Shown here: piece after piece, positions 1 to 41,741 of the stretch
Position numbering within the stretch: position 1 is the first letter of the stretch
Layout of the letters: every line of letters starts with the position of its first letter
Virus record (IMG/VR): IMGVR_UViG_3300027719_000011
Length of the DNA: 41,741 nucleotides
Reading direction: 5' to 3' (one strand)
Origin: a virus
Made by a program: the position numbers and the translations under genes
The notes under the pieces: generated by a model
Seen by the model: only the letters and a program-made list of their open reading frames with translations
Told to the model about the DNA's origin: nothing
Database searches by the model: none

Positions 1-127
1 CCAAATTCTAATTTGATTTTGGGCATCAGAACACCTCAAACATCATTTCGGTACCGGCCAGAACAATGTTGGCCAATTCTGCGCCGAGTGTGATTGACGA
101 ACTTGAGGTTTCAGTATAACCTGTGGC
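1..127. repeat. Terminal direct repeat, copy 1. It is identical to 41615..41741 and looks like a circular-closure overlap.
   Basis: Comparing the first and last lines base by base shows bases 1..127 equal to 41615..41741. The repeat lies inside coding sequence, at the junction of ORF 26..514 and ORF 40249..41640. Confidence 0.95.
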
Positions 128-514
128 CAGACGGGTGCCGTTCATATAAACGTGCAAGCCGCCAGTTCCAGGAGTGTAGGTAGGAGTCGCGAAAACTGCC
201 TGGCCGTTTGAAGTGGCCACAACAACTGTCGCAGGAGTAATGGCTCCACCACCCACAGTAAAATTGTCGATGGTGCTGACAATCGCATCGTCTGCATCGG
301 TGATAACGAGTTTGTACAAACCTGATCCAAATACCTTAGCGGTGCCGCGAGAATCCAGTATGATTGGTTGTGCGGCAGGGGTTGCCCCCGCGTAATCGGT
401 GTACATATTTTTGAGGGTAGTAGTCCCTGCGGCATAATGAAGCACCTTGCCAGCAGCGAGATTGGTTCCGTCGATGTCTTTAAGACCTGCGGCCAGTAGT
501 TGAATTAGTTGCAT
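26..514 (-). CDS. Tail-fibre or tailspike N-terminal-like virion protein (162 aa)
   Basis: The N-terminus (KDIDGTNLAAGKVLHYAAGTTTLKNMYTDYAGATPAAQPIILDSRG) matches a pattern I remember from phage fibre and tailspike N-termini. Its stop overlaps the ATG of the nozzle-like gene (ATGA) across the circular junction. Confidence 0.45.
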   Translation of the reverse strand: MQLIQLLAAGLKDIDGTNLAAGKVLHYAAGTTTLKNMYTDYAGATPAAQPIILDSRGTAKVFGSGLYKLVITDADDAIVSTIDNFTVGGGAITPATVVVATSNGQAVFATPTYTPGTGGLHVYMNGTRLATGYTETSSSSITLGAELANIVLAGTEMMFEVF

Positions 515-939
515 GGTGCCTCCCGAGTAATATCAAATATGTGCAAAGTTGCTTTATCGTCCTTCAGCAAGGCGGTTAAAACCCGAAAAGCTGACTCAGA
601 TTGGACGACATCAAATAGGCCGTCTGCATCCAGGTCGGCAAAACGGAGGCCGAGCAATAGGCAGCCGTGAGTATCGCGGGGGAAGTTACCTCTGTGCCCG
701 AGAATGCCCGAGCGGCCTTCAACCCCGTGGACTCTAAAATGGTCTTTAAACTTGGTGCTGACTTCGGAAGTGACCGCGTACACGCCTGTCGGTATGCAGC
801 TGACATTGCGCTCATTGTCGCGCCAGGGTAGTTCCAACACTGCGAATCGGCCAACTTCACTGACTCCATCATACACATGAAGCCAACCGAGTGTTCGGTC
901 AGCTTCTGTTCTCAATCTATCCAGCACCAGTTTTTTCAT
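505..939 (-). CDS. DUF5675-like protein, putative endolysin with a YkuD-like H...GC signature
   Basis: It contains LELPWRDNERNVSCIPTGVY and GILGHRGNFPRDTHGCLLLG, which fit the remembered DUF5675 pattern. It sits directly after small membrane proteins, as in a lysis cassette. The enzymatic role is inferred. Confidence 0.5.
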   Translation of the reverse strand: MKKLVLDRLRTEADRTLGWLHVYDGVSEVGRFAVLELPWRDNERNVSCIPTGVYAVTSEVSTKFKDHFRVHGVEGRSGILGHRGNFPRDTHGCLLLGLRFADLDADGLFDVVQSESAFRVLTALLKDDKATLHIFDITREAPCN

Positions 940-942
940 ATC

Positions 943-1164
943 TTACCCCTTGTCATGCTTGCGAATAAATCTTTTCGCGTCTTCATCATGGCGCTCAATG
1001 TGAAGCATTATCAGCGTCTCGATGTCGTTCCGGTTCTGCAGCACCTGCTCTTCGATCTTCTGTGCAAATGTGGTGATCTTCATGTAAATCTTTGCAAGCC
1101 CGAGTACAATTCCCAATGTCGGTACGTGTGTTAAAACGACTTTTAATATTTCGGCTTCTGTCAT
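943..1164 (-). CDS. Small single-TM protein, lysis-associated (holin, antiholin or spanin-like)
   Basis: It is 73 aa, with a hydrophobic segment (VPTLGIVLGLAKIYM) followed by a charged helical tail. It lies 3 nt upstream of the endolysin candidate. Confidence 0.4.
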   Translation of the reverse strand: MTEAEILKVVLTHVPTLGIVLGLAKIYMKITTFAQKIEEQVLQNRNDIETLIMLHIERHDEDAKRFIRKHDKG

Positions 1165-1269
1165 AATCTCTCAATTCTCCGTCAGGCAGTTTGTTAAGCG
1201 CAATCAAGACCAACGCTAATACAAATATGTCACACATGTTGCACCTCATAATCCTATTGTACCTTAGAA

Positions 1270-1560
1270 CTAACGTTTCCTCAATAGCTGCAATATCTCG
1301 TCTATGTCCCTACGTATCTGCGTAGTTTCTGCACTGGCGCGATCTTCACAACGCTGCATCTGAGGCAACGTAATAACATATCCACAGCACCAGACCGCAA
1401 ATAGCGCACACGGTAACCCAATCAGTAGTAGGCTTGTGCTGCTCAGATTCAGGTAGCCTTTCAGCGTGGTGGATTGCGCGAGTAGCAGTGCAAGGTTTAC
1501 CAGCCCTACGATCTGATAGCCTCGGTCGATTCGATATTTTTGTTTGAATAGCCATTGCAT
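1270..1560 (-). CDS. Two-TM holin-like membrane protein
   Basis: It has two hydrophobic segments (IVGLVNLALLLA and LLLIGLPCALFAVWCCGYVI) and a charged C-terminus. I prefer the ATG at 1560 over the GTG at 1563 because a GGTGG Shine-Dalgarno sits upstream. Confidence 0.45.
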   Translation of the reverse strand: MQWLFKQKYRIDRGYQIVGLVNLALLLAQSTTLKGYLNLSSTSLLLIGLPCALFAVWCCGYVITLPQMQRCEDRASAETTQIRRDIDEILQLLRKR

Positions 1561-1714
1561 CACGCCACCACTTCACGAATTGCATTGAGTCCACTGACGG
1601 TCATTCAGAATCTCCAGTCTGTCCAGACTGCCCACTCATGCCGATTCACACCGACATTGAGTGAGCCGAAACGTTTAACAATCAGCTTATCGCGGAACCG
1701 AAACTGTTGAAGGT

Positions 1715-2173
1715 TCAGATCCGCGAGAGGAGCTTTCCCAGAAGCACATCGAGCTGGTCATCAACCCATTTGTTGAGGTCGGCTTTGTAAAAGCCTGAGA
1801 GAGCTTTCAACCGATCTTTGGCTATGCTATTGGCGCGGGCTTTGAGAGTTGCCCATTCTGTCTTGTCAATCTTGCCGTCTGTCAGAGCTTTCTGTGCTTC
1901 AACAGACAGCTCGCCGAGAGCTTGAGTCAGCGCATCGGCTACAACTGCCGCGCCCCTGAAGTGCATTAATTCTTTCAGGTAGGCATTGAGCAGAGGGATT
2001 GCCTGTTTAACTAGGAAACCCAACATAACCGCAAGACCCGCCCAAAGTGCCTGGAGGATCTGAGAAAGTATTGTCGGCTCGACTGCAGGAGTATCAGCAG
2101 TAAGCTCCGCAGTCTGAGCAGAACCCATGGTTACGATGAGAAGAAAGAGAACGACAAATAAAAGTTTTTTCAT
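1715..2173 (-). CDS. Membrane or secreted protein with a signal peptide, a second TM and a helical domain; possibly an LL-H-type holin
   Basis: It starts MKKLLFVVLFLLIVTMGSAQT, then has the TM segment LWAGLAVMLGFLV and an alanine-rich helical tail (DGKIDKTEWATLKARANSIAKDRL). An AAGGAG RBS precedes it. Confidence 0.4.
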   Translation of the reverse strand: MKKLLFVVLFLLIVTMGSAQTAELTADTPAVEPTILSQILQALWAGLAVMLGFLVKQAIPLLNAYLKELMHFRGAAVVADALTQALGELSVEAQKALTDGKIDKTEWATLKARANSIAKDRLKALSGFYKADLNKWVDDQLDVLLGKLLSRI

Positions 2174-2184
2174 AAATAAGCTCC

Positions 2185-4155
2185 TTATGGAATAGTTCCG
2201 GTATCGTGGACGTTGTTGAATGGGGTCAAGGTTGAATCCGTCAGGTCGATGATCGCGGTCGTGTATGGGCCAGAAATATGATTGCCCTGAACGATGCCTT
2301 TCGATGTGCCTTGAGCATAAATGCCCATTGTCGCTTTGCCCGCTTCGTCGATAATGGTATTGCTATTGATTGCTAACTGGTACGAGCCAGATGCGATGCT
2401 GATACCCGCGCCAGCAGATGCCACCGATTCACTCTGATTTGGATTTATGATCGTATTGCCCGTAACGTTAAAGACAATGCCGCTCAAGCTTATGGAGTTC
2501 TTGTAGCTACCTTCAATCAGATTCCCAGAGATGCTGATGCCCTTTGAGCCGGTAATAAACGTGGTTCCCGCTATATCCGCCGCACCCACATTGCCTCGGA
2601 AATAGTTGTTGCTGATCACATATGCTCCGCCACGTGCAGCTACAATAGCCGCACTCGCATCAAGTCCGTTGAGAGCAAAAGTGTTGTTTTCAACCCGATA
2701 TGTATGCACGTTAGAAAAAGCCGTAAACAGACACTCTTTAACATTCCGCAAGAAGCTGTTTCCAGAAATGTTGATCTGACTGGTGACAGTAGCAACGCCT
2801 GCGATGTAGACCGATTCCTGAGTGCTTCCGCTGACACTGTTGTCTATAAAGTCAATGCTTTCCGCACGAACCAGCGCAGAGGTGAGCAATGCCCGCACGC
2901 AAGATTCAAACGTGTTATTTGACACGCTCAACCTTCGTGGATGGGACGCAATGCCGCTGCCCGGTGCGGTTACAAAAACCCCGCCTACAGGGACATTGAA
3001 GAAGTGATTATCAGACACGATAGCAGATCCGATCGGTTCATTAAAGGCTGTACCGGAAGTGGTAAATGTCACACTCCCGGCATTGTGAGTCTCGGTCGCA
3101 GTTGTCGGGCGGTAAATGTTGTTTTCAGTAAACACAATCCCGTCCCCGCCCGCAAATACGGCCGCCTGTCCGGTCAAGGTTTCAAACTTATTCCCACGCA
3201 CCACGATGTTGTCTGCGGCTAATGTCTTGTCAGTCGCGCCTCCTGAGCCGCCCGCACTGCTGATCGCGAAGTTGTGCCCGATGCCCACGGTCTCATTCGG
3301 CTGGGTCTTATGTTTGAATGAATTGTTCTCGATTGTTACATCTGCGCAGGCTGGGTACATTCGTACCGGATTCAGTGGGCCACCTGAATCAGTCCAGCGA
3401 TTGTTACGGATCAATGCTCCACGGGTGAACCAGAGCCACACTTCTGGCCCCTGGCCATCCCGAAACACATTGTTCTCGATAGTTACACCCCGATATGGGA
3501 AAGAATACGGGCTTGTCCAGTCGCCCTCAATAAAGCAAGTGATGAACTCATACCCTAACTTTGCGCCATTTCCGGCAGGGTTGCTGATTGTAAAGTCACA
3601 ATTCTTGATAGCCAATCCGCTGATTGTCTCAGAAGCAACCGTTGCATGCACGATTGCTGCGAGCTTGGTTTCTGTTACATCGGCGGCAGGATTCGGTGTG
3701 CCCGTCACATTGATATCCGCAATCACATTCTCAACTGTGACGTTGTTGCAATTCACGAACTCAAAAAGCCACATGCACTTCCCTGGAGTTGTCGCCGACC
3801 CCATGTCGAGGTCGCTGGTAAACTTTGCGCCGTCCATGCCTACGATTTTTACGTTGTCCACACCGGTTAGCTTGAAAGCACTCCACAAAACACGGGAACC
3901 CTCAGAGGTGGCTGCACCCGCTGGGACTACCCCATATGTTCCGCCGGGGATTACGAATGTCACATTGCCGCCAGCGGCTTGGATATAGGCTGCGGCAGAA
4001 GCAAGAGCCGGGGCATTATCGAAGCCTGCCGTTGCTCTCGCACCAAATGTTCGGAAGTCAACAACGGGTGTCCCCTGCAACTGCAACCAATGCGGTCTGG
4101 TTTGCGCGGATAAGCACGAAGAAAGTAGAAAAAAGGCGATTAAAAGCTTTTTCAT
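2185..4155 (-). CDS. Signal-peptide right-handed beta-helix protein, pectate-lyase or depolymerase-like
   Basis: I start it at the MKK codon (ATG 4153..4155), which has an AAGGAG 7 nt upstream; the ORF track start at 4179 would add 8 residues. The signal peptide MKKLLIAFFLLSSCLSAQT is followed directly by a Pectate_lyase_3-like start (FGARATAGFDNAPALASAAAYIQAAGGNVTFVIPGGTYGV) and many N/G/I-rich beta-helix coils. Confidence 0.65.
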   Translation of the reverse strand: MKKLLIAFFLLSSCLSAQTRPHWLQLQGTPVVDFRTFGARATAGFDNAPALASAAAYIQAAGGNVTFVIPGGTYGVVPAGAATSEGSRVLWSAFKLTGVDNVKIVGMDGAKFTSDLDMGSATTPGKCMWLFEFVNCNNVTVENVIADINVTGTPNPAADVTETKLAAIVHATVASETISGLAIKNCDFTISNPAGNGAKLGYEFITCFIEGDWTSPYSFPYRGVTIENNVFRDGQGPEVWLWFTRGALIRNNRWTDSGGPLNPVRMYPACADVTIENNSFKHKTQPNETVGIGHNFAISSAGGSGGATDKTLAADNIVVRGNKFETLTGQAAVFAGGDGIVFTENNIYRPTTATETHNAGSVTFTTSGTAFNEPIGSAIVSDNHFFNVPVGGVFVTAPGSGIASHPRRLSVSNNTFESCVRALLTSALVRAESIDFIDNSVSGSTQESVYIAGVATVTSQINISGNSFLRNVKECLFTAFSNVHTYRVENNTFALNGLDASAAIVAARGGAYVISNNYFRGNVGAADIAGTTFITGSKGISISGNLIEGSYKNSISLSGIVFNVTGNTIINPNQSESVASAGAGISIASGSYQLAINSNTIIDEAGKATMGIYAQGTSKGIVQGNHISGPYTTAIIDLTDSTLTPFNNVHDTGTIP

Positions 4156-4159
4156 GCGC

Positions 4160-5176
4160 CTACTCCTTATACCAAACAAGAGCTACGAAAGGCTTAGAAA
4201 GAATATTCTCGCTGTTGGTTGTATGGTTTTGCACTTGCACTGTTGTTGCGTCAAATAGCCACGAATATTCAAGGCCGACACCAGCGCCCATTGTAGTTGT
4301 AAACCCTGAGCCAAGAGCGGAGTTTGTGTCATAAAACACTTGGACTGACACACCGACAATTTTGGCTCCGGTCAATCCGTGGGCAACGCTGCCTGCCGAA
4401 CCTTCTGCTGCTGCTGTGGTTCCTTCTAACACTTTCATCTTAACAGGCGTAGAACCTTGTCCAATGCCAACATAGCCGTTAAGCTTCGTAAGGACAACAG
4501 AGTCAGAACCAAGGGTGACAGAGTTATCACCAGCACCAATGGCATCATAGCCTATAACAATTTCGTTGTCTGAACCATTTTCTAAAGCTCTAACGCCTCT
4601 GCCAATAAATACACTATGGTTCACTTCAGTCAGATACCCAAGAGTTTGATATGTTCCTGCGTTTCTACCTATCATAACATTGTTAGAGCTTGCACCACCG
4701 GTCTGGAGTGCCTGAAGTCCTATACCAATATTGTATTCGCCTGTTGAACCCTCCCCGGCTTCATGCCCAAGGAATACATTGTATCCACTTGTGGTTATAG
4801 CCTTGCCTGCTCCTGAGCCAGCCGCGAGGTTGCCAATCCCTGTGGTTACATTCTGTAAGGCATGGTATCCAAGGGCAAGATTATAACCACCTGTTGTAAT
4901 CTTCCACATTGGCGCATTTTCACCACTCGGCATCTCTGGCATACCAAAGCCCATGTTGTGCACCCCGGTAACGGTGGAGTTACCGCAACCGCCGGCAAAC
5001 ATATTGGTTCCTGTAGCCGTCAGCGCATCAAACCCATTGAGCTGGTATTTAAGCGAGTCTACCGAGGTGAAGGATGGAGTTGCACTGATTTCGGGCGGAG
5101 GAATCGTAGGGCCGCCTGCAAACGCGATGACGACTGAGGTCAGAAGCAGAAAAATGAGTGTGAATTTTTGTTTCAT
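4160..5176 (-). CDS. Signal-peptide protein with YadA-head or fibre-like N.A.G repeats
   Basis: The signal peptide is MKQKFTLIFLLLTSVVIAFA. It carries repeats such as GYNLALGYHALQ, GNLAAGSGAG, YNVFLGHEAG, YNIGIGLQALQ and DNSVTLGSDS. Confidence 0.55.
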   Translation of the reverse strand: MKQKFTLIFLLLTSVVIAFAGGPTIPPPEISATPSFTSVDSLKYQLNGFDALTATGTNMFAGGCGNSTVTGVHNMGFGMPEMPSGENAPMWKITTGGYNLALGYHALQNVTTGIGNLAAGSGAGKAITTSGYNVFLGHEAGEGSTGEYNIGIGLQALQTGGASSNNVMIGRNAGTYQTLGYLTEVNHSVFIGRGVRALENGSDNEIVIGYDAIGAGDNSVTLGSDSVVLTKLNGYVGIGQGSTPVKMKVLEGTTAAAEGSAGSVAHGLTGAKIVGVSVQVFYDTNSALGSGFTTTMGAGVGLEYSWLFDATTVQVQNHTTNSENILSKPFVALVWYKE

Positions 5177-5179
5177 AGT

Positions 5180-5638
5180 TTATTCCCCCCAGGCTGTAAA
5201 GGTCGCGGTAGCTACAGCGGTACCATTTACCATCACCGCAAAATTGATCTTCGACTGTTCAGGGCGACGAGATTCCCATTTGAAAGTTGATCCGTTGGTG
5301 ACCTTGGAACCCACATAGATGGTACCGGTAGCCAGATCAGTTGGGTGGTTGATAATCATATCCGCGCCAAAAGCGGTCATAGTGAAGCCCTTGGTTCCTC
5401 TGGGCAGAACAATGTAGTTGCTGCCCGGGTGATCCGCGATCCAAGTGGTGTAGGAAGAGGGTGCAGTTGAATAGATAAAGGTGGGAACCAAGTTACTCAC
5501 TGATATGGTGGCAGTGGCAGCGTTATTGGCTGCATAAGAGAGATAGCCTGCATTCTGATCCTGCTGTACTGCCGTATCACAGAATGCGTTAGATGCGATC
5601 AGGGTTACAAAAAGCAGAGTCATCAGAATGTATTTCAT
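5180..5638 (-). CDS. Small signal-peptide beta-rich protein (152 aa)
   Basis: The signal peptide is MKYILMTLLFVTLIASNAFC. An AAGGAG RBS precedes it, and it is tightly packed with its neighbours. Confidence 0.5.
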   Translation of the reverse strand: MKYILMTLLFVTLIASNAFCDTAVQQDQNAGYLSYAANNAATATISVSNLVPTFIYSTAPSSYTTWIADHPGSNYIVLPRGTKGFTMTAFGADMIINHPTDLATGTIYVGSKVTNGSTFKWESRRPEQSKINFAVMVNGTAVATATFTAWGE

Positions 5639-5654
5639 TTAAAATCTCCTTAAA

Positions 5655-6341
5655 TTAGACAGGGTAAACGAAAAAGGTGTCTTTGGTCGCATGACTTTTG
5701 CGCTGTGCTTCATCGAGCAAACGCTGATATTTACCGTCGAGATACCCACACCGCTCAATCGGGAGTGCGTATTCGTCGGCCAGTCGGGAAGCGAGACCGT
5801 AGATCAGAACATCTGTCCACAGCTCGTCGAATATCTGAGTGTCGGTACCGTTGCCTGCATTGGCCTGCTTAACCAACGCACGGTAATAAAGGGTGCAGTC
5901 TACCGGGGTAATGGGGTAGAAGGTCAAAGCCACTGAAGCCACGTTCAATGTGGATCTATCGAACTGTGCCATGGCCACTGTGGGGTTTGATATTTCTATC
6001 GACTTGTCGCTGAAAGCCTGATCGAAAAAGTTGGAATCAACCAGGCGAATCGGAGAATCCAAGCCATCGGCGGTGCGGATAAAACAGTTGAAAAGGTCGA
6101 TAATGTCGCTGGAACCGGTCAGAGCAATGGATCGAGTGCTGGCCGGGAGCGCCTGTGTGCGCTGGACGATGTTCCAACGCAGTTCTGTAGATGCCTGTAA
6201 ATGCTTAATAAGCCCCTCAAGAGCTTGAGCGGCTTCTACAACCTGTTCTGGTTCGGGTAAATCCCCTTGGGAGATTACTGCACACTTACGCAGAGCAGCT
6301 ATGATGATATTATCGCGTGTGACCGTGAAGGTGTTCGCCAT
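5655..6341 (-). CDS. Head-to-tail adaptor (P22 gp4 / T7 gp11-like)
   Basis: The N-terminus (RDNIIIAALRKCAVISQGDLPEPEQVVEAAQALEGLIKHLQ) resembles the start of P22 gp4 (LVRAALRKLGV...). It lies downstream of the capsid gene and has an AGGAGG RBS. Confidence 0.55.
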   Translation of the reverse strand: MANTFTVTRDNIIIAALRKCAVISQGDLPEPEQVVEAAQALEGLIKHLQASTELRWNIVQRTQALPASTRSIALTGSSDIIDLFNCFIRTADGLDSPIRLVDSNFFDQAFSDKSIEISNPTVAMAQFDRSTLNVASVALTFYPITPVDCTLYYRALVKQANAGNGTDTQIFDELWTDVLIYGLASRLADEYALPIERCGYLDGKYQRLLDEAQRKSHATKDTFFVYPV

Positions 6342-6358
6342 TGTGGCCTCCTAAGCCA

Positions 6359-6385
6359 ACCCGCCCCCTTTATCAGGAGGCGGGG
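6359..6385 (-). terminator. Stem-loop between the 136-aa gene and the adaptor gene, possibly an attenuator
   Basis: CCCCGCC (6359..6365) pairs with GGCGGGG (6379..6385), and three further inner pairs are possible. Only UU follows on the minus-strand transcript, so this is not a canonical terminator. Confidence 0.35.
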
Positions 6386-6397
6386 TAGACTTTGAAG

Positions 6398-6808
6398 TTA
6401 CTTCTGAACTTCCGCGATGACCCTGGCTACTACACTCGCTGTCCCGGTCGCGTTGTTTACAACGTAAATGTCGGGAGTAGTTTCACCGGGATAGATCGGG
6501 ATTCTGAGATATCCGTTGGCTGCGATTGTCGGCCAGATGCCATCAGTAGAAGTGGTAACTGTGCTGGAACCGTAGTTGATCGCACCACCTTTAGCTGTGA
6601 TTATGATCGCCACAGTCCCTGCTGGAAGTGCGCTGATCTTCTGGGCAGCATCTGTGATAGCGATAGTGGAGGTTGCAGGGTTTGCGTAACCTGTGATGGC
6701 TCCAGTATTGCTATTAAGCGGGGCACCTTTTTGAATGGTGGACATGGTCTGAGAGAAACCGGCAGTAGCCAGCAGCATGAACACAAATAACATAGTGAAT
6801 TTTTTCAT
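6398..6808 (-). CDS. Small signal-peptide beta-rich protein (136 aa) directly after the capsid gene
   Basis: The signal peptide is MKKFTMLFVFMLLATAGFSQT. An AAGGAG RBS precedes it, and hairpins bracket it on both sides. Confidence 0.5.
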   Translation of the reverse strand: MKKFTMLFVFMLLATAGFSQTMSTIQKGAPLNSNTGAITGYANPATSTIAITDAAQKISALPAGTVAIIITAKGGAINYGSSTVTTSTDGIWPTIAANGYLRIPIYPGETTPDIYVVNNATGTASVVARVIAEVQK

Positions 6809-6832
6809 TGTATCTGCTCCTTGCAGTTAGTT

Positions 6833-6854
6833 AGGCCGCCCCGAAAGGCGGCCT
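6833..6854 (-). terminator. GC-rich hairpin just downstream of the major capsid gene
   Basis: AGGCCGCC (6833..6840) pairs with GGCGGCCT (6847..6854). The minus-strand loop reads UUUCGG, which is UUCG-like. No U-tract follows, so it is more likely a partial terminator or an mRNA-stabilising hairpin. Confidence 0.45.
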
Positions 6855-6864
6855 GTCAGGTTGG

Positions 6865-7905
6865 TTAGGCCGGTACGTAAGCTACAACAGCGTGAGAGGC
6901 ACGGTGGTTGGATGTAGAGGTGTCATCTGCATCGAGTCTGAGACCCTTCACACCGTAAATCATGTCTGAAGTTACGAGAGTAGCAAGGTATTCCTGCTTG
7001 TACTGTGCCTGAACACGTACATCCATCTGGATTGCGCTGCAAAGAGCATCTTTATGGGCAAGGATACACTGGCGAACAGCGGTAGTGCCATCGGCGGCAA
7101 AGTGCTGTGGGCAGTTGGTGGTAACCATGACTTTGATGCCATAGATTTCACCGAACATGCCAGTGGTCAGCTCTTTGGTGCGGCCAATGTTCTGGAAAAG
7201 GGTGAATTTGTCGATGCCGAGAAGAGCATTCTTCTGACTTGGAGGAATGAAGAGTGCGAGTTCGTCAGCAGGCACGTTGTTGTCTTCAAGTGACTGGATC
7301 ATGCGGCGCAGGCCTGCGTCAGTAATATCGGCTGCGTTACCGGCACCTGCACTGTTCCACTGAGTAACCCCGTCAGAACCGATTACACGGTATGCGGCGG
7401 GCAGATTGCCTGCGCCTGGTACCGATTCGGTGAAGGTGATCGCGCCAGTGGTACCGTCGATGACGACAGTGGCGGCTGGGATAGCCAACAGGTATGAATC
7501 GAGCAGGAGAGCAAGAGCGTGACCGGCTTTCTTGGTGTATTCACCGCGAAGGTCGTATCTCTGCTGAACCATGAAGAAGTCTTCATACAGCTTGGAAGCC
7601 TCGAAATGCTTGTCAAGCACGATGTTGATCAGACCTTCTTTCTGGGTCTGAATAGTTACAGCTGCGGTTGTCGCTTTGGCGAATGCTGCCATGTTGCTGA
7701 TGAAAGGTACAACAATGGTGTCGCCTTTTTTACCTTTGTGGTTGATGCGCTTGAAGAAATTAGCGGCCACAAGGTTTTTCTCACGCTGAATGAGAACTTC
7801 ATCGCTCCAGATTTTTGGAACGAAAGTATTGGCGGCCTGCTGGGCTGAACCAGCTGCGCCTGCTCCACCACCGACTGCGTTTGTTTGTGCGGGCCAAGTA
7901 GTCAT
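6865..7905 (-). CDS. Major capsid protein, HK97 fold, T7 gp10-like
   Basis: FVPKIWSDEVL and YDLRGEYTKKAGHALALLLDSYLLA parallel the remembered T7 gp10 segment YDVRSEYTSQLGESLAMAADGAVLA. It sits after the scaffold gene and has a strong AAGGAG RBS. Confidence 0.8.
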   Translation of the reverse strand: MTTWPAQTNAVGGGAGAAGSAQQAANTFVPKIWSDEVLIQREKNLVAANFFKRINHKGKKGDTIVVPFISNMAAFAKATTAAVTIQTQKEGLINIVLDKHFEASKLYEDFFMVQQRYDLRGEYTKKAGHALALLLDSYLLAIPAATVVIDGTTGAITFTESVPGAGNLPAAYRVIGSDGVTQWNSAGAGNAADITDAGLRRMIQSLEDNNVPADELALFIPPSQKNALLGIDKFTLFQNIGRTKELTTGMFGEIYGIKVMVTTNCPQHFAADGTTAVRQCILAHKDALCSAIQMDVRVQAQYKQEYLATLVTSDMIYGVKGLRLDADDTSTSNHRASHAVVAYVPA

Positions 7906-7923
7906 AGTAAATACTCCTTAAAA

Positions 7924-8961
7924 TTAGCTTCGGGTCTTCTGCTTCTGCTGTTCGGTATACCACGCCATGATCTCGGGCTGTCTACGTGCATACTCCTCCG
8001 GTCGGTTGAGTTGCATGTCGGCCAGCTGACCAAGCGTGAAAGACGGAACAGAGGTAGTTCTGGAAGCGGCTGGAACGCCAACAGCAGAACCCACGGGATA
8101 ACGGCGATCAACATTGGCAGGCATCGGCGCTGGGGCAGCGGGGGTCGGAGGTGCTGGGTTGCCAGGAACCTCAGATGCTGCTGTGCTTGCAGGAGCCAAT
8201 GTCTGTTTGTATGAATTGAGAATAAACTGGAAAGTTGCGGGATCAGTTTCTCCCTGGATCGCAATATGCTGGGGAACATTCGCTACAAGCCATTTGCCGA
8301 ACTCGGGCTGGGACATAATATCCTGAGCCGCTGCTACCTTGGCCTGAATAGTCTGCGCGTTGGCAGCCCTGTTCAGGTCATTAAACAGCTCCTGCTTGGC
8401 CTGATCACGTATCTTTTTTGCAAAGAGCGATGGAGTTGATAACATTTCGTTCAGCAGGGTTGCATCATCTTCCAGATTAGCAGCGGCTGCGGGAACAGTT
8501 GCTGCTGGTACCTTGTTCCGCTGCTCCATTTCTGGCTTCAAGACTTTTTCCTCGTACAGACGGCGGTACGCGGAAACCTCTGCATCATGTTCGCCTTTAA
8601 GACGTTCAAGATTCTTGTACGCCTCGTAGACGTCTTTCTTGCTTTTGCCCTTGAAACGGGGGTCATCAATGTCTTCCTCTGGGCCTGTCGCTACGGGTGC
8701 AGTCTGTACAGGTTCAGCTTGTCCTTGCGGGGCTGCCTGTGCATTAGGGTCACCTGCGGGTTCAAGGTTCTCCGGTGGTTGGACATCTTGAAAGTTTCCT
8801 TCCATCACAAACGGAGGTGGCTCAGTCTCAACGACTGTGGCCTCCAGGTCGCTCGGATCGAAGGGACGGGCTTCTTCCCGTTCACCGATAGAAATCATTC
8901 GGGCGCGATTCTCCGGTGTGGGTCGCACTGAACGCTGGGGCTGTGGCGGTACTCTTGCCAT
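7924..8961 (-). CDS. Scaffolding protein
   Basis: It is an acidic, Pro/Ala/Glu-rich, low-complexity helical protein encoded between the portal and capsid genes. Confidence 0.55.
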   Translation of the reverse strand: MARVPPQPQRSVRPTPENRARMISIGEREEARPFDPSDLEATVVETEPPPFVMEGNFQDVQPPENLEPAGDPNAQAAPQGQAEPVQTAPVATGPEEDIDDPRFKGKSKKDVYEAYKNLERLKGEHDAEVSAYRRLYEEKVLKPEMEQRNKVPAATVPAAAANLEDDATLLNEMLSTPSLFAKKIRDQAKQELFNDLNRAANAQTIQAKVAAAQDIMSQPEFGKWLVANVPQHIAIQGETDPATFQFILNSYKQTLAPASTAASEVPGNPAPPTPAAPAPMPANVDRRYPVGSAVGVPAASRTTSVPSFTLGQLADMQLNRPEEYARRQPEIMAWYTEQQKQKTRS

Positions 8962-8975
8962 CTTAAATAGACTCC

Positions 8976-9251
8976 TTATCGTATAACAGGGTTCTCGTTG
9001 GAATTGTCCTGCTTAGACCATTGTTCACGTAACAGCGACAGATCATCGAATATCTTCTGCAAATCTCTGATCGCTGCTATCTTACCCTGTACCTTCATAA
9101 AGGTGGTACCGGGGGCATTCTCCAATTCAAGTTTATACCCTTCCAGCTGTTCTGTCAATGCCGACTCTACAGCATGGAAATGTTCTGAATGTTTGAGACC
9201 TTCAAGTCCATTAAGTGTCTGTTCACGCACGGGGGGTACCTCCTGGAGCAC
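8976..9251 (-). CDS. Hypothetical small helical protein (91 aa)
   Basis: The ORF lies between the portal and scaffold genes and overlaps the portal 3' end by 29 nt. I recognise no motif. Confidence 0.4.
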   Translation of the reverse strand: MLQEVPPVREQTLNGLEGLKHSEHFHAVESALTEQLEGYKLELENAPGTTFMKVQGKIAAIRDLQKIFDDLSLLREQWSKQDNSNENPVIR

Positions 9252-11280
9252 TCATTGGCAACATTTCGCCGGGTTGAGAGCTTGGAACTTCAGGTGCTGG
9301 TTGGCTGGCGGCTCCTGGCATCGGTGCCCCGCCCATACCCGCGCCTACAACGCCGGGCAGGTTCTGCAACATGGCTTGTTCCATAGCCTGCTGCGGGTTG
9401 GGTATCACTCTATCCTTATCAAGACCTGTACCAATCGCTGCCCAGGCTTCCTGAAGCAGGTATCTGCGGTCAACCAGCGGGCCATCACTCGGGTTCGCTG
9501 TAGCTGCGAGAAAATTCATTATTTTGCCTGCAATATCCCGTTTCTGCATCGAAATCAGGCCGAGAGGGATAAATTCTGGCTCATCGGTACCCATCAAAGA
9601 CTCGCTTCCAGGAGGCAAACTTGATGCGAATAGGCCGGTCGGGATGTGTAAAACGTCCTGTGCGCCGGTCACCGGGTTGATTATCTGGGCCAGTTCCTCT
9701 GGATTCGGGTACATACTGATGATACGGGCATACCAGCAGTAGCTCTTCACCATGATATTCTGCTCAAAGTTGGAGGCCATCTCACGCACGATGCCCATCG
9801 CCTGACCCAGATTGGCCTGAGTTTCAGTAGCGGTCTGTTCGCCCTTCTTGCCCGCACCGCCGCCAACAACGGGCTTGATCCCGTGTGCTGAGTCGATGTA
9901 TCTTTCATACTCCTGCGCCTCGATGTAGGTGCCTTGAGTAACGTCCTGCACAGGCATCTGCTGAATGATGTCACCTGGCGGCCCTTCAGTCAGGAAGATT
10001 TTGCCGGGATAGATGCTCAGATCCTGGCCGCTGGTCAGCTTGCGCCGATCAGCTGCGAAGACCTGGTTGATTGCGATCGCTTTGTTATCAAGGCGACTTC
10101 TTACCGTAGCGTCGAGGGCAGCCTGTGGCCCCTGACTGATTTCAGCAATACCGATGCCATAAAACTCGTTCGGTACCTGCTCAAACCAGTCCTGCAGAAT
10201 CGGACGCTCGTTGTACCCGTACGCCGGTTCAATAGTCGACGGGTTGAGAACCGTTCCGTTGGCAACGATGATATGCATCTCTTTGCCTGTGGGGGTTCGG
10301 TCGTCGTCTTCATCCCCTTCGCCGTCATCGCCGCTCAACCCAGCTTCCTTCAATACATCTGCAGGAATCCAGATCATCGCTTCAAAAATCTCGACCTGAT
10401 CAGTCTCGCTGGAGGTCTGGATACCGATGCTGGAGAGTCTGCGCTGGAGAGTGTCGGTGGCTTCGATAGTCGGGCCTGAACTGTTTTCACGCTTCTTCGG
10501 CAACACTTCAATGGCTTTCTCTGCCAACATACGCCCGAGATCGCTTGGGCTTTTCATCGATCTGATGATTACACCTTCAGCGTTCTGCACGTTGGTCGCA
10601 GTCGGGTTCACGTACAAATTAAAAATAGAAATCGGCTCGGAGGTCGGGCGGGTGTAGTCCGTTTCCAGACGCTCCTGCACTTGCTCCTCACCGATCTGTA
10701 CAGTCCGATTGGACAGCGCGTCAAAGGCTATACGGGGCTGCGTGCGTGTTACGACCCTTTCCTTGGTCTCTACGATAGCCCTCTGTCGGAGGAAGCCCGT
10801 GCCATATATTGCCTGTTCAGTCAGATGCAACTTAACTTTGTTGCGCCAGTTCTCGCGGGCATGGAGCCAACGAATGTACTGACGAAGGTAACCGGGTCGC
10901 TTGTCTTCCGGTTGGTTTTGATGAAGGTCAAAATAAGGGTCTGCCGCAAACAGGATCTGCAGCATGGACGTCGTGTAGTTGGTTACAGCCTCTTTGGTCT
11001 TGGGCATCTTGAGCTTACTGCGCTCAGAGTTGCGGGTCTGATCCTGAGAGTCCTGGATACAACGCCACTGGCGGTAATATGCAAGCCACTTCTTCTCAAG
11101 CTGCGTCCTGGCATCGCGCCAACTGGCGAACTTGGCCTGCACATGTCGTGCAATGACATCGAGATCTATCTTTTTAGTCTGCTCGATACCTTCGCCGTCA
11201 TCGTCCATTTCTGGCAAATCGGGGTTGCCAACAGTGTATTCCACTTCGCCACTGGTTTCAGTAATTTCTGGGTACGCCAT
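9223..11280 (-). CDS. Portal protein
   Basis: It is about 685 aa and lies directly downstream of the large terminase gene. The N-terminal region (WLAYYRQWRCIQDS...SKLKMPKTKEAVTNYTTSMLQILFAADPYFDL) is typical of podovirus portals. I prefer the ATG at 11278..11280 (MAYPEITE), which has a G-rich Shine-Dalgarno; the ORF track start at 11337 has no room for an RBS. Confidence 0.75.
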   Translation of the reverse strand: MAYPEITETSGEVEYTVGNPDLPEMDDDGEGIEQTKKIDLDVIARHVQAKFASWRDARTQLEKKWLAYYRQWRCIQDSQDQTRNSERSKLKMPKTKEAVTNYTTSMLQILFAADPYFDLHQNQPEDKRPGYLRQYIRWLHARENWRNKVKLHLTEQAIYGTGFLRQRAIVETKERVVTRTQPRIAFDALSNRTVQIGEEQVQERLETDYTRPTSEPISIFNLYVNPTATNVQNAEGVIIRSMKSPSDLGRMLAEKAIEVLPKKRENSSGPTIEATDTLQRRLSSIGIQTSSETDQVEIFEAMIWIPADVLKEAGLSGDDGEGDEDDDRTPTGKEMHIIVANGTVLNPSTIEPAYGYNERPILQDWFEQVPNEFYGIGIAEISQGPQAALDATVRSRLDNKAIAINQVFAADRRKLTSGQDLSIYPGKIFLTEGPPGDIIQQMPVQDVTQGTYIEAQEYERYIDSAHGIKPVVGGGAGKKGEQTATETQANLGQAMGIVREMASNFEQNIMVKSYCWYARIISMYPNPEELAQIINPVTGAQDVLHIPTGLFASSLPPGSESLMGTDEPEFIPLGLISMQKRDIAGKIMNFLAATANPSDGPLVDRRYLLQEAWAAIGTGLDKDRVIPNPQQAMEQAMLQNLPGVVGAGMGGAPMPGAASQPAPEVPSSQPGEMLPMSAPGGTPRA

Positions 11281-11343
11281 TCCACAACCCCCCTGGTTTA
11301 CATAATACTTACTTCTTACATTACAGCACCCATCCACCGAGTG

Positions 11344-13137
11344 TCAATAGCCTGCCAGATCGTCGCTGGGTTGGTACCGATTCTGTTGCTGAAAGTCCTG
11401 CACACTGCGGGGACTACGATACTCCGCCGGTAGCTGTATCAGCCTGCGGACATCCTCGATCAAGTGATCGTCAGCGTCTTTCGGCTTGTTCAACTCGCCT
11501 TTATCCTTTGCGCCACCCGCTTTCCAGTCCTTCCACACGTACCGCCCGAGTTCCCATATCAGTCTGGTGCAATGGGGGTCGATAAACAGGCTGGGGACAC
11601 CGTTGCGGGACTTGAAAGCATCCTGCATAAGCTGGATGCCACTGGAAAGATCCTTGGAGCCAAAGTCGAGAGAGATGCCGTGATCGGCCAGCTTCTCTTC
11701 AATGACTTCAAACGTCGATTTGCCCCGGTTGGTATCGCCTTGGCTGGACGGGTCGATGATGGCCTGCTCAATCGGGTGGATGGTCTTGTGAAAATCAATC
11801 ACCCAATCCGCAACCTGCTCAGGACTGCCATGCCTGAAGATTTCGTGGCAGACGAACTGGTTGCCTCTTCGGTCTACCCACATGAAAGTGAGGGCTTGCT
11901 CGGTGCGCGGATGGGTGTCGATGGCCGCGTAGACCGTGCTGTCTCTGGGGGGTTCCTGGCAAGGCACTACATGGATAGCGGGTTTGAAGTCTTTGAATAC
12001 CAGACCCTGGAGATGTAGAAACTTACCCTGCATACGTGTCTCGCGCTCATCGGGGGTCAGTGCCGACTCAAAGCTGTCGATGTCTGCCGACTTGAGATGT
12101 GGGTTTTCTCTGCTGGCAGCAGTGATTGTCCAGATGGTCGGGTCGGCCTTGTTCACAATCTCGTCTGCAATCCACGGCTCTTTCAGCGGGGTCATTGAGA
12201 AAATGGAGATACCCGAATGATCGACCAGACCGCGCAGGTTGGCAACATAGACTGGCCGGGGCGGCGGCTCATCATACAGAGTCACATAGCCGTCCCAACC
12301 TTCCATCATGGCGGGATCCTGCTGGTACGTCAGAAAGTCGATGACCGAACCGTTCTGGAAGATCCAATGCGCCTCGATGCCAAAAGAGTTCTTCTTCTTG
12401 GCCGCGACCCACTCAGGTGCCACATACTGACGGAACTTCGGCAACTGCACCTGTTCCAGTGCAGTCATGTCCTCTGCAAGAACGCGAATCTTAATCGGAG
12501 GATTCCAGCGGAGTTTACCTGGGTCTGGCGGCGCGGCGCACAACTGCGTGAAGGTCTTTAGTTCCTTCTGGTTCTGGAACGTGCGGGCAAGGAGAACTTG
12601 CTGCTGTTTGGGCTTTTTGGGATCACCAACTGCCAGAGGTCGCCAGCCCATCAAGAACTGCTTACACTCGGCGGCGTGGTTGATGCGCCCGTGGAGTGCT
12701 GCGGGTAGTAAGGCTTCCTCGATCTGCTTATGAACCTCTGCAGGGTAGGCAACTGTAAATGTGTTATCCGAATGCATCTGCAAACTGGTTGGTTGAGGCA
12801 GCTGGACAGACGGCGGTTGAGGCACCCAGGGATACCGACCGATGGCCAGAGAGATAGCGGCTGCAACAGCTGCAGTCGTCTTGCCATACCGGTTGCCTGC
12901 AAGAAGGACAAACGCCTTGAGCGATGGATCCTGTAAGGCATCGAAGAATAACTGCTGCTTGGTGTGCGGCACGAACCTCTCAAGCTGGTGGGCATTGTGG
13001 TACCGGTTCGCCTGCTCAAGAAGTTCAAGCTTCTTCGCCTTGGCCTCGGTCAGGAGCGCCTGGATCATCTCAGGAGTCTGCGCCGGTTGGCCGCCCTGGC
13101 TGGGGACAACGTCCTTCCTTGGCTGCTTAGTTGCCAT
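11344..13137 (-). CDS. Terminase large subunit
   Basis: It has a Walker A motif (LAGNRYGKTT), a Walker B-like motif (VTLYDEPPP) and nuclease-domain acidic motifs (AIDTHP, IIDPSSQGD, DADDHLIED). It sits upstream of the portal gene. Confidence 0.9.
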   Translation of the reverse strand: MATKQPRKDVVPSQGGQPAQTPEMIQALLTEAKAKKLELLEQANRYHNAHQLERFVPHTKQQLFFDALQDPSLKAFVLLAGNRYGKTTAAVAAAISLAIGRYPWVPQPPSVQLPQPTSLQMHSDNTFTVAYPAEVHKQIEEALLPAALHGRINHAAECKQFLMGWRPLAVGDPKKPKQQQVLLARTFQNQKELKTFTQLCAAPPDPGKLRWNPPIKIRVLAEDMTALEQVQLPKFRQYVAPEWVAAKKKNSFGIEAHWIFQNGSVIDFLTYQQDPAMMEGWDGYVTLYDEPPPRPVYVANLRGLVDHSGISIFSMTPLKEPWIADEIVNKADPTIWTITAASRENPHLKSADIDSFESALTPDERETRMQGKFLHLQGLVFKDFKPAIHVVPCQEPPRDSTVYAAIDTHPRTEQALTFMWVDRRGNQFVCHEIFRHGSPEQVADWVIDFHKTIHPIEQAIIDPSSQGDTNRGKSTFEVIEEKLADHGISLDFGSKDLSSGIQLMQDAFKSRNGVPSLFIDPHCTRLIWELGRYVWKDWKAGGAKDKGELNKPKDADDHLIEDVRRLIQLPAEYRSPRSVQDFQQQNRYQPSDDLAGY

Positions 13138-13462
13138 AGTTGATTAGTGCCTGCAGTTCGTCAGACACCCCGGCGCAGGATTCAACAGCTGTGAATTGCT
13201 GAGTCGCTTCAGGTGTCTTGGAGGCTTCGACCCGTTCGCGGACAGTCACCAGCATACCTTCAGGGGAGTGACTGTACAACATCTCGATCTGGCTTGGTTT
13301 GAGACGGGTTTCGTGCAGGAACGCGACGAGGAGGGTCTGCTCCAGCGTTGTGGTGATGTCCTTAAACATCTTGAGGCTGGCTCGGACGACGGGATCTTCC
13401 GTGTTGGTCAGATCGCCAGTAACCTTCTGCTTCCAGGCTTTAAAAATGCGGGCTTCTTTCAT
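13127..13462 (-). CDS. Putative terminase small subunit, called by position
   Basis: This 111-aa ORF is the first gene after the late promoter and overlaps the terminase large subunit start by 11 nt. An AAGGAG RBS precedes it. I see no diagnostic motif. Confidence 0.35.
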   Translation of the reverse strand: MKEARIFKAWKQKVTGDLTNTEDPVVRASLKMFKDITTTLEQTLLVAFLHETRLKPSQIEMLYSHSPEGMLVTVRERVEASKTPEATQQFTAVESCAGVSDELQALINYGN

Positions 13463-13493
13463 ATTGGCTCCTTGTGTTTGTCATGTTAAGGTC

Positions 13494-13523
13494 ATTGTAG
13501 GTCGAACCCAGGTTACCGGTCAA
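13494..13523 (-). promoter_or_regulatory. Sigma70-like late-operon promoter
   Basis: The minus strand reads TTGACC (13518..13523), an 18-nt spacer, then TACAAT (13494..13499). This lies about 30 nt upstream of the AAGGAG RBS and ATG of ORF 13462. Confidence 0.5.
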
Positions 13524-13560
13524 GACGGTATTTTAGCTACGGGGTAGACCGGTATTTTAG
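13523..13560. repeat. Direct repeat AGAC(C)GGTATTTTAG, two copies, abutting the -35 of the late promoter
   Basis: The copies are at 13523..13536 and 13546..13560, read directly from the sequence. Confidence 0.6.
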
Positions 13561-14073
13561 TCGCGAGTCATTTAGACGCTATACGACCGCACATGTGCCC
13601 TCGACCCTACCCCTACCCCTCTCATCAACGTAATACAATGGCATACAATCGGCTGAAAAACGTAACACAAAGTAATAGGGTTTACATAATATCTATTATC
13701 AGGCCGTTTCAATCCTCGCAAATAGGCACGGTTGAGTCCTTGTTGCAAGGCACCATGAAATATTGCTGCAGGTGCTTACCAGATTCTGCGCTTTTATGCT
13801 GCAGTAGTATCATGGCGGCCAGGGTGCTTAGGAGGCTAGATGCCTTGTTCTAGTGGCTCTCGATTGCCGTTGCTCTCGGTAATCCGTTTAACCAGTGTCT
13901 TTGCGAGCTATAAAACGCGCAAAGCTACTGATATGCTATGGAGTCTATACTGGGGAAAATTTCCCTACCCTACATTATCCACCTGAGTAATAATTACCTT
14001 GTCTGCTCTCAACTATGCTATAAAGCTATTCTAGTCACAAACATTGGCAACCTGGCAGCCCGGAACAATTAGA

Positions 14074-14091
14074 TTGTGGTAAATTTACCAC
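14074..14091. promoter_or_regulatory. Perfect 18-bp palindrome TGTGGTAAATTTACCACA, a candidate protein-binding site
   Basis: It is read directly from the sequence. It lies in the ORF-free region between the early terminator and the late promoter. Confidence 0.4.
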
Positions 14092-14126
14092 ACATATAAA
14101 AATCCAGGTTGTCCAGGTAGCGCAAA

Positions 14127-14165
14127 ACAAAAGGGACAATACTAATAATGTATTGTCCCTTTTGT
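14127..14165 (-). terminator. Rho-independent terminator ending the minus-strand early operon
   Basis: A perfect 15-bp stem pairs 14127..14141 with 14151..14165 around a 9-nt loop. On the minus strand the GC core is followed by UUUUGUUUUG. Confidence 0.75.
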
Positions 14166-14187
14166 GGCCTAATTACTTTAAAACTCC

Positions 14188-14322
14188 TTAATCTTTTGCT
14201 TGCTCTAAGATCTGCTTTGCCAAGTTTGCGTACTCTTCAGCCTTAACTGTATCGCCTCTCTCAACCGCACGTTCCATACATGCAAGACAAGTGTCTAATA
14301 ACGCTGCTAGAATATTGTTCAT
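14188..14322 (-). CDS. Small hypothetical protein (44 aa, below the ORF-track cutoff)
   Basis: My hand translation is MNNILAALLDTCLACMERAVERGDTVKAEEYANLAKQILEQAKD. Its ATG lies 3 nt after the stop of ORF 14326..14625, and the terminator follows it. Confidence 0.35.
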   Translation of the reverse strand: MNNILAALLDTCLACMERAVERGDTVKAEEYANLAKQILEQAKD

Positions 14323-14325
14323 AGT

Positions 14326-14625
14326 TTATTTGCCTTTCCATGGTAGCTTTGTGCTATCTATAAATTCGCCTTTTAACTTGCAAGTTTTTACTATGCCTTT
14401 AAGCGTAGGCATGGCGGCATTAACGCAATCAATACAGCCTATGCTGTTCGGCAGAATGCCTTTTTCCATTTGGAACCAACCTATTCTGCTTTGATCAAGA
14501 AACGCATGGCAATATCTGCATTGTATGTATTGTTGCGCGATGAATTGCGCTGATATCATTTTATCTGCTATACCCGGCTCCAATTTGTTCAACAAAACTT
14601 TTCCGACAATTGTTTCTGTTTTCAT
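14326..14625 (-). CDS. Hypothetical Cys-rich protein, possible Zn-binding
   Basis: It is 99 aa with CRYCH ... CIDC. It lies in the AT-rich island. Confidence 0.45.
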   Translation of the reverse strand: MKTETIVGKVLLNKLEPGIADKMISAQFIAQQYIQCRYCHAFLDQSRIGWFQMEKGILPNSIGCIDCVNAAMPTLKGIVKTCKLKGEFIDSTKLPWKGK

Positions 14626-14640
14626 TTTTAAAACTCCTCT

Positions 14641-15249
14641 TCAATGTTTCCGGAATAGGATTGTAGGGTATCGATTGTTACTACTGCAGATACTGCAGAT
14701 TTTGCAATCCCCGGGGCAAACAATAGCATTCTGTAATATCTTTGGTTCTTCGTGCTTGCCAATTACTTTACTTGCCCTTACAAAAGTCTTACTGACTTTG
14801 ATTGCCTGCTTGCAGCTTGTTTCGTCGAGCGAAAAAATCAGCCTGACATTATCAAGACTTTGCAGGCCTGAAAAATTAAACTGGTAAGAACGGGTATAAG
14901 CATAGAAGATAATCCCGGGAAATGTTTCTGCAATCGCTTGCCAGTCATTTATATATTTTTGGCTGTAAAAGTCCCCGCTCTCATGAATTCTGACTTTGTT
15001 GATTTTGCCCTTGCTCACTAGCAAAGCTATTTCATTAACCATTTGGGGAACAAAGTTTTTGTTTTTGCTATCTTTCAAGCTTTCTTGCCTATGGTTCAAT
15101 ACTCCTCTATAAATTCTCTCTGCTTTTCTCGCATAGCAATAAGCTTTGCATGCGCTTGTTGCGCCCGGGCATGTTTCAATAGCCGGTAGATTGAATATGC
15201 CTGTAGTTTTTGGGAGTTTTCTATTCCCTAATGTTAAAAGATTTTTCAT
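14641..15249 (-). CDS. GP88-family-like Cys-cluster protein, function unknown
   Basis: The N-terminus (LGNRKLPKTTGIFNLPAIETCPGATSACKAYCYARKA), IHESGDFYSQKYINDW, FYAYTRS and a C-terminal CPGDCKICSIC fit the pattern I remember for Pfam GP88 phage proteins. Confidence 0.55.
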   Translation of the reverse strand: MKNLLTLGNRKLPKTTGIFNLPAIETCPGATSACKAYCYARKAERIYRGVLNHRQESLKDSKNKNFVPQMVNEIALLVSKGKINKVRIHESGDFYSQKYINDWQAIAETFPGIIFYAYTRSYQFNFSGLQSLDNVRLIFSLDETSCKQAIKVSKTFVRASKVIGKHEEPKILQNAIVCPGDCKICSICSSNNRYPTILFRKH

Positions 15250-15255
15250 AATGTT

Positions 15256-15555
15256 TTACCTTCTTCCCCAAAAGGGATTGTTCAAGTCTTCGTTCACACC
15301 ATAGAACGTGTAGCTGTCATAGTTTCTAATCCGCGACCGTTTATTACCGCAAAATTCTTGATATTCAATCGTCTTACCTGCTGTTATCATCGCGGATTGA
15401 AACAAAGATAAATCACAATCTTCCTCAAGAAAAGCAAAGTTACCATGCCTATACGAAAACGAGCTAATTTTGTCTGCAATGCCAAGCTTTACAAGCAATT
15501 TAATAGATACTTTTCCCCATGCATGCCCCGGATCGGCATATACTTGAATTTTCAT
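15256..15555 (-). CDS. Hypothetical conserved phage/plasmid-type small protein
   Basis: It is 99 aa and contains ADPGHAWGKVSIKLL...SYRHGNFAFLEEDCD. I recall this pattern from mobile-element proteins but cannot name the family. Confidence 0.45.
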   Translation of the reverse strand: MKIQVYADPGHAWGKVSIKLLVKLGIADKISSFSYRHGNFAFLEEDCDLSLFQSAMITAGKTIEYQEFCGNKRSRIRNYDSYTFYGVNEDLNNPFWGRR

Positions 15556-15679
15556 TTTTGATACTCCTTCAATAATTTGTAAATCGCTGCCAGTTCTTTA
15601 ATGTTTCTTTGTATCGGATTATGATACTGCAGGCCATGTAAACGTAAATTACGCCAGACTCTTTTGAATTCTATTCTGT

Positions 15680-16168
15680 TCATAACAGACCATTTTCCCG
15701 GAATGAGAAGTACCCTACTTCTCCCCCAGCAATGATTACGTGGTCTATAAAACGGATATCCATGATATCCGCTGCGCGTGCTATGGCCTTAGTGATTACA
15801 ATATCAGCGTTGGACGGGCGTAGTTGTCCAGCTGGGTGGTTATGAACTACAAGCACGCCCGTTGCGTAGCCTAATAACGCTTTGCGGATTATATTCTTTG
15901 GATAAACTGCAGTTTGGTCTTCTATGCCCTCACTTAGTATCTCTTCTTGCATAATCCTATTCTCATTGTTCAAATAAAATACTCTCAGTTGTTCCGTTGG
16001 TAATAGCATCATGTTAAGTCTGAGGTAATCAATAAAAGCACTTGCTGTCTGTATGGACGGTTTCAAGTGCTGCAAGCGTGCTACGTCCTGAGCACCCTTT
16101 AATATCTCGGCTTTGCTTGCCTGTCTATACTCCCCTGCGTTTTCCCTTACAAATAGTTGATGTTTCAT
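15680..16168 (-). CDS. radC: RadC-like JAB/MPN metalloprotease-domain protein
   Basis: The JAMM motif is intact (HNHPAGQLRPSNAD, i.e. HxH-x7-S-xx-D). The upstream region is RadC-like (EDQTAVYPKNIIRKALL). An AAGGAG RBS precedes it. Confidence 0.85.
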   Translation of the reverse strand: MKHQLFVRENAGEYRQASKAEILKGAQDVARLQHLKPSIQTASAFIDYLRLNMMLLPTEQLRVFYLNNENRIMQEEILSEGIEDQTAVYPKNIIRKALLGYATGVLVVHNHPAGQLRPSNADIVITKAIARAADIMDIRFIDHVIIAGGEVGYFSFRENGLL

Positions 16169-16172
16169 AGTT

Positions 16173-16304
16173 TTAACTCCTTACTACTTTAAGACTAGAC
16201 GTTTCAATGCCTAATGATGCAAGCCTGCAGATATACGAGCAGCCAGCCTGTAGACTATCAACTACCGCGAAAACCTCATTCTTTTTGCTTACTACTTTAT
16301 ACAT
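16173..16304 (-). CDS. Possible 43-aa leader ORF upstream of the RadC-like gene
   Basis: My hand translation is MYKVVSKKNEVFAVVDSLQAGCSYICRLASLGIETSSLKVVRS. An AGGAG sits 9 nt upstream of its ATG. Its last codons contain the RBS of the RadC-like gene. Confidence 0.3.
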   Translation of the reverse strand: MYKVVSKKNEVFAVVDSLQAGCSYICRLASLGIETSSLKVVRS

Positions 16305-16351
16305 GTTATTTTCTCCTGCGTTTTTGTTTTTGTTTTTGTTCTTATGTATTC

Positions 16352-16380
16352 AATATACTTATAAACGCTTACAATGTCAA
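16352..16380 (-). promoter_or_regulatory. Sigma70-like promoter for the AT-rich RadC island
   Basis: The minus strand reads TTGACA (16375..16380), a 17-nt spacer, then TATATT (16352..16357). The -35 is embedded in CGCTTGACATTGTAAGCG (16366..16383). Confidence 0.55.
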
Positions 16381-16575
16381 GCGATTTGGTTTTTTATTTT
16401 ACCAGATAATCTACACCGATCGGCCAAGTAACTTTTATCATTTCGTTGCTTTGGTAATATAGTCGCAGCGCAGCTTTGCCGATAAATTACCCTACCAGGC
16501 CTATGCACATCAGACTGGCCTGGAACGCGCACGCGCATGTGAGATCGCGTACCTCAAGAATAAGGGATTATAAGT

Positions 16576-16656
16576 ATCCACCAGTGCACAGATAGAAAAA
16601 TGCACCAGTGCCTGGATAGAAAAATCCACCAGTGTCTCTTTGGAAAAACTGGTGGA
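16576..16656. repeat. Three head-to-tail 24-bp iterons plus one inverted core
   Basis: The units are 16577..16600 (tccaccagtgcacagatagaaaaa), 16601..16624 (tgcaccagtgcctggatagaaaaa) and 16625..16648 (tccaccagtgtctctttggaaaaa). They are followed by ctggtgga (16649..16656), the reverse complement of the core. Confidence 0.85.
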
Positions 16657-16681
16657 TCTTCTTGGCCTGAAGCGGGTTGGG

Positions 16682-16894
16682 CTATTTTGGTAGCAAGCCT
16701 CCCTGTGACCAAACATGATCTAGGTAATACTCCACAGCGGCTTGAGCCAGTTCTGACGGAGACACATTTTCTACAATGGCGGCGAGGCGTAAGTCCTTCA
16801 TGGTGCCTATCCCCAACTGAACTACAGCCTCTTCCGGGGTTAATTTTCTGCCTATCTCGGCCTTCAAGAGCTTGTTTCTGTGGGTGTCTCTCAT
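16682..16894 (-). CDS. Ribbon-helix-helix (CopG/Arc-like) DNA-binding protein, paralogue 2
   Basis: It is 70 aa. LRLAAIVENVSPSELAQAAVEYYL parallels the upstream paralogue. Its start overlaps the stop of that gene. Confidence 0.6.
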   Translation of the reverse strand: MRDTHRNKLLKAEIGRKLTPEEAVVQLGIGTMKDLRLAAIVENVSPSELAQAAVEYYLDHVWSQGGLLPK

Positions 16895-17097
16895 TTGCTA
16901 CCCCCCAGAGATGTTACCAGCGCATCGCGCACCCACTCCGACACACTGACGTTCTCGCAGATTGCAGCCATATGCACTGCATCAAGCAGCTTCTTGCTCA
17001 CCGAGACCGCCAGGGTCTTGTTCAACACCAAGTCGGGGGCAACCTTCCTCTTCGTCACACGAAACATTTCTTCCATCGTTGATCTCCTTTTTGTCAA
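16891..17097 (-). CDS. Ribbon-helix-helix (CopG/Arc-like) DNA-binding protein, paralogue 1
   Basis: It is 68 aa. LAVSVSKKLLDAVHMAAICENVSVSEWVRDALVTSL fits the RHH beta-strand plus two-helix pattern. An AAGGAG RBS precedes it. Confidence 0.6.
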   Translation of the reverse strand: MTKRRSTMEEMFRVTKRKVAPDLVLNKTLAVSVSKKLLDAVHMAAICENVSVSEWVRDALVTSLGGSK

Positions 17098-17107
17098 ATC
17101 TGACTAT

Positions 17108-17136
17108 AAGATACACTATAAAAACGTATCTTGCAA
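17108..17136 (-). promoter_or_regulatory. Candidate promoter with an overlapping inverted repeat, upstream of the RHH pair
   Basis: The minus strand reads TTGCAA (17131..17136), a 17-nt spacer, then TATCTT (17108..17113). The inverted repeat AAGATAC (17109..17115) / GTATCTT (17126..17132) spans it. Confidence 0.4.
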
Positions 17137-17352
17137 TCGATTATTTGTCATTTGCACGTTTTTACACTTTGACATTCAGCGCGACACAAATGGGAGCTAT
17201 CAAGACTGGGGTCGTTTTGCCCTGCACCGCTCTGCTCCCCGCGCCCGCCCCCAAAAGTCTCCCAACACGTGGATTCCTTTGACGACTTTTGGGGCCTACC
17301 CTGGCCCGGCCCGTTGTCCTTTCTGCTGGCCGATTCTGGAGACGGGTGGGCC

Positions 17353-17650
17353 GGGCCGACCCCCTGTAATTTCTATATATCTAAAAGAAGAATAAATAAT
17401 ATCTTTCTTTTAATAGGTCTAGGATTATTTGGTCGGCCCGGTCGGCCCGGCATGTTGTACTTGCGTTGAACACAGGGGAGAGCGGCGGGCCGAGGCGAGG
17501 GAGAGGTCAGTCCGGTCGGCCCACGGCAATACCTCTTTCTCCCTATATAAGTTAAAAGGGTCAGCCCGGTCGGCCCATACCTCCCAAAGTCGCGACCAGT
17601 CGAAAAAGAAACCGGGCCAACCTCAACTAAGGGGTCGGCCCGGTCGGCCC
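17353..17650. repeat. Origin-like array of GC-rich 18-bp iteron doublets around AT-rich segments
   Basis: Doublets of GGTC(G/A)G(C/T)CC + GGTCGGCCC occur at 17431..17448, 17505..17522, 17559..17576 and 17633..17650. An inverted single copy GGGCCGACC is at 17353..17361. The AT-rich core is 17366..17430. AT-rich 15-16-mers ctatatatctaaaag (17373..17387) and ctatataagttaaaag (17543..17558) also repeat. Confidence 0.8.
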
Positions 17651-17667
17651 AGCAAGAGCCGGTAGGG

Positions 17668-19167
17668 TCAGTCAGACCATCTGATCCCGGAGTAAACACG
17701 TATCTTCTCGCCGCCTTCACGAATCCGGCAGGCGTTGATCTTGAACAGGCGAACCATGTAGGAGGCGAGCTTGCTGTCAAACCCTTGTGACGGAACCAGG
17801 TCTGCTGGAATCTTGGCGACGAGATCCTCACGTTTGAGGTCGCCTTCGCCTCGTTCCAGATGTTCACGAAGCCACGCCTCTAATGGGTCAGCCTGGTTCA
17901 CAGCGATCTGCTTTTCAGCTTCCCATTGTGCAGGCACCAGGAACTCGCCACGGTCTCTCATCCTGATAAGACCCTCAAGCAGCCAGTTCACTACCCCTTC
18001 ACGGCGTTCAGGCACCGACCAATACTCAACAGTCATAACCTCGGTGTTCCAATGCCCCGCCACGCGATTTGCGAACCGAAAAGGATACATTCTATCAACC
18101 ATTGCCCCCGAAGCGTCAGCAGCGTCCTGCAATTCATTGCACGTACTGATTAACTTGGCGGTCGCCGGTGCCCGATATGGGTCACGAAACTTCTGCTCAA
18201 GTCGCAAGTTGCCAGAGGTGTAGCTTTTCAAAAATCCAGGCCACCCACGAACCACCGGAGAGTCGTCGCTGATGTTGGCAAACTTGTTGAGCAACCCTGC
18301 TGCCGACCACTTCGACTTAACCAGCTCGGCTTCCTGGATGAACGAAACTCCAGTGGCACCAGCGACTGAACAACCGATTGCTGTAGCGAGTGTGGTCTTT
18401 GCAGATCCTGGCGGCCCCCACAAAATGATCTGGCCGCGCAAGACCGAGTGAGGTTGCAGCAGTGTAGACATGACTTCCTGGAAGTGGCGGCGAATCTCAG
18501 CATCTGGCAGTGCCCGAGCGATCATGGCTTCAAACTCTGGGCAACGTGATGGCTCACCATCAATCGACAGCCAGGGCATCGAGATGCGTGGCCCGTAAAT
18601 GACTCGACCTGCAAATGGTTGCAGCACATCGGTCTGTATATCGTAGATGCCATCGGTCAGCATCACCTCCGTCTTGCTCAGGTGAAATGGTAGCCACACC
18701 AGCTTGTTATCCTGAGTGACACGCTCATAATATAAGGTGGATCGGGTGCAAGTGGACACCTCAGGAATCTTGATCTCGTCCTGCACAACTGTGAGGAAAT
18801 CTCGACGGGCATTGCCCCCGATGAAAGCGTGTGCGCGGCGTGTCAGCTCATCGGTCACGACTTCCCAGCCGCCAGCAGTCTCGGACATGAACTGGCCACC
18901 CTGCCATGCCAGGTTGCTACCATAACCGGCAATAAACCTGCGGGCTTTCATGTGCATGGTCAGTTTGTCGGGCGCCCCTTCTGCCCTGGGCAGCTTACTC
19001 CGCTTGGGTACCACCACTTCGCCATGTTCGGTGTCGATAGCTACACGGCCATCGGGCAGCTCAGTTCGGGCGACGTTGTGCGATTCAGTAACTTTGGCAG
19101 CTTTCTTCTTTTTTTCCACGAAGGGCTTGATTTCTCCAGTCACTTCGTCTACAATAACAGTCATCAT
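17668..19167 (-). CDS. SF3 replicative helicase (D5 / P4-alpha C-terminal-like)
   Basis: It has a P-loop (ILWGPPGSAKTTLA), a Walker B-like motif (FANISDDSP), and LRLEQKFRDPYRAPATAKLISTCNEL, which is typical of the phage/plasmid primase P4-family C-terminal domain. Confidence 0.75.
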   Translation of the reverse strand: MMTVIVDEVTGEIKPFVEKKKKAAKVTESHNVARTELPDGRVAIDTEHGEVVVPKRSKLPRAEGAPDKLTMHMKARRFIAGYGSNLAWQGGQFMSETAGGWEVVTDELTRRAHAFIGGNARRDFLTVVQDEIKIPEVSTCTRSTLYYERVTQDNKLVWLPFHLSKTEVMLTDGIYDIQTDVLQPFAGRVIYGPRISMPWLSIDGEPSRCPEFEAMIARALPDAEIRRHFQEVMSTLLQPHSVLRGQIILWGPPGSAKTTLATAIGCSVAGATGVSFIQEAELVKSKWSAAGLLNKFANISDDSPVVRGWPGFLKSYTSGNLRLEQKFRDPYRAPATAKLISTCNELQDAADASGAMVDRMYPFRFANRVAGHWNTEVMTVEYWSVPERREGVVNWLLEGLIRMRDRGEFLVPAQWEAEKQIAVNQADPLEAWLREHLERGEGDLKREDLVAKIPADLVPSQGFDSKLASYMVRLFKINACRIREGGEKIRVYSGIRWSD

Positions 19168-19200
19168 GTTGATTTAGGCTCCTCATTGTGTTAGGATTGC

Positions 19201-19218
19201 CCCCCGAATTGTCGGGGG
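19201..19218 (+). other. Short GC hairpin with a plus-strand T-tract inside a minus-strand operon
   Basis: CCCCCGA (19201..19207) pairs with TCGGGGG (19212..19218) around a 4-nt loop. On the plus strand it is followed by cttttctatttt. Confidence 0.35.
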
Positions 19219-19228
19219 CTTTTCTATT

Positions 19229-19333
19229 TTACGCCGGTACCGATTTGGAATCAAGAGGCTTCTTGTTGCCGAACACCCACTCCCTGAGCCGCTCCAGCTC
19301 TCGCAGCTCCCATTCTGAATAATTGCCACTCAT
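19229..19333 (-). CDS. Possible 34-aa ORF
   Basis: My hand translation is MSGNYSEWELRELERLREWVFGNKKPLDSKSVPA. A GGGGGA Shine-Dalgarno lies about 8 nt upstream of the ATG. Confidence 0.3.
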   Translation of the reverse strand: MSGNYSEWELRELERLREWVFGNKKPLDSKSVPA

Positions 19334-19486
19334 GGCTTTAGCTTCCCCCTATAATCCAATTTAAAAGCCTGCCGAAAATGCCGTCAAGGTTCCGCTTATC
19401 AAATTCAGCGTTACATCTCCGACACCTGAACGGGCCGCTGCCCTTTACCCTCATGTAGTCGCAACCGATTAGCCAGCAGATTAGCT

Positions 19487-19831
19487 TCATTTATTAGGCT
19501 CCTGCCAAATTCTGCAACCGCGCATCCACGGTAATATCCCGTTTCGGCACCAAATATCAAACCAACTTGTCATATAGAAGTGCCATGCCATAAAAAAGCT
19601 TTGCCTCATCCCGGCGATACTCCAAACCTTTTTGCACTCCGAGCGCGGAACAACAAGCCTGACTGCTCCAACCGTAAATTTATCTTGAATATCCCATGCT
19701 CCACAATGAACGCCATTGACAATAATGTATTCTTTGCCTTTATACATAACCTTGTCGCCAAGATTTGTGTTTTTTACAGCTTTCAAGCAAAGCCAAAAGA
19801 TTCTTAATTTCCAGTATGCTTTTTTAATCAT
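19487..19831 (-). CDS. Hypothetical protein (114 aa, Trp/Cys-rich)
   Basis: The ORF is ATGA-coupled to the upstream gene and lies in an AT-rich segment. I recognise no motif. Confidence 0.45.
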   Translation of the reverse strand: MIKKAYWKLRIFWLCLKAVKNTNLGDKVMYKGKEYIIVNGVHCGAWDIQDKFTVGAVRLVVPRSECKKVWSIAGMRQSFFMAWHFYMTSWFDIWCRNGILPWMRGCRIWQEPNK

Positions 19832-20061
19832 TCTTTCGCCTCGTCCATCACAAGCTCAATATAATCCGCATTTTTCGCAATGCCAGAAACATCCGCTTTT
19901 ACGCCGCAATGGGAGCAGCAATATCTGATTGTCAGGTTATGGTGAGCGCTGACAATCTCGCAAATAGCGCCCGTTGGTATTTCTATGCCGCCCCTGTTCC
20001 TGATTGCGTCTTTAAGCCTGACTTTTTTACCGACAAGATCGGCGGCTTTGTAGTTTTTCAT
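19828..20061 (-). CDS. Hypothetical protein (about 77 aa)
   Basis: I prefer the ATG at 20059..20061 (MKNYKAAD...), which has an AGGTGA Shine-Dalgarno. The ORF track uses the GTG at 20067. Confidence 0.45.
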   Translation of the reverse strand: MKNYKAADLVGKKVRLKDAIRNRGGIEIPTGAICEIVSAHHNLTIRYCCSHCGVKADVSGIAKNADYIELVMDEAKE

Positions 20062-20063
20062 AC

Positions 20064-20171
20064 TCACTCACCTTTCGCGGCTCTGATTGCCGCCATGGCT
20101 CTGGGAAATAGGATTCTAAGCCCCGTTGTTATGGTTTCGGGGTCAGGATATTTGTTTGTATCTGTAAACAT
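20064..20171 (-). CDS. Possible 35-aa ORF
   Basis: My hand translation is MFTDTNKYPDPETITTGLRILFPRAMAAIRAAKGE. A GAGGA lies upstream, and its stop is 2 nt before the next ATG. Confidence 0.25.
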   Translation of the reverse strand: MFTDTNKYPDPETITTGLRILFPRAMAAIRAAKGE

Positions 20172-20193
20172 TTTTGTAAATTCCTCAAGCGCA

Positions 20194-20454
20194 TCAAGCA
20201 TCATCGGCGCGGCTTTTTTTAATTGGCTCCAACTCTAGCCTTCGACCAGTCAGAGCCGCTTCGCATTCTTCAAATGTTTCGCCAACAAGATCAAGAATAC
20301 GCTTAGAGTTTTGCCCGAATAAGCGCTGAAGGTGATCTTGTATTTCTGGCTCCGTAGCACTGTCAACCCAGACCGCCCCCGGCCCATTATGACCTCGGAC
20401 GCTTTTCCATGAATTATCTGTTGTGTCGAAATATATCTGTTTATTCATACTCAC
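20194..20454 (-). CDS. Hypothetical protein (86 aa)
   Basis: The ORF overlaps the upstream gene by 4 nt. I recognise no motif. Confidence 0.45.
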   Translation of the reverse strand: MSMNKQIYFDTTDNSWKSVRGHNGPGAVWVDSATEPEIQDHLQRLFGQNSKRILDLVGETFEECEAALTGRRLELEPIKKSRADDA

Positions 20455-20963
20455 CCGCCCCTTTCTGCCGCTGACAGCGCGGCTTCAAGCTTCCTAGCCT
20501 CAATGACAAGCATTTCGTAAGCATCTCCAAAACATGCTTGCATGTATTCCAGTTCTGAAATCTCAGAGGGAAGCTTTTGTTTTGCCATGAAGCCTATCTT
20601 TTTCCGCATCTGCTCGATCAATGCGCTTTTTCGCTTAATCTGCCCCATATAATCTAAGCATACGGCTTTTGATTTATCGGAAAACGCCGCATAATCAGTG
20701 TTCAACCTTTCAGCCTCCGCCCGCGCCTCTGCAAGCTCATCAGTTAGCCGCGGGTTAATTTCGCGCTCCCCGTCTAAGTCTTTGCGCAACTGCTGGTTTT
20801 CGATGTGCGCCTGGTTTGTTTTCAACAGCAATTCGTTAGCCTTTACAAGCTCGGTTTCAAGCTGGCGGGCAAAGTCTATGTTGGTCACGATCTTGGTGTC
20901 ATAATGCCTTTCGCCCAGCGCAACGAATAACGCTGCATCGGTTCTCGGTGTTTTACTTTCCAT
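20451..20963 (-). CDS. Hypothetical coiled-coil protein (170 aa)
   Basis: I reset the start to the ATG at 20961..20963 (MESKTPRTDA...), which has a GGAGGG Shine-Dalgarno and a TAATG overlap with the upstream small ORF. The ORF-track start at 21023 is a TTG codon. Confidence 0.5.
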   Translation of the reverse strand: MESKTPRTDAALFVALGERHYDTKIVTNIDFARQLETELVKANELLLKTNQAHIENQQLRKDLDGEREINPRLTDELAEARAEAERLNTDYAAFSDKSKAVCLDYMGQIKRKSALIEQMRKKIGFMAKQKLPSEISELEYMQACFGDAYEMLVIEARKLEAALSAAERGG

Positions 20964-21142
20964 TATTTTCTTTCCCTCCACTTGTCTATTGTTGGTTCGT
21001 GCTTGATCGGATTTCTTAGGCAATAATGATAAACACAGAAAATATCACGCTGAAATTCACATGTATCACAGGTTTTGAGCGCGTCTAATTCCGATTCTAG
21101 CCTCATTTTCTCTTTTTCGTAAAGCTTTTGCGTTTTACTCAT
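20963..21142 (-). CDS. Hypothetical 59-aa Cys-rich protein (below the ORF-track cutoff)
   Basis: My hand translation is MSKTQKLYEKEKMRLESELDALKTCDTCEFQRDIFCVYHYCLRNPIKHEPTIDKWRERK. An AAAGGAG lies 8 nt upstream. It is translationally coupled at both ends. Confidence 0.45.
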   Translation of the reverse strand: MSKTQKLYEKEKMRLESELDALKTCDTCEFQRDIFCVYHYCLRNPIKHEPTIDKWRERK

Positions 21143-21392
21143 CGTTCAAACTCCTTTCATATTCCATCTTTGAGGGTATCGCCCTCAGTTCATCAATCAT
21201 CTTCTGAGCCGTTTCAATCTCATGCTCCCAATACCGTATGCAATCTTCCCGGCTCTTTTCCAGAATAAAGCGGTGCTCAAACTCCCACTTCATTTTTCTG
21301 AAGACCGGGAAGTATCCATAGAGCGGCGGCACCTTGCAAAACTCACATACGCAACCACCTACGCAGTTGCTTTGGGTGTGGGGGCACTTCAT
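21135..21392 (-). CDS. Hypothetical Cys-rich protein (85 aa)
   Basis: The N-terminus is CPHTQSNCVGGCVCEFC. I cannot assign a family. Confidence 0.45.
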   Translation of the reverse strand: MKCPHTQSNCVGGCVCEFCKVPPLYGYFPVFRKMKWEFEHRFILEKSREDCIRYWEHEIETAQKMIDELRAIPSKMEYERSLNDE

Positions 21393-21395
21393 AGC

Positions 21396-21782
21396 TTATT
21401 TGCTCACCTGTCTTCCTCGCCAGATAACGCGTCCCACCCAACGAATAAACAAGACCCCCGCGACAAGCAGCGTTGGTGGCAATGTGCAATATGCGTCAAA
21501 GTTGATTACTGTGGGCTGCGCTGCTGCTGCTGACCGGCCTTTTGAAACAGTTGTTATATAGTTGCCCGCCACACGAACGCCACTAACTCTCGGGCTAATC
21601 TCAATTATAGGGCCAGTGTGCCCTTCGGGCACTTCAATGACGCAGTCCTGAACCACATAAAAACCTCCATCTCGGATTGGTTCTACCAAGTCTAACTCCT
21701 TAATGTCAGACATTTGCTGCTGAAGCGAGTTCAGTTCTGCTTCACTAACTCGTAGTCCAAGCGTATTTGATGAGTTATTCAT
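21396..21782 (-). CDS. Hypothetical protein with a C-terminal TM (128 aa)
   Basis: I reset the start to the ATG at 21780..21782, which forms an ATGA overlap with the prim-pol stop. The C-terminal hydrophobic segment is LPPTLLVAGVLFIRWVG. Confidence 0.45.
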   Translation of the reverse strand: MNNSSNTLGLRVSEAELNSLQQQMSDIKELDLVEPIRDGGFYVVQDCVIEVPEGHTGPIIEISPRVSGVRVAGNYITTVSKGRSAAAAQPTVINFDAYCTLPPTLLVAGVLFIRWVGRVIWRGRQVSK

Positions 21783-22678
21783 ATCTCGGCCTCTAACCAA
21801 CTGTAGTCCTGGTCGCGCCAGATCGCATGTCCATCGGCATACGACCAGAGTTGAATCCAACCTTCACCCGCATCGATGTAGCCATTAATCTCACCATTGC
21901 CAGAGCAGCGGGACTTCGTGCGAACAGTCTGCCCCTCTGCACGTAGCCGTTCGACAATCGCTCCCACGTAGACTGGCCCCGGTGTCTTAACACCCAACCG
22001 CTTTAACCACTCAGCTACAAATTCACCGAGTTCCAAGGATTCTACTTCAGGTGTCAGCACAGGTAGGTGCAGTGTAGACGAGGCAGTAATCAAATGGCTT
22101 ACCATCTCTTCAGACAGAAACGATGTTGACTTGTAAACCCACCGGTTAGCACCGCCATAGACCCAGAACATGCGCGAGTCGTTTTTGCAGACATGCACTC
22201 CTGCATCAACCAGACGTTCAATCCACGGGCGGCTGATCATCTGTGTGATGCGAGAGATATGACCCCGCTGCGGATTAGCAGGCATCGAGATCGGTGTGGC
22301 CAGTCGCAGGAACACATGCAGTCCTCTGCCACCGCATGATGTGCGGATCGACCCATCGGGGCCGATAACCTGGGCAACTACTTCGACCAGACTCTGGAAT
22401 GACAGGTGCGGATTGTCGTCGCCGTCGATGTCGATGCCCGCCCAGAAGATCGAGCAAGGTTGATCGGCCATTGCACCCCGAGGATCTGGGTATGCTTTGT
22501 TGGTGCAACCGTAGAACTTGATCTTCAAAGCTGGAGGCATTCCGGTACCAGTTTTTGCGGCCTTACCCGGCCACCAGGCCAATGCTTTCTTGGTCGCCCC
22601 AGCCACACCGATTTGAGGTATCAACCCGGCGGGCAGCTGTTCAAACAGGAACTTCACTACTCCTTCAAAACTATCCAT
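21779..22678 (-). CDS. Archaeo-eukaryotic-type primase-polymerase (prim-pol)
   Basis: The AEP motifs are FWAGIDIDGDDNPH (DxD) and SCGGRGLHVFLRL (GxGxH). Confidence 0.7.
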   Translation of the reverse strand: MDSFEGVVKFLFEQLPAGLIPQIGVAGATKKALAWWPGKAAKTGTGMPPALKIKFYGCTNKAYPDPRGAMADQPCSIFWAGIDIDGDDNPHLSFQSLVEVVAQVIGPDGSIRTSCGGRGLHVFLRLATPISMPANPQRGHISRITQMISRPWIERLVDAGVHVCKNDSRMFWVYGGANRWVYKSTSFLSEEMVSHLITASSTLHLPVLTPEVESLELGEFVAEWLKRLGVKTPGPVYVGAIVERLRAEGQTVRTKSRCSGNGEINGYIDAGEGWIQLWSYADGHAIWRDQDYSWLEAEI

Positions 22679-22871
22679 GCTGTTCTCCTGTGGCGATCTG
22701 CAAGGCTCTGAGATACTTGTTGAAATGATGGAGATTTGTTGCAGATGTTTGAAGGATATTTCTCACATCTACAGCCCACTCCAAACTTGCATCCGGTTCG
22801 TCCTCCACATTCTGATCCAATAACTCCAGGCATTTCATGAGATGGGCCTCTATTTGTTCAATACGGTTCAT
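22671..22871 (-). CDS. Hypothetical acidic helical protein, first gene of the leftward early operon
   Basis: It is 66 aa. A GGAGGA RBS precedes it, and it lies directly downstream of a consensus promoter. Confidence 0.5.
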   Translation of the reverse strand: MNRIEQIEAHLMKCLELLDQNVEDEPDASLEWAVDVRNILQTSATNLHHFNKYLRALQIATGEQHG

Positions 22872-22900
22872 GTTTTTCCTCCATTGTTGAGCTTACTCAA

Positions 22901-22929
22901 ATTATACCCCGAATCTTATTTGTAAGCAA
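22901..22929 (-). promoter_or_regulatory. Leftward early promoter
   Basis: The minus strand reads TTGCTT (22924..22929), a 17-nt spacer, then TATAAT (22901..22906). The inverted repeat TATTTGT (22917..22923) / ACAAATA (22931..22937) straddles the -35. Confidence 0.65.
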
Positions 22930-22954
22930 GACAAATATTTTTTATTTATTTCGC

Positions 22955-22983
22955 TTGACATATAAGCGAACATCGATTATGAT
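22955..22983 (+). promoter_or_regulatory. Rightward early promoter
   Basis: It reads TTGACA (22955..22960), a 17-nt spacer, then TATGAT (22978..22983). The -35 is embedded in the 7-bp-arm inverted repeat TTCGCTT-gacatat-AAGCGAA (22950..22970). Confidence 0.7.
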
Positions 22984-23014
22984 CAAGTTATGGAAATCGA
23001 AAAGGAGATTAACG

Positions 23015-23218
23015 ATGGCAACTCAACCCGTAACATGCACAATGGAGGAGTCGGTGAAAGCTCGCACTCTCCAGGCAGCTCTGAAAGAAGACAGGTCATT
23101 CAGCAACATGCTGTCTCGTCTGGTAGAGCTTGGCTTGAAGGAATACTGGAAAGGCTTTGAACCAATCATCACAGACCCTCGGCTGTATCTGGATGCTAAC
23201 AAGAAGGCCGGTGAGTAA
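23015..23218 (+). CDS. Ribbon-helix-helix regulator, first gene of the rightward operon
   Basis: I start it at the ATG at 23015, which has an AAGGAG RBS. VTCTMEESVKARTLQAALKEDRSFSNMLSRLVELGL fits an RHH fold. Confidence 0.55.
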   Translation: MATQPVTCTMEESVKARTLQAALKEDRSFSNMLSRLVELGLKEYWKGFEPIITDPRLYLDANKKAGE

Positions 23219-23338
23219 CTTGTGGCGAAACGACCTAAGTTGTCGCCAATCAAAACACTCGCTCACGTTGCATCGTGGTGCCAGGGTAAACAATGCCCCC
23301 GGTTTATCATAATGAACGAGAGCTGCCCGAACGATCAG

Positions 23339-23347
23339 TGCTATAAT
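23339..23347 (+). promoter_or_regulatory. Extended -10 promoter element TGCTATAAT
   Basis: It is read directly from the sequence and lies 20 nt upstream of the ATG at 23367. I see no good -35. Confidence 0.35.
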
Positions 23348-23366
23348 GCACAGAAGGACAATCAAC

Positions 23367-24182
23367 ATGAACCCGATGGATGCAATCAATAATATTATCG
23401 GCAACGCTACCACCAACCCGACTGCCCCCGCAGCCTCTATTCGCTGGCTTGTGTGTGACAAGTGTAAAGACATTGTAGAGCACGACATGTCTCGCCTCCC
23501 CCCCGCCACATGCACTGCTTGCGAAGAAACCACATCTTTCAAGGTGATGCCGTCTCTGGAAGCTGCCCGCCGATTGGCCGAAGCTGCCCCAGTCGCTCCA
23601 GTCGCTCCAGTCGCTCCAGTCGCTGAACCGGCCAAACGCCAGCGCAAAACTGCCCCAGCACCTGTAGTCGTTGCACCCCCAGTGGTCGAAGCAACTACCG
23701 CAACTGCCACCGAAGCTACCGAACCCGAAGTGCTGTTGAATGAGCAGGGACAGGTAGACTTTAAGGCTATGCGTGAAGCAGCAACAAATCATTTGATCCA
23801 AAAGTTCCACCTTAACGAAGTGGACATCAAGGAAGTCGGCCAGGGCACAATCTTTTCACTGGGCTTCACCCGATGGGTCATCAATGAGAATGGCAATCGG
23901 GCACCGAGCTACAACTTCATGGAGCTGACAGACACCCCGGCATCTTTCAAGGAAGAACTCAATGCCGCCCGCAGTGAAGAAGGTATGATCACTGTCGATG
24001 TTGCCAAGATCGTTGGCCTCAATGCCGAAGGGGCCGCCACATGCTACAATGGTGAACTGATCGCCAGCTTGAAGAATCAGACCGGCCCCGTCCGTGCAGG
24101 ACTCGGCAGCCGCATTCGACTCGGTGCCAAGCTCTCTAAGTCTGGGCGCATCGTGTGGTTTGCGTTGGGTGTAGCGAAGTGA
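23367..24182 (+). CDS. Zn-ribbon protein with a (PVA)n linker and an unknown C-terminal domain
   Basis: I prefer the start at 23367 (MNPMDAINN), which has an AAGGA RBS. It has CDKC...CTAC cysteine pairs and an APVAPVAPVAPVA linker. Confidence 0.5.
   Translation: MNPMDAINNIIGNATTNPTAPAASIRWLVCDKCKDIVEHDMSRLPPATCTACEETTSFKVMPSLEAARRLAEAAPVAPVAPVAPVAEPAKRQRKTAPAPVVVAPPVVEATTATATEATEPEVLLNEQGQVDFKAMREAATNHLIQKFHLNEVDIKEVGQGTIFSLGFTRWVINENGNRAPSYNFMELTDTPASFKEELNAARSEEGMITVDVAKIVGLNAEGAATCYNGELIASLKNQTGPVRAGLGSRIRLGAKLSKSGRIVWFALGVAK
23586..23624. repeat. 9-bp tandem repeat gctccagtc, about 4.3 copies, in frame
   Basis: It is read directly from the sequence. The first unit is gccccagtc. It encodes (PVA)n. 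Confidence 0.9.
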
Positions 24183-25065
24183 GGGCAAAACTAGAATCCT
24201 GGCAGCTACAGCAACGGCAGGCGCAACCTCTTGAAATCAAAGAGCAACTGACGGCCAACCGTATCAAAGCCTACTATGAGCGGCTTGACGGCGAAGTCTA
24301 CATCAGCTTTAGTGGGGCAAGGATTCTACGGTTTTGTTACACCAAGTTCGCAGGATGTATCCGCATGTGCCAGCGGTGTTTGTAGACACAGGTCTGGAAT
24401 ACCCTGAGATCCGAGAGTTCGTAAGAACAATTGATAACGTAATTTGGCTGAAGCCGAAGATACCTTTCCCCCGAGTCATCGAAGAACACGGCTACCCGGT
24501 GATAAGCAAAGAAGTGTCCCAGAAGATAAAAGAAATCCAGACAACCAAAAGCGAGATATTGAGAAATATTCGGTTGAATGGGGACTTAAAAGGTAATGGG
24601 AAAATTTCTGAAAAATGGAAGTTCCTGGTCGATGCGCCTTTTAAAATTTCTGATCGCTGTTGCCACATTATGAAGAAAGCTCCGGTGAAACAATATGAAA
24701 AGGAGACGGGTAAGGGGGCTATAGTCGGAACTATGGCAGCGGACTCAAATCTTAGAAGACAATCTTATTTACAATACGGGTGTAACTCCTTCGGAGATAG
24801 ACCTATGTCCACTCCTATGGCTATCTGGCTTGAGGAGGACATCTGGGCCTACATCAAGAAGTACAATCTTCCTTACTCTAAGATTTACGATATGGGTTAC
24901 ACTCGAACAGGCTGCATGTTCTGTATGTTTGGGGTTCATTTGGAGCCTGACAGCCGATTTGAACGCATGAAGATCACGCATCCTCAGATTTATAATTACT
25001 GTATGGACAAATTGGGATTGCGTGAAGTACTTCGCTACTGTGGCTTTGAACCCCCGAAAGAGTAA
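24179..25065 (+). pseudogene. PAPS-reductase-family (PP-loop ATPase) gene interrupted by a 1-nt frame change at the G4 run 24314..24317
   Basis: Frame A ends ...DGEVYISFSG and then goes out of frame. Frame B continues KDSTVLLHQVRRMYPHVPAVFVDTGLEYPEIREFV. Joined, they restore the canonical SFSGGKDSTV and DTG..YPE motifs. The C-terminus has TRTGCMFCMFG. Confidence 0.75.
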
Positions 25066-25156
25066 ATCTGGATGGAGCGGCATGTCAGCTGTGCTACTGC
25101 CGCCCACCAGCAAGGCTGGCCGATTGCCTTAAAATTCGGTAGGAGAATTACGACTT

Positions 25157-25906
25157 ATGGCTATTAAAGTACAAGCGACTAAGGCAACTGGAACCGAAGC
25201 GACTGAAGCAACTGGAACTGACCTGACCGCTGCCCCTGTGAACAATGCACTCGCAGCATTCAGTGCAATCAACCTCTTCAACGTCGAACCCCCGAAGCCC
25301 TCCAACAACTTGCTCCCACAGGTGAAGATCCCCTATCCAATCGAGATGAGCGATGTGTTCGGTGCTGATAAGCTCTACAAGGTTGGCCTGTTCGATGGCA
25401 GTGCATTCACGTTGGTGCAGGCTCCCTACATCATGACAGTTATTGGTATGCGTGAATGTGCCCGCAAACTGGTTACCCCTGACAGTGGCGAGAACAGCTA
25501 TGAGCGCAGCTACAAGTCTATGGGCACCGGCTTTGATGCCAGCGCTGCCGCCTATGAACAGCATCTGACCGACCCCGAAGCTCAGAAAGGCGTGTCGATG
25601 ATCGTCGGCATCATCGCAGCTGATGGTGCAGTAACTGTGGCCGAGTTGCCAGCGTTCAAAGTGCTGAAAGACTACTGGGTCAAACCCCTTCATCAGGCAA
25701 GAGCTGCCAATGGTTGCGGCCTCAGAGTCACCATCGCAGATCACAGTGTGAACCTTGTGCAGGCCAAGACCGGTACCAACAAGTATCTTGCACCCAACAA
25801 GTTCACCCAGCACAGCATCGTAGACCTCACCCCCGAACAGACCGGTTGCCTTGCAGCCGTTTTGGAAACCGCCAAGGACAAGTTTGAAGCCTGGGCGAAA
25901 CAGTAA
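25157..25906 (+). CDS. Hypothetical early protein (249 aa), possibly DNA-binding
   Basis: It has a good AGGAG RBS and its own downstream hairpin. I recognise no motif, so the function is a guess from context. Confidence 0.5.
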   Translation: MAIKVQATKATGTEATEATGTDLTAAPVNNALAAFSAINLFNVEPPKPSNNLLPQVKIPYPIEMSDVFGADKLYKVGLFDGSAFTLVQAPYIMTVIGMRECARKLVTPDSGENSYERSYKSMGTGFDASAAAYEQHLTDPEAQKGVSMIVGIIAADGAVTVAELPAFKVLKDYWVKPLHQARAANGCGLRVTIADHSVNLVQAKTGTNKYLAPNKFTQHSIVDLTPEQTGCLAAVLETAKDKFEAWAKQ

Positions 25907-25915
25907 CTGATCCGG

Positions 25916-25942
25916 TAAGGCACCCTTAACACAGGTGCCTTA
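25916..25942 (+). terminator. Stem-loop after gene 25157..25906
   Basis: TAAGGCACC (25916..25924) pairs with GGTGCCTTA (25934..25942) around a 9-nt loop. It is followed by tcccttt, a weak U-tract. Confidence 0.45.
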
Positions 25943-25967
25943 TCCCTTTAAGAGAATGGAGGTTCAC

Positions 25968-26120
25968 ATGACAGGATTGGAAGCAAAGCTGGCCGAGGCT
26001 CTTCGGGTTCTCAGGCTACTGTATGAGTGGAACGTCAATGAAGTGGATCAGTTCGGGGGAGTGCTGCCCGACAATGAGATTATCGAAGCTGTGAAAGCTG
26101 TGCTGGGAGAGACAGAATGA
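25968..26120 (+). CDS. Hypothetical small protein (50 aa)
   Basis: I prefer the ATG at 25968, which has a GGAGG 5 nt upstream. The ORF-track start lies inside the hairpin. It is ATGA-coupled to the helicase gene. Confidence 0.4.
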   Translation: MTGLEAKLAEALRVLRLLYEWNVNEVDQFGGVLPDNEIIEAVKAVLGETE

Positions 26121-27643
26121 TACACGCTATTAAGGTCGGGAGCGGGTGGTGCCGATACAAAACGACTACCATCATCGCACCCGGCGACTACTACAAACTG
26201 GACGGGAAGCCGACCGACCTACTCAAACGCCAGCTGGCGTTGCAGGCGGTCAGTGACCCGAACGGTAGATTTCACTGGATCACTCCGGCAGCCGAATGGA
26301 TCCGCTTCGTGCTGCTGGGACAATTTGTCAAGGAAACAACCGCCTATGGACGAGACATCGACATTGCCCATCTCACCCGCACCTTTGGAGGATTCGACAT
26401 CACCAGACTCAGACCTTGGCAACTCAGAACCATCGCCGATGCCGTGTCATCGCTGGAGTCGGGTTTTCAATATCGCCGTGGATGTATCGTATCTCTCGGA
26501 GGAGGAAAAACTCTTGCGGGCTTACTACTTGGAACGCTTGGCGATAGATCGGCTGTCCTTGCCCCTCGACATACGCATGATACCTGGCGACGAGATGCCG
26601 ACAAGTGGCAGCTCCCCTGCCCCATCATCTCAACCTATGAGTCAGCCCACCGAATAGAACCGGTTGATGTGCTGATCCTCGATGAAATCCTGTTGGTTTG
26701 CAACCCCGACACCCTTCGTGCGGAAAAGGCGCGGCTACTCAGCAAAGATGCCAGCATCGTTGTCGGTCTGACCGGCACACCAACATCTGCCCGTGGCCCA
26801 CTCGATTGGCGTTGGTTGGATTGTGTGCGGCCAGGATGTGTGCCAACCAATGAGGTGCCGTGGCGCTTCCTGTTCTCGACCCAGACTGAAGTGAAGGAAG
26901 TCGCACCAGGGCGTAAAGCTTACGTGACCCCTGCTACAAGCTGGGACACCGAACGCATCGCCAGTTATGTAGGGTCATTCCTGATGAGAGTAGACACAAG
27001 TGAACTTTTGGCACATTTGCCACCAGCCACCTACACTCAGCTGTCAGTGCCCAAGCCAAAAGACTGGGACGTTGTGATGAAGGGTGCCGCCACTACACAT
27101 GGTGCCAGCAAGCGACTCACCCAGGCTCGGATGCTCAGTGACGGCTTTGTCCTCGACGACGATGGCAATGTCATTCGCCTCGACATGAACAAGATCAATG
27201 CTGTGGGTGAGTTTGTTGAAGGTCTTGGTGAGCCGGTCGTGATATTTGCTGCGTGGCGTGAAACAATCTCGGCACTGGTCAAGCGACTGCATGAATACAG
27301 TCCCGCTATCGTGAGCGGAGACACTGCCGACATTGGCTTCCAGATTCAGAGATTTCTGAACGAGGAAACTGATGTGCTGATCGTTAATTCAAGAGCCGGT
27401 TCGGGCATAGATGGGCTTCAGCAGCGGAGTCGCATCGAGATATTCGTGTCGAACTCGACCAGTCCAGTAGATCGTGTGCAGGCAGAAGGACGCATCTACC
27501 GGTCAGGTCAGAATCGTGGTTGTCAGATCGTCGATGTGGTGGCTGAAGATACCCTGGACGTTCGACAGCTGGAACTGCTGAAAGGTCACAACGACCTGTC
27601 AGCTTCGATGGTGGAGAAAATTCTATTGGAGGCATTGGTATGA
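26117..27643 (+). CDS. SNF2/DEAD-like superfamily 2 helicase
   Basis: The motifs are SLGGGKTLAG (I), VLILDEILLV (II), GLTGTPTS (III) and VQAEGRIYRSGQ (VI). Confidence 0.8.
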   Translation: MIHAIKVGSGWCRYKTTTIIAPGDYYKLDGKPTDLLKRQLALQAVSDPNGRFHWITPAAEWIRFVLLGQFVKETTAYGRDIDIAHLTRTFGGFDITRLRPWQLRTIADAVSSLESGFQYRRGCIVSLGGGKTLAGLLLGTLGDRSAVLAPRHTHDTWRRDADKWQLPCPIISTYESAHRIEPVDVLILDEILLVCNPDTLRAEKARLLSKDASIVVGLTGTPTSARGPLDWRWLDCVRPGCVPTNEVPWRFLFSTQTEVKEVAPGRKAYVTPATSWDTERIASYVGSFLMRVDTSELLAHLPPATYTQLSVPKPKDWDVVMKGAATTHGASKRLTQARMLSDGFVLDDDGNVIRLDMNKINAVGEFVEGLGEPVVIFAAWRETISALVKRLHEYSPAIVSGDTADIGFQIQRFLNEETDVLIVNSRAGSGIDGLQQRSRIEIFVSNSTSPVDRVQAEGRIYRSGQNRGCQIVDVVAEDTLDVRQLELLKGHNDLSASMVEKILLEALV

Positions 27644-27774
27644 AGAAACTAAGCAATCAATCTTCCCCCGTGACCGCTGCCCGCAGACGGGCAACCAACC
27701 GTAAACTGGCCAGATTCTACTATGGCCTGCGCTCAAAGAAACATGCTACCAGGTTTGCGGAGGTGATGGAGTAG
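27640..27774 (+). CDS. Possible 44-aa basic protein
   Basis: My hand translation is MKKLSNQSSPVTAARRRATNRKLARFYYGLRSKKHATRFAEVME. Its ATG overlaps the helicase TGA. Confidence 0.3.
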   Translation: MKKLSNQSSPVTAARRRATNRKLARFYYGLRSKKHATRFAEVME

Positions 27775-27780
27775 AATTAT

Positions 27781-27824
27781 TTAGTTGACACAGAAAGTTA
27801 AAAATGCTATTCTGTGTCAACTAA
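27781..27824 (+). promoter_or_regulatory. Perfect 15-bp inverted repeat with an embedded promoter-like element, upstream of the HNH gene
   Basis: TTAGTTGACACAGAA (27781..27795) pairs with TTCTGTGTCAACTAA (27810..27824). It contains TTGACA (27785..27790), a 17-nt spacer, then TATTCT (27808..27813). It could equally be a terminator-like hairpin. Confidence 0.45.
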
Positions 27825-27842
27825 GTTTAAGGAGAGTGCAAA

Positions 27843-28463
27843 ATGAGCAGTGTAGAAGATCGTCAGAAATATCACACAGAGTATAGGCGCAAGAATCGGG
27901 AGAGTCTGAGAGCAAAAAATAGGCTCATAAGAATAAAGAAAAAAGAAGCAGGATTTTGCCAAACTTGCGGTTGGGGGGTTCCAGTAGTCCCGGGCAAAAC
28001 TATGTGCGAGAAGCACTTAGAAGCTCGGAAAAGTCGCCGAGGGAAGAAGACCAAAACTTGGCAAAAAAATGGTATGTGTGCCCATTGTGGCCAGTTTCCA
28101 GCAGTAGAAGGTAAAAGATCCTGCGAACGTTGTTTGATATACGGGAGCCGAGGAGTAAGGGAACGAGGAGCGGCAGGTAAGCGCAAAATCGTGGCATATC
28201 TCGGAGGCAAGTGCCAGAGATGTGGGCTTGTTACGGATTGTATGCCCGTATACGAAATCCACCATCTAAGCAAAAAGAATAAAGACTTCAATATGAAAAC
28301 TATCCAAAGCTGGTCTTGGGAGACGATTTTAACCGAACTGAACAAAGGGGTTCAGCTTCTATGTGCGAACTGTCATAGGATTATCCAGCATAACCACGAA
28401 GAAAATTGGGCCAACAAGACTTTGCCGATAGGGCCAAGATCAAAAGATAGGGAGAACAAATGA
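27843..28463 (+). CDS. HNH endonuclease with N-terminal Cys-rich repeats
   Basis: The HNH core is GGKCQRCG...YEIHHL...LLCANCHR. The N-terminus has repeated CxxC pairs (CQTCG, CEKH, CAHCG, CERC). It has an AAGGAG RBS and an ATGA overlap with the polymerase gene. Confidence 0.85.
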   Translation: MSSVEDRQKYHTEYRRKNRESLRAKNRLIRIKKKEAGFCQTCGWGVPVVPGKTMCEKHLEARKSRRGKKTKTWQKNGMCAHCGQFPAVEGKRSCERCLIYGSRGVRERGAAGKRKIVAYLGGKCQRCGLVTDCMPVYEIHHLSKKNKDFNMKTIQSWSWETILTELNKGVQLLCANCHRIIQHNHEENWANKTLPIGPRSKDRENK

Positions 28464-30592
28464 AACTCTATTTAGACGGAGAGAGCGTTGGACTCGGAGG
28501 TTACGCAAAGACCTTCCAGTACGCTATCGACGATGGGCCGGTTGAGATAATCGTGCTGTTCAAAGGGTGGGAGAGCGACCCGATAGTTTGTGAAAAGCTG
28601 GAAGGGTTGCACAAACTTCTGAATGACCCTTCTACAATCATGACCGGGTACAATACCGCCTTCGATTTTTTTCTCCTTTACAAGACTTTACACCGGATGA
28701 AAGGGTTCAAGTATGACTCAGCAGAAAGACCGGTCGAGCCGTTCAAGTGCAAGACGCTCGACCTCTACGTGGCAGCGGCATCCAGATCCCCACTTGCTCC
28801 CTTTTCCTACTCTAAAGGAGCTTCAAAGTCGGTGGCAGCAGTGCGTAAGATACCCAGACGTACCGCAGATGTTGTTGCTGCTCGGGTGGAGGGAGTTCTA
28901 CGTCCCCTCCTTCCCGAAGTCGTTGAACTGAAGCGGCATGAGAAAGAAGTTAAGGGCAGCAAAGACCTGGTGACTTTGTGTTGGACACTCGATGGGCGCA
29001 TGTCACTCAAGAATCTGATGCAGGTTTACGGACTCAAGACCCTCAAGCTGGCAGAACTGTGGCCACTACCCGCCAAAGGAACGGAAAGCCCTTGGCTTCC
29101 ATACCCAGACCCAGCAGTGCATGATCCGATTGAAGCACAGTGCGACACCGTGATGAGTGACCCAGACTCCCCGTTCTGGAAGTATGCAGAGCTGGACATC
29201 TGGTTCCTCAAGGTGCTGGAAGAAAAGCTGGGCTACCCCGAACCAAACCAGCACGACACCTGCACCCACATTGTCGCCTACACCAGATACTATGGCTTCC
29301 CTCTTGACCGTGAAGTGTTGTTGCGAACCAAGGCAGCATACCAGAAGAAGATCGCTGCGGCTCAGGATACCTTGCAGGGCATCAACCTCGGCTCCCCAAA
29401 GCAGAAGCTGGCACTCTTGCGCCAGCATGACCCCCTGATCGCTTCGAGTGCGAAGAAGGTCATTCAAGTCATTGCCGACTCCGATCGCCCCGCAGCGCCC
29501 ATCGCTCAAGCAATGATGGATTACACGTCCTACACCCAGCGTCTCAACCAGGTTGAAAAGGTACTTGGGTGTCGAACCGGACGAGCGCACCCCAGCCTCA
29601 GAGTCATGGGCACCCGCACTGGACGCATGGCGGGGGAAGCTGGCCTCAACTGGCAGGGTATCCCACAGGCCAAGAAGGGCATCGGCATACGTGCGGCTCT
29701 CGGTGCAGTGGGGGTTGGGGACTGGAGCCAGTTTGAAGTGTGCATCGCCGCTGCCGCCTATCCAGATGTAATGATCCAAAGCGACCTGGACAACAACGTG
29801 GACGCGCACACCATGAACGCAATCCTCATGCAGCCCGAAGCTAAGAGCAGAGGGTGGACGTATGAAGCAATGGTGGAGCTGATCGAGGCCAAAGATCCTC
29901 TCGCGAACTCGCTCAGGAAGCGCACAAAGCCCGTTACGTTCGGTCTCCAGTACTTCTGTCAGGCTCAGAAGGTGGCAGAGGTATTGGGAGTTCCACTGTC
30001 GGTGGGCGAAGCGGCGTTGGCAGCTTACTACGCCCGCTACCAGGGCTTCGGGGCATACAAGACCCGTATCGAGAAAGAGACCTGCACCGCAGACACCGAG
30101 AACTGGACACGCGGATCAGTGCAGAAGATGGCCCGTGAAGTCACCGACATGACCGGCTACACCATGCGCTGGGACTTTGAAGCCAAGTGTGCAGAGGCGT
30201 TGTGGCAGCTGGGCGGCACCGGTATCCAGACCGGCATCGACGGCACTGTTGTCCGGTCGGTTGAGAAGGGTCGGCAGTCGCTCGATGGCGCTGTGAAGTC
30301 GGCACTGCTCGGTGGAGCGATTTCGATCCAGGCAGCGGTCAGTCGTCAGCGGGGCAACGCACTGGTACAGGCCACTGGAGCCAACTTGACCAAGATGCTG
30401 ATGAACGAGTTGTGGCAGGCACTGCGGTGCCCGATGATGAACATCCATGATGAAATCGTGTTTGCAGACCACCCGAACTTCGACCTTGACAAAGTTCAGA
30501 CCATCATCGCATCATTTACCGAACGATGGAAGAAGAGAATCCCCTCGTTATTTTTTGACTTTCACCCCACCAAAGTGTGGGCTGATAAATAA
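28460..30592 (+). CDS. Family A DNA polymerase with an N-terminal 3'-5' exonuclease domain
   Basis: The exonuclease motifs are LDGESVGL and GYNTAFDFF. The polymerase motifs are A (DWSQFEVCIAAAAY), B (RKRTKPVTFGLQYF) and C (NIHDEIVF). Confidence 0.9.
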   Translation: MKLYLDGESVGLGGYAKTFQYAIDDGPVEIIVLFKGWESDPIVCEKLEGLHKLLNDPSTIMTGYNTAFDFFLLYKTLHRMKGFKYDSAERPVEPFKCKTLDLYVAAASRSPLAPFSYSKGASKSVAAVRKIPRRTADVVAARVEGVLRPLLPEVVELKRHEKEVKGSKDLVTLCWTLDGRMSLKNLMQVYGLKTLKLAELWPLPAKGTESPWLPYPDPAVHDPIEAQCDTVMSDPDSPFWKYAELDIWFLKVLEEKLGYPEPNQHDTCTHIVAYTRYYGFPLDREVLLRTKAAYQKKIAAAQDTLQGINLGSPKQKLALLRQHDPLIASSAKKVIQVIADSDRPAAPIAQAMMDYTSYTQRLNQVEKVLGCRTGRAHPSLRVMGTRTGRMAGEAGLNWQGIPQAKKGIGIRAALGAVGVGDWSQFEVCIAAAAYPDVMIQSDLDNNVDAHTMNAILMQPEAKSRGWTYEAMVELIEAKDPLANSLRKRTKPVTFGLQYFCQAQKVAEVLGVPLSVGEAALAAYYARYQGFGAYKTRIEKETCTADTENWTRGSVQKMAREVTDMTGYTMRWDFEAKCAEALWQLGGTGIQTGIDGTVVRSVEKGRQSLDGAVKSALLGGAISIQAAVSRQRGNALVQATGANLTKMLMNELWQALRCPMMNIHDEIVFADHPNFDLDKVQTIIASFTERWKKRIPSLFFDFHPTKVWADK

Positions 30593-30606
30593 AGGAGCAA
30601 TCAACA

Positions 30607-30867
30607 ATGGCAACTAGACAATTCTGTGACCTGTGTAATGTTCTTCTCAATGGCTCGCCGGCCAAGATCATCAAGGCTATGGCGATTGTAGACAGGCCGG
30701 AAGCGATGAACTACTGTGTGCAGGGTGAAGAACCCTCGGTCATTAAGCTGCCCGTAACTGTGACCGTCGAAGGTGAATACTGCGACAGATGCAAGGTGCA
30801 CATTCTGGGTCGCATCAAAGACCTGTCGGTCATCAACAGTATCCTGACCAAGAAGCTGGGAGCATAG
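30607..30867 (+). CDS. Hypothetical Zn-ribbon-like protein (86 aa)
   Basis: It has CDLC...CDRC cysteine pairs and a GGAG RBS. Confidence 0.45.
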   Translation: MATRQFCDLCNVLLNGSPAKIIKAMAIVDRPEAMNYCVQGEEPSVIKLPVTVTVEGEYCDRCKVHILGRIKDLSVINSILTKKLGA

Positions 30868-30871
30868 CCGC

Positions 30872-31720
30872 ATGACAAAGATCACCCTGGTTCAACCCCA
30901 TCTCTCATTCTCAGCCGTCAACCAGTTCGCCACCTGCCCCCGTGCATGGTTCAGCCAGCGCGTGTTGGGCAAGAAGCAACCTGCAGGTGAAGCGGCCAAC
31001 TTCGGTCTAGCTTATGAAGCCCAGATCATCGAAGCCCTCAAAGCCACCAACGAGAAGGGTGCTGACGAGCGCGTCGACATCTCTGATCCGCAGGTAGCTC
31101 GACAGATCGAAGAGGCGAAACGAGTGTATCTCTCGTCACCGGGTGCCTGGTCTGCCGACATGCCCGGTAAGATCGTCGCACAGCGTGAGATCAAAATCAC
31201 CCCAGAACAATGGGGCACACTGGCCGACATGTATGATGCTCCCGGCGAGATCCACCTGCCGATGATCGGCTTCATCGATTTGCTGCACACCGATCCCACC
31301 GGACTCAGACGAACTGTGAACGACCTCAAGACCACCAAACAACCCGGTTGCAACACATCGTGGCTCCTGCAAACTGCACTCTACGCATTGGCAGAACGCG
31401 CACAACAGATCGAAATTCATGTGTTGCTGCGACCGCAGGAACGTGCAACGAAGAAGCCCCGCGCTGAAGACTGGTTGCCCAAGTTCCAGACCGCCATTTA
31501 CACGTACCGTCCCCATGACGGTACTTTCAAATGGGTGATGGGTTGGATCGGCTACCACGCGATGAAGATGCGCGAAGCTGAGAAGTCGAGCCTTGAGCGC
31601 CTGCCAGCATGTGCAAGCTATGCGTGCGCCTGGTGCCCAGAATCAACGACATGTGAGGCTGCTCTGGTGTCAGGTCTTACACCGACCGGCGGCACCAAGC
31701 TGAAGGAGGGTGACGAATGA
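30872..31720 (+). CDS. PD-(D/E)XK Cas4/RecB-like exonuclease
   Basis: It has an N-terminal Cys (FATCPRAWF), IGFIDLL, NDLKTTK, LLQTALYALA (QxxxY) and a C-terminal Cys cluster (CASYACAWCPESTTC). Confidence 0.8.
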   Translation: MTKITLVQPHLSFSAVNQFATCPRAWFSQRVLGKKQPAGEAANFGLAYEAQIIEALKATNEKGADERVDISDPQVARQIEEAKRVYLSSPGAWSADMPGKIVAQREIKITPEQWGTLADMYDAPGEIHLPMIGFIDLLHTDPTGLRRTVNDLKTTKQPGCNTSWLLQTALYALAERAQQIEIHVLLRPQERATKKPRAEDWLPKFQTAIYTYRPHDGTFKWVMGWIGYHAMKMREAEKSSLERLPACASYACAWCPESTTCEAALVSGLTPTGGTKLKEGDE

Positions 31721-32661
31721 TACTCGGTATTTGCGGCTATTCCAAAGTAGGTAAAAACACCGTATGCGAAGGTCTTCCAGACTACGAACAGCATGCCTTT
31801 GCAGATGTCCTGAAACAGCAGGTTACAACTATGTTGAAGGCTAATCACATTGAAGTGGATGTTTGGGGTAAAGATAAGGAAGCATGGAGAGATTTCTTGG
31901 TCTTTTGGGGCAGAAAGATGCGCTCCTTGGATATCCATTACTGGGTCAAGCACCTGTATGAGTTGATAGCTCCCCTAGGCGATAAACAGATCTGTATCAC
32001 AGATGTAAGATACCTTTCGGAAGTGCGTTGGATACAAGACAAGGGAGGAATAGTTGTCATGATTGATAGACCTGGATACGGGCCAGCCAATGAAGAGGAA
32101 GCCGCAAGCATTCGAGAAATCGAAGTCCAAATCCCGAAGCTGCCCCGTGTCATCAACGATGGCACCCCCAAGTTGCTGACCAAGCGGGTGATGGCTGCTG
32201 TGAAGCAAGCCGCCCTGACTCCTGAAATCCCGCTGGAACGCCTCAACAGATGGTTGGCCGAGCTGGGTGAGTTTGAAGAGATGCGCCCACCCGAAGCTGC
32301 AGTATTGTGGGGCATCACTCTGCGGGAAGCCAAAGAGCGTCTGCACATGATGATCGGTGACCTGCTTGTCATACCACCCAAACGGGTCGAAGTCTACGTG
32401 TATGGTGAAGGAGCAGATCCCATCTCAGCGAATCGTGCCGAAGACCCCACCAAGGTTCGGTACCATAGACTGTCCGTCATATCAGGTACCGGATCAACAA
32501 GCAAAGAGCTGGCCTGTACATGGAACTGGCCTTTGTACAGCACCAACAAGTATCTGGCGGTCTTGCTCAAAGAGAAAATGATAGAAGCCATTGGTAATGC
32601 CCGGTTCAAGATATGGGTACTGTCGAAGAAAGGCAAGGCTTGGTTAACCCGCAAGGTATAG
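31717..32661 (+). CDS. dNMP-kinase-like P-loop domain fused to a C-terminal winged-helix-like domain
   Basis: The P-loop is GICGYSKVGKNT, with ITDVRYLSEVRWIQDKGGIVVMIDRPG downstream, as in remembered phage deoxynucleoside-monophosphate kinases. The C-terminal roughly 150 aa ends in a wHTH-like segment (SKELACTWNWPLYSTNKYLAVLLKEKMIEAIGNARFKIWVLSKKG). Confidence 0.55.
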   Translation: MILGICGYSKVGKNTVCEGLPDYEQHAFADVLKQQVTTMLKANHIEVDVWGKDKEAWRDFLVFWGRKMRSLDIHYWVKHLYELIAPLGDKQICITDVRYLSEVRWIQDKGGIVVMIDRPGYGPANEEEAASIREIEVQIPKLPRVINDGTPKLLTKRVMAAVKQAALTPEIPLERLNRWLAELGEFEEMRPPEAAVLWGITLREAKERLHMMIGDLLVIPPKRVEVYVYGEGADPISANRAEDPTKVRYHRLSVISGTGSTSKELACTWNWPLYSTNKYLAVLLKEKMIEAIGNARFKIWVLSKKGKAWLTRKV

Positions 32662-32665
32662 AGAT

Positions 32666-32700
32666 TAAAAAACCCCTCCAGTTACGGAGGGGTTTTTGTT
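32666..32700. terminator. Bidirectional rho-independent terminator between the convergent operons
   Basis: An A-tract is followed by CCCCTCC (32673..32679), a 6-nt loop, GGAGGGG (32686..32692) and TTTTT. Confidence 0.8.
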
Positions 32701-33196
32701 ATTCGGTAGTTTCGACCTGTACAGGCTCGACGGTTTCTTCATCTGGAGGCGGGGCACCCGTTGCACCCCGCAGCTGCTCTTCAAGTCGAGCGATGGTAGT
32801 GTCCAGCTCCCCGGCCTGTTCAAGCAGGGCTGTGACAGACAAGTTGTTGGTGGATTGACCACGCTCTAAGCGTTCGGCATTGTGCAGAATGTTGAACGTA
32901 GTCGCCAGATCGCGCAATGAAGTGTTCTCAACCTTACCCGGCATAGCCGAAGTGACGAGCATCTGAATGTGTGCGAGGGTGTCGGCTTTGCGGTCTTTGA
33001 AGGTTCTCAAGGCCGAGATGTCGATGCCATACTTGCGAATGGCAGCATAGACCCCAGACGACGATACCCCGTGAATACGGGCTATGTCGCTGACGGTCAG
33101 ACCGGCCTGCAGCTGTGACAGCATTACAGGCAGCGGCGGCATGTTGCCATGTTTACCTGGACTTGTAGCGGCTACGGTATCACTGTTTTTACCCAT
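32699..33196 (-). CDS. HTH DNA-binding protein, small-terminase-like or a late regulator
   Basis: The HTH is GLTVSDIARIHGVSSSGVYAAIRKYG. It is followed by a helical region (DLATTFNILHNAERLERGQST) reminiscent of small terminase subunits. It is the last gene of the late operon. Confidence 0.4.
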   Translation of the reverse strand: MGKNSDTVAATSPGKHGNMPPLPVMLSQLQAGLTVSDIARIHGVSSSGVYAAIRKYGIDISALRTFKDRKADTLAHIQMLVTSAMPGKVENTSLRDLATTFNILHNAERLERGQSTNNLSVTALLEQAGELDTTIARLEEQLRGATGAPPPDEETVEPVQVETTE

Positions 33197-36006
33197 CAGT
33201 TAGCTCCCTTCTGCTGAAGTGCCCGCTGTTGCAGGGACTTCATAAATGCTCGGCCCGCAGCTTCAGCTGCTTGAACAGTCGCCGGGGCAAAGTTACTGGT
33301 GATCAGTGCCCTCATCATTGACGGGATCTGAGAAGCCCCCAGCACCATCATCAATGCGCCGCCAGTTCTGGCGATGCCCGTTGGTATGCCGATGCCTGAC
33401 TGCATGACGTTACTTGTACTGACCTGAGAACTGAGGTTTCTGATTCTGTTCATGAGGGTGGCATTGTACTCGGCAGGCATGATTTCCAACACGTTGGCGA
33501 GGGCTTGGCCTACATCACCGAAGTCTCTCAGATCCTGTAGGCCTTGTACCGTAGTTAGGCTGTTGAACTGTTCCGCACTCGGAGTTTTCGGATTGGTGCT
33601 GGGTTCTCTCAGAGGGCGGGTAAATTCTGCCAGCTCAGTCACATCGACCTGCCCGGTAGCGCGGAGGTTGGGCAGACTCCCCTGCACCATAAGACTCTGG
33701 GCTGCTTCTCGACCCACACCTGCGGGGTTTGCCAGTGCAGGGGTACTGGTTAAAGCTGCCCCAGGTATGCCTGAATCGGATCGCGCAAGGTCTGCCATAG
33801 TTTTGTATGGATCCGTGGAGTCTCTGAGTATACCTACTGCACGTTCGGCCTGTTGCAATCGTTGTGGTCGTGCAGTCGCAGGATTGTCGATAAGGTCGGC
33901 CAGAACCTGACGGCCTCTTGGTGACAGATTGTTTAAGAAAGAAGTGTTTGCAGGGTTCTGCATCTCTCTGCGCAACCCTTCACCGAAAAGGCTCTGAGCT
34001 ACCTCGCCGGTACCAGGTGTCACATGGCGTTCAGAAGCCTGCGACACGAACCTGCGAATCATTTCGTTCTCAAGAGCCGGGTTGCTGCGGATATGTCGCA
34101 TGAGTTGTGGGCTTGAAGGGGCTTTGGAGCTTCCCTTCGCCTGTGCATAAAGGGCATCAAGATTCCCGACTTTTCTCAGAGCCGCAGGCAATGCCAGATC
34201 GGCATTCGTTCCTGCGATGTCGGCCATGCGTTCCATACCCGCCCGTGTCCCCGGCGTCATCTTGCTGGTGGCTTTTTCAACGCCCGCTGCAAGTTTGGCC
34301 GGGTCTACCCGTGAACCTACTACAGACTGTTGCACAGCTTTACCTGCACCGATAGCATCTCTATAGGTTCTCGATGCCTGTCTCCAAGCATCGTATGAGG
34401 CCTGTGCTTCAGGGCTTGCCTGTGCTGCCAAACGCAAATCCGCATCTATAGCGCCTTCAAGCTGGTTTACATAATTCTTGGCTTTGCCGCCCGCACCCCT
34501 CGCCAGTTCACGCATGTCCTTCAAAGTTTCGATCATGTTCTCAGCTGACATGGTGCGGTTGGGATCGGTAAGCTGGTCGCTCAACCGTCTTGCACGGGCA
34601 AGTAATGGATGTTCAGGAGCCAGACTGGCTACAAGTTCATCCATCTGGTTAAGAGCCGTGTTGCCGAAGTTTACCGGTGAGACAGGTGCCCCGCCAAGTG
34701 CTGTGTCGATGTCGCGGGCGGCTTGTCCATACTGATTCCCTGCTTTGATACGCACACTCTCGGCAGCGTTCACCACAGGAGTGCTGAAGCCCCTGGCCGG
34801 GTTGCTGGGGATACCTGGGACTGCTTCGCCCATGACTCGATCCACAAGTCTTTCTGAGGTAGCTGCAGCACCGGCACGCACTTGTCTCTTAAGGCCGAGA
34901 ATATCTCCTGTCGGGTTGGCACTTCCCGGCAGTGTAGTGTTTACAGCTTGAGCGGTCAAAGTGTTGGGGTCGAGTATGTTACGAGCCGCCTGCATACCGC
35001 CGATACTATTCTCAAGCCCCTGTCGTACATCGGACAGAACTGCGTTGCCGACAACTCTGGGCACTTGAGGGAACCGAGTATTAACTGCGCGGGTCACGGC
35101 TCTGAGGGCATCGTCCAACTGTGCGTTGGTAGCTCCTGCACCTGTGCTGGACAACCATTTCAAAAGTTCCCGTTTTGCTGAACCTTCTGGGGCAGTGAAG
35201 ATGTCTGCGATCTGATCATTGCCCAGACCCAAACGTCCTGCAGCCTCGGTGATGCGGGAAGTGGTGGCCGGGGTCATCATAGTCTTTAACCCCATGCCGA
35301 TTGTCTCCCCGACACCTTCACCGATCATACCCACAGCATAATCGCCGGGGGTATGCGGAGTGTCGGTCAGCTCGTTTGCTGCTCCCATCGCGCCCGCGCC
35401 CATACCTGCAGCGGTGGCGATTCGGCCAAGTGCCTGTTTCACCCGAGACAGCTGCATACCAGTGAGGCGCATACCGCCTTTTATAAATTTCTCGGCCACA
35501 CCTGCGCCGCCCAGAGCAGCAGTGAGGCCATTGAATACTTCGTCACGTACAGATTGGGGCTGATTGGTAAGCCAACGGCCAATGACATCGCCGCCGACTG
35601 ATCCCAAAGCCATAGCTCCCCAGAGAGGAGCTGAAGGTGCCAGTGCCATGATACCCGCAGTACCTGCAACTGCGGCACCCATAGGTACCGCTACACCTGC
35701 TAGAGCCTGACCCCAGGTTCTTTCGCCCGGAGGCACATTGGTCTTAGGGTCATAAGTCGTTTTGCCAGACATCTCTGCAACTGCAGGTGCCCACGGCTTG
35801 GTTACTTCAGCGGGAACAAGCCCGCCAGCAGATTCCCGCTCCATACCAGGTCGCCAGCTGCCACCTACATCTGGTGCGAGAGTTGGCGAGGGTGTGGGTG
35901 CTTCGCTTGCGGGCGGCGTTTCAACTTCCCAACCTTCAGGGATAGCTGCTGCGGCAGGTTCTTCATCGTACTCCCAGCCTTCGGGAAGCATATTAGATGT
36001 GGCCAT
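33196..36006 (-). CDS. Large internal virion / ejection protein (936 aa)
   Basis: Its size and position after the other internal proteins match the place of T7 gp16. It has a Gly/Ala-rich hydrophobic stretch (GVAVPMGAAVAGTAGIMALAPSAPLWGAMALGSVGG). Confidence 0.5.
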   Translation of the reverse strand: MATSNMLPEGWEYDEEPAAAAIPEGWEVETPPASEAPTPSPTLAPDVGGSWRPGMERESAGGLVPAEVTKPWAPAVAEMSGKTTYDPKTNVPPGERTWGQALAGVAVPMGAAVAGTAGIMALAPSAPLWGAMALGSVGGDVIGRWLTNQPQSVRDEVFNGLTAALGGAGVAEKFIKGGMRLTGMQLSRVKQALGRIATAAGMGAGAMGAANELTDTPHTPGDYAVGMIGEGVGETIGMGLKTMMTPATTSRITEAAGRLGLGNDQIADIFTAPEGSAKRELLKWLSSTGAGATNAQLDDALRAVTRAVNTRFPQVPRVVGNAVLSDVRQGLENSIGGMQAARNILDPNTLTAQAVNTTLPGSANPTGDILGLKRQVRAGAAATSERLVDRVMGEAVPGIPSNPARGFSTPVVNAAESVRIKAGNQYGQAARDIDTALGGAPVSPVNFGNTALNQMDELVASLAPEHPLLARARRLSDQLTDPNRTMSAENMIETLKDMRELARGAGGKAKNYVNQLEGAIDADLRLAAQASPEAQASYDAWRQASRTYRDAIGAGKAVQQSVVGSRVDPAKLAAGVEKATSKMTPGTRAGMERMADIAGTNADLALPAALRKVGNLDALYAQAKGSSKAPSSPQLMRHIRSNPALENEMIRRFVSQASERHVTPGTGEVAQSLFGEGLRREMQNPANTSFLNNLSPRGRQVLADLIDNPATARPQRLQQAERAVGILRDSTDPYKTMADLARSDSGIPGAALTSTPALANPAGVGREAAQSLMVQGSLPNLRATGQVDVTELAEFTRPLREPSTNPKTPSAEQFNSLTTVQGLQDLRDFGDVGQALANVLEIMPAEYNATLMNRIRNLSSQVSTSNVMQSGIGIPTGIARTGGALMMVLGASQIPSMMRALITSNFAPATVQAAEAAGRAFMKSLQQRALQQKGAN

Positions 36007-37469
36007 TATTTTACCCCCAATACAACGACTTTGCCTGTTACGGGGTCGATGTAGCCGGTTTCACCGGTCTTAGGATTCCTGATGCGTTTCGCGCCTGCCG
36101 GGATCGCCTGTGCGGTTGGTGCAGAGGTCATTGAAGCTGCGGGGGCTTCGTCGCTGCCGCCCTCATCTTCATATCCGCTTCCAAGTTCCTGAACCAGGTC
36201 GGTGTCTTTGTCGATCACCCCAGCAGCTTTAAACATCGGAGCATATTCGCCCACAAACTGTTCACGAAGTGCCTTGAAACTCTTTTTGGCCTGTTTGTAC
36301 GATACTTGATTGGCTTCGGCCAGCTGATCAACAATGGCCTGACTCAATGCGCGAACCTTCGCCGGGTCAGAGTTAGTTTGGGACATCATCTGACTCAAAG
36401 ACTCTATCATGCCCCCTGCGGATTGGAACAAAGCTAATTCGGATGGGCGCACAACCGAGTTGTCCAGACCCTGAATGGTTTTCCAAAGAAGAACCAGCTG
36501 CCCAACGGCAACAGGCTTTCCTGTTTTTAAATTGTTCTTGATGGACTCTGCCATGCCTTTAACCTGATCAGAGCTGACCTTGAAAGAGTTCATGTCTTTC
36601 ATAACCTTGCCGGTAGTCCATTTGTTCTTGACTGCCAGTACGGCTTTGTCGTCTAGTCCCCCGGTAGTTTTGGGAGCCTTTTGTAGCTGAGTACCTTCTG
36701 GAGAATCTCCGCCCACCATGATCGGCATAGCCCCTGCACCTGGATCAGCACGGTTAAATGCGTACAAGCCATCTTCGCCTTCAATGGTCTGAATGTTGGC
36801 CGGGTTGGCCGCCATTCTCTGCCATGCCTGCTGTAGACTAATAATCTGACGCTGATTCTGCTGTGCCTGACCCGCATAGAACAATCGTTCCTGTTGGGAC
36901 AGTCGAGTGTCCTGCATCTTTACCTGCAGCTGTTTATTGGCTTCCTGACGCTTGGTAATCTCACTCTGCAGAGCCAGTTTGTTCTGGTTCTTGATCTCTT
37001 CGCGGCGTGTCCACTCCTCAGGAGAAAGGCCGACTTGCTTCGGAGCCAGGTTCTTGATGGCTTCCATCTGCTCTTTTGAGTTGCCGTACTGCATCATTGT
37101 GCCCATAGCTGCCTGTTGCATATCTTCGTTCGACATGCCGGGAGATTCGGTAGGCATACCTGCAAACTGAGTCATGTCGGGCAGACCTGACATCATGCCG
37201 CCAGCTGCGAGGCTTCCGATGCCTGCCTGTGTGGGGAGCGGTGTAGGCTTGGCAGCTTTCCACATCTCGCCCAGGCTCTTCATTTTGGCCTGTTCACGTT
37301 TCTGCTCTTCAATCCTCTGCTGCATTTCCATGCGGCCAAGTTCCTGCTGCTGTCTGTAGCTCTCGGTTTCCCGGCGCATAGCAACGGCTTTCTGGATAAT
37401 ATCGGACAGAGATTGCTCCTTGCGGGGCTGTATCGGTTCGGGTGCATAGTAGTTTCCGAGGAAAGGCAT
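36006..37469 (-). CDS. Internal virion protein, Q/E/M-rich coiled-coil (487 aa)
   Basis: Called from composition and position. Its stop overlaps the start of the next gene. Confidence 0.45.
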   Translation of the reverse strand: MPFLGNYYAPEPIQPRKEQSLSDIIQKAVAMRRETESYRQQQELGRMEMQQRIEEQKREQAKMKSLGEMWKAAKPTPLPTQAGIGSLAAGGMMSGLPDMTQFAGMPTESPGMSNEDMQQAAMGTMMQYGNSKEQMEAIKNLAPKQVGLSPEEWTRREEIKNQNKLALQSEITKRQEANKQLQVKMQDTRLSQQERLFYAGQAQQNQRQIISLQQAWQRMAANPANIQTIEGEDGLYAFNRADPGAGAMPIMVGGDSPEGTQLQKAPKTTGGLDDKAVLAVKNKWTTGKVMKDMNSFKVSSDQVKGMAESIKNNLKTGKPVAVGQLVLLWKTIQGLDNSVVRPSELALFQSAGGMIESLSQMMSQTNSDPAKVRALSQAIVDQLAEANQVSYKQAKKSFKALREQFVGEYAPMFKAAGVIDKDTDLVQELGSGYEDEGGSDEAPAASMTSAPTAQAIPAGAKRIRNPKTGETGYIDPVTGKVVVLGVK

Positions 37470-37481
37470 TGTGTTTTCTCC

Positions 37482-38720
37482 TTAAAACTTCCAGGTGCTG
37501 GTGGGGTTGCTCCACGCGCCAGGAGAACCGAAGTAACCTTGTGAACCACCACCACTGCTTCCCATGCCATAAATGGTCGCGCCAAGATCGAGGATCTTCC
37601 CGAACTGGCCACCACTGCTCATGGCTTTGTTAGCTTGAGCTGCACCAGTTGCGCCATAGTACTGGCCGAGAGAATTGGCATTGGCACCTGCGTAGTTGCT
37701 GTAGGCGTTACCGAGTCCACTGTACGCGCTGGATCGGGCATTAGCAGCGTTCTGCAATGCACCGGCTGTGTTCTGTGATCCCTGTGAATACATGCTGGCC
37801 AGCTGTGCGCCAGCTGCCTGACCTGTAGCCTGGGGCTGGTAGCCCTGACCTATCGACACCAGGTCTTTAAGACGCTGGAACTGACGGTCGTATTCAGACT
37901 GCGATAACTGCATGGCAGCATCGCCAGACATCTTGGTTGCTGCACCGGAGCCGGTAAGCCCCTGCGCTGCAAGCTGATTCATCATGGCTTTGTTAATCTG
38001 CTGCTGTTCCCACTTGTAAGCGGGGGTTTCAGTGACTTGTGCGGCTTGGGACATCGGAGCCGCCTGCAAAGAGGTATACGCCTGTGCAGGTTGGTTGGTG
38101 CTGAGACCGGGAAGTGTCGGGTATGAAACCGTGCCCCCGGCTGGAGGGGTAGTTGCTGGAGCTGCAACTGGAAGCCCTGTTACCACATCAACCAGGTTCG
38201 ATGACGCTGCCGCTGGAGGGGCATACTGTGCAAGAAACGCTTCAGGATTACTGAACGCTTCCAACATGCCGGGAGCATCAAGCTGCTGCTGGCCAACACC
38301 CTGATAATACTGGCTTAATTTGTTGAAGTCGCCAATGACATCGGGTGCCTGCAGTTTGGTAGTGTCCACACTGGTAGGCATCTGATACCCGGTCATACCG
38401 GCCATCTGCATCAGGGGAGTCATCGCCTGCAAACCTGCAAGCTGAGTCATCTGCTGGGGCAGTCGGTTTGCCATGTCCTGATTGTACAGCTGGGCGTACT
38501 GGTTGTAACCCGCCTGCTGACCGCTTAAAGTGGCGGCCAGTTGCTGTGCATTAGACTGGTTGGCACTCTGCGACTGGATATATGCCAAGACTTTCTGAAA
38601 GTCGAGATTCTGTTTGTTCGCGGCCTGGTCGGCTGCAAGGGTAGCTGCAGATGCCTCTGACTGTCTTTCAGCTGCATCCCTGGCAGGTTCGTTGTTCCAC
38701 CAACTTGAAAACCAACTCAT
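37482..38720 (-). CDS. Internal virion protein, Q/A/G-rich low complexity (412 aa)
   Basis: Called from composition and position, downstream of the nozzle module. Confidence 0.45.
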   Translation of the reverse strand: MSWFSSWWNNEPARDAAERQSEASAATLAADQAANKQNLDFQKVLAYIQSQSANQSNAQQLAATLSGQQAGYNQYAQLYNQDMANRLPQQMTQLAGLQAMTPLMQMAGMTGYQMPTSVDTTKLQAPDVIGDFNKLSQYYQGVGQQQLDAPGMLEAFSNPEAFLAQYAPPAAASSNLVDVVTGLPVAAPATTPPAGGTVSYPTLPGLSTNQPAQAYTSLQAAPMSQAAQVTETPAYKWEQQQINKAMMNQLAAQGLTGSGAATKMSGDAAMQLSQSEYDRQFQRLKDLVSIGQGYQPQATGQAAGAQLASMYSQGSQNTAGALQNAANARSSAYSGLGNAYSNYAGANANSLGQYYGATGAAQANKAMSSGGQFGKILDLGATIYGMGSSGGGSQGYFGSPGAWSNPTSTWKF

Positions 38721-38783
38721 AATATGTACCTCGCTTTCAATTTCAGTCTACATCAGTAAGAATATGCCGTCAATGCGGTAAGT

Positions 38784-39845
38784 TTATGCGTTTTCTATCC
38801 ACCCGCGAATAGACGAAAAACCTATACCCGAAACAGTGGCGACCCCGGCAATTTGAATGTCTACCTTTTCGACAAACGCAAGCGGGATCTCCAATGGGAT
38901 GGCAACTGTGGCGTTTGCAACAACGGTTTCAATATATGGGATCATTATTCCGCTCGACAATATGGCTCCTTCTGTCTGGTTCGCCCGCAAATACATCCTC
39001 GCATAATGCGTCTGGTTGGCGGCATACCCGTAGCCAAACTTCACCGAAGTAACATAAACAACCTTGCCTGCCGGGACGGTGAATAGGCCAGAACGGGATC
39101 GGGTAAAGCCTGCGGTGATGTAGGCATAAGTGACCGTGCCCGCAGTATTCCGCAAGCTAATGTTCCCTGCGGCCTTAAGTCCGGTACCCGCCGTAGCCAC
39201 GTACATGCCGTTCACGCGCAATATATCGACCGGAGTCGTATCTACGGGGGTAAGCCCGTTCAATATTACCGTTGTGGTTTGCAAGGCGTAGTTAGTATCT
39301 AAATACTTGATGACTACTGTTTGGGCACCCGTTCCAGCGGCAGTGTCATTAGCTGACGATGAAACGACTTCCATCTGAATCGGAGATGTCGGATAGACGT
39401 AAACCCCCGCTGCTGACCAGATGTTAGATTCTGTGGTGGTCAGTGTCGGGGTAAAGCCGATGTTTTCCACAGGCGAATGCCCTGCCACGTTGCCCTCTGC
39501 GATGTCGTAAAGGTATGGCATGGCAGAAACTCGGGGTTTGTTCATAATGTGCTTCACCCCGTAGACCGCGCCAGCTTCATCTACAATCTTGGTAGCGGTG
39601 GATAGCCCGTTGGACACAGAAGAGATCACGTTGCCAGAGCTATCTACAATCTGGGTCTTTTGAGATCCGTCAGACTGGATAGCTTTGGTAGCCACCAAGT
39701 CCAACGCTGCGTTAGTTGCGGTCTGGTTTGCTGCAGTAGCCAGCAATGCCAAAGCTGCTTGAATAGCAGTCTGTTTATCTTCGGTAGCCGGGTTGATGAC
39801 TACACTGCTGCCATTTTGTAGTTTCGTCTGTTGCCAATAACTCAT
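38784..39845 (-). CDS. Beta-rich virion structural protein, possibly receptor-binding (353 aa)
   Basis: The N-terminus is helical (PATEDKQTAIQAALALLATAANQTATNAALDL) and is followed by a long beta-rich domain. It lies in the tail module. Confidence 0.4.
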   Translation of the reverse strand: MSYWQQTKLQNGSSVVINPATEDKQTAIQAALALLATAANQTATNAALDLVATKAIQSDGSQKTQIVDSSGNVISSVSNGLSTATKIVDEAGAVYGVKHIMNKPRVSAMPYLYDIAEGNVAGHSPVENIGFTPTLTTTESNIWSAAGVYVYPTSPIQMEVVSSSANDTAAGTGAQTVVIKYLDTNYALQTTTVILNGLTPVDTTPVDILRVNGMYVATAGTGLKAAGNISLRNTAGTVTYAYITAGFTRSRSGLFTVPAGKVVYVTSVKFGYGYAANQTHYARMYLRANQTEGAILSSGIMIPYIETVVANATVAIPLEIPLAFVEKVDIQIAGVATVSGIGFSSIRGWIENA

Positions 39846-40249
39846 ATGACCCTCCAGCCGGTTCCGTCAGAATACAAATCTATCGCACAGTGCCCTATCA
39901 AAGTTTGAAAAGGCTCACCTTCGATTAACTCCCCTGTAACCGGATACAATAAAGTGCTTCCCGCATGAGCGTTATCAATAACCAGCGACCGTCCGTCCTG
40001 GCCCACCGCTGTAGGCAATGTAATCGTACAAGGAGCCGTCACTTTGGTCACATCTGTGGACACTGTGAGGCTTACACTTGTGATCTTTGTCGTTCGGGTC
40101 AGGCTCGACCACAAGATACTCAACAGCCCCGTGTCGAACATGCGCCGGTAGACCTCATACATCCACCTCGCCATCTCACGGACGCGCAGCTCTAAAGACT
40201 GACTGTCCAGGTTCTGCGGAGGAGGTTGAAGAGGAACTTTGGTCGTCAT
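39842..40249 (-). CDS. Hypothetical tail-associated protein (135 aa)
   Basis: It is translationally coupled between the nozzle-like gene and the 353-aa gene. Confidence 0.4.
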   Translation of the reverse strand: MTTKVPLQPPPQNLDSQSLELRVREMARWMYEVYRRMFDTGLLSILWSSLTRTTKITSVSLTVSTDVTKVTAPCTITLPTAVGQDGRSLVIDNAHAGSTLLYPVTGELIEGEPFQTLIGHCAIDLYSDGTGWRVI

Positions 40250-41640
40250 TATTGTTCTCCCTCGATGTCAAGTTCCGCGCCTACAAAAGCAAATGGAGCC
40301 ACATCAGTCTGACAAAATTCAAACTGGCGGGTCTTTGCCCTGCCCAAACGGTGAAGCTCGACCACGTTGTTATACTCGCCCATCTTGTTGAGGGAAATGT
40401 AATGCTCATTCGACCAGCCTTTATTCTGATCGCGCCATCGCACCCAAAACTTCGGCTCGGTAATGTCAGTGACATACCCCCGCTTGGCTCGGATCTGCAA
40501 CTGCCGCATAAGCTTCCACACGTAAGTGCCGAAGCTCAAGTGAGATGTACGCAGACAGAATCGCGCATCTGTGGCCTCTCCGGTGATCGAGTAAACCTTA
40601 CCATCAAAGCCGATTGCCAGATAGCGGTTAAGCTCGGGAGAGAAAGTAACTGAGTGAATAGGCCACGGTTTGTAGGTGGCAACTGTCGAATCCCACTGGC
40701 CCCACTGATACCAAGCGTCCAGCACATAGTCGTAAACCAGACTGGTGCCGGTAGCAAATGAGGACAGCAGAATAAAATGCTGGTTGAGATACTGGAACGG
40801 GCTGCACACCAGGTCATCAACCGAAGCCAGTTCCCGCAGTATGCGGTTCACTGGCCCCGAAACGACTTTGGGTGAGCGGCCATCAAGCCGAATAAACTGC
40901 CGTTCATGATCAAGCCAGAACCAGGTGTTGTCGAGCTTCATCAGCGAATACGGTGCAGAACACCCTCGCTCAATGAACGCCCCTTCCATGCGTCTGAATG
41001 TCGCAGGAGTTTCGCCCGAGTTGTACCAGATTTCGGTGCTGTGGGTACCGAGCAATACCAGCTCACGCCAACCTGCACCGATAGACACGATCTTGTCGAT
41101 CGAAGCATCTGCGTCGGCATAGTTGGTGCCACTCCAGACTGTCGAGCCTGCGTCAGTCCACCAGAATCTACCTGTACCGACTTCGTTCGCAATGATGTGC
41201 GAGTCGAGCCAGGTCAGATGCGAAACAACTGTAGGCGCGGCAATGTCAGTCAAGAAGTTGGCGGTAGTGCCGTTGGAGGAAACTATCTTACCCCCGGCGG
41301 CGAGATAAACCAAGCTGGTGTCTTCGGTGAACCTGGCAGGTTGATTGGACGGGATTACATCGCCGGTTGTAGCGGTAACTGTACCGGTTGAGTCGATAGT
41401 ATAGATGCGCCCATTACCCACAGCAACGAACTTCTGGAGAGTTATCGACCAGAAGATCCCCTGCACAGGTAGATCTATCGCACTGGCAGACCCGAACTGA
41501 GTAGTGCCGGGTCGCTTGAAGTAGGTGCCTTGCTCATCCTGATAACCGTCGATGAACGAGGCAGGAAGTGCCCCATCTATGGTGGCTTCATCAAGGGCAG
41601 GCCACGAACCTTTGCCAAATTCTAATTTGATTTTGGGCAT
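40249..41640 (-). CDS. Tail hub / nozzle protein (P22 gp10 / T7 gp12-like beta-propeller)
   Basis: GAGWRELVLLGTHSTEIWYNSG, HFILLSSFATGTSLVYDYVLDAWYQW and the C-terminus FAFVGAELDIE parallel P22 gp10 segments as I remember them (TWRDFIVCFGSSTIEYFSLTG, ELLIIHLPRHVLVYD, LSGCQIRLE). Confidence 0.6.
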   Translation of the reverse strand: MPKIKLEFGKGSWPALDEATIDGALPASFIDGYQDEQGTYFKRPGTTQFGSASAIDLPVQGIFWSITLQKFVAVGNGRIYTIDSTGTVTATTGDVIPSNQPARFTEDTSLVYLAAGGKIVSSNGTTANFLTDIAAPTVVSHLTWLDSHIIANEVGTGRFWWTDAGSTVWSGTNYADADASIDKIVSIGAGWRELVLLGTHSTEIWYNSGETPATFRRMEGAFIERGCSAPYSLMKLDNTWFWLDHERQFIRLDGRSPKVVSGPVNRILRELASVDDLVCSPFQYLNQHFILLSSFATGTSLVYDYVLDAWYQWGQWDSTVATYKPWPIHSVTFSPELNRYLAIGFDGKVYSITGEATDARFCLRTSHLSFGTYVWKLMRQLQIRAKRGYVTDITEPKFWVRWRDQNKGWSNEHYISLNKMGEYNNVVELHRLGRAKTRQFEFCQTDVAPFAFVGAELDIEGEQ

Positions 41641-41741
41641 CAGAACACCTCAAACATCATTTCGGTACCGGCCAGAACAATGTTGGCCAATTCTGCGCCG
41701 AGTGTGATTGACGAACTTGAGGTTTCAGTATAACCTGTGGC
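41615..41741. repeat. Terminal direct repeat, copy 2 (identical to 1..127)
   Basis: Direct comparison shows identity. Bases 41640..41741 duplicate the 3' end of ORF 26..514. Confidence 0.95.

Follow-up and report, generated by a model that had tools for sequence, protein, structure and literature searches.

The late operon analysed here appears to send host-recognition-type proteins out of the cytoplasm. Five of its proteins begin with what we take to be genuine Sec/signal-peptidase-I (SPI) signals; four of them would be soluble, non-virion, glycan-targeting accessory factors and the fifth a membrane protein of the lysis cassette, a reading to which we give roughly even chances. The window, that is, the whole 41,741-nt stretch of DNA, represents a lytic podovirus, and no integrase was detected in it.

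Genomic setting

The five ORFs lie on the minus strand at 6398..6808, 5180..5638, 4160..5176, 2185..4155 and 1715..2173, exactly where the sequence-only reading of this DNA had placed them and with the N-termini it had quoted; 2185..4155 is an ATG start within a longer TTG ORF (2185..4179). The surrounding late morphogenesis operon is that of a tailed phage, with TerL, portal, major capsid protein (MCP), gp4-like adaptor, nozzle and ejection proteins, and a scan of the operon found no excess of promoter-like or terminator-like sites within it. When every ORF of at least 60 aa in the window was scanned by hydropathy and charge, signal-peptide-like N-termini were found in these five of the 39 called genes and in no others; the five other ORFs picked out by the scan are contained in longer called genes and were dismissed as shadow frames. 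All five genes fall within six consecutive late-operon genes, for which a combinatorial count (195/575,757 for five of 39 genes within six consecutive) gives P of about 3e-4. Interleaved within the block is the gp4-like head-to-tail adaptor (5655..6341, minus strand; Pfam P22_Tail-4 at E=1.3e-3, below the cutoff; phrog_637 Ad3; phrog_12985), whose ORF has neither a signal peptide nor a hydrophobic N-terminus.

The starts of the five genes lie 56, 16, 3, 4 and 11 nt from the preceding stop codon, AAGGAG-type ribosome-binding sites precede four of the five, and the N-terminal segments are kept as peptides among homologues, which together make the start codons credible. A GC-rich 9-bp hairpin without a U tract (6833..6854, minus strand; -23.1 kcal/mol, z=-2.1) is located 11 nt past the MCP stop codon, upstream of the AAGGAG site (6817..6822) of the 136-aa gene.

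Signal peptides and their conservation

Cleavage sites and n/h/c features were assigned with a crude von Heijne-type scan. Each N-terminus has one or two basic residues, an uncharged core of 14-18 residues and a small -3/-1 site, and the scan showed no acidic residue before the core in any of the five. A signal peptide is present as a feature in every homologue found, while its hydrophobic core is hypervariable and sequence conservation begins exactly at the predicted cleavage site. This signature of a cleavable signal, in which the n/h/c pattern is kept and the core varies, is seen in the 136-aa, 152-aa and signal+TM families. Judged from the sequences, the N-termini behave like true Sec/SPI signal peptides that are under selection, in agreement with the sequence-only reading, which had described them as Sec-type. 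Sequence scans of the signal-bearing proteins revealed no lipobox, no outer-membrane targeting signal and no T9SS CTD.

Glutamine occupies the +1 position in three of the five window proteins and in about 29 of 49 (~59%) SPI-type signals over 13 loci, and a tally of predicted cleavage sites places it in at least seven unrelated families. This frequent +1 Gln supports the earlier suggestion that a shared MKK...[AS]QT form stems from one targeting logic for these proteins. Gln at +1 is the "Q-rule" of FCB-group bacteria, with lineages of high Q value (PMC5837995), and the observed share matches such high-Q-value lineages, which points to a Q-rule host. The phages studied here have strong Shine-Dalgarno sites, unlike Bacteroidota phages, which argues against a classical Bacteroidota host.

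Domain content of the four soluble proteins

The protein encoded at 6398..6808 (minus strand, 136 aa) is predicted to be exported by the signal MKKFTMLFVFMLLATAGFS, cleaved before QT, and continues as a jelly-roll-like beta-sandwich of ~95 aa. In an alignment of 13 sequences (the window protein and 12 homologues at 41-92% identity), the signal peptide is found in all 13 and Q20 is invariant; the gene is syntenic, after the MCP gene, in L084, L085, L086 and L081. The predicted exported protein at 5180..5638 (minus strand, 152 aa), with the signal MKYILMTLLFVTLIASNA cleaved before FC, is its jelly-roll paralogue: both match one 137-aa protein of L112, and the signal is present in six of six aligned sequences (window plus five homologues). 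Its Cys20 lies outside a lipobox and is missing from the L081 homologue. In the structure search proposed earlier for both proteins, the AF2 model of the 152-aa one (pLDDT 69) has cupin/jelly-roll-like PDB matches with a best E of ~1e-3. The 136-aa model (pLDDT 75, core 85-93) has no PDB match at E<1e-3, and its 43 BFVD matches are uncharacterised phage proteins, mostly of 85-115 aa.

The 338-aa protein at 4160..5176 (minus strand) is predicted to be an exported tail-fibre-like protein. Its signal ends in VVIAFA before GGPTIPPP; fibre repeats make up the central domain, and ~100 aa form a C-terminal domain. It matches tail spike, virion structural and decoration phrogs, and its centre is similar to a Flavobacterium phage "tail spike" and a Pelagibacter phage "tail fiber"; the library search returned 14,730 matches, chiefly giant repeat proteins. 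Its closest full-length relatives, P0019 and P0025, are signal-bearing and occupy the T7-like gp17 position, and in the L084 orthologue the signal and both termini are kept while the centre is swapped.

The 656-aa protein at 2185..4155 (minus strand), also predicted to be exported, has a signal ending in CLSA before QTRPHWLQLQGTPVVDFRTFGA, and its right-handed beta-helix (Pfam Beta_helix, 5e-16) begins ~20 residues past the cleavage site. It is a putative polysaccharide lyase or hydrolase. Neither Pfam nor the sequence shows a virion-anchor domain, no T9SS C-terminal domain is present, and no match was found among cultured phages or PDB sequences; against its counterparts in L084, L114, L099 and L088, the first ~75-90 aa align and the remainder is unalignable. 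From their sequences, the depolymerase and adhesin-like protein guessed at earlier would correspond to this beta-helix enzyme and the fibre-like protein, respectively. Exported bacterial tailspike-like glycanases are known, for example Pantoea WceF (PMC7949094).

The fifth protein and the lysis cassette

The 152-aa protein at 1715..2173 (minus strand) belongs to the lysis cassette, a point missed by the sequence-only reading. It is a bitopic membrane protein: after a cleavable-type signal, the mature chain is predicted to begin with a periplasmic tail of ~15 aa (QTAELTADTPAVEPT), to cross the membrane as a single TM helix and to place a conserved helical domain of ~95 aa in the cytoplasm; the second hydrophobic helix rules out a soluble exported protein. 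Searches of Pfam, NCBIfam and PDB found no family for it. Among its 163 homologues, the 120 listed span 57-85% identity, and the family alignment (A5) shows a hypervariable signal, with conserved positions from QELTAD onwards, directly after the Ala at the cleavage site. The signal+TM gene is the last of every signal-bearing run and the first before the lysis genes, and it is equally placed in L087, L088, L089, L091, L112, L113, L114, L115 and L099.

The cassette continues, on the same strand, with a 97-aa holin-like protein (1270..1563; two hydrophobic stretches, no signal peptide), homologues of which follow the signal+TM protein in L112 (71% identity), L091 and L099, and with a 73-aa protein (943..1164; one hydrophobic stretch), homologues of which adjoin the endolysin in L089 (59% identity) and L112. 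A 144-aa DUF5675 protein (505..939, minus strand; Pfam 1.4e-22, phrog_1501) stands at the endolysin position of relatives, where an Amidase_2, Amidase_3 or glucosaminidase gene, or one lysozyme-like by sequence reading, is located. A cleavable signal has been described for the T4 antiholin RI (PMC8385771).

A mobile module and a split tailspike

Two features escaped the sequence-only reading. The first is that the block is a mobile module common to unrelated podovirus backbones. Conservation in related phages, which had been put forward as a check, was found: eight further loci, spanning at least four other backbone types, have runs of one to five signal genes that end in the signal+TM protein immediately before the lysis genes, and the lysis proteins are transferred together with the block. 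The first four genes of the signal-bearing block are conserved in L084, which has the same backbone as the window. Proteins that otherwise diverge keep their mature N-termini from one backbone to another (QT[RK]P.[WFY]..[IL]...P, GGP.IPP/NGP.P, PYDPGAAR and TFTIKT.GASDT), and conserved N-terminal peptides with swapped or unalignable distal domains form the classic pattern of receptor-binding proteins.

The second is a split of the canonical tailspike: its anchor is a signal-less stub, and its distal parts are separate proteins that, from their sequences, would be exported. The stub (26..514, minus strand, 162 aa) consists of a podovirus tailspike N-terminal virion-anchor domain and a ~70-aa Ig/TIG-like domain, without an enzymatic part. 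Its residues 1-100 match, by tblastn, the N-termini of tail spike, colanidase and pectate lyase genes in 32 phage records. Matching tailspikes are 673 and 711 aa long, and the stub is 39% identical to aa 4-85 of the 673-aa one (E=3e-17); further matches are to phrog_26190 and, weakly, to TIG. In the T7-like relatives L087, L088 and L091, the gp17 locus has a stand-alone stub of 212-262 aa with the Phage_T7_tail N-terminal domain. The genes immediately after it encode signal-bearing fibre-like and beta-helix proteins, and no other fibre gene is present at that position. The stub evolves like the backbone (50% identity over its full length vs 67% for TerL), while the beta-helix proteins cannot be aligned. 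Ordinary fibre genes fill the equivalent region in distant relatives that lack signal peptides; small fibres of ~255 aa also occur in distant relatives, so that the 162-aa stub may by itself be an entire, if small, receptor-binding protein.

Proposed mechanism and alternatives

In the favoured reading, the five late proteins would leave the cytoplasm through Sec, and the two jelly-roll paralogues, the fibre-like protein and the beta-helix glycanase would reach the periplasm of a diderm host. There the signals would be cleaved, probably leaving three proteins with an N-terminal Gln, which can cyclise to pyroglutamate. As non-virion factors, the four soluble proteins may bind or degrade the infected cell's envelope or capsule polysaccharide and, after lysis, act on debris and neighbouring cells (egress, receptor or capsule stripping, spread). 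The fifth would remain in the inner membrane, exposing a short N-terminus to the periplasm and its helical domain to the cytoplasm, as part of the lysis cassette, and the whole block would move horizontally with that cassette between podovirus backbones. The sequences themselves show the signal features and how they are conserved, the domains, the gene order, the movement of the module and the divided tailspike; export, cleavage, compartment, substrate and absence from virions are what we infer from them. The absence of an anchor domain from the beta-helix protein, with the anchor as a separate gene, was counted for the non-virion reading, and a precedent exists in P. gingivalis prophages, which encode unknown proteins obeying the Q-rule (PMC10367356). 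However, if the four soluble proteins are non-virion, the stub (162 aa, or 212-262 aa in T7-like relatives) is the sole receptor-binding candidate left, and the receptor-binding-protein pattern sits in the signal-bearing proteins, with backbone-like evolution in the stub. Moreover, lysis frees any enzyme anyway, which leaves the benefit of export unexplained, and the lack of an outer-membrane translocation signal leaves pre-lysis action outside the cell unaccounted for.

Tentatively, and as a possibility of distinctly lower standing, the same proteins may be periplasm-routed virion appendages of a split receptor-binding apparatus. The cytoplasmic particle would bear only the signal-less stub (26..514, or the gp17-N-terminal stubs of T7-like relatives), while the distal fibre, the beta-helix enzyme and the small jelly-roll proteins, as adaptors or decoration, would be Sec-exported and matured in the periplasm. 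They would use the conserved peptides at their mature N-termini to dock onto stub or capsid, and only once holin triggering has produced lesions that merge cytoplasm and periplasm and before the outer membrane ruptures. The split itself speaks for this scheme, with an anchor related to full tailspikes and a separate, signal-bearing beta-helix, as do its second origin in the Phage_T7_tail family, the backbone-like evolution of the stub beside unalignable beta-helix proteins, the ordinary fibre genes of signal-less relatives and the mature N-termini, which read as a docking-peptide signature. Against it, to our knowledge no tailed phage offers a precedent, assembly must take place in the seconds that separate holin triggering from outer-membrane rupture, no stub lies beside the signal block in the DNA covered for L089, L112, L113 and L114, and the ~255-aa fibres suggest that the stub may be a whole receptor-binding protein.

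Superinfection exclusion or receptor masking, in which the exported proteins would either act on the receptor, by blocking or destroying it, or intercept the ejection machinery of phages arriving at the cell, is improbable. T5 Llp, phi80 Cor and T4 Sp are precedents for such proteins, and both the position of these late genes beside adsorption and lysis genes and a fast diversification that matches a variable surface glycan would suit it. However, none of the proteins has a lipobox or outer-membrane targeting signal, genes behind the capsid gene in a late operon come too late for most of the cycle, and known exclusion proteins are single and small rather than four-protein sets with fibre and beta-helix domains.

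Very unlikely is that the N-termini are not exported and serve as uncleaved docking or anchoring helices of ordinary tail proteins assembled in the cytoplasm, akin to the virion proteins with uncleaved membrane anchors once proposed. This idea fits the position at the tail-fibre locus and the presence of fibre-like and beta-helix domains, but a hypervariable core followed by conserved residues is the opposite of a specific docking helix, the n/h/c architecture, small -3/-1 residues and +1 Gln are kept in ~50 proteins, and cultured podovirus tailspikes and Flavobacterium phage tail spikes lack such a segment. An annotation artefact, with true starts downstream of the hydrophobic segments or functional signal-less isoforms from internal starts, is barely credible: Met22 does follow the predicted 136-aa signal directly and is present in most homologues, but candidate start codons show no enrichment around the cleavage site (10/28 observed vs 0.43 expected), and the tight gaps, the AAGGAG sites and the peptide conservation in all homologues support the annotated starts.

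Comparison with known systems

The P. gingivalis prophage proteins resemble those described here in being phage-encoded with a predicted SPI cleavage that exposes Gln, but the prophages are temperate siphoviruses of a true Bacteroidota host with no reported fibre/depolymerase content or module (PMC10367356). The 656-aa protein shares with WceF and AmsF a tailspike-fold beta-helix with an export signal. Pantoea WceF and Erwinia AmsF are, however, chromosomal EPS-operon genes that remodel the cell's own exopolysaccharide, while the 656-aa protein is phage-encoded and without detected sequence similarity to them. Like T4 RI and Sp, late periplasmic proteins of the T4 lysis/immunity system that work together with the lysis machinery, the product of 1715..2173 is signal-bearing, and it heads the lysis cassette; unlike them, its bulk is predicted to be cytoplasmic, not periplasmic, and Pfam, NCBIfam and PDB indicate no sequence relationship.

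Exported proteins in a late operon, considered unexpected by the sequence-only reading, do as such have precedents. Lambda Lom and Bor, phi80/N15 Cor and T5 Llp are signal-bearing proteins that act in the envelope rather than in the virion and whose genes lie in or near tail genes, so that coding among morphogenesis or adsorption genes is common to both. Each of these is, however, one small protein, either of the outer membrane or a lipoprotein, and often a moron or early gene product, whereas here four soluble SPI-type fibre, beta-helix and jelly-roll proteins and a membrane protein are probably co-transcribed in the late operon.

Among T7-like phages, the SP6/K1-5 type combines an adaptor with separate tailspikes, and the KP32 type has a two-RBP system. 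Both types share with the present phages a stand-alone gp17-N-terminal-type stub that would stay on the tail (here in L087, L088 and L091, and 26..514 in the window), separate enzymatic receptor-binding genes and short conserved N-terminal peptides. Their tailspikes are signal-less and assembled in the cytoplasm, whereas here every distal protein bears a conserved Sec signal.

Signal peptides and predicted export

The five minus-strand late genes at 6398..6808, 5180..5638, 4160..5176, 2185..4155 and 1715..2173 appear in the ORF calls with exactly the coordinates and N-termini described in the sequence-only reading. Among all ORFs of 60 aa or more, theirs are the only products of real genes that combine a basic N-terminus with a strongly hydrophobic 10-residue window. 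They occupy 5 of 39 genes inside six consecutive positions, a clustering for which our own count gives a chance of about 3e-4. A Sec signal peptide cleaved by signal peptidase I (SPI) was taken to have a basic n-region that lacks D/E, then roughly 7-20 uncharged, hydrophobic positions forming the h-region, and a small amino acid at both -3 and -1. In a crude scan of the n-, h- and c-regions and the -3/-1 positions, all five proteins show plausible SPI sites, with one or two K/R, no D/E, cores of 14-18 residues with a mean Kyte-Doolittle value of 2.0-2.7, and A/S at -1. The same features recur in about 50 related proteins at 13 loci.

Alignments of three of the families provide information on how these segments evolve. 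All 13 aligned members of the 136-aa family (6398..6808; the window protein and 12 homologues, 41-92% identity) begin with one or two basic residues followed by a hydrophobic core; the sequence and length of the core vary freely, and the Gln of the [AS]-Q-[TS] site is invariant. The signal is kept in 6/6 aligned sequences of the 152-aa family (5180..5638). The family of 1715..2173 comprises 163 homologues, with 57-85% identity among the 120 matches listed; its first ~20 residues are hypervariable and always signal-like, and near-invariant sequence extends from A|QELTADTPAVEPS onward. As far as alignment can indicate, a variable signal joined to conservation from the mature N-terminus is the signature of a cleavable signal. 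The sequence-only reading had also considered uncleaved membrane anchors. Uncleaved docking helices are very unlikely, because a specific docking or anchoring helix should display the opposite of the pattern found in the three families, namely hypervariable segments with conservation starting at the cleavage site. Start-codon artefacts can be dismissed almost entirely, since internal start codons yielding signal-less isoforms are not enriched (10/28 observed vs 0.43 expected), upstream gaps are tight (3-56 nt), AAGGAG-type ribosome-binding sites occur in 4/5 genes, and the N-terminal segments are conserved at the peptide level among homologues.

Several more specialized types of targeting were also considered. 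None of the five window proteins contains a lipobox ([LVI][ASTVI][GAS]C), and 5180..5638 was rejected as a lipoprotein: its N-A-F-C does not fit the lipobox, and the Cys is missing in the homologue from the related locus L081. An NCBIfam scan (E<=1) found no T9SS sorting domain of the TIGR04183 or TIGR04131 type in the five proteins, which have no C-terminus in common. SAR endolysins and pinholins, which need a weakly hydrophobic Gly/Ala/Ser-rich N-terminal TMD fused to a muralytic domain, were likewise rejected; the five cores are rich in Leu/Phe/Ile/Val, and the domain scans gave no muralytic match for any of these proteins. The mature exported proteins show no enrichment of D[ST][AILVMT], the general O-glycosylation motif of Bacteroidota (z = 0.3 in the window and 1.0 at the other loci, vs -0.75 for non-exported proteins), and Cys content does not differ between predicted exported and non-exported proteins. 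We consider it very probable, and well supported, that all five are exported.

Genome setting of the block

The 41.7-kb podovirus genome is complete-looking and circularly permuted. A terminal repeat, a tRNA gene and an Rfam match were looked for in the window and none was found; DNA-level similarity to cultured phages was also not found, and the capsid protein has merely 25-31% identity to freshwater cyanopodovirus capsids. A single minus-strand late operon runs from ~13,460 to 26 and then from 41,640 to 32,699. It encodes TerL (11344..13137), the portal (9223..11337), a scaffold-position protein without a family match (7924..8961) and the major capsid protein (MCP, 6865..7905), followed by the signal-bearing block, the lysis genes and, downstream of these, the tailspike-anchor stub (26..514). 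Next in the operon come the nozzle/hub protein (40249..41640), then a protein with a match to the 'DNA ejection' phrog (37482..38720) and large proteins without assignment. Promoter-like and terminator-like sites show no excess within window 1..14000, and no integrase was detected among the genes scanned.

Several local features were recorded as well. A 9-bp GC hairpin lies at 6833-6854 (minus strand), 11 nt past the MCP stop; it lacks a U tract, precedes the 136-aa gene's AAGGAG site, and may be an attenuator or an mRNA-stability element. The region 13500-16500 is a low-GC island (GC about 0.40 vs 0.50-0.55 elsewhere) in which TAnnTTTG motifs cluster locally and which contains a GP88-family gene (14641-15249) and a RadC-like JAB gene (15680-16168). 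A PAPS-reductase-domain protein (24334-25065), which may play a role in DNA modification, is found among the replication genes. There is also an HNH endonuclease gene (27843-28463), overlapping the DNA polymerase A gene (28460-30592) at its start. The 353-aa gene after the nozzle gene has a 48-nt tandem repeat at its 5' end (39671-39789; 2.5 copies, 70% match).

Recurrence of the block in other podovirus backbones

Conservation of the block among related phages, which the sequence-only reading had proposed to check, was observed both in a close relative (L084) and in several unrelated podovirus backbones that carry signal-bearing runs. In L084, whose capsid protein is about 95% identical by our count, the MCP is followed by a signal-bearing 139-aa protein, the adaptor, and signal-bearing proteins of 152, 192 and 591 aa; compared with the window, its fibre protein has a different centre, and its beta-helix cannot be aligned past about 75 residues. 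Distant relatives whose capsid proteins are 37-47% identical encode ordinary fibres lacking signals at the corresponding place. The 338-aa fibre-like protein (4160..5176) has its nearest full-length relatives in the T7-like podoviruses L087 and L088, at the gp17 locus, where every gene is signal-initiated. The signal+TM protein (1715..2173) also occurs in T7-like genomes (L089/L090, L091/L092, L115), in the giant-LPD backbones L112 and L114, in L113, which encodes a giant helicase-fusion protein, and in the fragment L099. The layout common to all these loci consists of one to five signal-bearing genes, the last encoding the signal+TM protein, then small membrane proteins and, wherever the contig extends far enough, an endolysin, whose type varies. 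The window's lysis proteins of 97 and 73 aa (1270..1563 and 943..1164) are co-transferred with the module. Judged by gene content and order, the block is a mobile module. Few relatives were found in the IMG/VR scans. At the locus L081 (GC 0.60, with a different signal style) the capsid gene is still followed by the two small signal proteins, and more signal-bearing proteins are encoded elsewhere.

The module-bearing contigs have further peculiarities. L081 encodes, at 7991-9529, a 512-aa protein in which the gp4-like adaptor (phrog_12985, residues 294-500) is joined to the C-terminal side of an InlB B-repeat-like domain. Immediately upstream of the block, L112 (1-7207), L114 (1-6371) and L113 (1-8782) encode giant proteins (2777-3768 aa) that have LPD or helicase domains. 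The T7-type large terminase of L091 (12090-14531; also in L092) is split into ORFs of 419 and 174 aa by an inserted GIY-YIG (SegE-like) homing-endonuclease-type ORF. The 84.6-kb JGI contig Ga0209719_1000239 (L089/L100/L103) is probably a concatemer of one phage genome, because it carries the signal+TM gene twice, about 44 kb apart, and the 44.7-kb contig L090 has the same genes. A genome scan also yielded L115 (CAYMRK010000017.1, 7.6 kb), a T7-like fragment with the module and TerL that was binned to a Candidatus Saccharibacteria MAG; it is either mis-binned phage DNA, in our judgement, or a hint of the host.

The soluble proteins and the split tailspike

The sequence-only reading had suggested a fold check for the 136-aa and 152-aa (5180..5638) proteins. 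Both are modelled as small beta-sandwiches of a jelly-roll/cupin-like type (AF2 pLDDT 75 and 69), and the fold search returned no specific PDB relative, only generic jelly-roll/cupin similarity (E ~1e-3 or weaker). The structural neighbours of the 136-aa model in BFVD are many, all of them uncharacterised phage proteins, mostly of 85-115 aa. The two window proteins are regarded as paralogues because both match the same 137-aa protein of L112. The ~100-aa post-MCP protein of distant relatives was considered as a homologue of the 136-aa family and rejected (hhalign probability 0.1%).

The depolymerase-type and adhesin-type content anticipated by the sequence-only reading is borne out by domain and homology matches. 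The 656-aa protein (2185..4155) is a predicted right-handed beta-helix (Pfam Beta_helix, 5.1e-16), with counterparts in L114, L087 and L091 that have Pect-lyase_RHGA_epim or Beta_helix domains. The 338-aa protein appears fibre-like, its centre matching annotated tail spike/tail fibre proteins of Flavobacterium and Pelagibacter phages and also a repeat common in giant proteins. Because the helix-start motif VVDFRTFGA of 2185..4155 lies only about 12 residues past the predicted cleavage site, this protein has no particle-binding domain. No homologue of the 656-aa protein or of 1715..2173 was found in cultured phages, and PDB sequence searches with the 656-aa and 338-aa proteins and the signal+TM profile gave nothing usable.

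The stub (26..514) is a signal-less protein of 162 aa, whose residues 1-100 match the N-termini of genes with tail spike, colanidase or pectate lyase annotations in 32 phage records. The matched tailspikes that were inspected are 673 and 711 aa long and lie upstream of holin and lysozyme genes; the match to residues 4-85 of the 673-aa protein has 39% identity (E=3e-17). Since the anchor domain stands alone in the window, the usual 'anchor plus beta-helix' polypeptide is divided here between the stub and a separate, predicted-exported beta-helix. T7-like relatives show this split too, with another anchor family: their Phage_T7_tail N-terminal domain forms a protein of its own (212-262 aa), and signal-bearing genes follow it. 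The stub evolves as a backbone gene does: its full-length identity is 50% where that of TerL is 67%, and the beta-helix proteins are unalignable. In the exported proteins, short conserved peptides occupy the mature N-termini ahead of variable bodies (QT[RK]P.[WFY]..[IL]...P; GGP.IPP / NGP.P; PYDPGAAR; TFTIKT.GASDT).

The signal+TM protein and the lysis genes

In the product of 1715..2173 the signal is followed by an acidic stretch of about 15 residues, a single TM helix and then a conserved helical domain of ~95 aa. The earlier suggestion of soluble exported factors does not hold for this fifth protein; a TM helix follows the signal, so it is a membrane protein. We read the ~95-aa domain as cytoplasmic because the acidic tail precedes the TM helix and K/R follow it. 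An i-spanin has an N-terminal TMD and a large periplasmic coiled-coil, and an o-spanin is a small lipoprotein; with ~15 residues before the TM helix, a ~95-aa domain predicted to be cytoplasmic and no lipobox, 1715..2173 was rejected as a spanin. A holin is a small membrane protein, with one or more TMDs and a charged C-terminus, that is encoded beside the endolysin and lethally permeabilises the membrane. The TM helix of 1715..2173 and its place at the head of the lysis cassette would be compatible with such a role; the family searches gave no holin match.

In L087 (13518-13874) and L088 (14053-14421) the signal+TM protein is followed by small true-lipobox proteins (SFVGC and CTTGC), which are putative o-spanins. 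No counterpart of these is encoded in the window, which leaves its outer-membrane disruption step unaccounted for. The DUF5675 protein (505-939) fills the slot taken in relatives by amidase, glucosaminidase or lysozyme-type endolysins, and this shared slot suggests that it is a muralytic enzyme.

Gln at +1 and the probable host

Under the 'Q-rule' of Bacteroidota and other FCB-group bacteria, most SPI substrates carry Gln at +1. Gln is found at +1 in 3/5 window proteins (GFS|QT, LSA|QT, GSA|QT) and, by our tally, in about 29/49 SPI-type signals across loci, from at least 7 unrelated families. High Q-values are typical of Bacteroidetes and are also found in Ignavibacterium (77%) and Chloroherpeton (55%) (PMC5837995). 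The initial assumption of a Bacteroidota host was withdrawn on the basis of Shine-Dalgarno (SD) motifs, which are present in 31/39 window genes (AAGGAG-type in 20) and in 67-100% of genes in module-bearing loci (L084, L087-L091, L112-L115), vs 5/46 in Bacteroides phage B40-8 and 0/14 in one Flavobacterium phage. T7_gp14-type internal proteins, small single-domain endolysins and the lipobox proteins of L087/L088 suggest a diderm host. SD use beside a Q-rule-like signal set leads us to infer that the host is probably an SD-using diderm of the FCB group and not a classical Bacteroidota. The Bacteroidota -7 promoter motif TAnnTTTG is only weakly over-represented (27 observed vs 19.5 expected).

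Possible roles of the predicted exported proteins

The best explanation, which we consider an even call, is that the four soluble proteins are Sec-matured non-virion glycan factors and that the fifth belongs to the lysis cassette. The four would be matured via Sec without being incorporated into virions and would bind and cut envelope or capsule glycans, thereby promoting egress and spread, and 1715..2173 would act within the lysis cassette. This explanation is preferred because of the plain meaning of a signal peptide, the small fibres in relatives and the existing precedent for exported phage proteins (PMC10367356).

A receptor-binding apparatus built in two compartments is a tentative second possibility. 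The particle would be made in the cytoplasm with the stub alone, and the fibre, the depolymerase and the small jelly-roll subunits would be exported by Sec, cut by signal peptidase I, capped with pyroglutamate, and docked later, once holin lesions merge cytoplasm and periplasm. Such a scheme is favoured by the tailspike split in two anchor families, by the mature N-terminal peptides read as a docking signature, and by the absence of further fibre genes from the gp17 locus. Against it stand the lack of a known precedent and the stubs missing beside some blocks. It would have arisen on two different anchor families. To our knowledge, no tailed phage acquires virion parts via the periplasm. Superinfection exclusion, which the sequence-only reading had listed among the conceivable roles, is considered improbable.

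Comparison with known systems

If the non-virion reading is true, lytic phages would use an unrecognised and new class of Sec-matured extracytoplasmic glycan-targeting factors; if the two-compartment reading is true, virions would be finished with periplasmic parts, which would be categorically new. Either reading bears on depolymerase discovery and lysis biology in FCB-group bacteria. The module is also relevant to host-range prediction, because tail-fibre finders would mis-assign its signal-bearing genes.

As far as we know, the cytoplasm is regarded as the place where all virion parts of tailed phages fold and assemble, and phage depolymerases are regarded as either carried on the virion or set free by lysis. 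A literature search found no description of signal-bearing fibre/depolymerase modules in phages, nor of their pairing with a signal-less anchor stub. Lambda-type morons (Lom/Bor) have their own promoter and terminator and are expressed from the prophage, and the block was rejected as such a moron: promoter-like and terminator-like sites show no excess in 1..14000, its genes are tightly spaced, and the genes scanned included no detected integrase. Exported proteins encoded by phages are already known; what did not turn up in the literature searched is a conserved, horizontally mobile set of predicted signal-bearing receptor-binding-type proteins accompanied by a signal-less anchor stub, in which fibre, beta-helix and small beta-sandwich proteins with conserved export signals recur in several unrelated podovirus backbones.

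Follow-up and report, generated by a model that had tools for sequence, protein, structure and literature searches.

The AT-rich segment between positions 14188 and 16383 of the window—the window being the whole stretch of 41,741 nucleotides of viral DNA that was analysed—is best read as a horizontally and recently acquired operon of seven genes, a typical phage moron-type cassette centred on a GP88-family protein, putatively an enzyme of iron-sulfur type, and a RadC-type hydrolase. In its complete form, the explanation preferred here is that of an acquired moron-type operon which would be transcribed early by the host polymerase, with a GP88-family protein as its hub and with a role directed at nucleic acids; the probability of this whole reading is put at roughly 0.5.

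The GC content of the segment is 39.5% vs 52.0% in the remainder of the window, that is, 12.5 points below the backbone, and it is the lowest found among all the segments of equal length (mean 51.3%, sd 3.5), lying about 3.4 sd under the mean, with the second-lowest non-overlapping one at 45.5%. The third codon positions agree with this, the GC3 of the seven genes ranging from 0.36 to 0.42 vs 0.51–0.67 in eight genes of the backbone. Both calculations support the AT-rich island described in a preliminary description of this DNA, its hand-counted value of about 37% being slightly low and the contrast real. Since the same gene pairs found elsewhere match the GC of their host genomes, from 27% to 67%, the low GC of the cassette marks a recent acquisition.

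All seven ORFs are oriented on the minus strand, which places the promoter at the high-coordinate end (Table 1), and from there the gene order is orf43a, RadC, orf43b, DPGH, GP88, CxxC99 and orf44. They are tightly packed or overlapping, each of them preceded by an AGGAG-like ribosome-binding site, with ATGA stop/start overlaps at two. The cassette as a whole is located between the primase and RHH genes on the one side and terS/terL on the other. The RadC and GP88 families had been named correctly before; the number of genes had not, the seven ORFs being one more than the earlier text and two more than its title had counted.

Table 1 Features of the cassette and its borders (window coordinates)
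Feature	Coordinates	Strand	Characteristics
Intrinsic terminator	14127..14165	.	perfect 16-bp stem, 7-nt loop, dG -26.9 kcal/mol
orf44	14188..14322	-	44 aa, helical mini-protein, last operon gene
CxxC...CxxC protein (CxxC99)	14326..14625	-	99 aa, putative zinc ribbon, clade-specific
GP88-family protein	14641..15249	-	202 aa, Pfam GP88 (PF17338) 4e-39
DPGH protein	15256..15555	-	99 aa, uncatalogued phage family of ~88 aa
orf43b	15552..15683	-	43 aa, ATGA overlaps with RadC and DPGH
RadC-like JAB protein	15680..16168	-	162 aa, short form, without N-terminal HhH region
orf43a	16173..16304	-	43 aa, first operon gene, AGGAG ribosome-binding site
Sigma-70-type promoter	16352..16380	-	TTGACA-17-TATATT, 11/12 consensus positions
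Upstream insulator hairpin + T-run	16621..16660	-	inverted repeat, dG -20.3 (genome's top terminator-like site)

Concerning the transcription signals, the earlier view of an accessory segment that carries a promoter and a terminator of its own is confirmed by the composition as well as by both signals, the promoter, previously called consensus, being a near-consensus one. Sites matching at least 11 of the 12 positions number two in the genome vs 0.43 expected from shuffles, the other one, at 22955(+), heading the replication operon; in the cassette, a palindrome CGCTT-N8-AAGCG (16366–16383) overlaps the -35 element. The terminator, potentially bidirectional, lies about 25 nt beyond position 14188, its arms (14127–14142 and 14150–14165) being preceded by an A-run and followed by a T-run. 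It had been regarded as the strongest of the genome: the hairpin is strong indeed, whereas its rank depends on the measure used, a 48-nt scan placing it fourth (-18.0), below a site at 16624(-) and the pair at 32672/32693. The upstream hairpin is found directly after the RHH-like gene (16682–16894) and forms part of a CACTGGTG repeat array, the repeats of which are kept in the sister contig L057. In the same contig, the -35 and -10 elements and the palindrome are identical amid diverged flanking sequences, and the stem of the terminator exhibits a compensatory change from A:T to G:C, with a different loop. This pattern points to a functional conservation of the promoter and terminator signals. 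With a terminator-like hairpin at either border, the operon would be insulated from its surroundings and read from its own near-consensus sigma-70 promoter, and the consensus match together with the conservation in one relative suggests that the host RNA polymerase would transcribe it upon DNA entry, independently of the late programme of the phage.

The related contigs reveal which part of the cassette has been kept. The GP88–CxxC99 pair is present in all four of them at 44–88% identity, with the upstream genes swapped, the CxxC99 homologues—a protein with only two database matches—being always positioned directly downstream of GP88. In L057, three unrelated ORFs replace orf43a–RadC–orf43b–DPGH, GP88 (88%), CxxC99 (48%) and, at the same position, an ORF 34% identical to orf44 being retained; L069 and L070 share the order orf–RadC (49%)–GP88 (66%)–CxxC (44–48%), and L071 has GP88 (79%)–CxxC99 (76%). 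In L069, orf43b is missing and RadC abuts GP88; in the window, orf43b and DPGH have the appearance of an insert separating RadC from GP88. No relative devoid of the entire cassette was found, the sister phage being known from a fragment of 2.6 kb.

Co-occurrence of these families elsewhere, the absence of which would have spoken against the preliminary description, was observed. RadC adjoins GP88 in two other lineages (L069 and L166, the latter with 64% GC), and DPGH is located near GP88 in four or five (L052, L137, the L009 group and L047). Moreover, GP88 is found near ArdC or SprT-like peptidases in about five lineages, i.e. near ArdC in L052—where GP88, DPGH and ArdC are contiguous—and L163, and near SprT-like proteins in L058/L074, L099 and L101, whereas RadC and a SprT-like protein are neighbours in the phage MW202512. 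In broad samples such co-occurrence is rare: RadC was present in none of the 91 GP88 loci and in none of the 56 DPGH loci sampled from IMG/VR, and GP88 in one of the 80 RadC loci and in 5/56 DPGH loci, these tallies (0/91, 1/80, 5/56, as well as one of 1/91) being raw counts and several of the supporting contigs possibly sharing the ancestry of the window. Because of this rarity, and because the sister phage lacks RadC and DPGH, the seven genes do not represent an obligate module.

The same observations could be explained if the slot were a kind of junk drawer: a gap permissive for recombination, with the replication module on one side and the packaging module on the other, in which unrelated small genes of accessory or selfish nature accumulate, sharing a promoter and no common function. 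The rare co-occurrence and the differing content in the sister phage would be expected from it, as would the unrelated ORFs of no known family that surround GP88 in gut and rumen phages and the other AT-rich single-gene inserts of this genome (an HNH endonuclease and a PAPS-reductase-like gene). It is, however, less easily reconciled with the retention of GP88–CxxC99 in the four related contigs, with the ATGA overlaps, which suggest coupled translation, or with the recurrence of the RadC–GP88 and DPGH–GP88 adjacencies at 27–67% GC and in altered gene order, which is hard to obtain via shared ancestry alone. A slot without a common function is considered somewhat unlikely.

As far as GP88 itself is concerned, both the family assignment and the two Cys clusters proposed earlier hold true. 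The protein matches the Pfam profile with 135.1 bits (cut-off 24.4), 60 of the 60 aligned homologues do so, too, and across all of them both clusters are conserved—the N-terminal Cx6Cx3C (C27, C34, C38), succeeding strand beta-1 (residues 16–19), and the C-terminal CPGDCKICSIC (C178/182/185/188); an R-x-HESGD motif follows strand beta-2. The family is a large one, numbering about 8,700 clusters when grouped at 50% identity. The AF2 model (pLDDT 95) consists of six beta-alpha units, i.e. (beta/alpha)6, and the folds it matches beyond its own family are mostly those of radical SAM enzymes. The best Foldseek matches in the PDB were BlsE, NifB, viperin and BioB (prob 0.9–0.99, E ~1e-2, TM 0.35–0.43), the list also holding the Zn/Fe-S TIM barrels IspG, MmuM and MetE that are not radical SAM enzymes; in BFVD, the GP88 family is succeeded by a Gp37/Gp68-like viral protein (E 1.7e-8, TM 0.73) and then by radical SAM and Fe-S oxidoreductases (E 1e-3 to 1e-2). 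With regard to profiles, the window GP88 has no match to PF04055 (Radical_SAM) or DUF5131 in Pfam and the GP88 profile none among the PDB sequences, while of the 60 members two match DUF5131 (E 0.0065 or weaker) and one Radical_SAM (E 0.13), all of them marginally. It should be noted that the Cys spacing after beta-1 is Cx6Cx3C vs the canonical CX3CX2C of radical SAM enzymes, which GP88 contains only within its C-terminal cluster (C178-x3-C182-x2-C185). DUF5131 is a radical SAM subgroup in RadicalSAM.org, placed there in the megacluster 5 beside spore photoproduct lyase (PMC9477430). The link to radical SAM enzymes is a weak one; the most probable identity of GP88 would be that of a radical-SAM-like Fe-S enzyme with DUF5131 (Gp37/Gp68) as its relative.

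Such an enzyme could also make the cassette a module of DNA modification or repair, in which GP88 would install or remove a chemical group on the phage DNA or repair lesions in the manner of spore photoproduct lyase, the RadC and the small proteins serving as its processing or targeting partners. The fold resemblance and the marginal link to DUF5131, with its neighbouring lyase, are in favour of it, and so are the position of ArdC next to GP88–DPGH in L052 and the contextual analysis that proposed RadC to be a nucleic-acid-processing domain (PMC5512222). This possibility is nevertheless considered doubtful, given that the cassette encodes no glycosyltransferase, methyltransferase, nucleotide-biosynthesis or DpdA-like gene, that GP88 is usually alone among unrelated ORFs and that its Cys motif is non-canonical.

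The phage, the genome of which is complete (41.6 kb), is apparently podovirus-like with a lytic lifestyle; it is an uncultured one of freshwater type. Of the ORFs scanned, none was recognised as an integrase, a repressor or a partition gene, and the genome encodes PolA, helicase, primase, PD-(D/E)XK nuclease and dNMP kinase, i.e. a lytic-type replication set. This makes it very unlikely that the cassette is a moron benefiting the host, expressed from a prophage for superinfection exclusion or another defence, despite the classic architecture of promoter, genes, terminator and deviant GC; the lack of a PADLOC match and the virus-typical occurrence of GP88 (391 phage records vs 27 plasmid records) also speak against it.

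The RadC assignment and the intactness of the JAMM motif were likewise corroborated. The protein is recognised by the Pfam RadC profile (PF04002) with 125.9 bits vs a cut-off of 22.1 (E 1e-36, profile positions 2–121 of 121) and matched by the PDB entry 2qlc at 4e-20; it preserves the exact motif E...HxH-x7-S-x2-D (HNHPAGQLRPSNAD plus the upstream Glu), the residues E59/E76, H109, H111, S119 and D122 being invariant in a five-sequence alignment with plasmid and phage RadCs. The models of full-length RadC (NCBIfam NF000642 / TIGR00608) remained below their cut-offs (122.5 bits vs 180; 115.8 vs 133.85) and aligned only over their C-terminal halves (profile 87–211 and 90–218); by its sequence, the protein is the short, mobile-element form. 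The scores of Prok-JAB (PF14464; 17.1 bits, under the cut-off of 25) and of the PADLOC JAB model (E 0.039, 12 bits) likewise assign it to the RadC clade and not to the Prok-JAB/Cap3-like one. It would hence be highly improbable that it acts as a JAB isopeptidase stripping ubiquitin-like conjugates of the Bil-type or CBASS Cap2-type from phage proteins, as had been suggested, since its intact catalytic motif and the JAMM peptidases being the nearest structural relatives of RadC domains (PMC11981726) are set against 126 bits for RadC vs 17 and 12 for the two JAB models and against a cassette with no ubiquitin-like, E1 or E2 gene. RadC is without an established biochemical activity (PMC5512222, PMC11981726). 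Its genes were counted in 37 of 50,697 phage records vs 2194 of 72,556 plasmids, 74% of the latter being conjugative, and its previously mentioned proximity to anti-restriction genes in mobile elements is illustrated by an E. coli IncF plasmid with the order antirestriction–RadC–DUF987–CbtA.

The DPGH family, with at least 438 homologues, none of them with a Pfam domain, has no Pfam model of its own; its invariant residues in the alignment are D8, P9, H11, W13, E44, E45, D46, D48 and S74, and its AF2 model (pLDDT 85) found no matching fold in the PDB. No family was matched by orf43a in Pfam, PHROGs or NCBIfam.

With respect to function, the early counter-defence or DNA-modification module put forward in the preliminary description survives in part: the accessory unit is real, whereas homology to defence families is missing, as none of the island proteins matched a known anti-restriction or anti-defence family in Pfam, PHROGs, NCBIfam or PADLOC (no PADLOC match above noise), and co-occurrence is rare. 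A counter-defence or DNA-processing/modification role would be plausible only in view of the gene context. According to the preferred reading—the acquired, early-transcribed operon—GP88 would be the evolutionary hub travelling with the clade-specific, putative zinc-ribbon protein CxxC99 and joined, depending on the lineage, by a zinc hydrolase (in the window RadC, in other phages one of SprT-like or ArdC type) and/or by DPGH. The most likely role suggested by the context is that, as an infection begins, the cassette would act on nucleic acid or on nucleic-acid-bound proteins; it would shield the entering phage DNA from host defence, or process it to this end, and not serve virion building or DNA replication. 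A bolder and rather improbable version is that GP88, as a minimal non-canonical radical-SAM-type enzyme, forms with interchangeable zinc hydrolases and DPGH an unrecognised early phage system altering or repairing the incoming DNA, or removing the proteins attached to it, and thereby evading restriction or other defence; if true, GP88, the mobile-element RadC and DPGH, all of them large orphan families, would for the first time have a biochemical role.

The gene partnerships that recur around this cassette point usefully to the roles of these orphan families. RadC ranks among the proteins without a known activity that are most widespread in plasmids and genomic islands; GP88, a very large family specific to viruses, has no assigned function, and DPGH is absent from Pfam. 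The present locus offers a compact natural operon placing all three in one predicted transcript, a directly testable structural hypothesis for GP88 and its repeated pairing with zinc hydrolases, a pattern suggesting that these partners are interchangeable. Should these leads prove true, both the function of RadC and a new class of early phage enzymes would become tractable; should they not, the locus would simply be a well-delimited case in which an uncultured phage of freshwater type shows moron-type mosaicism.

Among the known systems, the DUF5131 (Gp37/Gp68) radical SAM subgroup resembles GP88 in that the model of the latter matches a Gp37/Gp68-like protein and subsequently radical SAM enzymes, and the three-Cys motif after beta-1 and the acidic/glycine motif after beta-2 may recall radical SAM cores; the differences are the lacking Pfam match and the Cys spacing mentioned above. 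With the short JAB proteins of the RadC/YeeS/YkfG type, known from conjugative plasmids and genomic islands beside KlcA/ArdB-type genes, the window RadC shares the Pfam family, the length of about 160 residues, the absence of HhH, the intact JAMM motif and 37–40% identity, but it occurs in a phage, which is rare, and upstream of GP88, without adjacent KlcA/ArdB, DUF987 or CbtA.

ArdC is a single-stranded DNA-binding anti-restriction factor composed of an ArdcN domain and a zincin metallopeptidase. Peptidases of this and the SprT-like type, encoded in early or leading regions, share neighbourhoods with GP88, DPGH or RadC in other phages, whereas the window has no homologue of either. RadC and the ArdC/SprT-type peptidases are reported to be alternative fusion partners of ArdC-N (PMC5512222). 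The hypothesis may be advanced that RadC is functionally equivalent to these peptidases.

Morons, first described in the lambdoid phages HK97 and HK022, are independent units of promoter, gene and terminator with a deviant base composition. The cassette is like them in its own sigma-70-type promoter and intrinsic terminator, its low GC, its position between two conserved modules and its content varying between sister phages, being partly swapped in L057. It differs from them in having seven genes instead of one or two and in residing in a phage that looks lytic, where prophage expression is unlikely, as well as in the conservation of both the slot and its regulatory signals, with only part of the cargo having been swapped.

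The segment 14188-16383, which the preliminary description had taken for an AT-rich island on the basis of hand counts, has a GC content of 39.5% versus 52.0% in the remaining genome, this value being the minimum over all segments of equal length, approximately 3.4 sd below the mean, while the next-lowest segment not overlapping it reaches 45.5%. The same deviation is seen at the third codon position, GC3 ranging from 0.36 to 0.42 in the seven cassette genes versus 0.51-0.67 in eight genes of the backbone, so that the claimed AT-richness is confirmed at both levels. It should be pointed out that the same gene pairs found in other phages follow the GC content of their own genomes, from 27% to 67%, which rules out a low GC inherent to these families and points to a recent import of the cassette into the window phage. 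With ATGA overlaps at the RadC/orf43b and orf43b/DPGH junctions and a regulatory signal at either end (see the table), the cassette reads as a seven-gene transcription unit that is foreign in composition, insulated, and equipped with conserved regulatory signals.

Features of the cassette and of other relevant parts of the window
Feature	Position	Strand	Description
terS-like and terL genes	13462-11344	-	cassette flank
Promoter-like site	13523-13494	-	TTGACC-18-TACAAT; just upstream of terS
Spacer	13463-14125		663 nt, no convincing ORF; between cassette terminator and terS-like gene
Cassette terminator	14127-14142 / 14150-14165		stem arms; perfect 16-bp stem, T-run, dG -26.9 kcal/mol
orf44	14322-14188	-	AGGAG-like ribosome-binding site
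CxxC99	14625-14326	-	AGGAG-like ribosome-binding site
GP88	15249-14641	-	AGGAG-like ribosome-binding site
DPGH	15555-15256	-	AGGAG-like ribosome-binding site
orf43b	15683-15552	-	AGGAG-like ribosome-binding site
RadC	16168-15680	-	AGGAG-like ribosome-binding site
orf43a	16304-16173	-	AGGAG-like ribosome-binding site
Cassette promoter	16380-16352	-	TTGACA-17-TATATT; 11/12 positions matched
Palindrome	16366-16383		CGCTT-N8-AAGCG; overlaps -35 hexamer of cassette promoter; identical in L057
Repeat array	16569-16660		three direct repeats 24 bp apart, minus-strand core CACTGGTG, plus inverted copy
Terminator-like hairpin	16621-16660		directly after upstream RHH-like gene (16682-16894); T-run; about -20 kcal/mol; top of 48-nt scan
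Primase and two RHH-like genes	19167-16682	-	cassette flank
Near-consensus sigma-70 promoter	22955-22983	+	TTGACA-17-TATGAT; 11/12; only other such site in genome
PAPS-reductase-domain gene	24334-25065	+	Pfam 3.5e-19; PHROG 424; PADLOC BrxP 2e-10, SspD 8e-6
HNH endonuclease gene	27843-28463	+	between helicase and DNA polymerase genes; AT-rich stretch, GC 0.46

Concerning the phage itself, the exact terminal overlap of 127 bp (bases 1-127 being repeated as 41615-41741) indicates that the contig closes into a circle and represents a complete genome of about 41.6 kb. Among its products are a large terminase, an SU10-type portal and a major head protein as well as a family A DNA polymerase, a helicase, a primase-helicase, a PD-(D/E)XK nuclease and a dNMP kinase; the ORFs scanned in the window included neither an integrase nor a repressor. 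GenBank phages contain no close relative, and a DNA similarity search of the region 13400-16800 against them gave no match. Outside the cassette, the PAPS-reductase-domain gene coincides with a second drop in GC (0.42) and may likewise be an acquisition connected with DNA modification or anti-defence; the HNH endonuclease gene is probably a homing endonuclease insertion.

With regard to the regulatory signals, sites as good as the cassette promoter number two in the genome versus 0.43 expected, the other lying in a divergent region and heading the rightward replication operon, which suggests that the infection programme is set off from two promoters recognised by the host polymerase. The palindrome may be a repressor site through which the cassette could be turned off later in infection. 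The terminator ranks fourth in the genome in a uniform 48-nt scan and, together with the terminator-like hairpin upstream, would insulate the cassette on both sides. The repeats upstream, with their inverted copy, together make this hairpin and its T-run; besides serving as a terminator, the array may provide operators or iterons to the two RHH-like proteins (16682-17097). Another sample yielded L057 (Logan SRR29063591), a 2.6-kb contig representing part of a sister phage; the upstream repeat array (which L057 has kept), the promoter, GP88 and the terminator of the window can all be aligned to it. The -35 and -10 hexamers and the palindrome are identical while their flanks have diverged, and the terminator stem carries a compensatory change from A:T to G:C, its loop also being different. 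This conservation, seen in L057 only, is direct comparative evidence that both the promoter and the terminator are under selection. Searches for the promoter and terminator patterns in IMG/VR and for the promoter pattern in JGI metagenome contigs gave no match.

The spacer downstream of the terminator folds only modestly better than its shuffled versions (z -2.6) and is a possible location of a packaging site or late-promoter region. Neither the window nor the spacer yielded a tRNA or an Rfam family, the sole Rfam matches being those of the terminator hairpin to a plastid 3'UTR model, below threshold. The region upstream of a related cassette (L069, 220-242) shares 23 nt at 96% identity, in inverted relative orientation, with the spacer downstream of the window cassette (13680-13702); this could be due to chance or to a shared small motif.

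The close relatives of the cassette differ in their gene content. The sister phage carries three unrelated ORFs followed by GP88 (88% identity to the window), CxxC99 (48%) and orf44 (34%), the last one being a positional homologue; L069/L070 carry a hydrophobic 43-aa ORF, RadC (49%), GP88 (66%) and CxxC (45%), and L071 carries GP88 (79%) and CxxC99 (76%). The pair GP88-CxxC99, kept in all of them, is thus the constant core of the cassette, RadC being found in two of the three informative lineages, and in the window orf43b and DPGH seem to have been inserted between RadC and GP88. The cargo therefore appears partly exchangeable between sister phages, with GP88 emerging as the conserved hub. In a more distant phage of 64% GC, GP88 directly precedes a RadC that is among the closest to that of the window (55%), and DPGH adjoins or lies near GP88, in both orders, in L052, L137, the L009/L002/L005 group and L047. 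GP88 is further found near SprT-like peptidases (L058/L074, L099 and L101) and near full ArdC homologues composed of ArdcN and MPTase-PolyVal (L052, 720-2505; L163, 697-2663), the DPGH gene in L052 being located between the two. Judged by gene neighbourhood, the latter two contigs provide the only direct contextual tie of the GP88 and DPGH orphan families to a characterised anti-restriction protein. In phage MW202512, the protein after RadC has a SprT-like annotation, which Pfam did not confirm.

The main rival explanation is that the slot just gathers unrelated accessory genes. In broad samples the associations are rare: RadC occurs in 0/91 GP88 loci and 0/56 DPGH loci, GP88 in 1/80 RadC loci and 5/56 DPGH loci, and DPGH in 1/91 GP88 loci, while GP88 homologues from gut and rumen phages have only unannotated neighbours with no conserved partner. 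The five loci with GP88 near DPGH, covering three or four lineages, compare with less than one GP88 gene expected among the approximately 1,100 genes that flank DPGH, a rough estimate rather than a statistical test, in which between 1e-4 and 5e-4 of phage genes were assumed to be GP88. By these comparisons, GP88 is recurrently, yet not obligately, associated with RadC, DPGH and zincin peptidases.

GP88 itself (Pfam GP88, PF17338, 4e-39) belongs to a family of 8,740 clusters at 50% identity (E <= 1e-3), typical of viruses, with 391 phage records versus 27 plasmids. In 60 homologues, C27, C34, C38, R87, H89, E90, S91, G92, D93, C178 and C188 are invariant and C185 nearly so. In the confident AlphaFold model (pLDDT 95), which has six beta-alpha units, strand 1 leads into the first Cys triad and strand 2 into the HESGD motif. 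Its best matches among PDB folds are weak (E ~1e-2, TM 0.35-0.43) and belong mainly to radical SAM enzymes (BlsE, NifB, viperin, biotin synthase and TsrM); among viral models, it matches first its own GP88 family together with a Gp37/Gp68-like protein (E 1.7e-8), then radical SAM and Fe-S oxidoreductases. Five of the 60 members also match DUF7227 and, with marginal scores, two match DUF5131, counted as a radical SAM subgroup by RadicalSAM.org (PMC9477430), and one Radical_SAM. Based on these fold and family matches, GP88 is probably an Fe-S, radical-SAM-like enzyme. The first Cys spacing, Cx6Cx3C, is non-canonical for radical SAM, and another Zn or Fe-S TIM barrel is a possible alternative. 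A profile search of PDB sequences gave nothing meaningful for either GP88 or DPGH, exact-sequence look-ups of both window proteins returned no record, and the literature on PF17338, gp88 and DUF5131 yielded no functional study. GP88-like domains were also seen inside viral proteins of ~1,000-1,200 aa (A0A6J5RS77, A0A6J5PHI3, A0A6J5SA55 and A0A6J5RM19; BFVD matches to the GP88 model), which may be polyvalent proteins, a kind linked to early conflict functions.

DPGH has no match in Pfam, PHROG or NCBIfam; however, at least 438 homologues of ~88 aa were collected, sharing the invariant residues D8 P9 H11 W13 ... E44 E45 D46 D48 ... S74. They occur in 56 IMG/VR contigs, including genomes above 350 kb, and in only two GenBank phages, Limnohabitans phage DC31 and a Manatee Spring virus. 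Its good model (pLDDT 85) has no convincing counterpart among PDB folds (best E 0.02, TM 0.3). The JGI label 'AmpD amidase' of some members was disregarded as having no support, and a DNA mimic was ruled out, since the protein with 11 acidic versus 13 basic residues (our count) is not acidic. CxxC99 is a clade-specific ORFan with two database matches and a zinc-ribbon-like CxxC...CxxC pattern; the three mini-ORFs (orf43a, orf43b and orf44) had no informative matches.

RadC (Pfam RadC 1e-36; PDB 2qlc 4e-20) possesses the exact HxH-x7-S-x2-D motif and the upstream Glu, albeit in a short form without the HhH N-terminus; full-length NCBIfam RadC models matched over their C-terminal halves only, under the cut-off. 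Proteins of this type are present in 2194 of 72,556 plasmids (74% conjugative) versus only 37 of 50,697 phage records, and the classic gene order antirestriction-RadC-DUF987-CbtA is seen in an IncF plasmid. The IMG/VR relatives of both GP88 and RadC came from alignment-based scans, the single-protein scans with the window sequences giving no close relative. The suggestion that RadC acts as a ubiquitin-type isopeptidase is disfavoured by the Pfam assignment, by the PADLOC models, none of which matched an island protein, and by a contextual analysis, which argues that the ubiquitin-tail groove is probably missing from RadC-type JAB domains and favours for RadC a role in nucleic-acid processing (PMC5512222); a 2025 review has no known function on record (PMC11981726).

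The cassette would be transcribed early by the host polymerase, GP88 supplying a putative Fe-S, radical-SAM-like chemistry. Its role may be to protect or process the phage DNA at the start of infection, because RadC and ArdC/SprT characteristically occur in leading regions of mobile elements, ArdC is an established anti-restriction factor, and the island genes include none that are structural or replicative. That GP88 acts with interchangeable zinc hydrolases in a new chemistry protecting DNA early in infection is an unlikely proposition, to which we would give roughly one chance in eight. RadC and GP88 are families already catalogued; the novelty consists in the gene combination of the cassette, the structural lead for GP88, and the recognition of the DPGH family with its link to GP88. 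As to its architecture, the cassette is the same as a phage moron—an accessory unit with its own promoter and terminator—or early accessory operon, and is in this respect of a known kind.

Follow-up and report, generated by a model that had tools for sequence, protein, structure and literature searches.

Does the repeat-filled region that directly follows an SF3 helicase gene in this phage genome serve as a replication origin, and if so, of which type? An origin had originally been predicted here from direct and inverted repeats flanking an AT-rich stretch. We followed up this prediction in the window, i.e. the whole analysed DNA stretch of 41,741 nucleotides (IMG/VR record IMGVR_UViG_3300027719_000011), using repeat statistics, folding of RNA and single-stranded DNA, comparison with related contigs, and structural models of the replication proteins.

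Genome and related contigs

The first and last 127 nt of the window (1..127 and 41615..41741) are identical, so the assembly is circular and represents a complete genome of 41,614 bp. It encodes an SU10-type portal, a large terminase, a family-A DNA polymerase (28460..30592), an SNF2-like helicase, a PD-(D/E)XK nuclease, and a PAPS-reductase-like protein. The host is bacterial, judged by strong sigma-70-type promoters in the genome, such as TTGACA-17-TATGAT (11/12) at 22955..22983 (+) in a divergent intergenic region. Searches of the window for tRNA, tmRNA, and Rfam families at gathering thresholds gave no match.

About 40 helicase homologues were found in a protein database, and their contigs (designated by L numbers) were compared with the window. 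Statements on the conserved layout cover relatives of the nearer clades with enough downstream sequence, with helicase identities of 33-83%. An exact look-up of the window helicase sequence returned no record, GenBank phages gave no match at the DNA level, and no relatives emerged when IMG/VR was scanned with a single peptide sequence. GTDB genomes contained none either, hence no prophage or host clue was obtained from them.

All relatives possess the helicase and, beside it, a primase-polymerase (prim-pol) gene. In the window, this AEP-type gene (21779..22678, minus strand; 299 aa) has the invariant motifs DIDGDD and GGRGLHVFF. The best PDB fold match of its AlphaFold2 model (pLDDT 86) was the AEP domain of cyanophage S-2L PrimPol (6ZP9, E 6.8e-4), followed by LigD polymerase domains. 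With these motifs and this fold match, the label "prim-pol" given to the gene in the original prediction is reasonable. Between prim-pol and helicase, an N6/N4 DNA methyltransferase is encoded in L119 (8998..9945) and L121 (8973..9947), a position occupied by unrelated small ORFs in the window.

The small ORFs flanking the array region (13127..17097 and 19183..21860), including an RHH-like one at 16891..17097, had no homologues in the relatives. Within this part of the genome, a block at 14001..16000 has a GC content of 39.5% compared to 51% overall. Its genes, coding for a RadC-like JAB protein (15680..16168) and a GP88-family protein (14641..15249), have no counterpart in the relatives, and the block therefore resembles accessory DNA that was acquired. 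At its edge, a perfect 16-nt inverted repeat (ACAAAAGGGACAATAC / GTATTGTCCCTTTTGT; 7-nt loop; 14127..14165) may be a bidirectional terminator.

Further observations concern genes on the other side of the replication genes. The gene of the PAPS-reductase-domain protein (24334..25065, plus strand; E 3.5e-19), which may be a DNA-modification enzyme, has a homologue downstream of the helicase in L140, L135, and L161. The ORF 23346..24182, with a product whose C-terminal half is kept in all relatives, contains a 9-nt tandem repeat (CCAGTCGCT, four copies, 23589..23624).

Repeats downstream of the helicase gene

The 9-mer GGTCRGYCC is present in nine exact copies in the 41,741-base window, all inside 17353..17650, compared to a chance expectation of about 1.3; this count did not occur in any of 100 dinucleotide-preserving shuffles. 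Eight copies form the helicase-proximal set of four direct 18-bp doublets (17431..17650, plus strand), starting at 17431, 17505, 17559, and 17633 with spacings of 74, 54, and 74 bp, exactly as originally described. Read in the orientation of the helicase, the doublet unit is GGRCYGACC. The helicase-distal set (17292..17361, minus strand) has the opposite orientation and consists of the exact copy at 17353..17361, already described as an inverted single copy, a degenerate partner at 17344..17352, which matches the iteron at 5/9 positions, and an 8/9 copy 60 nt further out at 17292..17300. The latter belongs to the degenerate inverted copies that had been overlooked; the others are located at 17614..17622 (8/9) and 17486..17494 (7/9), each 10 nt ahead of a doublet. 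Altogether, 17292..17650 comprises nine exact and three to four degenerate iterons with a 9-bp unit, paired as doublets. The far-side set of this genome is weak, with one exact and two to three degenerate copies compared to eight near-side copies.

The gap between the end of the array and the helicase stop codon (17668..17670) is only 17-18 nt, in agreement with the position initially reported. No further iteron cluster was found elsewhere in the genome, where copies with one mismatch occur at chance level, and a search for other iteron or AT-rich arrays outside the region was also negative.

Two further observations on the repeats were set aside. The doublet spacings of 74/54/74 bp could be read as helical phasing of about 7/5/7 turns, but the spacing is not kept in the relative L175 (72/68/70), and this idea was dropped. 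Searching IMG/VR with the 18-mer GGTCGGCCCGGTCGGCCC yielded 118 loci, which were rejected as irrelevant to the array; these are collagen-like Gly-Arg-Pro coding repeats, as their spacings are multiples of 9 and the contigs have 60-75% GC.

AT-rich core and coding status

Between the two iteron sets lies an AT-rich core (17366..17430), which is presumed to be the DNA-unwinding element and to which no strand is assigned. The very AT-rich 65-bp stretch originally pointed out proved to have a GC content of 18.5%, the lowest of any 65-nt window genome-wide, and it also holds the lowest-GC 50-nt window; its flanks have 63-72% GC. The core is bordered by the doublet D1 with two iteron copies on one side and by the exact inverted copy, its 5/9 partner, and the 8/9 copy on the other. 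It contains an internal 13-nt inverted repeat (17382..17394 / 17400..17412). Furthermore, the inverted iteron and D1 can form an 11-bp stem around a 69-nt AT loop (z -3.8 when folded as single-stranded DNA), and this loop is enclosed by a 19-nt inverted repeat with 84% complementarity.

The array region overlaps with program-made ORFs that are 66, 78, and 164 aa long. In the alignment with the closest relative L175, however, the region has indels of 1, 9, 5, 6, and 2 nt. Since these break the reading frames, the region is non-coding, which bears out the earlier statement that it contains no credible ORF.

Two related AT-rich 15-16-mers had also been noted. Both exist, with 79% identity over 14 nt, but the TATATA of the second one (17543) is missing from L175, and this element is probably incidental. 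Reading TATATAAG as an archaeal or eukaryote-like TATA box was rejected because sigma-70 promoters are clear in the relatives and in the window, and because the second TATA element is not kept in L175. No DnaA-box-like sequence was found within 7 kb of the array.

Terminator built from iterons

The doublet closest to the helicase gene, D4 (17633..17650), is at the same time part of an intrinsic terminator of this gene (17601..17650, minus strand). Its 13-bp stem is formed by the arms 17633..17645 and 17610..17622 with a 10-nt loop, and is followed by a T-run (17602..17609); TCTTTTTC follows the hairpin. The predicted RNA fold has -42.6 kcal/mol (z -2.65). In an alignment of eight relatives, the consensus stem has 11 pairs, four of which show compensatory changes, with the T-tract always next to it; between the window and L175, one stem pair is changed from G:C to C:G. 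Because of this covarying hairpin with its T-tract and the G:C/C:G swap, the iterons of the terminator pair have a structural role. Consequently, not every iteron copy needs to be a protein-binding site, as some clearly act as terminator.

Conserved layout with lineage-specific motifs

The order of elements after the helicase stop codon is kept in L175, L119, L121, L129, L176, L177, L126, L169, L141, and L150. It starts with an iteron doublet and an inverted copy forming the terminator hairpin, followed by a T-run. Then, two to four more direct doublets, a 40-75-nt AT-rich core with purine runs, and two to five copies in opposite orientation follow. The array directly follows the stop codon in the first eight of these ten contigs, i.e. 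up to L169 in the order given, and an AT-rich core with purine runs between opposed iteron sets is seen, for example, in L119, L121, L129, L126, L175, L177, L169, L141, and L150. A distance of about 1 kb separates the array from the helicase gene in L140, L143, L145, and L151; in L140, the helicase is directly followed by a PAPS-reductase-like gene, ahead of the array. The arrays are 300-450 bp long and comprise 10-16 sites.

The repeated motif itself changes between lineages. It is GGGCCGACC in the window and L175, GTCCCAACC in L119, L121, and L129, GTCCCGACC in L176, TGCCAKACC in L177, TGCCYRACC in L126, AAGACAACC in L169, AAACCAAC in L141, TGTGCCAAAG in L150, and GGTTCCAAAG in L143 and L145. 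Elsewhere in its locus, each lineage's motif is practically missing. L175 keeps the doublets of the window in position and sequence, while the indels fall into the spacers. The original reading as an origin thereby gains support, as the same layout recurs beside the helicase gene in more than ten relatives, with each lineage having its own iteron.

Several other repeats were observed in the relatives. L136, L137, and L138 carry a 24-nt tandem repeat (unit approximately GTGAGCCTCGACTGTTGATGAGCC) about 800-1230 nt past the helicase stop, with about 6 to 17 copies although their helicases are 99% identical, and it may be coding on the other strand. It was considered as an array of divergent iterons, but was rejected as a single variable-number repeat unrelated to an origin. 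Simple-sequence repeats downstream of the origin are (CCGA)28 in L119 (12069..12181) and (CCAAA)n at the end of L122, and the 3' end of L121 has arrays of the heptamers GCTGGAT/GCTGAAG. The contigs L121 and L122 end within their repeat arrays, and L119 ends just beyond a poly-A/poly-T run.

The DNA adjoining the origin region also contains a second conserved motif, CACTGGWR. It was found in L119, L129, L176, L177, L126, and L169 in one to three copies (two to three in 5/6 loci), always in helicase orientation and at most 600 nt past the helicase stop in origin-proximal non-coding DNA, whatever the iteron type. The related sequence CACTGGTG occurs in the window three times at an exact spacing of 24 nt (16579..16634, minus strand), just upstream of TTATAAT in a gene-poor stretch (about 16305..16681). 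Candidate functions include a transcription activator site or a priming signal. In the same part of the window, a near-consensus sigma-70 promoter (TTGACA-17-TATATT, 16352..16380, minus strand) precedes a small ORF starting at 16304; because of this promoter, the program-made ORFs 16377..16538 and 16510..16716 may not be genes.

The helicase and its C-terminal domain

The gene next to the array (17668..19167, minus strand) codes for an SF3 helicase-initiator of the P4/D5 type. The protein matches Pfam DUF5906 (E 9.7e-11) and C-terminal parts of the PHROG family "DNA primase", has Walker motifs, and belongs to PHROG families annotated as P4-type primases. A PDB sequence-profile search gave Walker-A matches only, and therefore a fold search was used. 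The top PDB fold matches of its AlphaFold2 model (pLDDT 86) were chains of SaPI5 Pri-Rep (7OLA/7OM0; E 1.9e-15; 380-430 aligned columns), followed by other primase-helicases of the D5/NrS-1/ASFV type. In sequence, the helicase shares only about 14-15% identity with SaPI Rep. This fold match also backs the origin reading, as the documented origin of SaPI has the layout found here.

A winged-helix domain is predicted at the C-terminus (approximately residues 406-499). In the model, the order of helices and strands in residues 413-497 is H-H-E-H-H-E-E, which is compatible with a winged helix. Whether this domain changes together with the iteron was analyzed by pairwise comparison. In the helicase core, the proteins of the window, L119, and L121 differ from each other to the same extent (71-73% identity). 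The C-terminal domains of L119 and L121, which have a common iteron, share 67% identity, whereas that of the window shares 49-50% with either of them; the window and L175, which also have a common iteron, share 78% there. An exception are L177 and L119, whose C-terminal domains are 62% identical despite different iterons. The C-terminal domain diverges with the iteron type, with imperfect tracking, and these values lend modest, indirect support to recognition of the iterons by the helicase.

Promoters, GC skew, and alternative explanations

Besides an origin, four other explanations of the array were considered; they are described in descending order of their probability. The first is an operator or regulatory array, at which a phage transcription factor such as the product of the RHH-like ORF 16891..17097 regulates either read-through out of the helicase operon or the promoter in front of the following gene block. 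The array does lie between two co-directional gene blocks, the 16891..17097 product has a weak HicB/RHH-like match (E 0.027), and binding could modulate termination because one iteron pair is the terminator. A candidate promoter/operator of the next block is present at 17108..17164 (minus strand), i.e. outside the array. Its tentative promoter TTGCAA-17-TATCTT (17108..17136) was read from the sequence and is below the promoter-scan threshold, but it aligns positionally with clear TTGACT-17-TATATT promoters in L119 and L121. It is overlapped by a palindrome of its own, TAAAAACGT (17119..17127) / ACGTTTTTA (17156..17164), separate from the iterons. In the relatives, too, clear sigma-70 promoters of the next block are found outside the arrays, and the arrays do not overlap with recognisable promoters. 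Moreover, the RHH-like ORF and the other small flanking ORFs are absent in relatives which keep the array, the arrays with their 300-450 bp and 10-16 sites speak against an operator, and neither the central AT-rich core nor the opposed repeat orientation is explained. An operator function is therefore very unlikely.

The second alternative takes the array as an auxiliary cis-element for copy number or timing, comparable to "handcuffing" iterons or to crr of phage P4, with initiation elsewhere, e.g. in the divergent promoter region at about 22.9 kb. P4 uses two separated cis elements and needs crr as second site several kb from ori. The original prediction had named a GC-skew minimum elsewhere as an argument against an origin at the array. 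When calculated at single-base resolution for the circularised genome, the cumulative skew is lowest at 23,726 and highest at 13,567 and does not inflect at 17.4 kb; formally, the minimum is thus elsewhere, close to the AT-rich divergent region (22,916; 20% GC). However, the minimum coincides with a switch of gene direction and the extremes with module boundaries, which makes the skew uninformative either way. The region at the skew minimum has no repeats, and the divergent region lacks iterons or any other repeat array and has only the strong promoter. The array, in contrast, includes an AT-rich core, and no stretch of the genome is lower in GC. We therefore give very little weight to initiation at the divergent region.

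According to the third alternative, the array is a terminator whose stem was copied by slippage or recombination, with the copies now decayed and lying beside an AT-rich spacer, the repeats themselves being functionless. The first iteron pair is indeed a genuine terminator-like hairpin with covariation, and the region is prone to slippage, as exemplified by the (CCGA)28 of L119. Decayed copies are nevertheless highly improbable, because order, orientation switch, and doublets are kept down to about 35% helicase identity, the motif is replaced in concert at all copies, and indels between the window and L175 hit the spacers and spare the doublets. Finally, an array serving for centromere-like partition or for packaging (pac/cos), with a ParB/ParR-like protein or the small terminase as its binder, is the least probable of the four: such sites can be short-repeat arrays and the terminase gene (11344..13137) is on the same strand 4 kb off, but ParA, ParB, ParM, and integrase genes were not detected in the genome, about 4 kb of non-conserved genes separate array and terminase, the relatives' array stays with the helicase and not with the terminase, and their contigs end at simple repeats about 3.5 kb away and not at the array.

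Proposed origin function

Taking all results together, it is quite probable that the region 17290..17667 is the replication origin of this phage and belongs to the self-loading SF3 helicase type (SaPI/P4 type). What was observed here is the architecture and its statistical non-randomness, the conservation of the layout with iterons specific to each lineage, the lack of coding sequence, and the kinship of the helicase fold to SaPI Rep. The location of the array about 1 kb from the helicase gene in some relatives, the weak far-side set, the imperfect tracking of the iteron type by the C-terminal domain, the terminator role of some copies, and the skew minimum elsewhere were counted against this reading.

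For the mode of action, we infer iteron binding by the C-terminal domain, melting, and firing of the origin as successive steps. The helicase (17668..19167, minus strand) would recognise the 9-bp iterons, most likely through its C-terminal winged-helix domain, and would assemble on the two opposed iteron sets, with eight copies on the near side and one exact plus two to three degenerate copies on the far side. It would then melt the 65-bp AT-rich core and load itself as replicative helicase, after which the AEP prim-pol (21779..22678) and the family-A DNA polymerase (28460..30592) would prime and extend. The doublet nearest to the gene, together with an inverted copy, doubles as intrinsic terminator of the helicase transcript. 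Other conserved proteins that may bind the iterons instead are a 278-aa protein, a 249-aa protein, and the SNF2-like protein.

A more far-reaching proposal is a coupled device. With two iterons forming the terminator stem, a helicase bound to its own origin would at the same time govern termination and read-through into the hypervariable gene block downstream. The fast, concerted exchange of 9-mer and winged helix between otherwise similar phages would reflect selection for replication "incompatibility groups". We consider this a long shot. If true, the coupling would tie origin firing to a transcriptional switch, and incompatibility groups could aid the escape from co-infecting relatives or from satellites hijacking the initiator.

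With the origin reading, an origin and its initiator are assigned to a clade of uncultivated phages of about 40 kb with an SU10-like portal and a family-A polymerase, for which no close cultured relative is available and whose source metagenomes include activated sludge. Among the relatives, at least eight cognate iteron/winged-helix pairs form a natural series, which could reveal how SF3 initiators read DNA or serve for the construction of orthogonal replicons.

Comparison with known origins

The closest counterpart is the origin of the staphylococcal pathogenicity islands (SaPIs/PICIs). According to PMC9371898, which describes the SaPI5 Pri-Rep structures, it has 6-12 iterons located directly behind the rep ORF and an AT-rich region near the centre, flanked on either side by two or more iterons of opposite direction; Rep recognises the iterons by a winged-helix domain (WHD) in its C-terminal domain (CTD), and the helicase loads itself without an accessory loader. 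As in SaPI, the region described here lies immediately 3' of the SF3 helicase ORF (17-18 nt past the stop), has multiple short iterons in a number within this range (nine exact copies) and a central AT-rich region, and is accompanied by an SF3 helicase with a C-terminal winged-helix domain, here predicted, and a separate or fused primase gene upstream. On the far side of the core, the opposed iterons of the window are one exact copy, its 5/9 partner, and the 8/9 copy, whereas relatives have 4-5 good inverted copies at this position. Unlike in SaPI, the iterons are 9-mers in 18-bp doublets instead of 5-6-mers, the sides are asymmetric in the window genome (eight copies vs one exact and a few degenerate ones), and the first doublet behind the helicase gene is also the stem of the helicase terminator. 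Furthermore, the primase has the AEP prim-pol fold, and the genome is not that of a satellite but of a complete phage of about 41.6 kb with its own family-A polymerase.

The alpha protein of P4 is described in PMC4234260 as a multifunctional SF3 helicase-initiator that binds origin repeats via a C-terminal winged-helix domain, unwinds, and primes. Membership in the PHROG families of P4-type primases connects the helicase of the window to this protein. However, the P4 primase is of the Toprim type and fused to the helicase, whereas a separate AEP protein is present here. Also unlike the pair of ori and crr, all iteron copies of the window are located in one 360-bp cluster and not in two.

[quoted passage not shown] The terminator is followed by a stem-loop of about 100 nt, which is required for replication and varies in sequence while its structure is kept; the pRN1 paper states that this origin is without iterons. 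The terminator after the replication gene is a common feature, and the 11-bp iteron stem with the 69-nt AT loop can be set beside the pRN1 stem-loop. In contrast to pRN1, many iterons exist beyond a single inverted pair, and the host is bacterial as judged by sigma-70-type promoters.

Repeated initiator sites beside an AT-rich unwinding element are also shared with iteron plasmids (pPS10, RK2, R6K, F) and with the lambda origin. In iteron plasmids, directly repeated iterons adjoin the unwinding element on a single side and act together with DnaA boxes and a DnaB helicase loaded by the host. The array of the window does not fit such a Rep_3/RepA-type origin, as its iterons are opposed across the core, DnaA-box-like sequences are lacking within 7 kb, and the neighbouring gene codes for a helicase and not for a Rep_3 protein. 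The lambda origin is located inside the O gene, whereas the origin proposed here is outside the initiator gene. The mechanism proposed is thus already known, and the SaPI/P4-type origin would be extended from satellites to apparently autonomous phages.

Follow-up and report, generated by a model that had tools for sequence, protein, structure and literature searches.

The analyzed window, i.e. the whole stretch of 41,741 nucleotides, is a complete 41.6-kb tailed-phage genome. Its ends carry a 127-base terminal direct repeat, which indicates a closed circle of 41,614 bp assembled by SPAdes at k=127 and thus implies Illumina data. The genes for the terminase, portal, major head protein, head-closure protein, primase, helicase, HNH endonuclease, family-A DNA polymerase, PD-(D/E)XK exonuclease, a dNMP-kinase-like protein, and a 936-aa protein are all uninterrupted. 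Hence, the assembly is not generally prone to indels, and no second broken gene is apparent among the genes checked in this genome. A megablast search of GenBank phages with the region returned no match, and the polymerase had only weak partial matches to Vibrio phages; thus, no close cultured relative is available for comparison.

The gene considered here lies on the plus strand and is divided between two overlapping reading frames. The N-terminal fragment (frame A, 24179..24385) has 68 codons, 46 of them native and 22 out of frame, with a GTG start at 24179 and a TAG stop at 24383-24385. Its product begins VRAKLESW, proceeds to EVYISFSG, and then continues as ARILRFCYTKFAGCIRMCQRCL. The GTG start overlaps the TGA stop of an upstream gene for a 278-aa protein (23346..24182, plus strand) in the form GTGA, which corresponds to a TAATG overlap in the orthologous locus L015; the two genes are apparently translationally coupled. 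The remainder of the enzyme is encoded in the -1 frame (frame B, 24313..25065, plus strand, TAA stop at 25063-25065), which reads (W)GKDSTVLLH, DTGLEYPE, RCCH, and TRTGCMFCMFG and contains a CC pair at 24658-24663 and a CxxC motif at 24913-24924. Because this frame is closed by a TAG at 24310..24312 (plus strand), it is open only from 24313, and a rescuing shift is confined to 24313-24383. Gene callers start frame B at TTG 24334 (243 aa) or at ATG 24355 (236 aa), and both starts fall 3' of the PP-loop.

The break itself is a run of four G's (24314..24317, plus strand) at the place where the PP-loop SGGKDS has its codons for Gly45 and Gly46 (GGN GGC); in the alignment with L015 it appears as a single gap column. 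The zero-frame context is AGC TTT AGT GGG GCA AGG. Neither frame holds an intact SGGKDS: frame A reads SFSG followed by ARIL, frame B reads (W)GKDS, and one base has to be added for the motif to appear. Insertion of one base at the G run yields a 295-aa protein of 34.6 kDa containing SFSGGKDSTVLLH, and the 295 restored codons have no additional stops or indels. Since a single family is matched by both halves along their whole length, the break is not a chance pairing of ORFs. The earlier note, which placed an interruption of the PP-loop at this GGGG and predicted a full-length protein of about 34 kDa from the PAPS-reductase family, is borne out on both points. Its claim that an extra G repairs the motif is true but too narrow, as any base serves equally well at the wobble position of Gly45. 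Enumeration of the possible insertions gives GG[N]GGC, with any N, as the sequence before the lesion. The loss of one base at the wobble of GGN-GGC always makes GGGG, so a prior G5 tract is not required, and the G4 run itself may be a product of the deletion. Runs of this length are common in the window, with 66 G4 and 103 C4 runs. Two other shifts at the site were considered and rejected: a +1 shift enters the third frame, which ends at 24407, and a +2 shift would remove one Gly from the PP-loop. Translated from each of three possible starts, the N-terminal stub was absent from the protein collection.

By descent, judging from its sequence, the gene is a member of PF01507, and the product encoded at present is predicted not to be a functional one. 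For PF01507 (PAPS_reduct), whose cut-off is 22.5 bits, the translation restored by one base scores 92.8, and the 243-aa fragment that the genome encodes (P0002) is also marked PF01507. The restored protein matches phrog_424 with E=1.4e-55, and it shares 90% identity, over 98% of its length, with an intact orthologue of 294 aa, P0001. Homologues number in the thousands; identity to the best 120 is 63-90%, and all of these are 271-325 aa long except the window's own 243-aa product. In an alignment of 35 sequences SGGKDST, the CC pair, and CxxC are invariant. The invariant cysteines, C160, C161, C245, and C248 in P0001, align with the CC and CxxC of the Pseudomonas APS reductase 2goy, where they are the [4Fe-4S] ligands. 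Thus, the protein has the CC...CxxC pattern of putative [4Fe-4S] ligands that marks the APS-reductase subtype. An AlphaFold2 model of P0001, which is the orthologue and not the window protein, has pLDDT 89 and pTM 0.86; the PDB entries that it matches best are 2goy, 6vpu, and 1sur (E from 3.5e-9 to 4.4e-8, target TM 0.63-0.68), so for this orthologue the model predicts the Rossmann-like alpha/beta/alpha fold of APS/PAPS reductases. Judged by its motifs, the enzyme is predicted to belong to the PAPS-reductase superfamily, as a stand-alone PP-loop protein.

The closest known group is the phage "phosphoadenosine phosphosulfate reductase" family (PHROG 424; PF01507), whose aligned members from Clostridioides phage Hain-Saunders-2022a, Clostridium phages phiCP34O and phiCP13O, and Enterobacter phage Tyrion are 40-49% identical to the restored protein over 94-98% of its length. 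The window gene lies in a replication/nucleotide-metabolism module, which is the typical setting of annotated PHROG 424 phage genes. It differs from them in being interrupted inside the PP-loop; in addition, the N-terminal extension of about 130 residues in the phrog_424 profile is missing here, and the match covers positions 132-367 of 460. With the sulfate-assimilation enzymes CysH (2goy, 1sur, 6vpu) the protein is predicted to share the fold, the P0001 model matching 2goy with E=3.5e-9 and TM 0.63. The PP-loop is different: it is a canonical SGGKDS here, whereas 2goy has SFSGAED at the aligned position. Scores against the CysH and APS-reductase families of NCBIfam fall far below their cut-offs (74.6 vs. 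154 for NF002537, 56.6 vs. 165.1 for TIGR00434, 54.7 vs. 235.3 for TIGR02055, and 39.2 vs. 254.2 for TIGR02057), and the 35-sequence alignment contains no conserved C-terminal catalytic cysteine of the ECGLH type. The tail of the restored protein, ...LRYCGFEPPKE, does contain a cysteine, but it is not conserved (the consensus of the 35 sequences is ...VIxYxGxxx). By these tests, therefore, the protein is not a sulfate-assimilation enzyme.

Phage PAPS reductases have been treated as sulfur auxiliary metabolic genes (PMC8879888) and also as homologues of DndC and SspD that are candidates for DNA modification or for action against phosphorothioate defence (PMC12914056; PMC13551039). With DndC, SspD, and BrxP the restored protein has the canonical ATP-pyrophosphatase PP-loop in common, but similarity does not extend over their full length, as the matches span about 50-90 residues of much larger proteins. 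The PADLOC match to BrxP (E=1.2e-21) aligns residues 13-97 with positions 105-193 of 779 only, the match to SspD (E=9.4e-11) covers residues 42-89, and that to DndC has E=0.0026. An adjacent P-loop NTPase partner (DndD, SspC, or BrxC) has been stated to be required (PMC12914056). Pfam and PHROG searches of the flanks recognised no such partner of the DndD, SspC, or BrxC type beside the gene, and the nearest NTPase is the helicase at 26117-27643. Neither of the two flanking genes, the upstream one for the 278-aa protein and an intact downstream one for a 249-aa protein (25157..25906, plus strand), has a Pfam or PHROG match, and searches for exact copies of the two proteins returned nothing. Both are kept only in the nearest relative L015 and are missing beside homologues of 80% identity; as candidate functional partners they were rejected because a conserved operon is not supported by their presence in L015 alone.

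The relatives compared comprise 96 viral or metagenome loci and 80 genome loci with about 155 in-frame PP-loops. No break at the same site was found in the 78 PP-loops of the viral and metagenome loci or in the 77 of the genome loci, and the two-frame arrangement is lacking in 119 of the 120 best homologues, the exception being the window's own product. The closest relative, the ENA contig L015, has 84.7% nucleotide identity and the same gene order; its gene is intact, encodes 294 aa, and reads AGC GGC GGT AAG at the site. Comparison with L015 gives a dN/dS of 0.056 for the restored gene, 0.035 before the break and 0.061 after it, below the values for three neighboring genes (0.09-0.17; 0.089 for the downstream 249-aa gene). 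The gene was under strong purifying selection until recently. Low dN/dS on both sides, together with the lack of other stops or indels, means that the lesion is either very recent or not real.

We consider the probable explanation, with a likelihood of roughly 70%, to be an ordinary one-base deletion that recently made a null allele of an accessory gene dispensable under some conditions. The main rival is a sequencing or assembly artefact, in which the real genome has GGNGG, the gene is intact, and one base was dropped from the consensus; this we regard as unlikely. The gene is otherwise perfect and constrained on both sides of the break, as would be expected if it were intact, and among about 155 loci the break is unique to the window genome. 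It is also somewhat unexpected that a gene so constrained (omega 0.056) should be dead in a phage abundant enough for its genome to be closed. On the other side, the 127-base repeat indicates Illumina reads and SPAdes, and consensus indels in Illumina data are rare at a run of 4-5 bases. The cluster of the truncated product has three members, which come from contigs of 41,741 (JGI), 41,644 (Logan, SRR10466901), and 41,654 bases (JGI). Over the 20,732 bases compared, the Logan contig matches the window with 100% identity, and it shares the G4 run. Its length equals 41,614 + 30 bases, as expected for k=31, so that a second assembler arrives at an equal base count. The Logan and JGI contigs may come from one library, hence they would not be independent, and the complete identity of the two accessible assemblies fits an error shared by both. 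The third contig, of 41,654 bases, encodes the same truncated product, and the rest of the 41.6-kb genome has no apparent broken genes, which also speaks against an error. An exact-protein search with P0122, the product from this third contig, found no match. A quirk of the assembler is thus an unlikely cause, and the four G's are presumably supported by the reads.

A genuine G4 template could still yield the full-length enzyme if a programmed or tolerated -1 ribosomal frameshift, or polymerase slippage, occurred at U-GGG-G. The geometry would fit: SGGKDS in its canonical form results from a -1 shift exactly at GGG, the site directly follows the opening of the -1 frame at 24313, and 66 bases separate it from the zero-frame stop further downstream. 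In having two overlapping frames with the downstream one in -1, the locus resembles programmed -1 sites such as dnaX (A AAA AAG) and the phage tail chaperones (G/GT). The likeness ends there, as the slippery heptamer, the stimulatory structure, and the conservation of such sites are lacking here, and the window site falls within a catalytic motif instead of between two domains. The zero frame contains no X XXY YYZ heptamer, and the P-site Gly-tRNA would have to re-pair from GGG to UGG with a first-position mismatch. No Shine-Dalgarno-like stimulator is visible in the sequence upstream of the site. The 103 bases of RNA downstream (24318-24420) have a minimum free energy, for pseudoknot-free folds, of -28.9 against a mean of -25.0 for shuffled sequences; this fold is no better than those of the shuffles (z -1.15), 21 of 200 of which fold as well. 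Four G's are too short for transcriptional slippage, and the two-frame arrangement occurs in no relative, the 90%-identical orthologue included. Frameshifting is therefore extremely improbable as the explanation.

Variation of the run within the phage population is a further alternative. Known slipped-strand contingency tracts have 7-8 or more bases, and four G's are far shorter; the long mononucleotide tract, typically of 7 or more bases, that characterizes such loci is replaced here by one of 4 bases. Some relatives do carry G runs at the same place, as the earlier note had proposed to check: 19 of the 155 PP-loops (about 12%) have an in-frame G5 or G6 exactly here, all without a break, so that such a run is tolerated at this site. 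In a polymorphic population intact and broken alleles would coexist, the major one being assembled, and the result would be a de facto on/off state of an anti-defence-like enzyme. The recurrence of lesions at other sites in relatives, suggesting repeated loss when the gene is not needed, would agree with this, as would the host specificity of phage PAPS-domain genes and their cost on the wrong host (bioRxiv 10.1101/2021.05.05.442762). Against it stand the four-base run, well below the size of a contingency tract, the in-frame G5 and G6 runs in 19 of 155 related PP-loops with no associated breaks, and the scans of IMG/VR and JGI metagenome contigs, which found no variant contig. Neither the G4 pattern of the site nor its five-base version had any match in the contigs scanned, and the window's contig and its siblings evidently lie outside that set. 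We consider such a polymorphism quite improbable. Of the four options offered in the earlier note, then, an inactivating mutation is favored and a sequencing or assembly error is still live, whereas programmed frameshifting, which would call for a heptamer, a significant downstream structure, and a shift in at least some of the relatives examined, and a phase-variable tract, given a G run of 4 bases and unbroken G5/G6 runs at the site in relatives, are unsupported.

The phage carries the gene for a PP-loop enzyme (SGGKDS, CC...CxxC) in its replication/nucleotide-metabolism module, and under the favored reading of a recent null allele one nucleotide has been lost from the Gly-Gly pair of the PP-loop, converting GG[N]GGC to GGGGC. 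Normal decoding would then stop at an N-terminal stub of 68 residues; the most that could be made besides is a C-terminal fragment starting after the PP-loop. Both the stub and the fragment are probably unable to bind and cleave ATP, which would make the allele null and its product inactive. The loss would be recent and unprogrammed, and the gene affected would be an accessory one, needed by the phage under certain conditions only.

A possible reason for such conditional need comes from an analogy. In Vibrio phages, a PAPS-Dam fusion gene together with its neighbor confers resistance to the host Dnd system, and a swap of the PAPS-domain gene cost infectivity on the old host (bioRxiv 10.1101/2021.05.05.442762). 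Related phage PAPS-domain genes may thus counter, in a host-specific manner, the phosphorothioate (Dnd) defence of the host, and the present enzyme presumably has a role of this kind. The anti-Dnd gene of Vibrio phage, p0018 (Piel et al.), is likewise a phage-borne accessory gene with a PAPS-reductase domain, and its presence or absence decides which hosts can be infected, which provides the rationale for conditional dispensability. The differences are considerable: p0018 is a 479-aa PAPS-Dam fusion with a C-terminal Dam domain that acts with a neighboring gene, whereas the window gene encodes a stand-alone protein of 295 aa with Fe-S-type cysteines, and the two are only distantly related. A stronger version of the same idea holds that the G4 allele is both real and adaptive, a costly host-specific PP-loop/Fe-S enzyme of DNA modification or anti-phosphorothioate defence having been switched off in one case of a recurrent, site-independent loss of the gene across phages and prophages. 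This we consider improbable; were it so, low-level -1 slippage at U-GGG-G might leave some residual activity.

For annotation, the gene should be labeled as a frameshifted, probably non-functional PAPS-reductase-family gene, and it should be counted neither as an active auxiliary metabolic gene nor as a recoding site. No new mechanism is opened by the locus; the original observation was correct, and its explanation is mundane. As a secondary point, breaks of this very conserved accessory gene have turned up repeatedly in phages and prophages, including at least one cultured phage, and their positions differ. Recurrent loss fits the idea, derived from Vibrio phages, that genes with a PAPS domain serve to counter the defence of particular hosts and are discarded when unneeded.

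About 12 relatives have lesions or splits of the gene at other positions. Errors or decaying prophages may account for some of them; taken together, they suggest that the gene is lost fairly readily. Single stops are seen in three loci: L024 has a TAA at a Gln codon followed by an ATG, L061 has a TGA at a conserved Gly, and L088 has a TAA at a Lys codon. Stop-codon reassignment was considered for L024 and rejected, because its TAA stands in place of CAA (Gln). L085 has a frameshift near residue 102, and in five genome or MAG loci (L136, L158, L159, L160, and L165) the gene is split between two frames. In the cultured isolate Clostridium phage Maintenon, the gene is annotated as a pair of overlapping CDS, the split coming roughly after residue 199.

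Lesions of the PAPS-reductase-like gene are found in other metagenome homologues, at a different site each time. In the homologue at locus L024 (3001-3861), a TAA stop at 3061-3063 stands in place of a conserved Gln codon. An ATG follows immediately, so that the PP-loop is retained in an ORF of 277 aa. A conserved Gly codon is changed to TGA in L061 (624-1502), a Lys codon is changed to TAA in L088 (528-1088), and the L085 homologue (870-1717) has a frameshift at about residue 102. Homologues split between two frames, at varying positions, come from bacterial genomes and MAGs (L136, L158, L159, L160, and L165, with matches near 4001-4925); two of these sources, Dysosmobacter segnis BX15 and Ruminococcus sp. 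YE282, are isolates. These split homologues are probably prophage copies in decay.

Two further variants of the gene come from phages. In the cultured Clostridium phage Maintenon (L177, ON453900.1), the annotation divides it into two CDS (1495-2103 and 2100-2495), which are read in different frames and overlap by four bases, ATGA. The split falls after approximately residue 199, leaving the CC motif on one side and the CxxC motif on the other, and could reflect either a frameshift or true gene fission. The Vibrio phage homologues, represented by phage 511E55-1 (L178, OX241558.1, 1474-2634), have about 38% identity and consist of a single CDS of 386 aa. Because this single CDS aligns in two pieces, the comparison suggests an insertion of some 80-90 residues relative to the family of the window.

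Second copies of the gene take several forms. At 13 loci (L005-L008, L048, L050, L054, L055, L057, L069, L070, L076, and L087), the main gene is closely preceded by a further ORF bearing SFSGGKDS, located ~730-1020 bases upstream of the main match; the similarity of this ORF to the query is limited to about 60 residues. Loci L032 and L141 each contain a tandem pair of full-length paralogues. Two identical gene copies spaced 1,093 bases apart in L033 may be an artefact of a circular contig. In L022, a short C-terminal remnant of a second copy (SRLSTMKVTHPQIYN / KLGLREVIRYC, 1458-1536) extends across two frames about 380 bases downstream of the intact copy.

In the window, the broken gene is flanked by two plus-strand genes, 23346-24182 upstream and 25157-25906 downstream, neither of which has a Pfam or PHROG match; both are conserved only in L015, the nearest relative. 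The upstream gene encodes a repeat rich in Ala, Pro, and Val (APVAPVAPVAPVAEP...). In a comparison of four genes it evolves fastest, with 75.5% aa identity and a dN/dS of 0.137.

An HNH endonuclease gene, also on the plus strand (27843-28463; phrog_2255, 4.6e-21), is located between a helicase and a family-A DNA polymerase, whose start it overlaps by four bases. Another four-base overlap joins the PD-(D/E)XK exonuclease gene to the plus-strand gene directly after it (31717-32661), which encodes a dNMP-kinase-like protein of 314 aa. The N-terminal half of this protein matches phrog_139 (1.4e-20) and, under the cut-off, Pfam P-mevalo_kinase and DNMK, and no match was found for the last ~140 C-terminal residues.

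The window ends in an exact terminal direct repeat of 127 bases (1-127 = 41615-41741). Its phage genome, closed and circular (or circularly permuted), measures 41,614 bp and comes from an assembly with k=127. The size of the Logan sibling contig, assembled from SRR10466901, is 41,614 + 30 bases.
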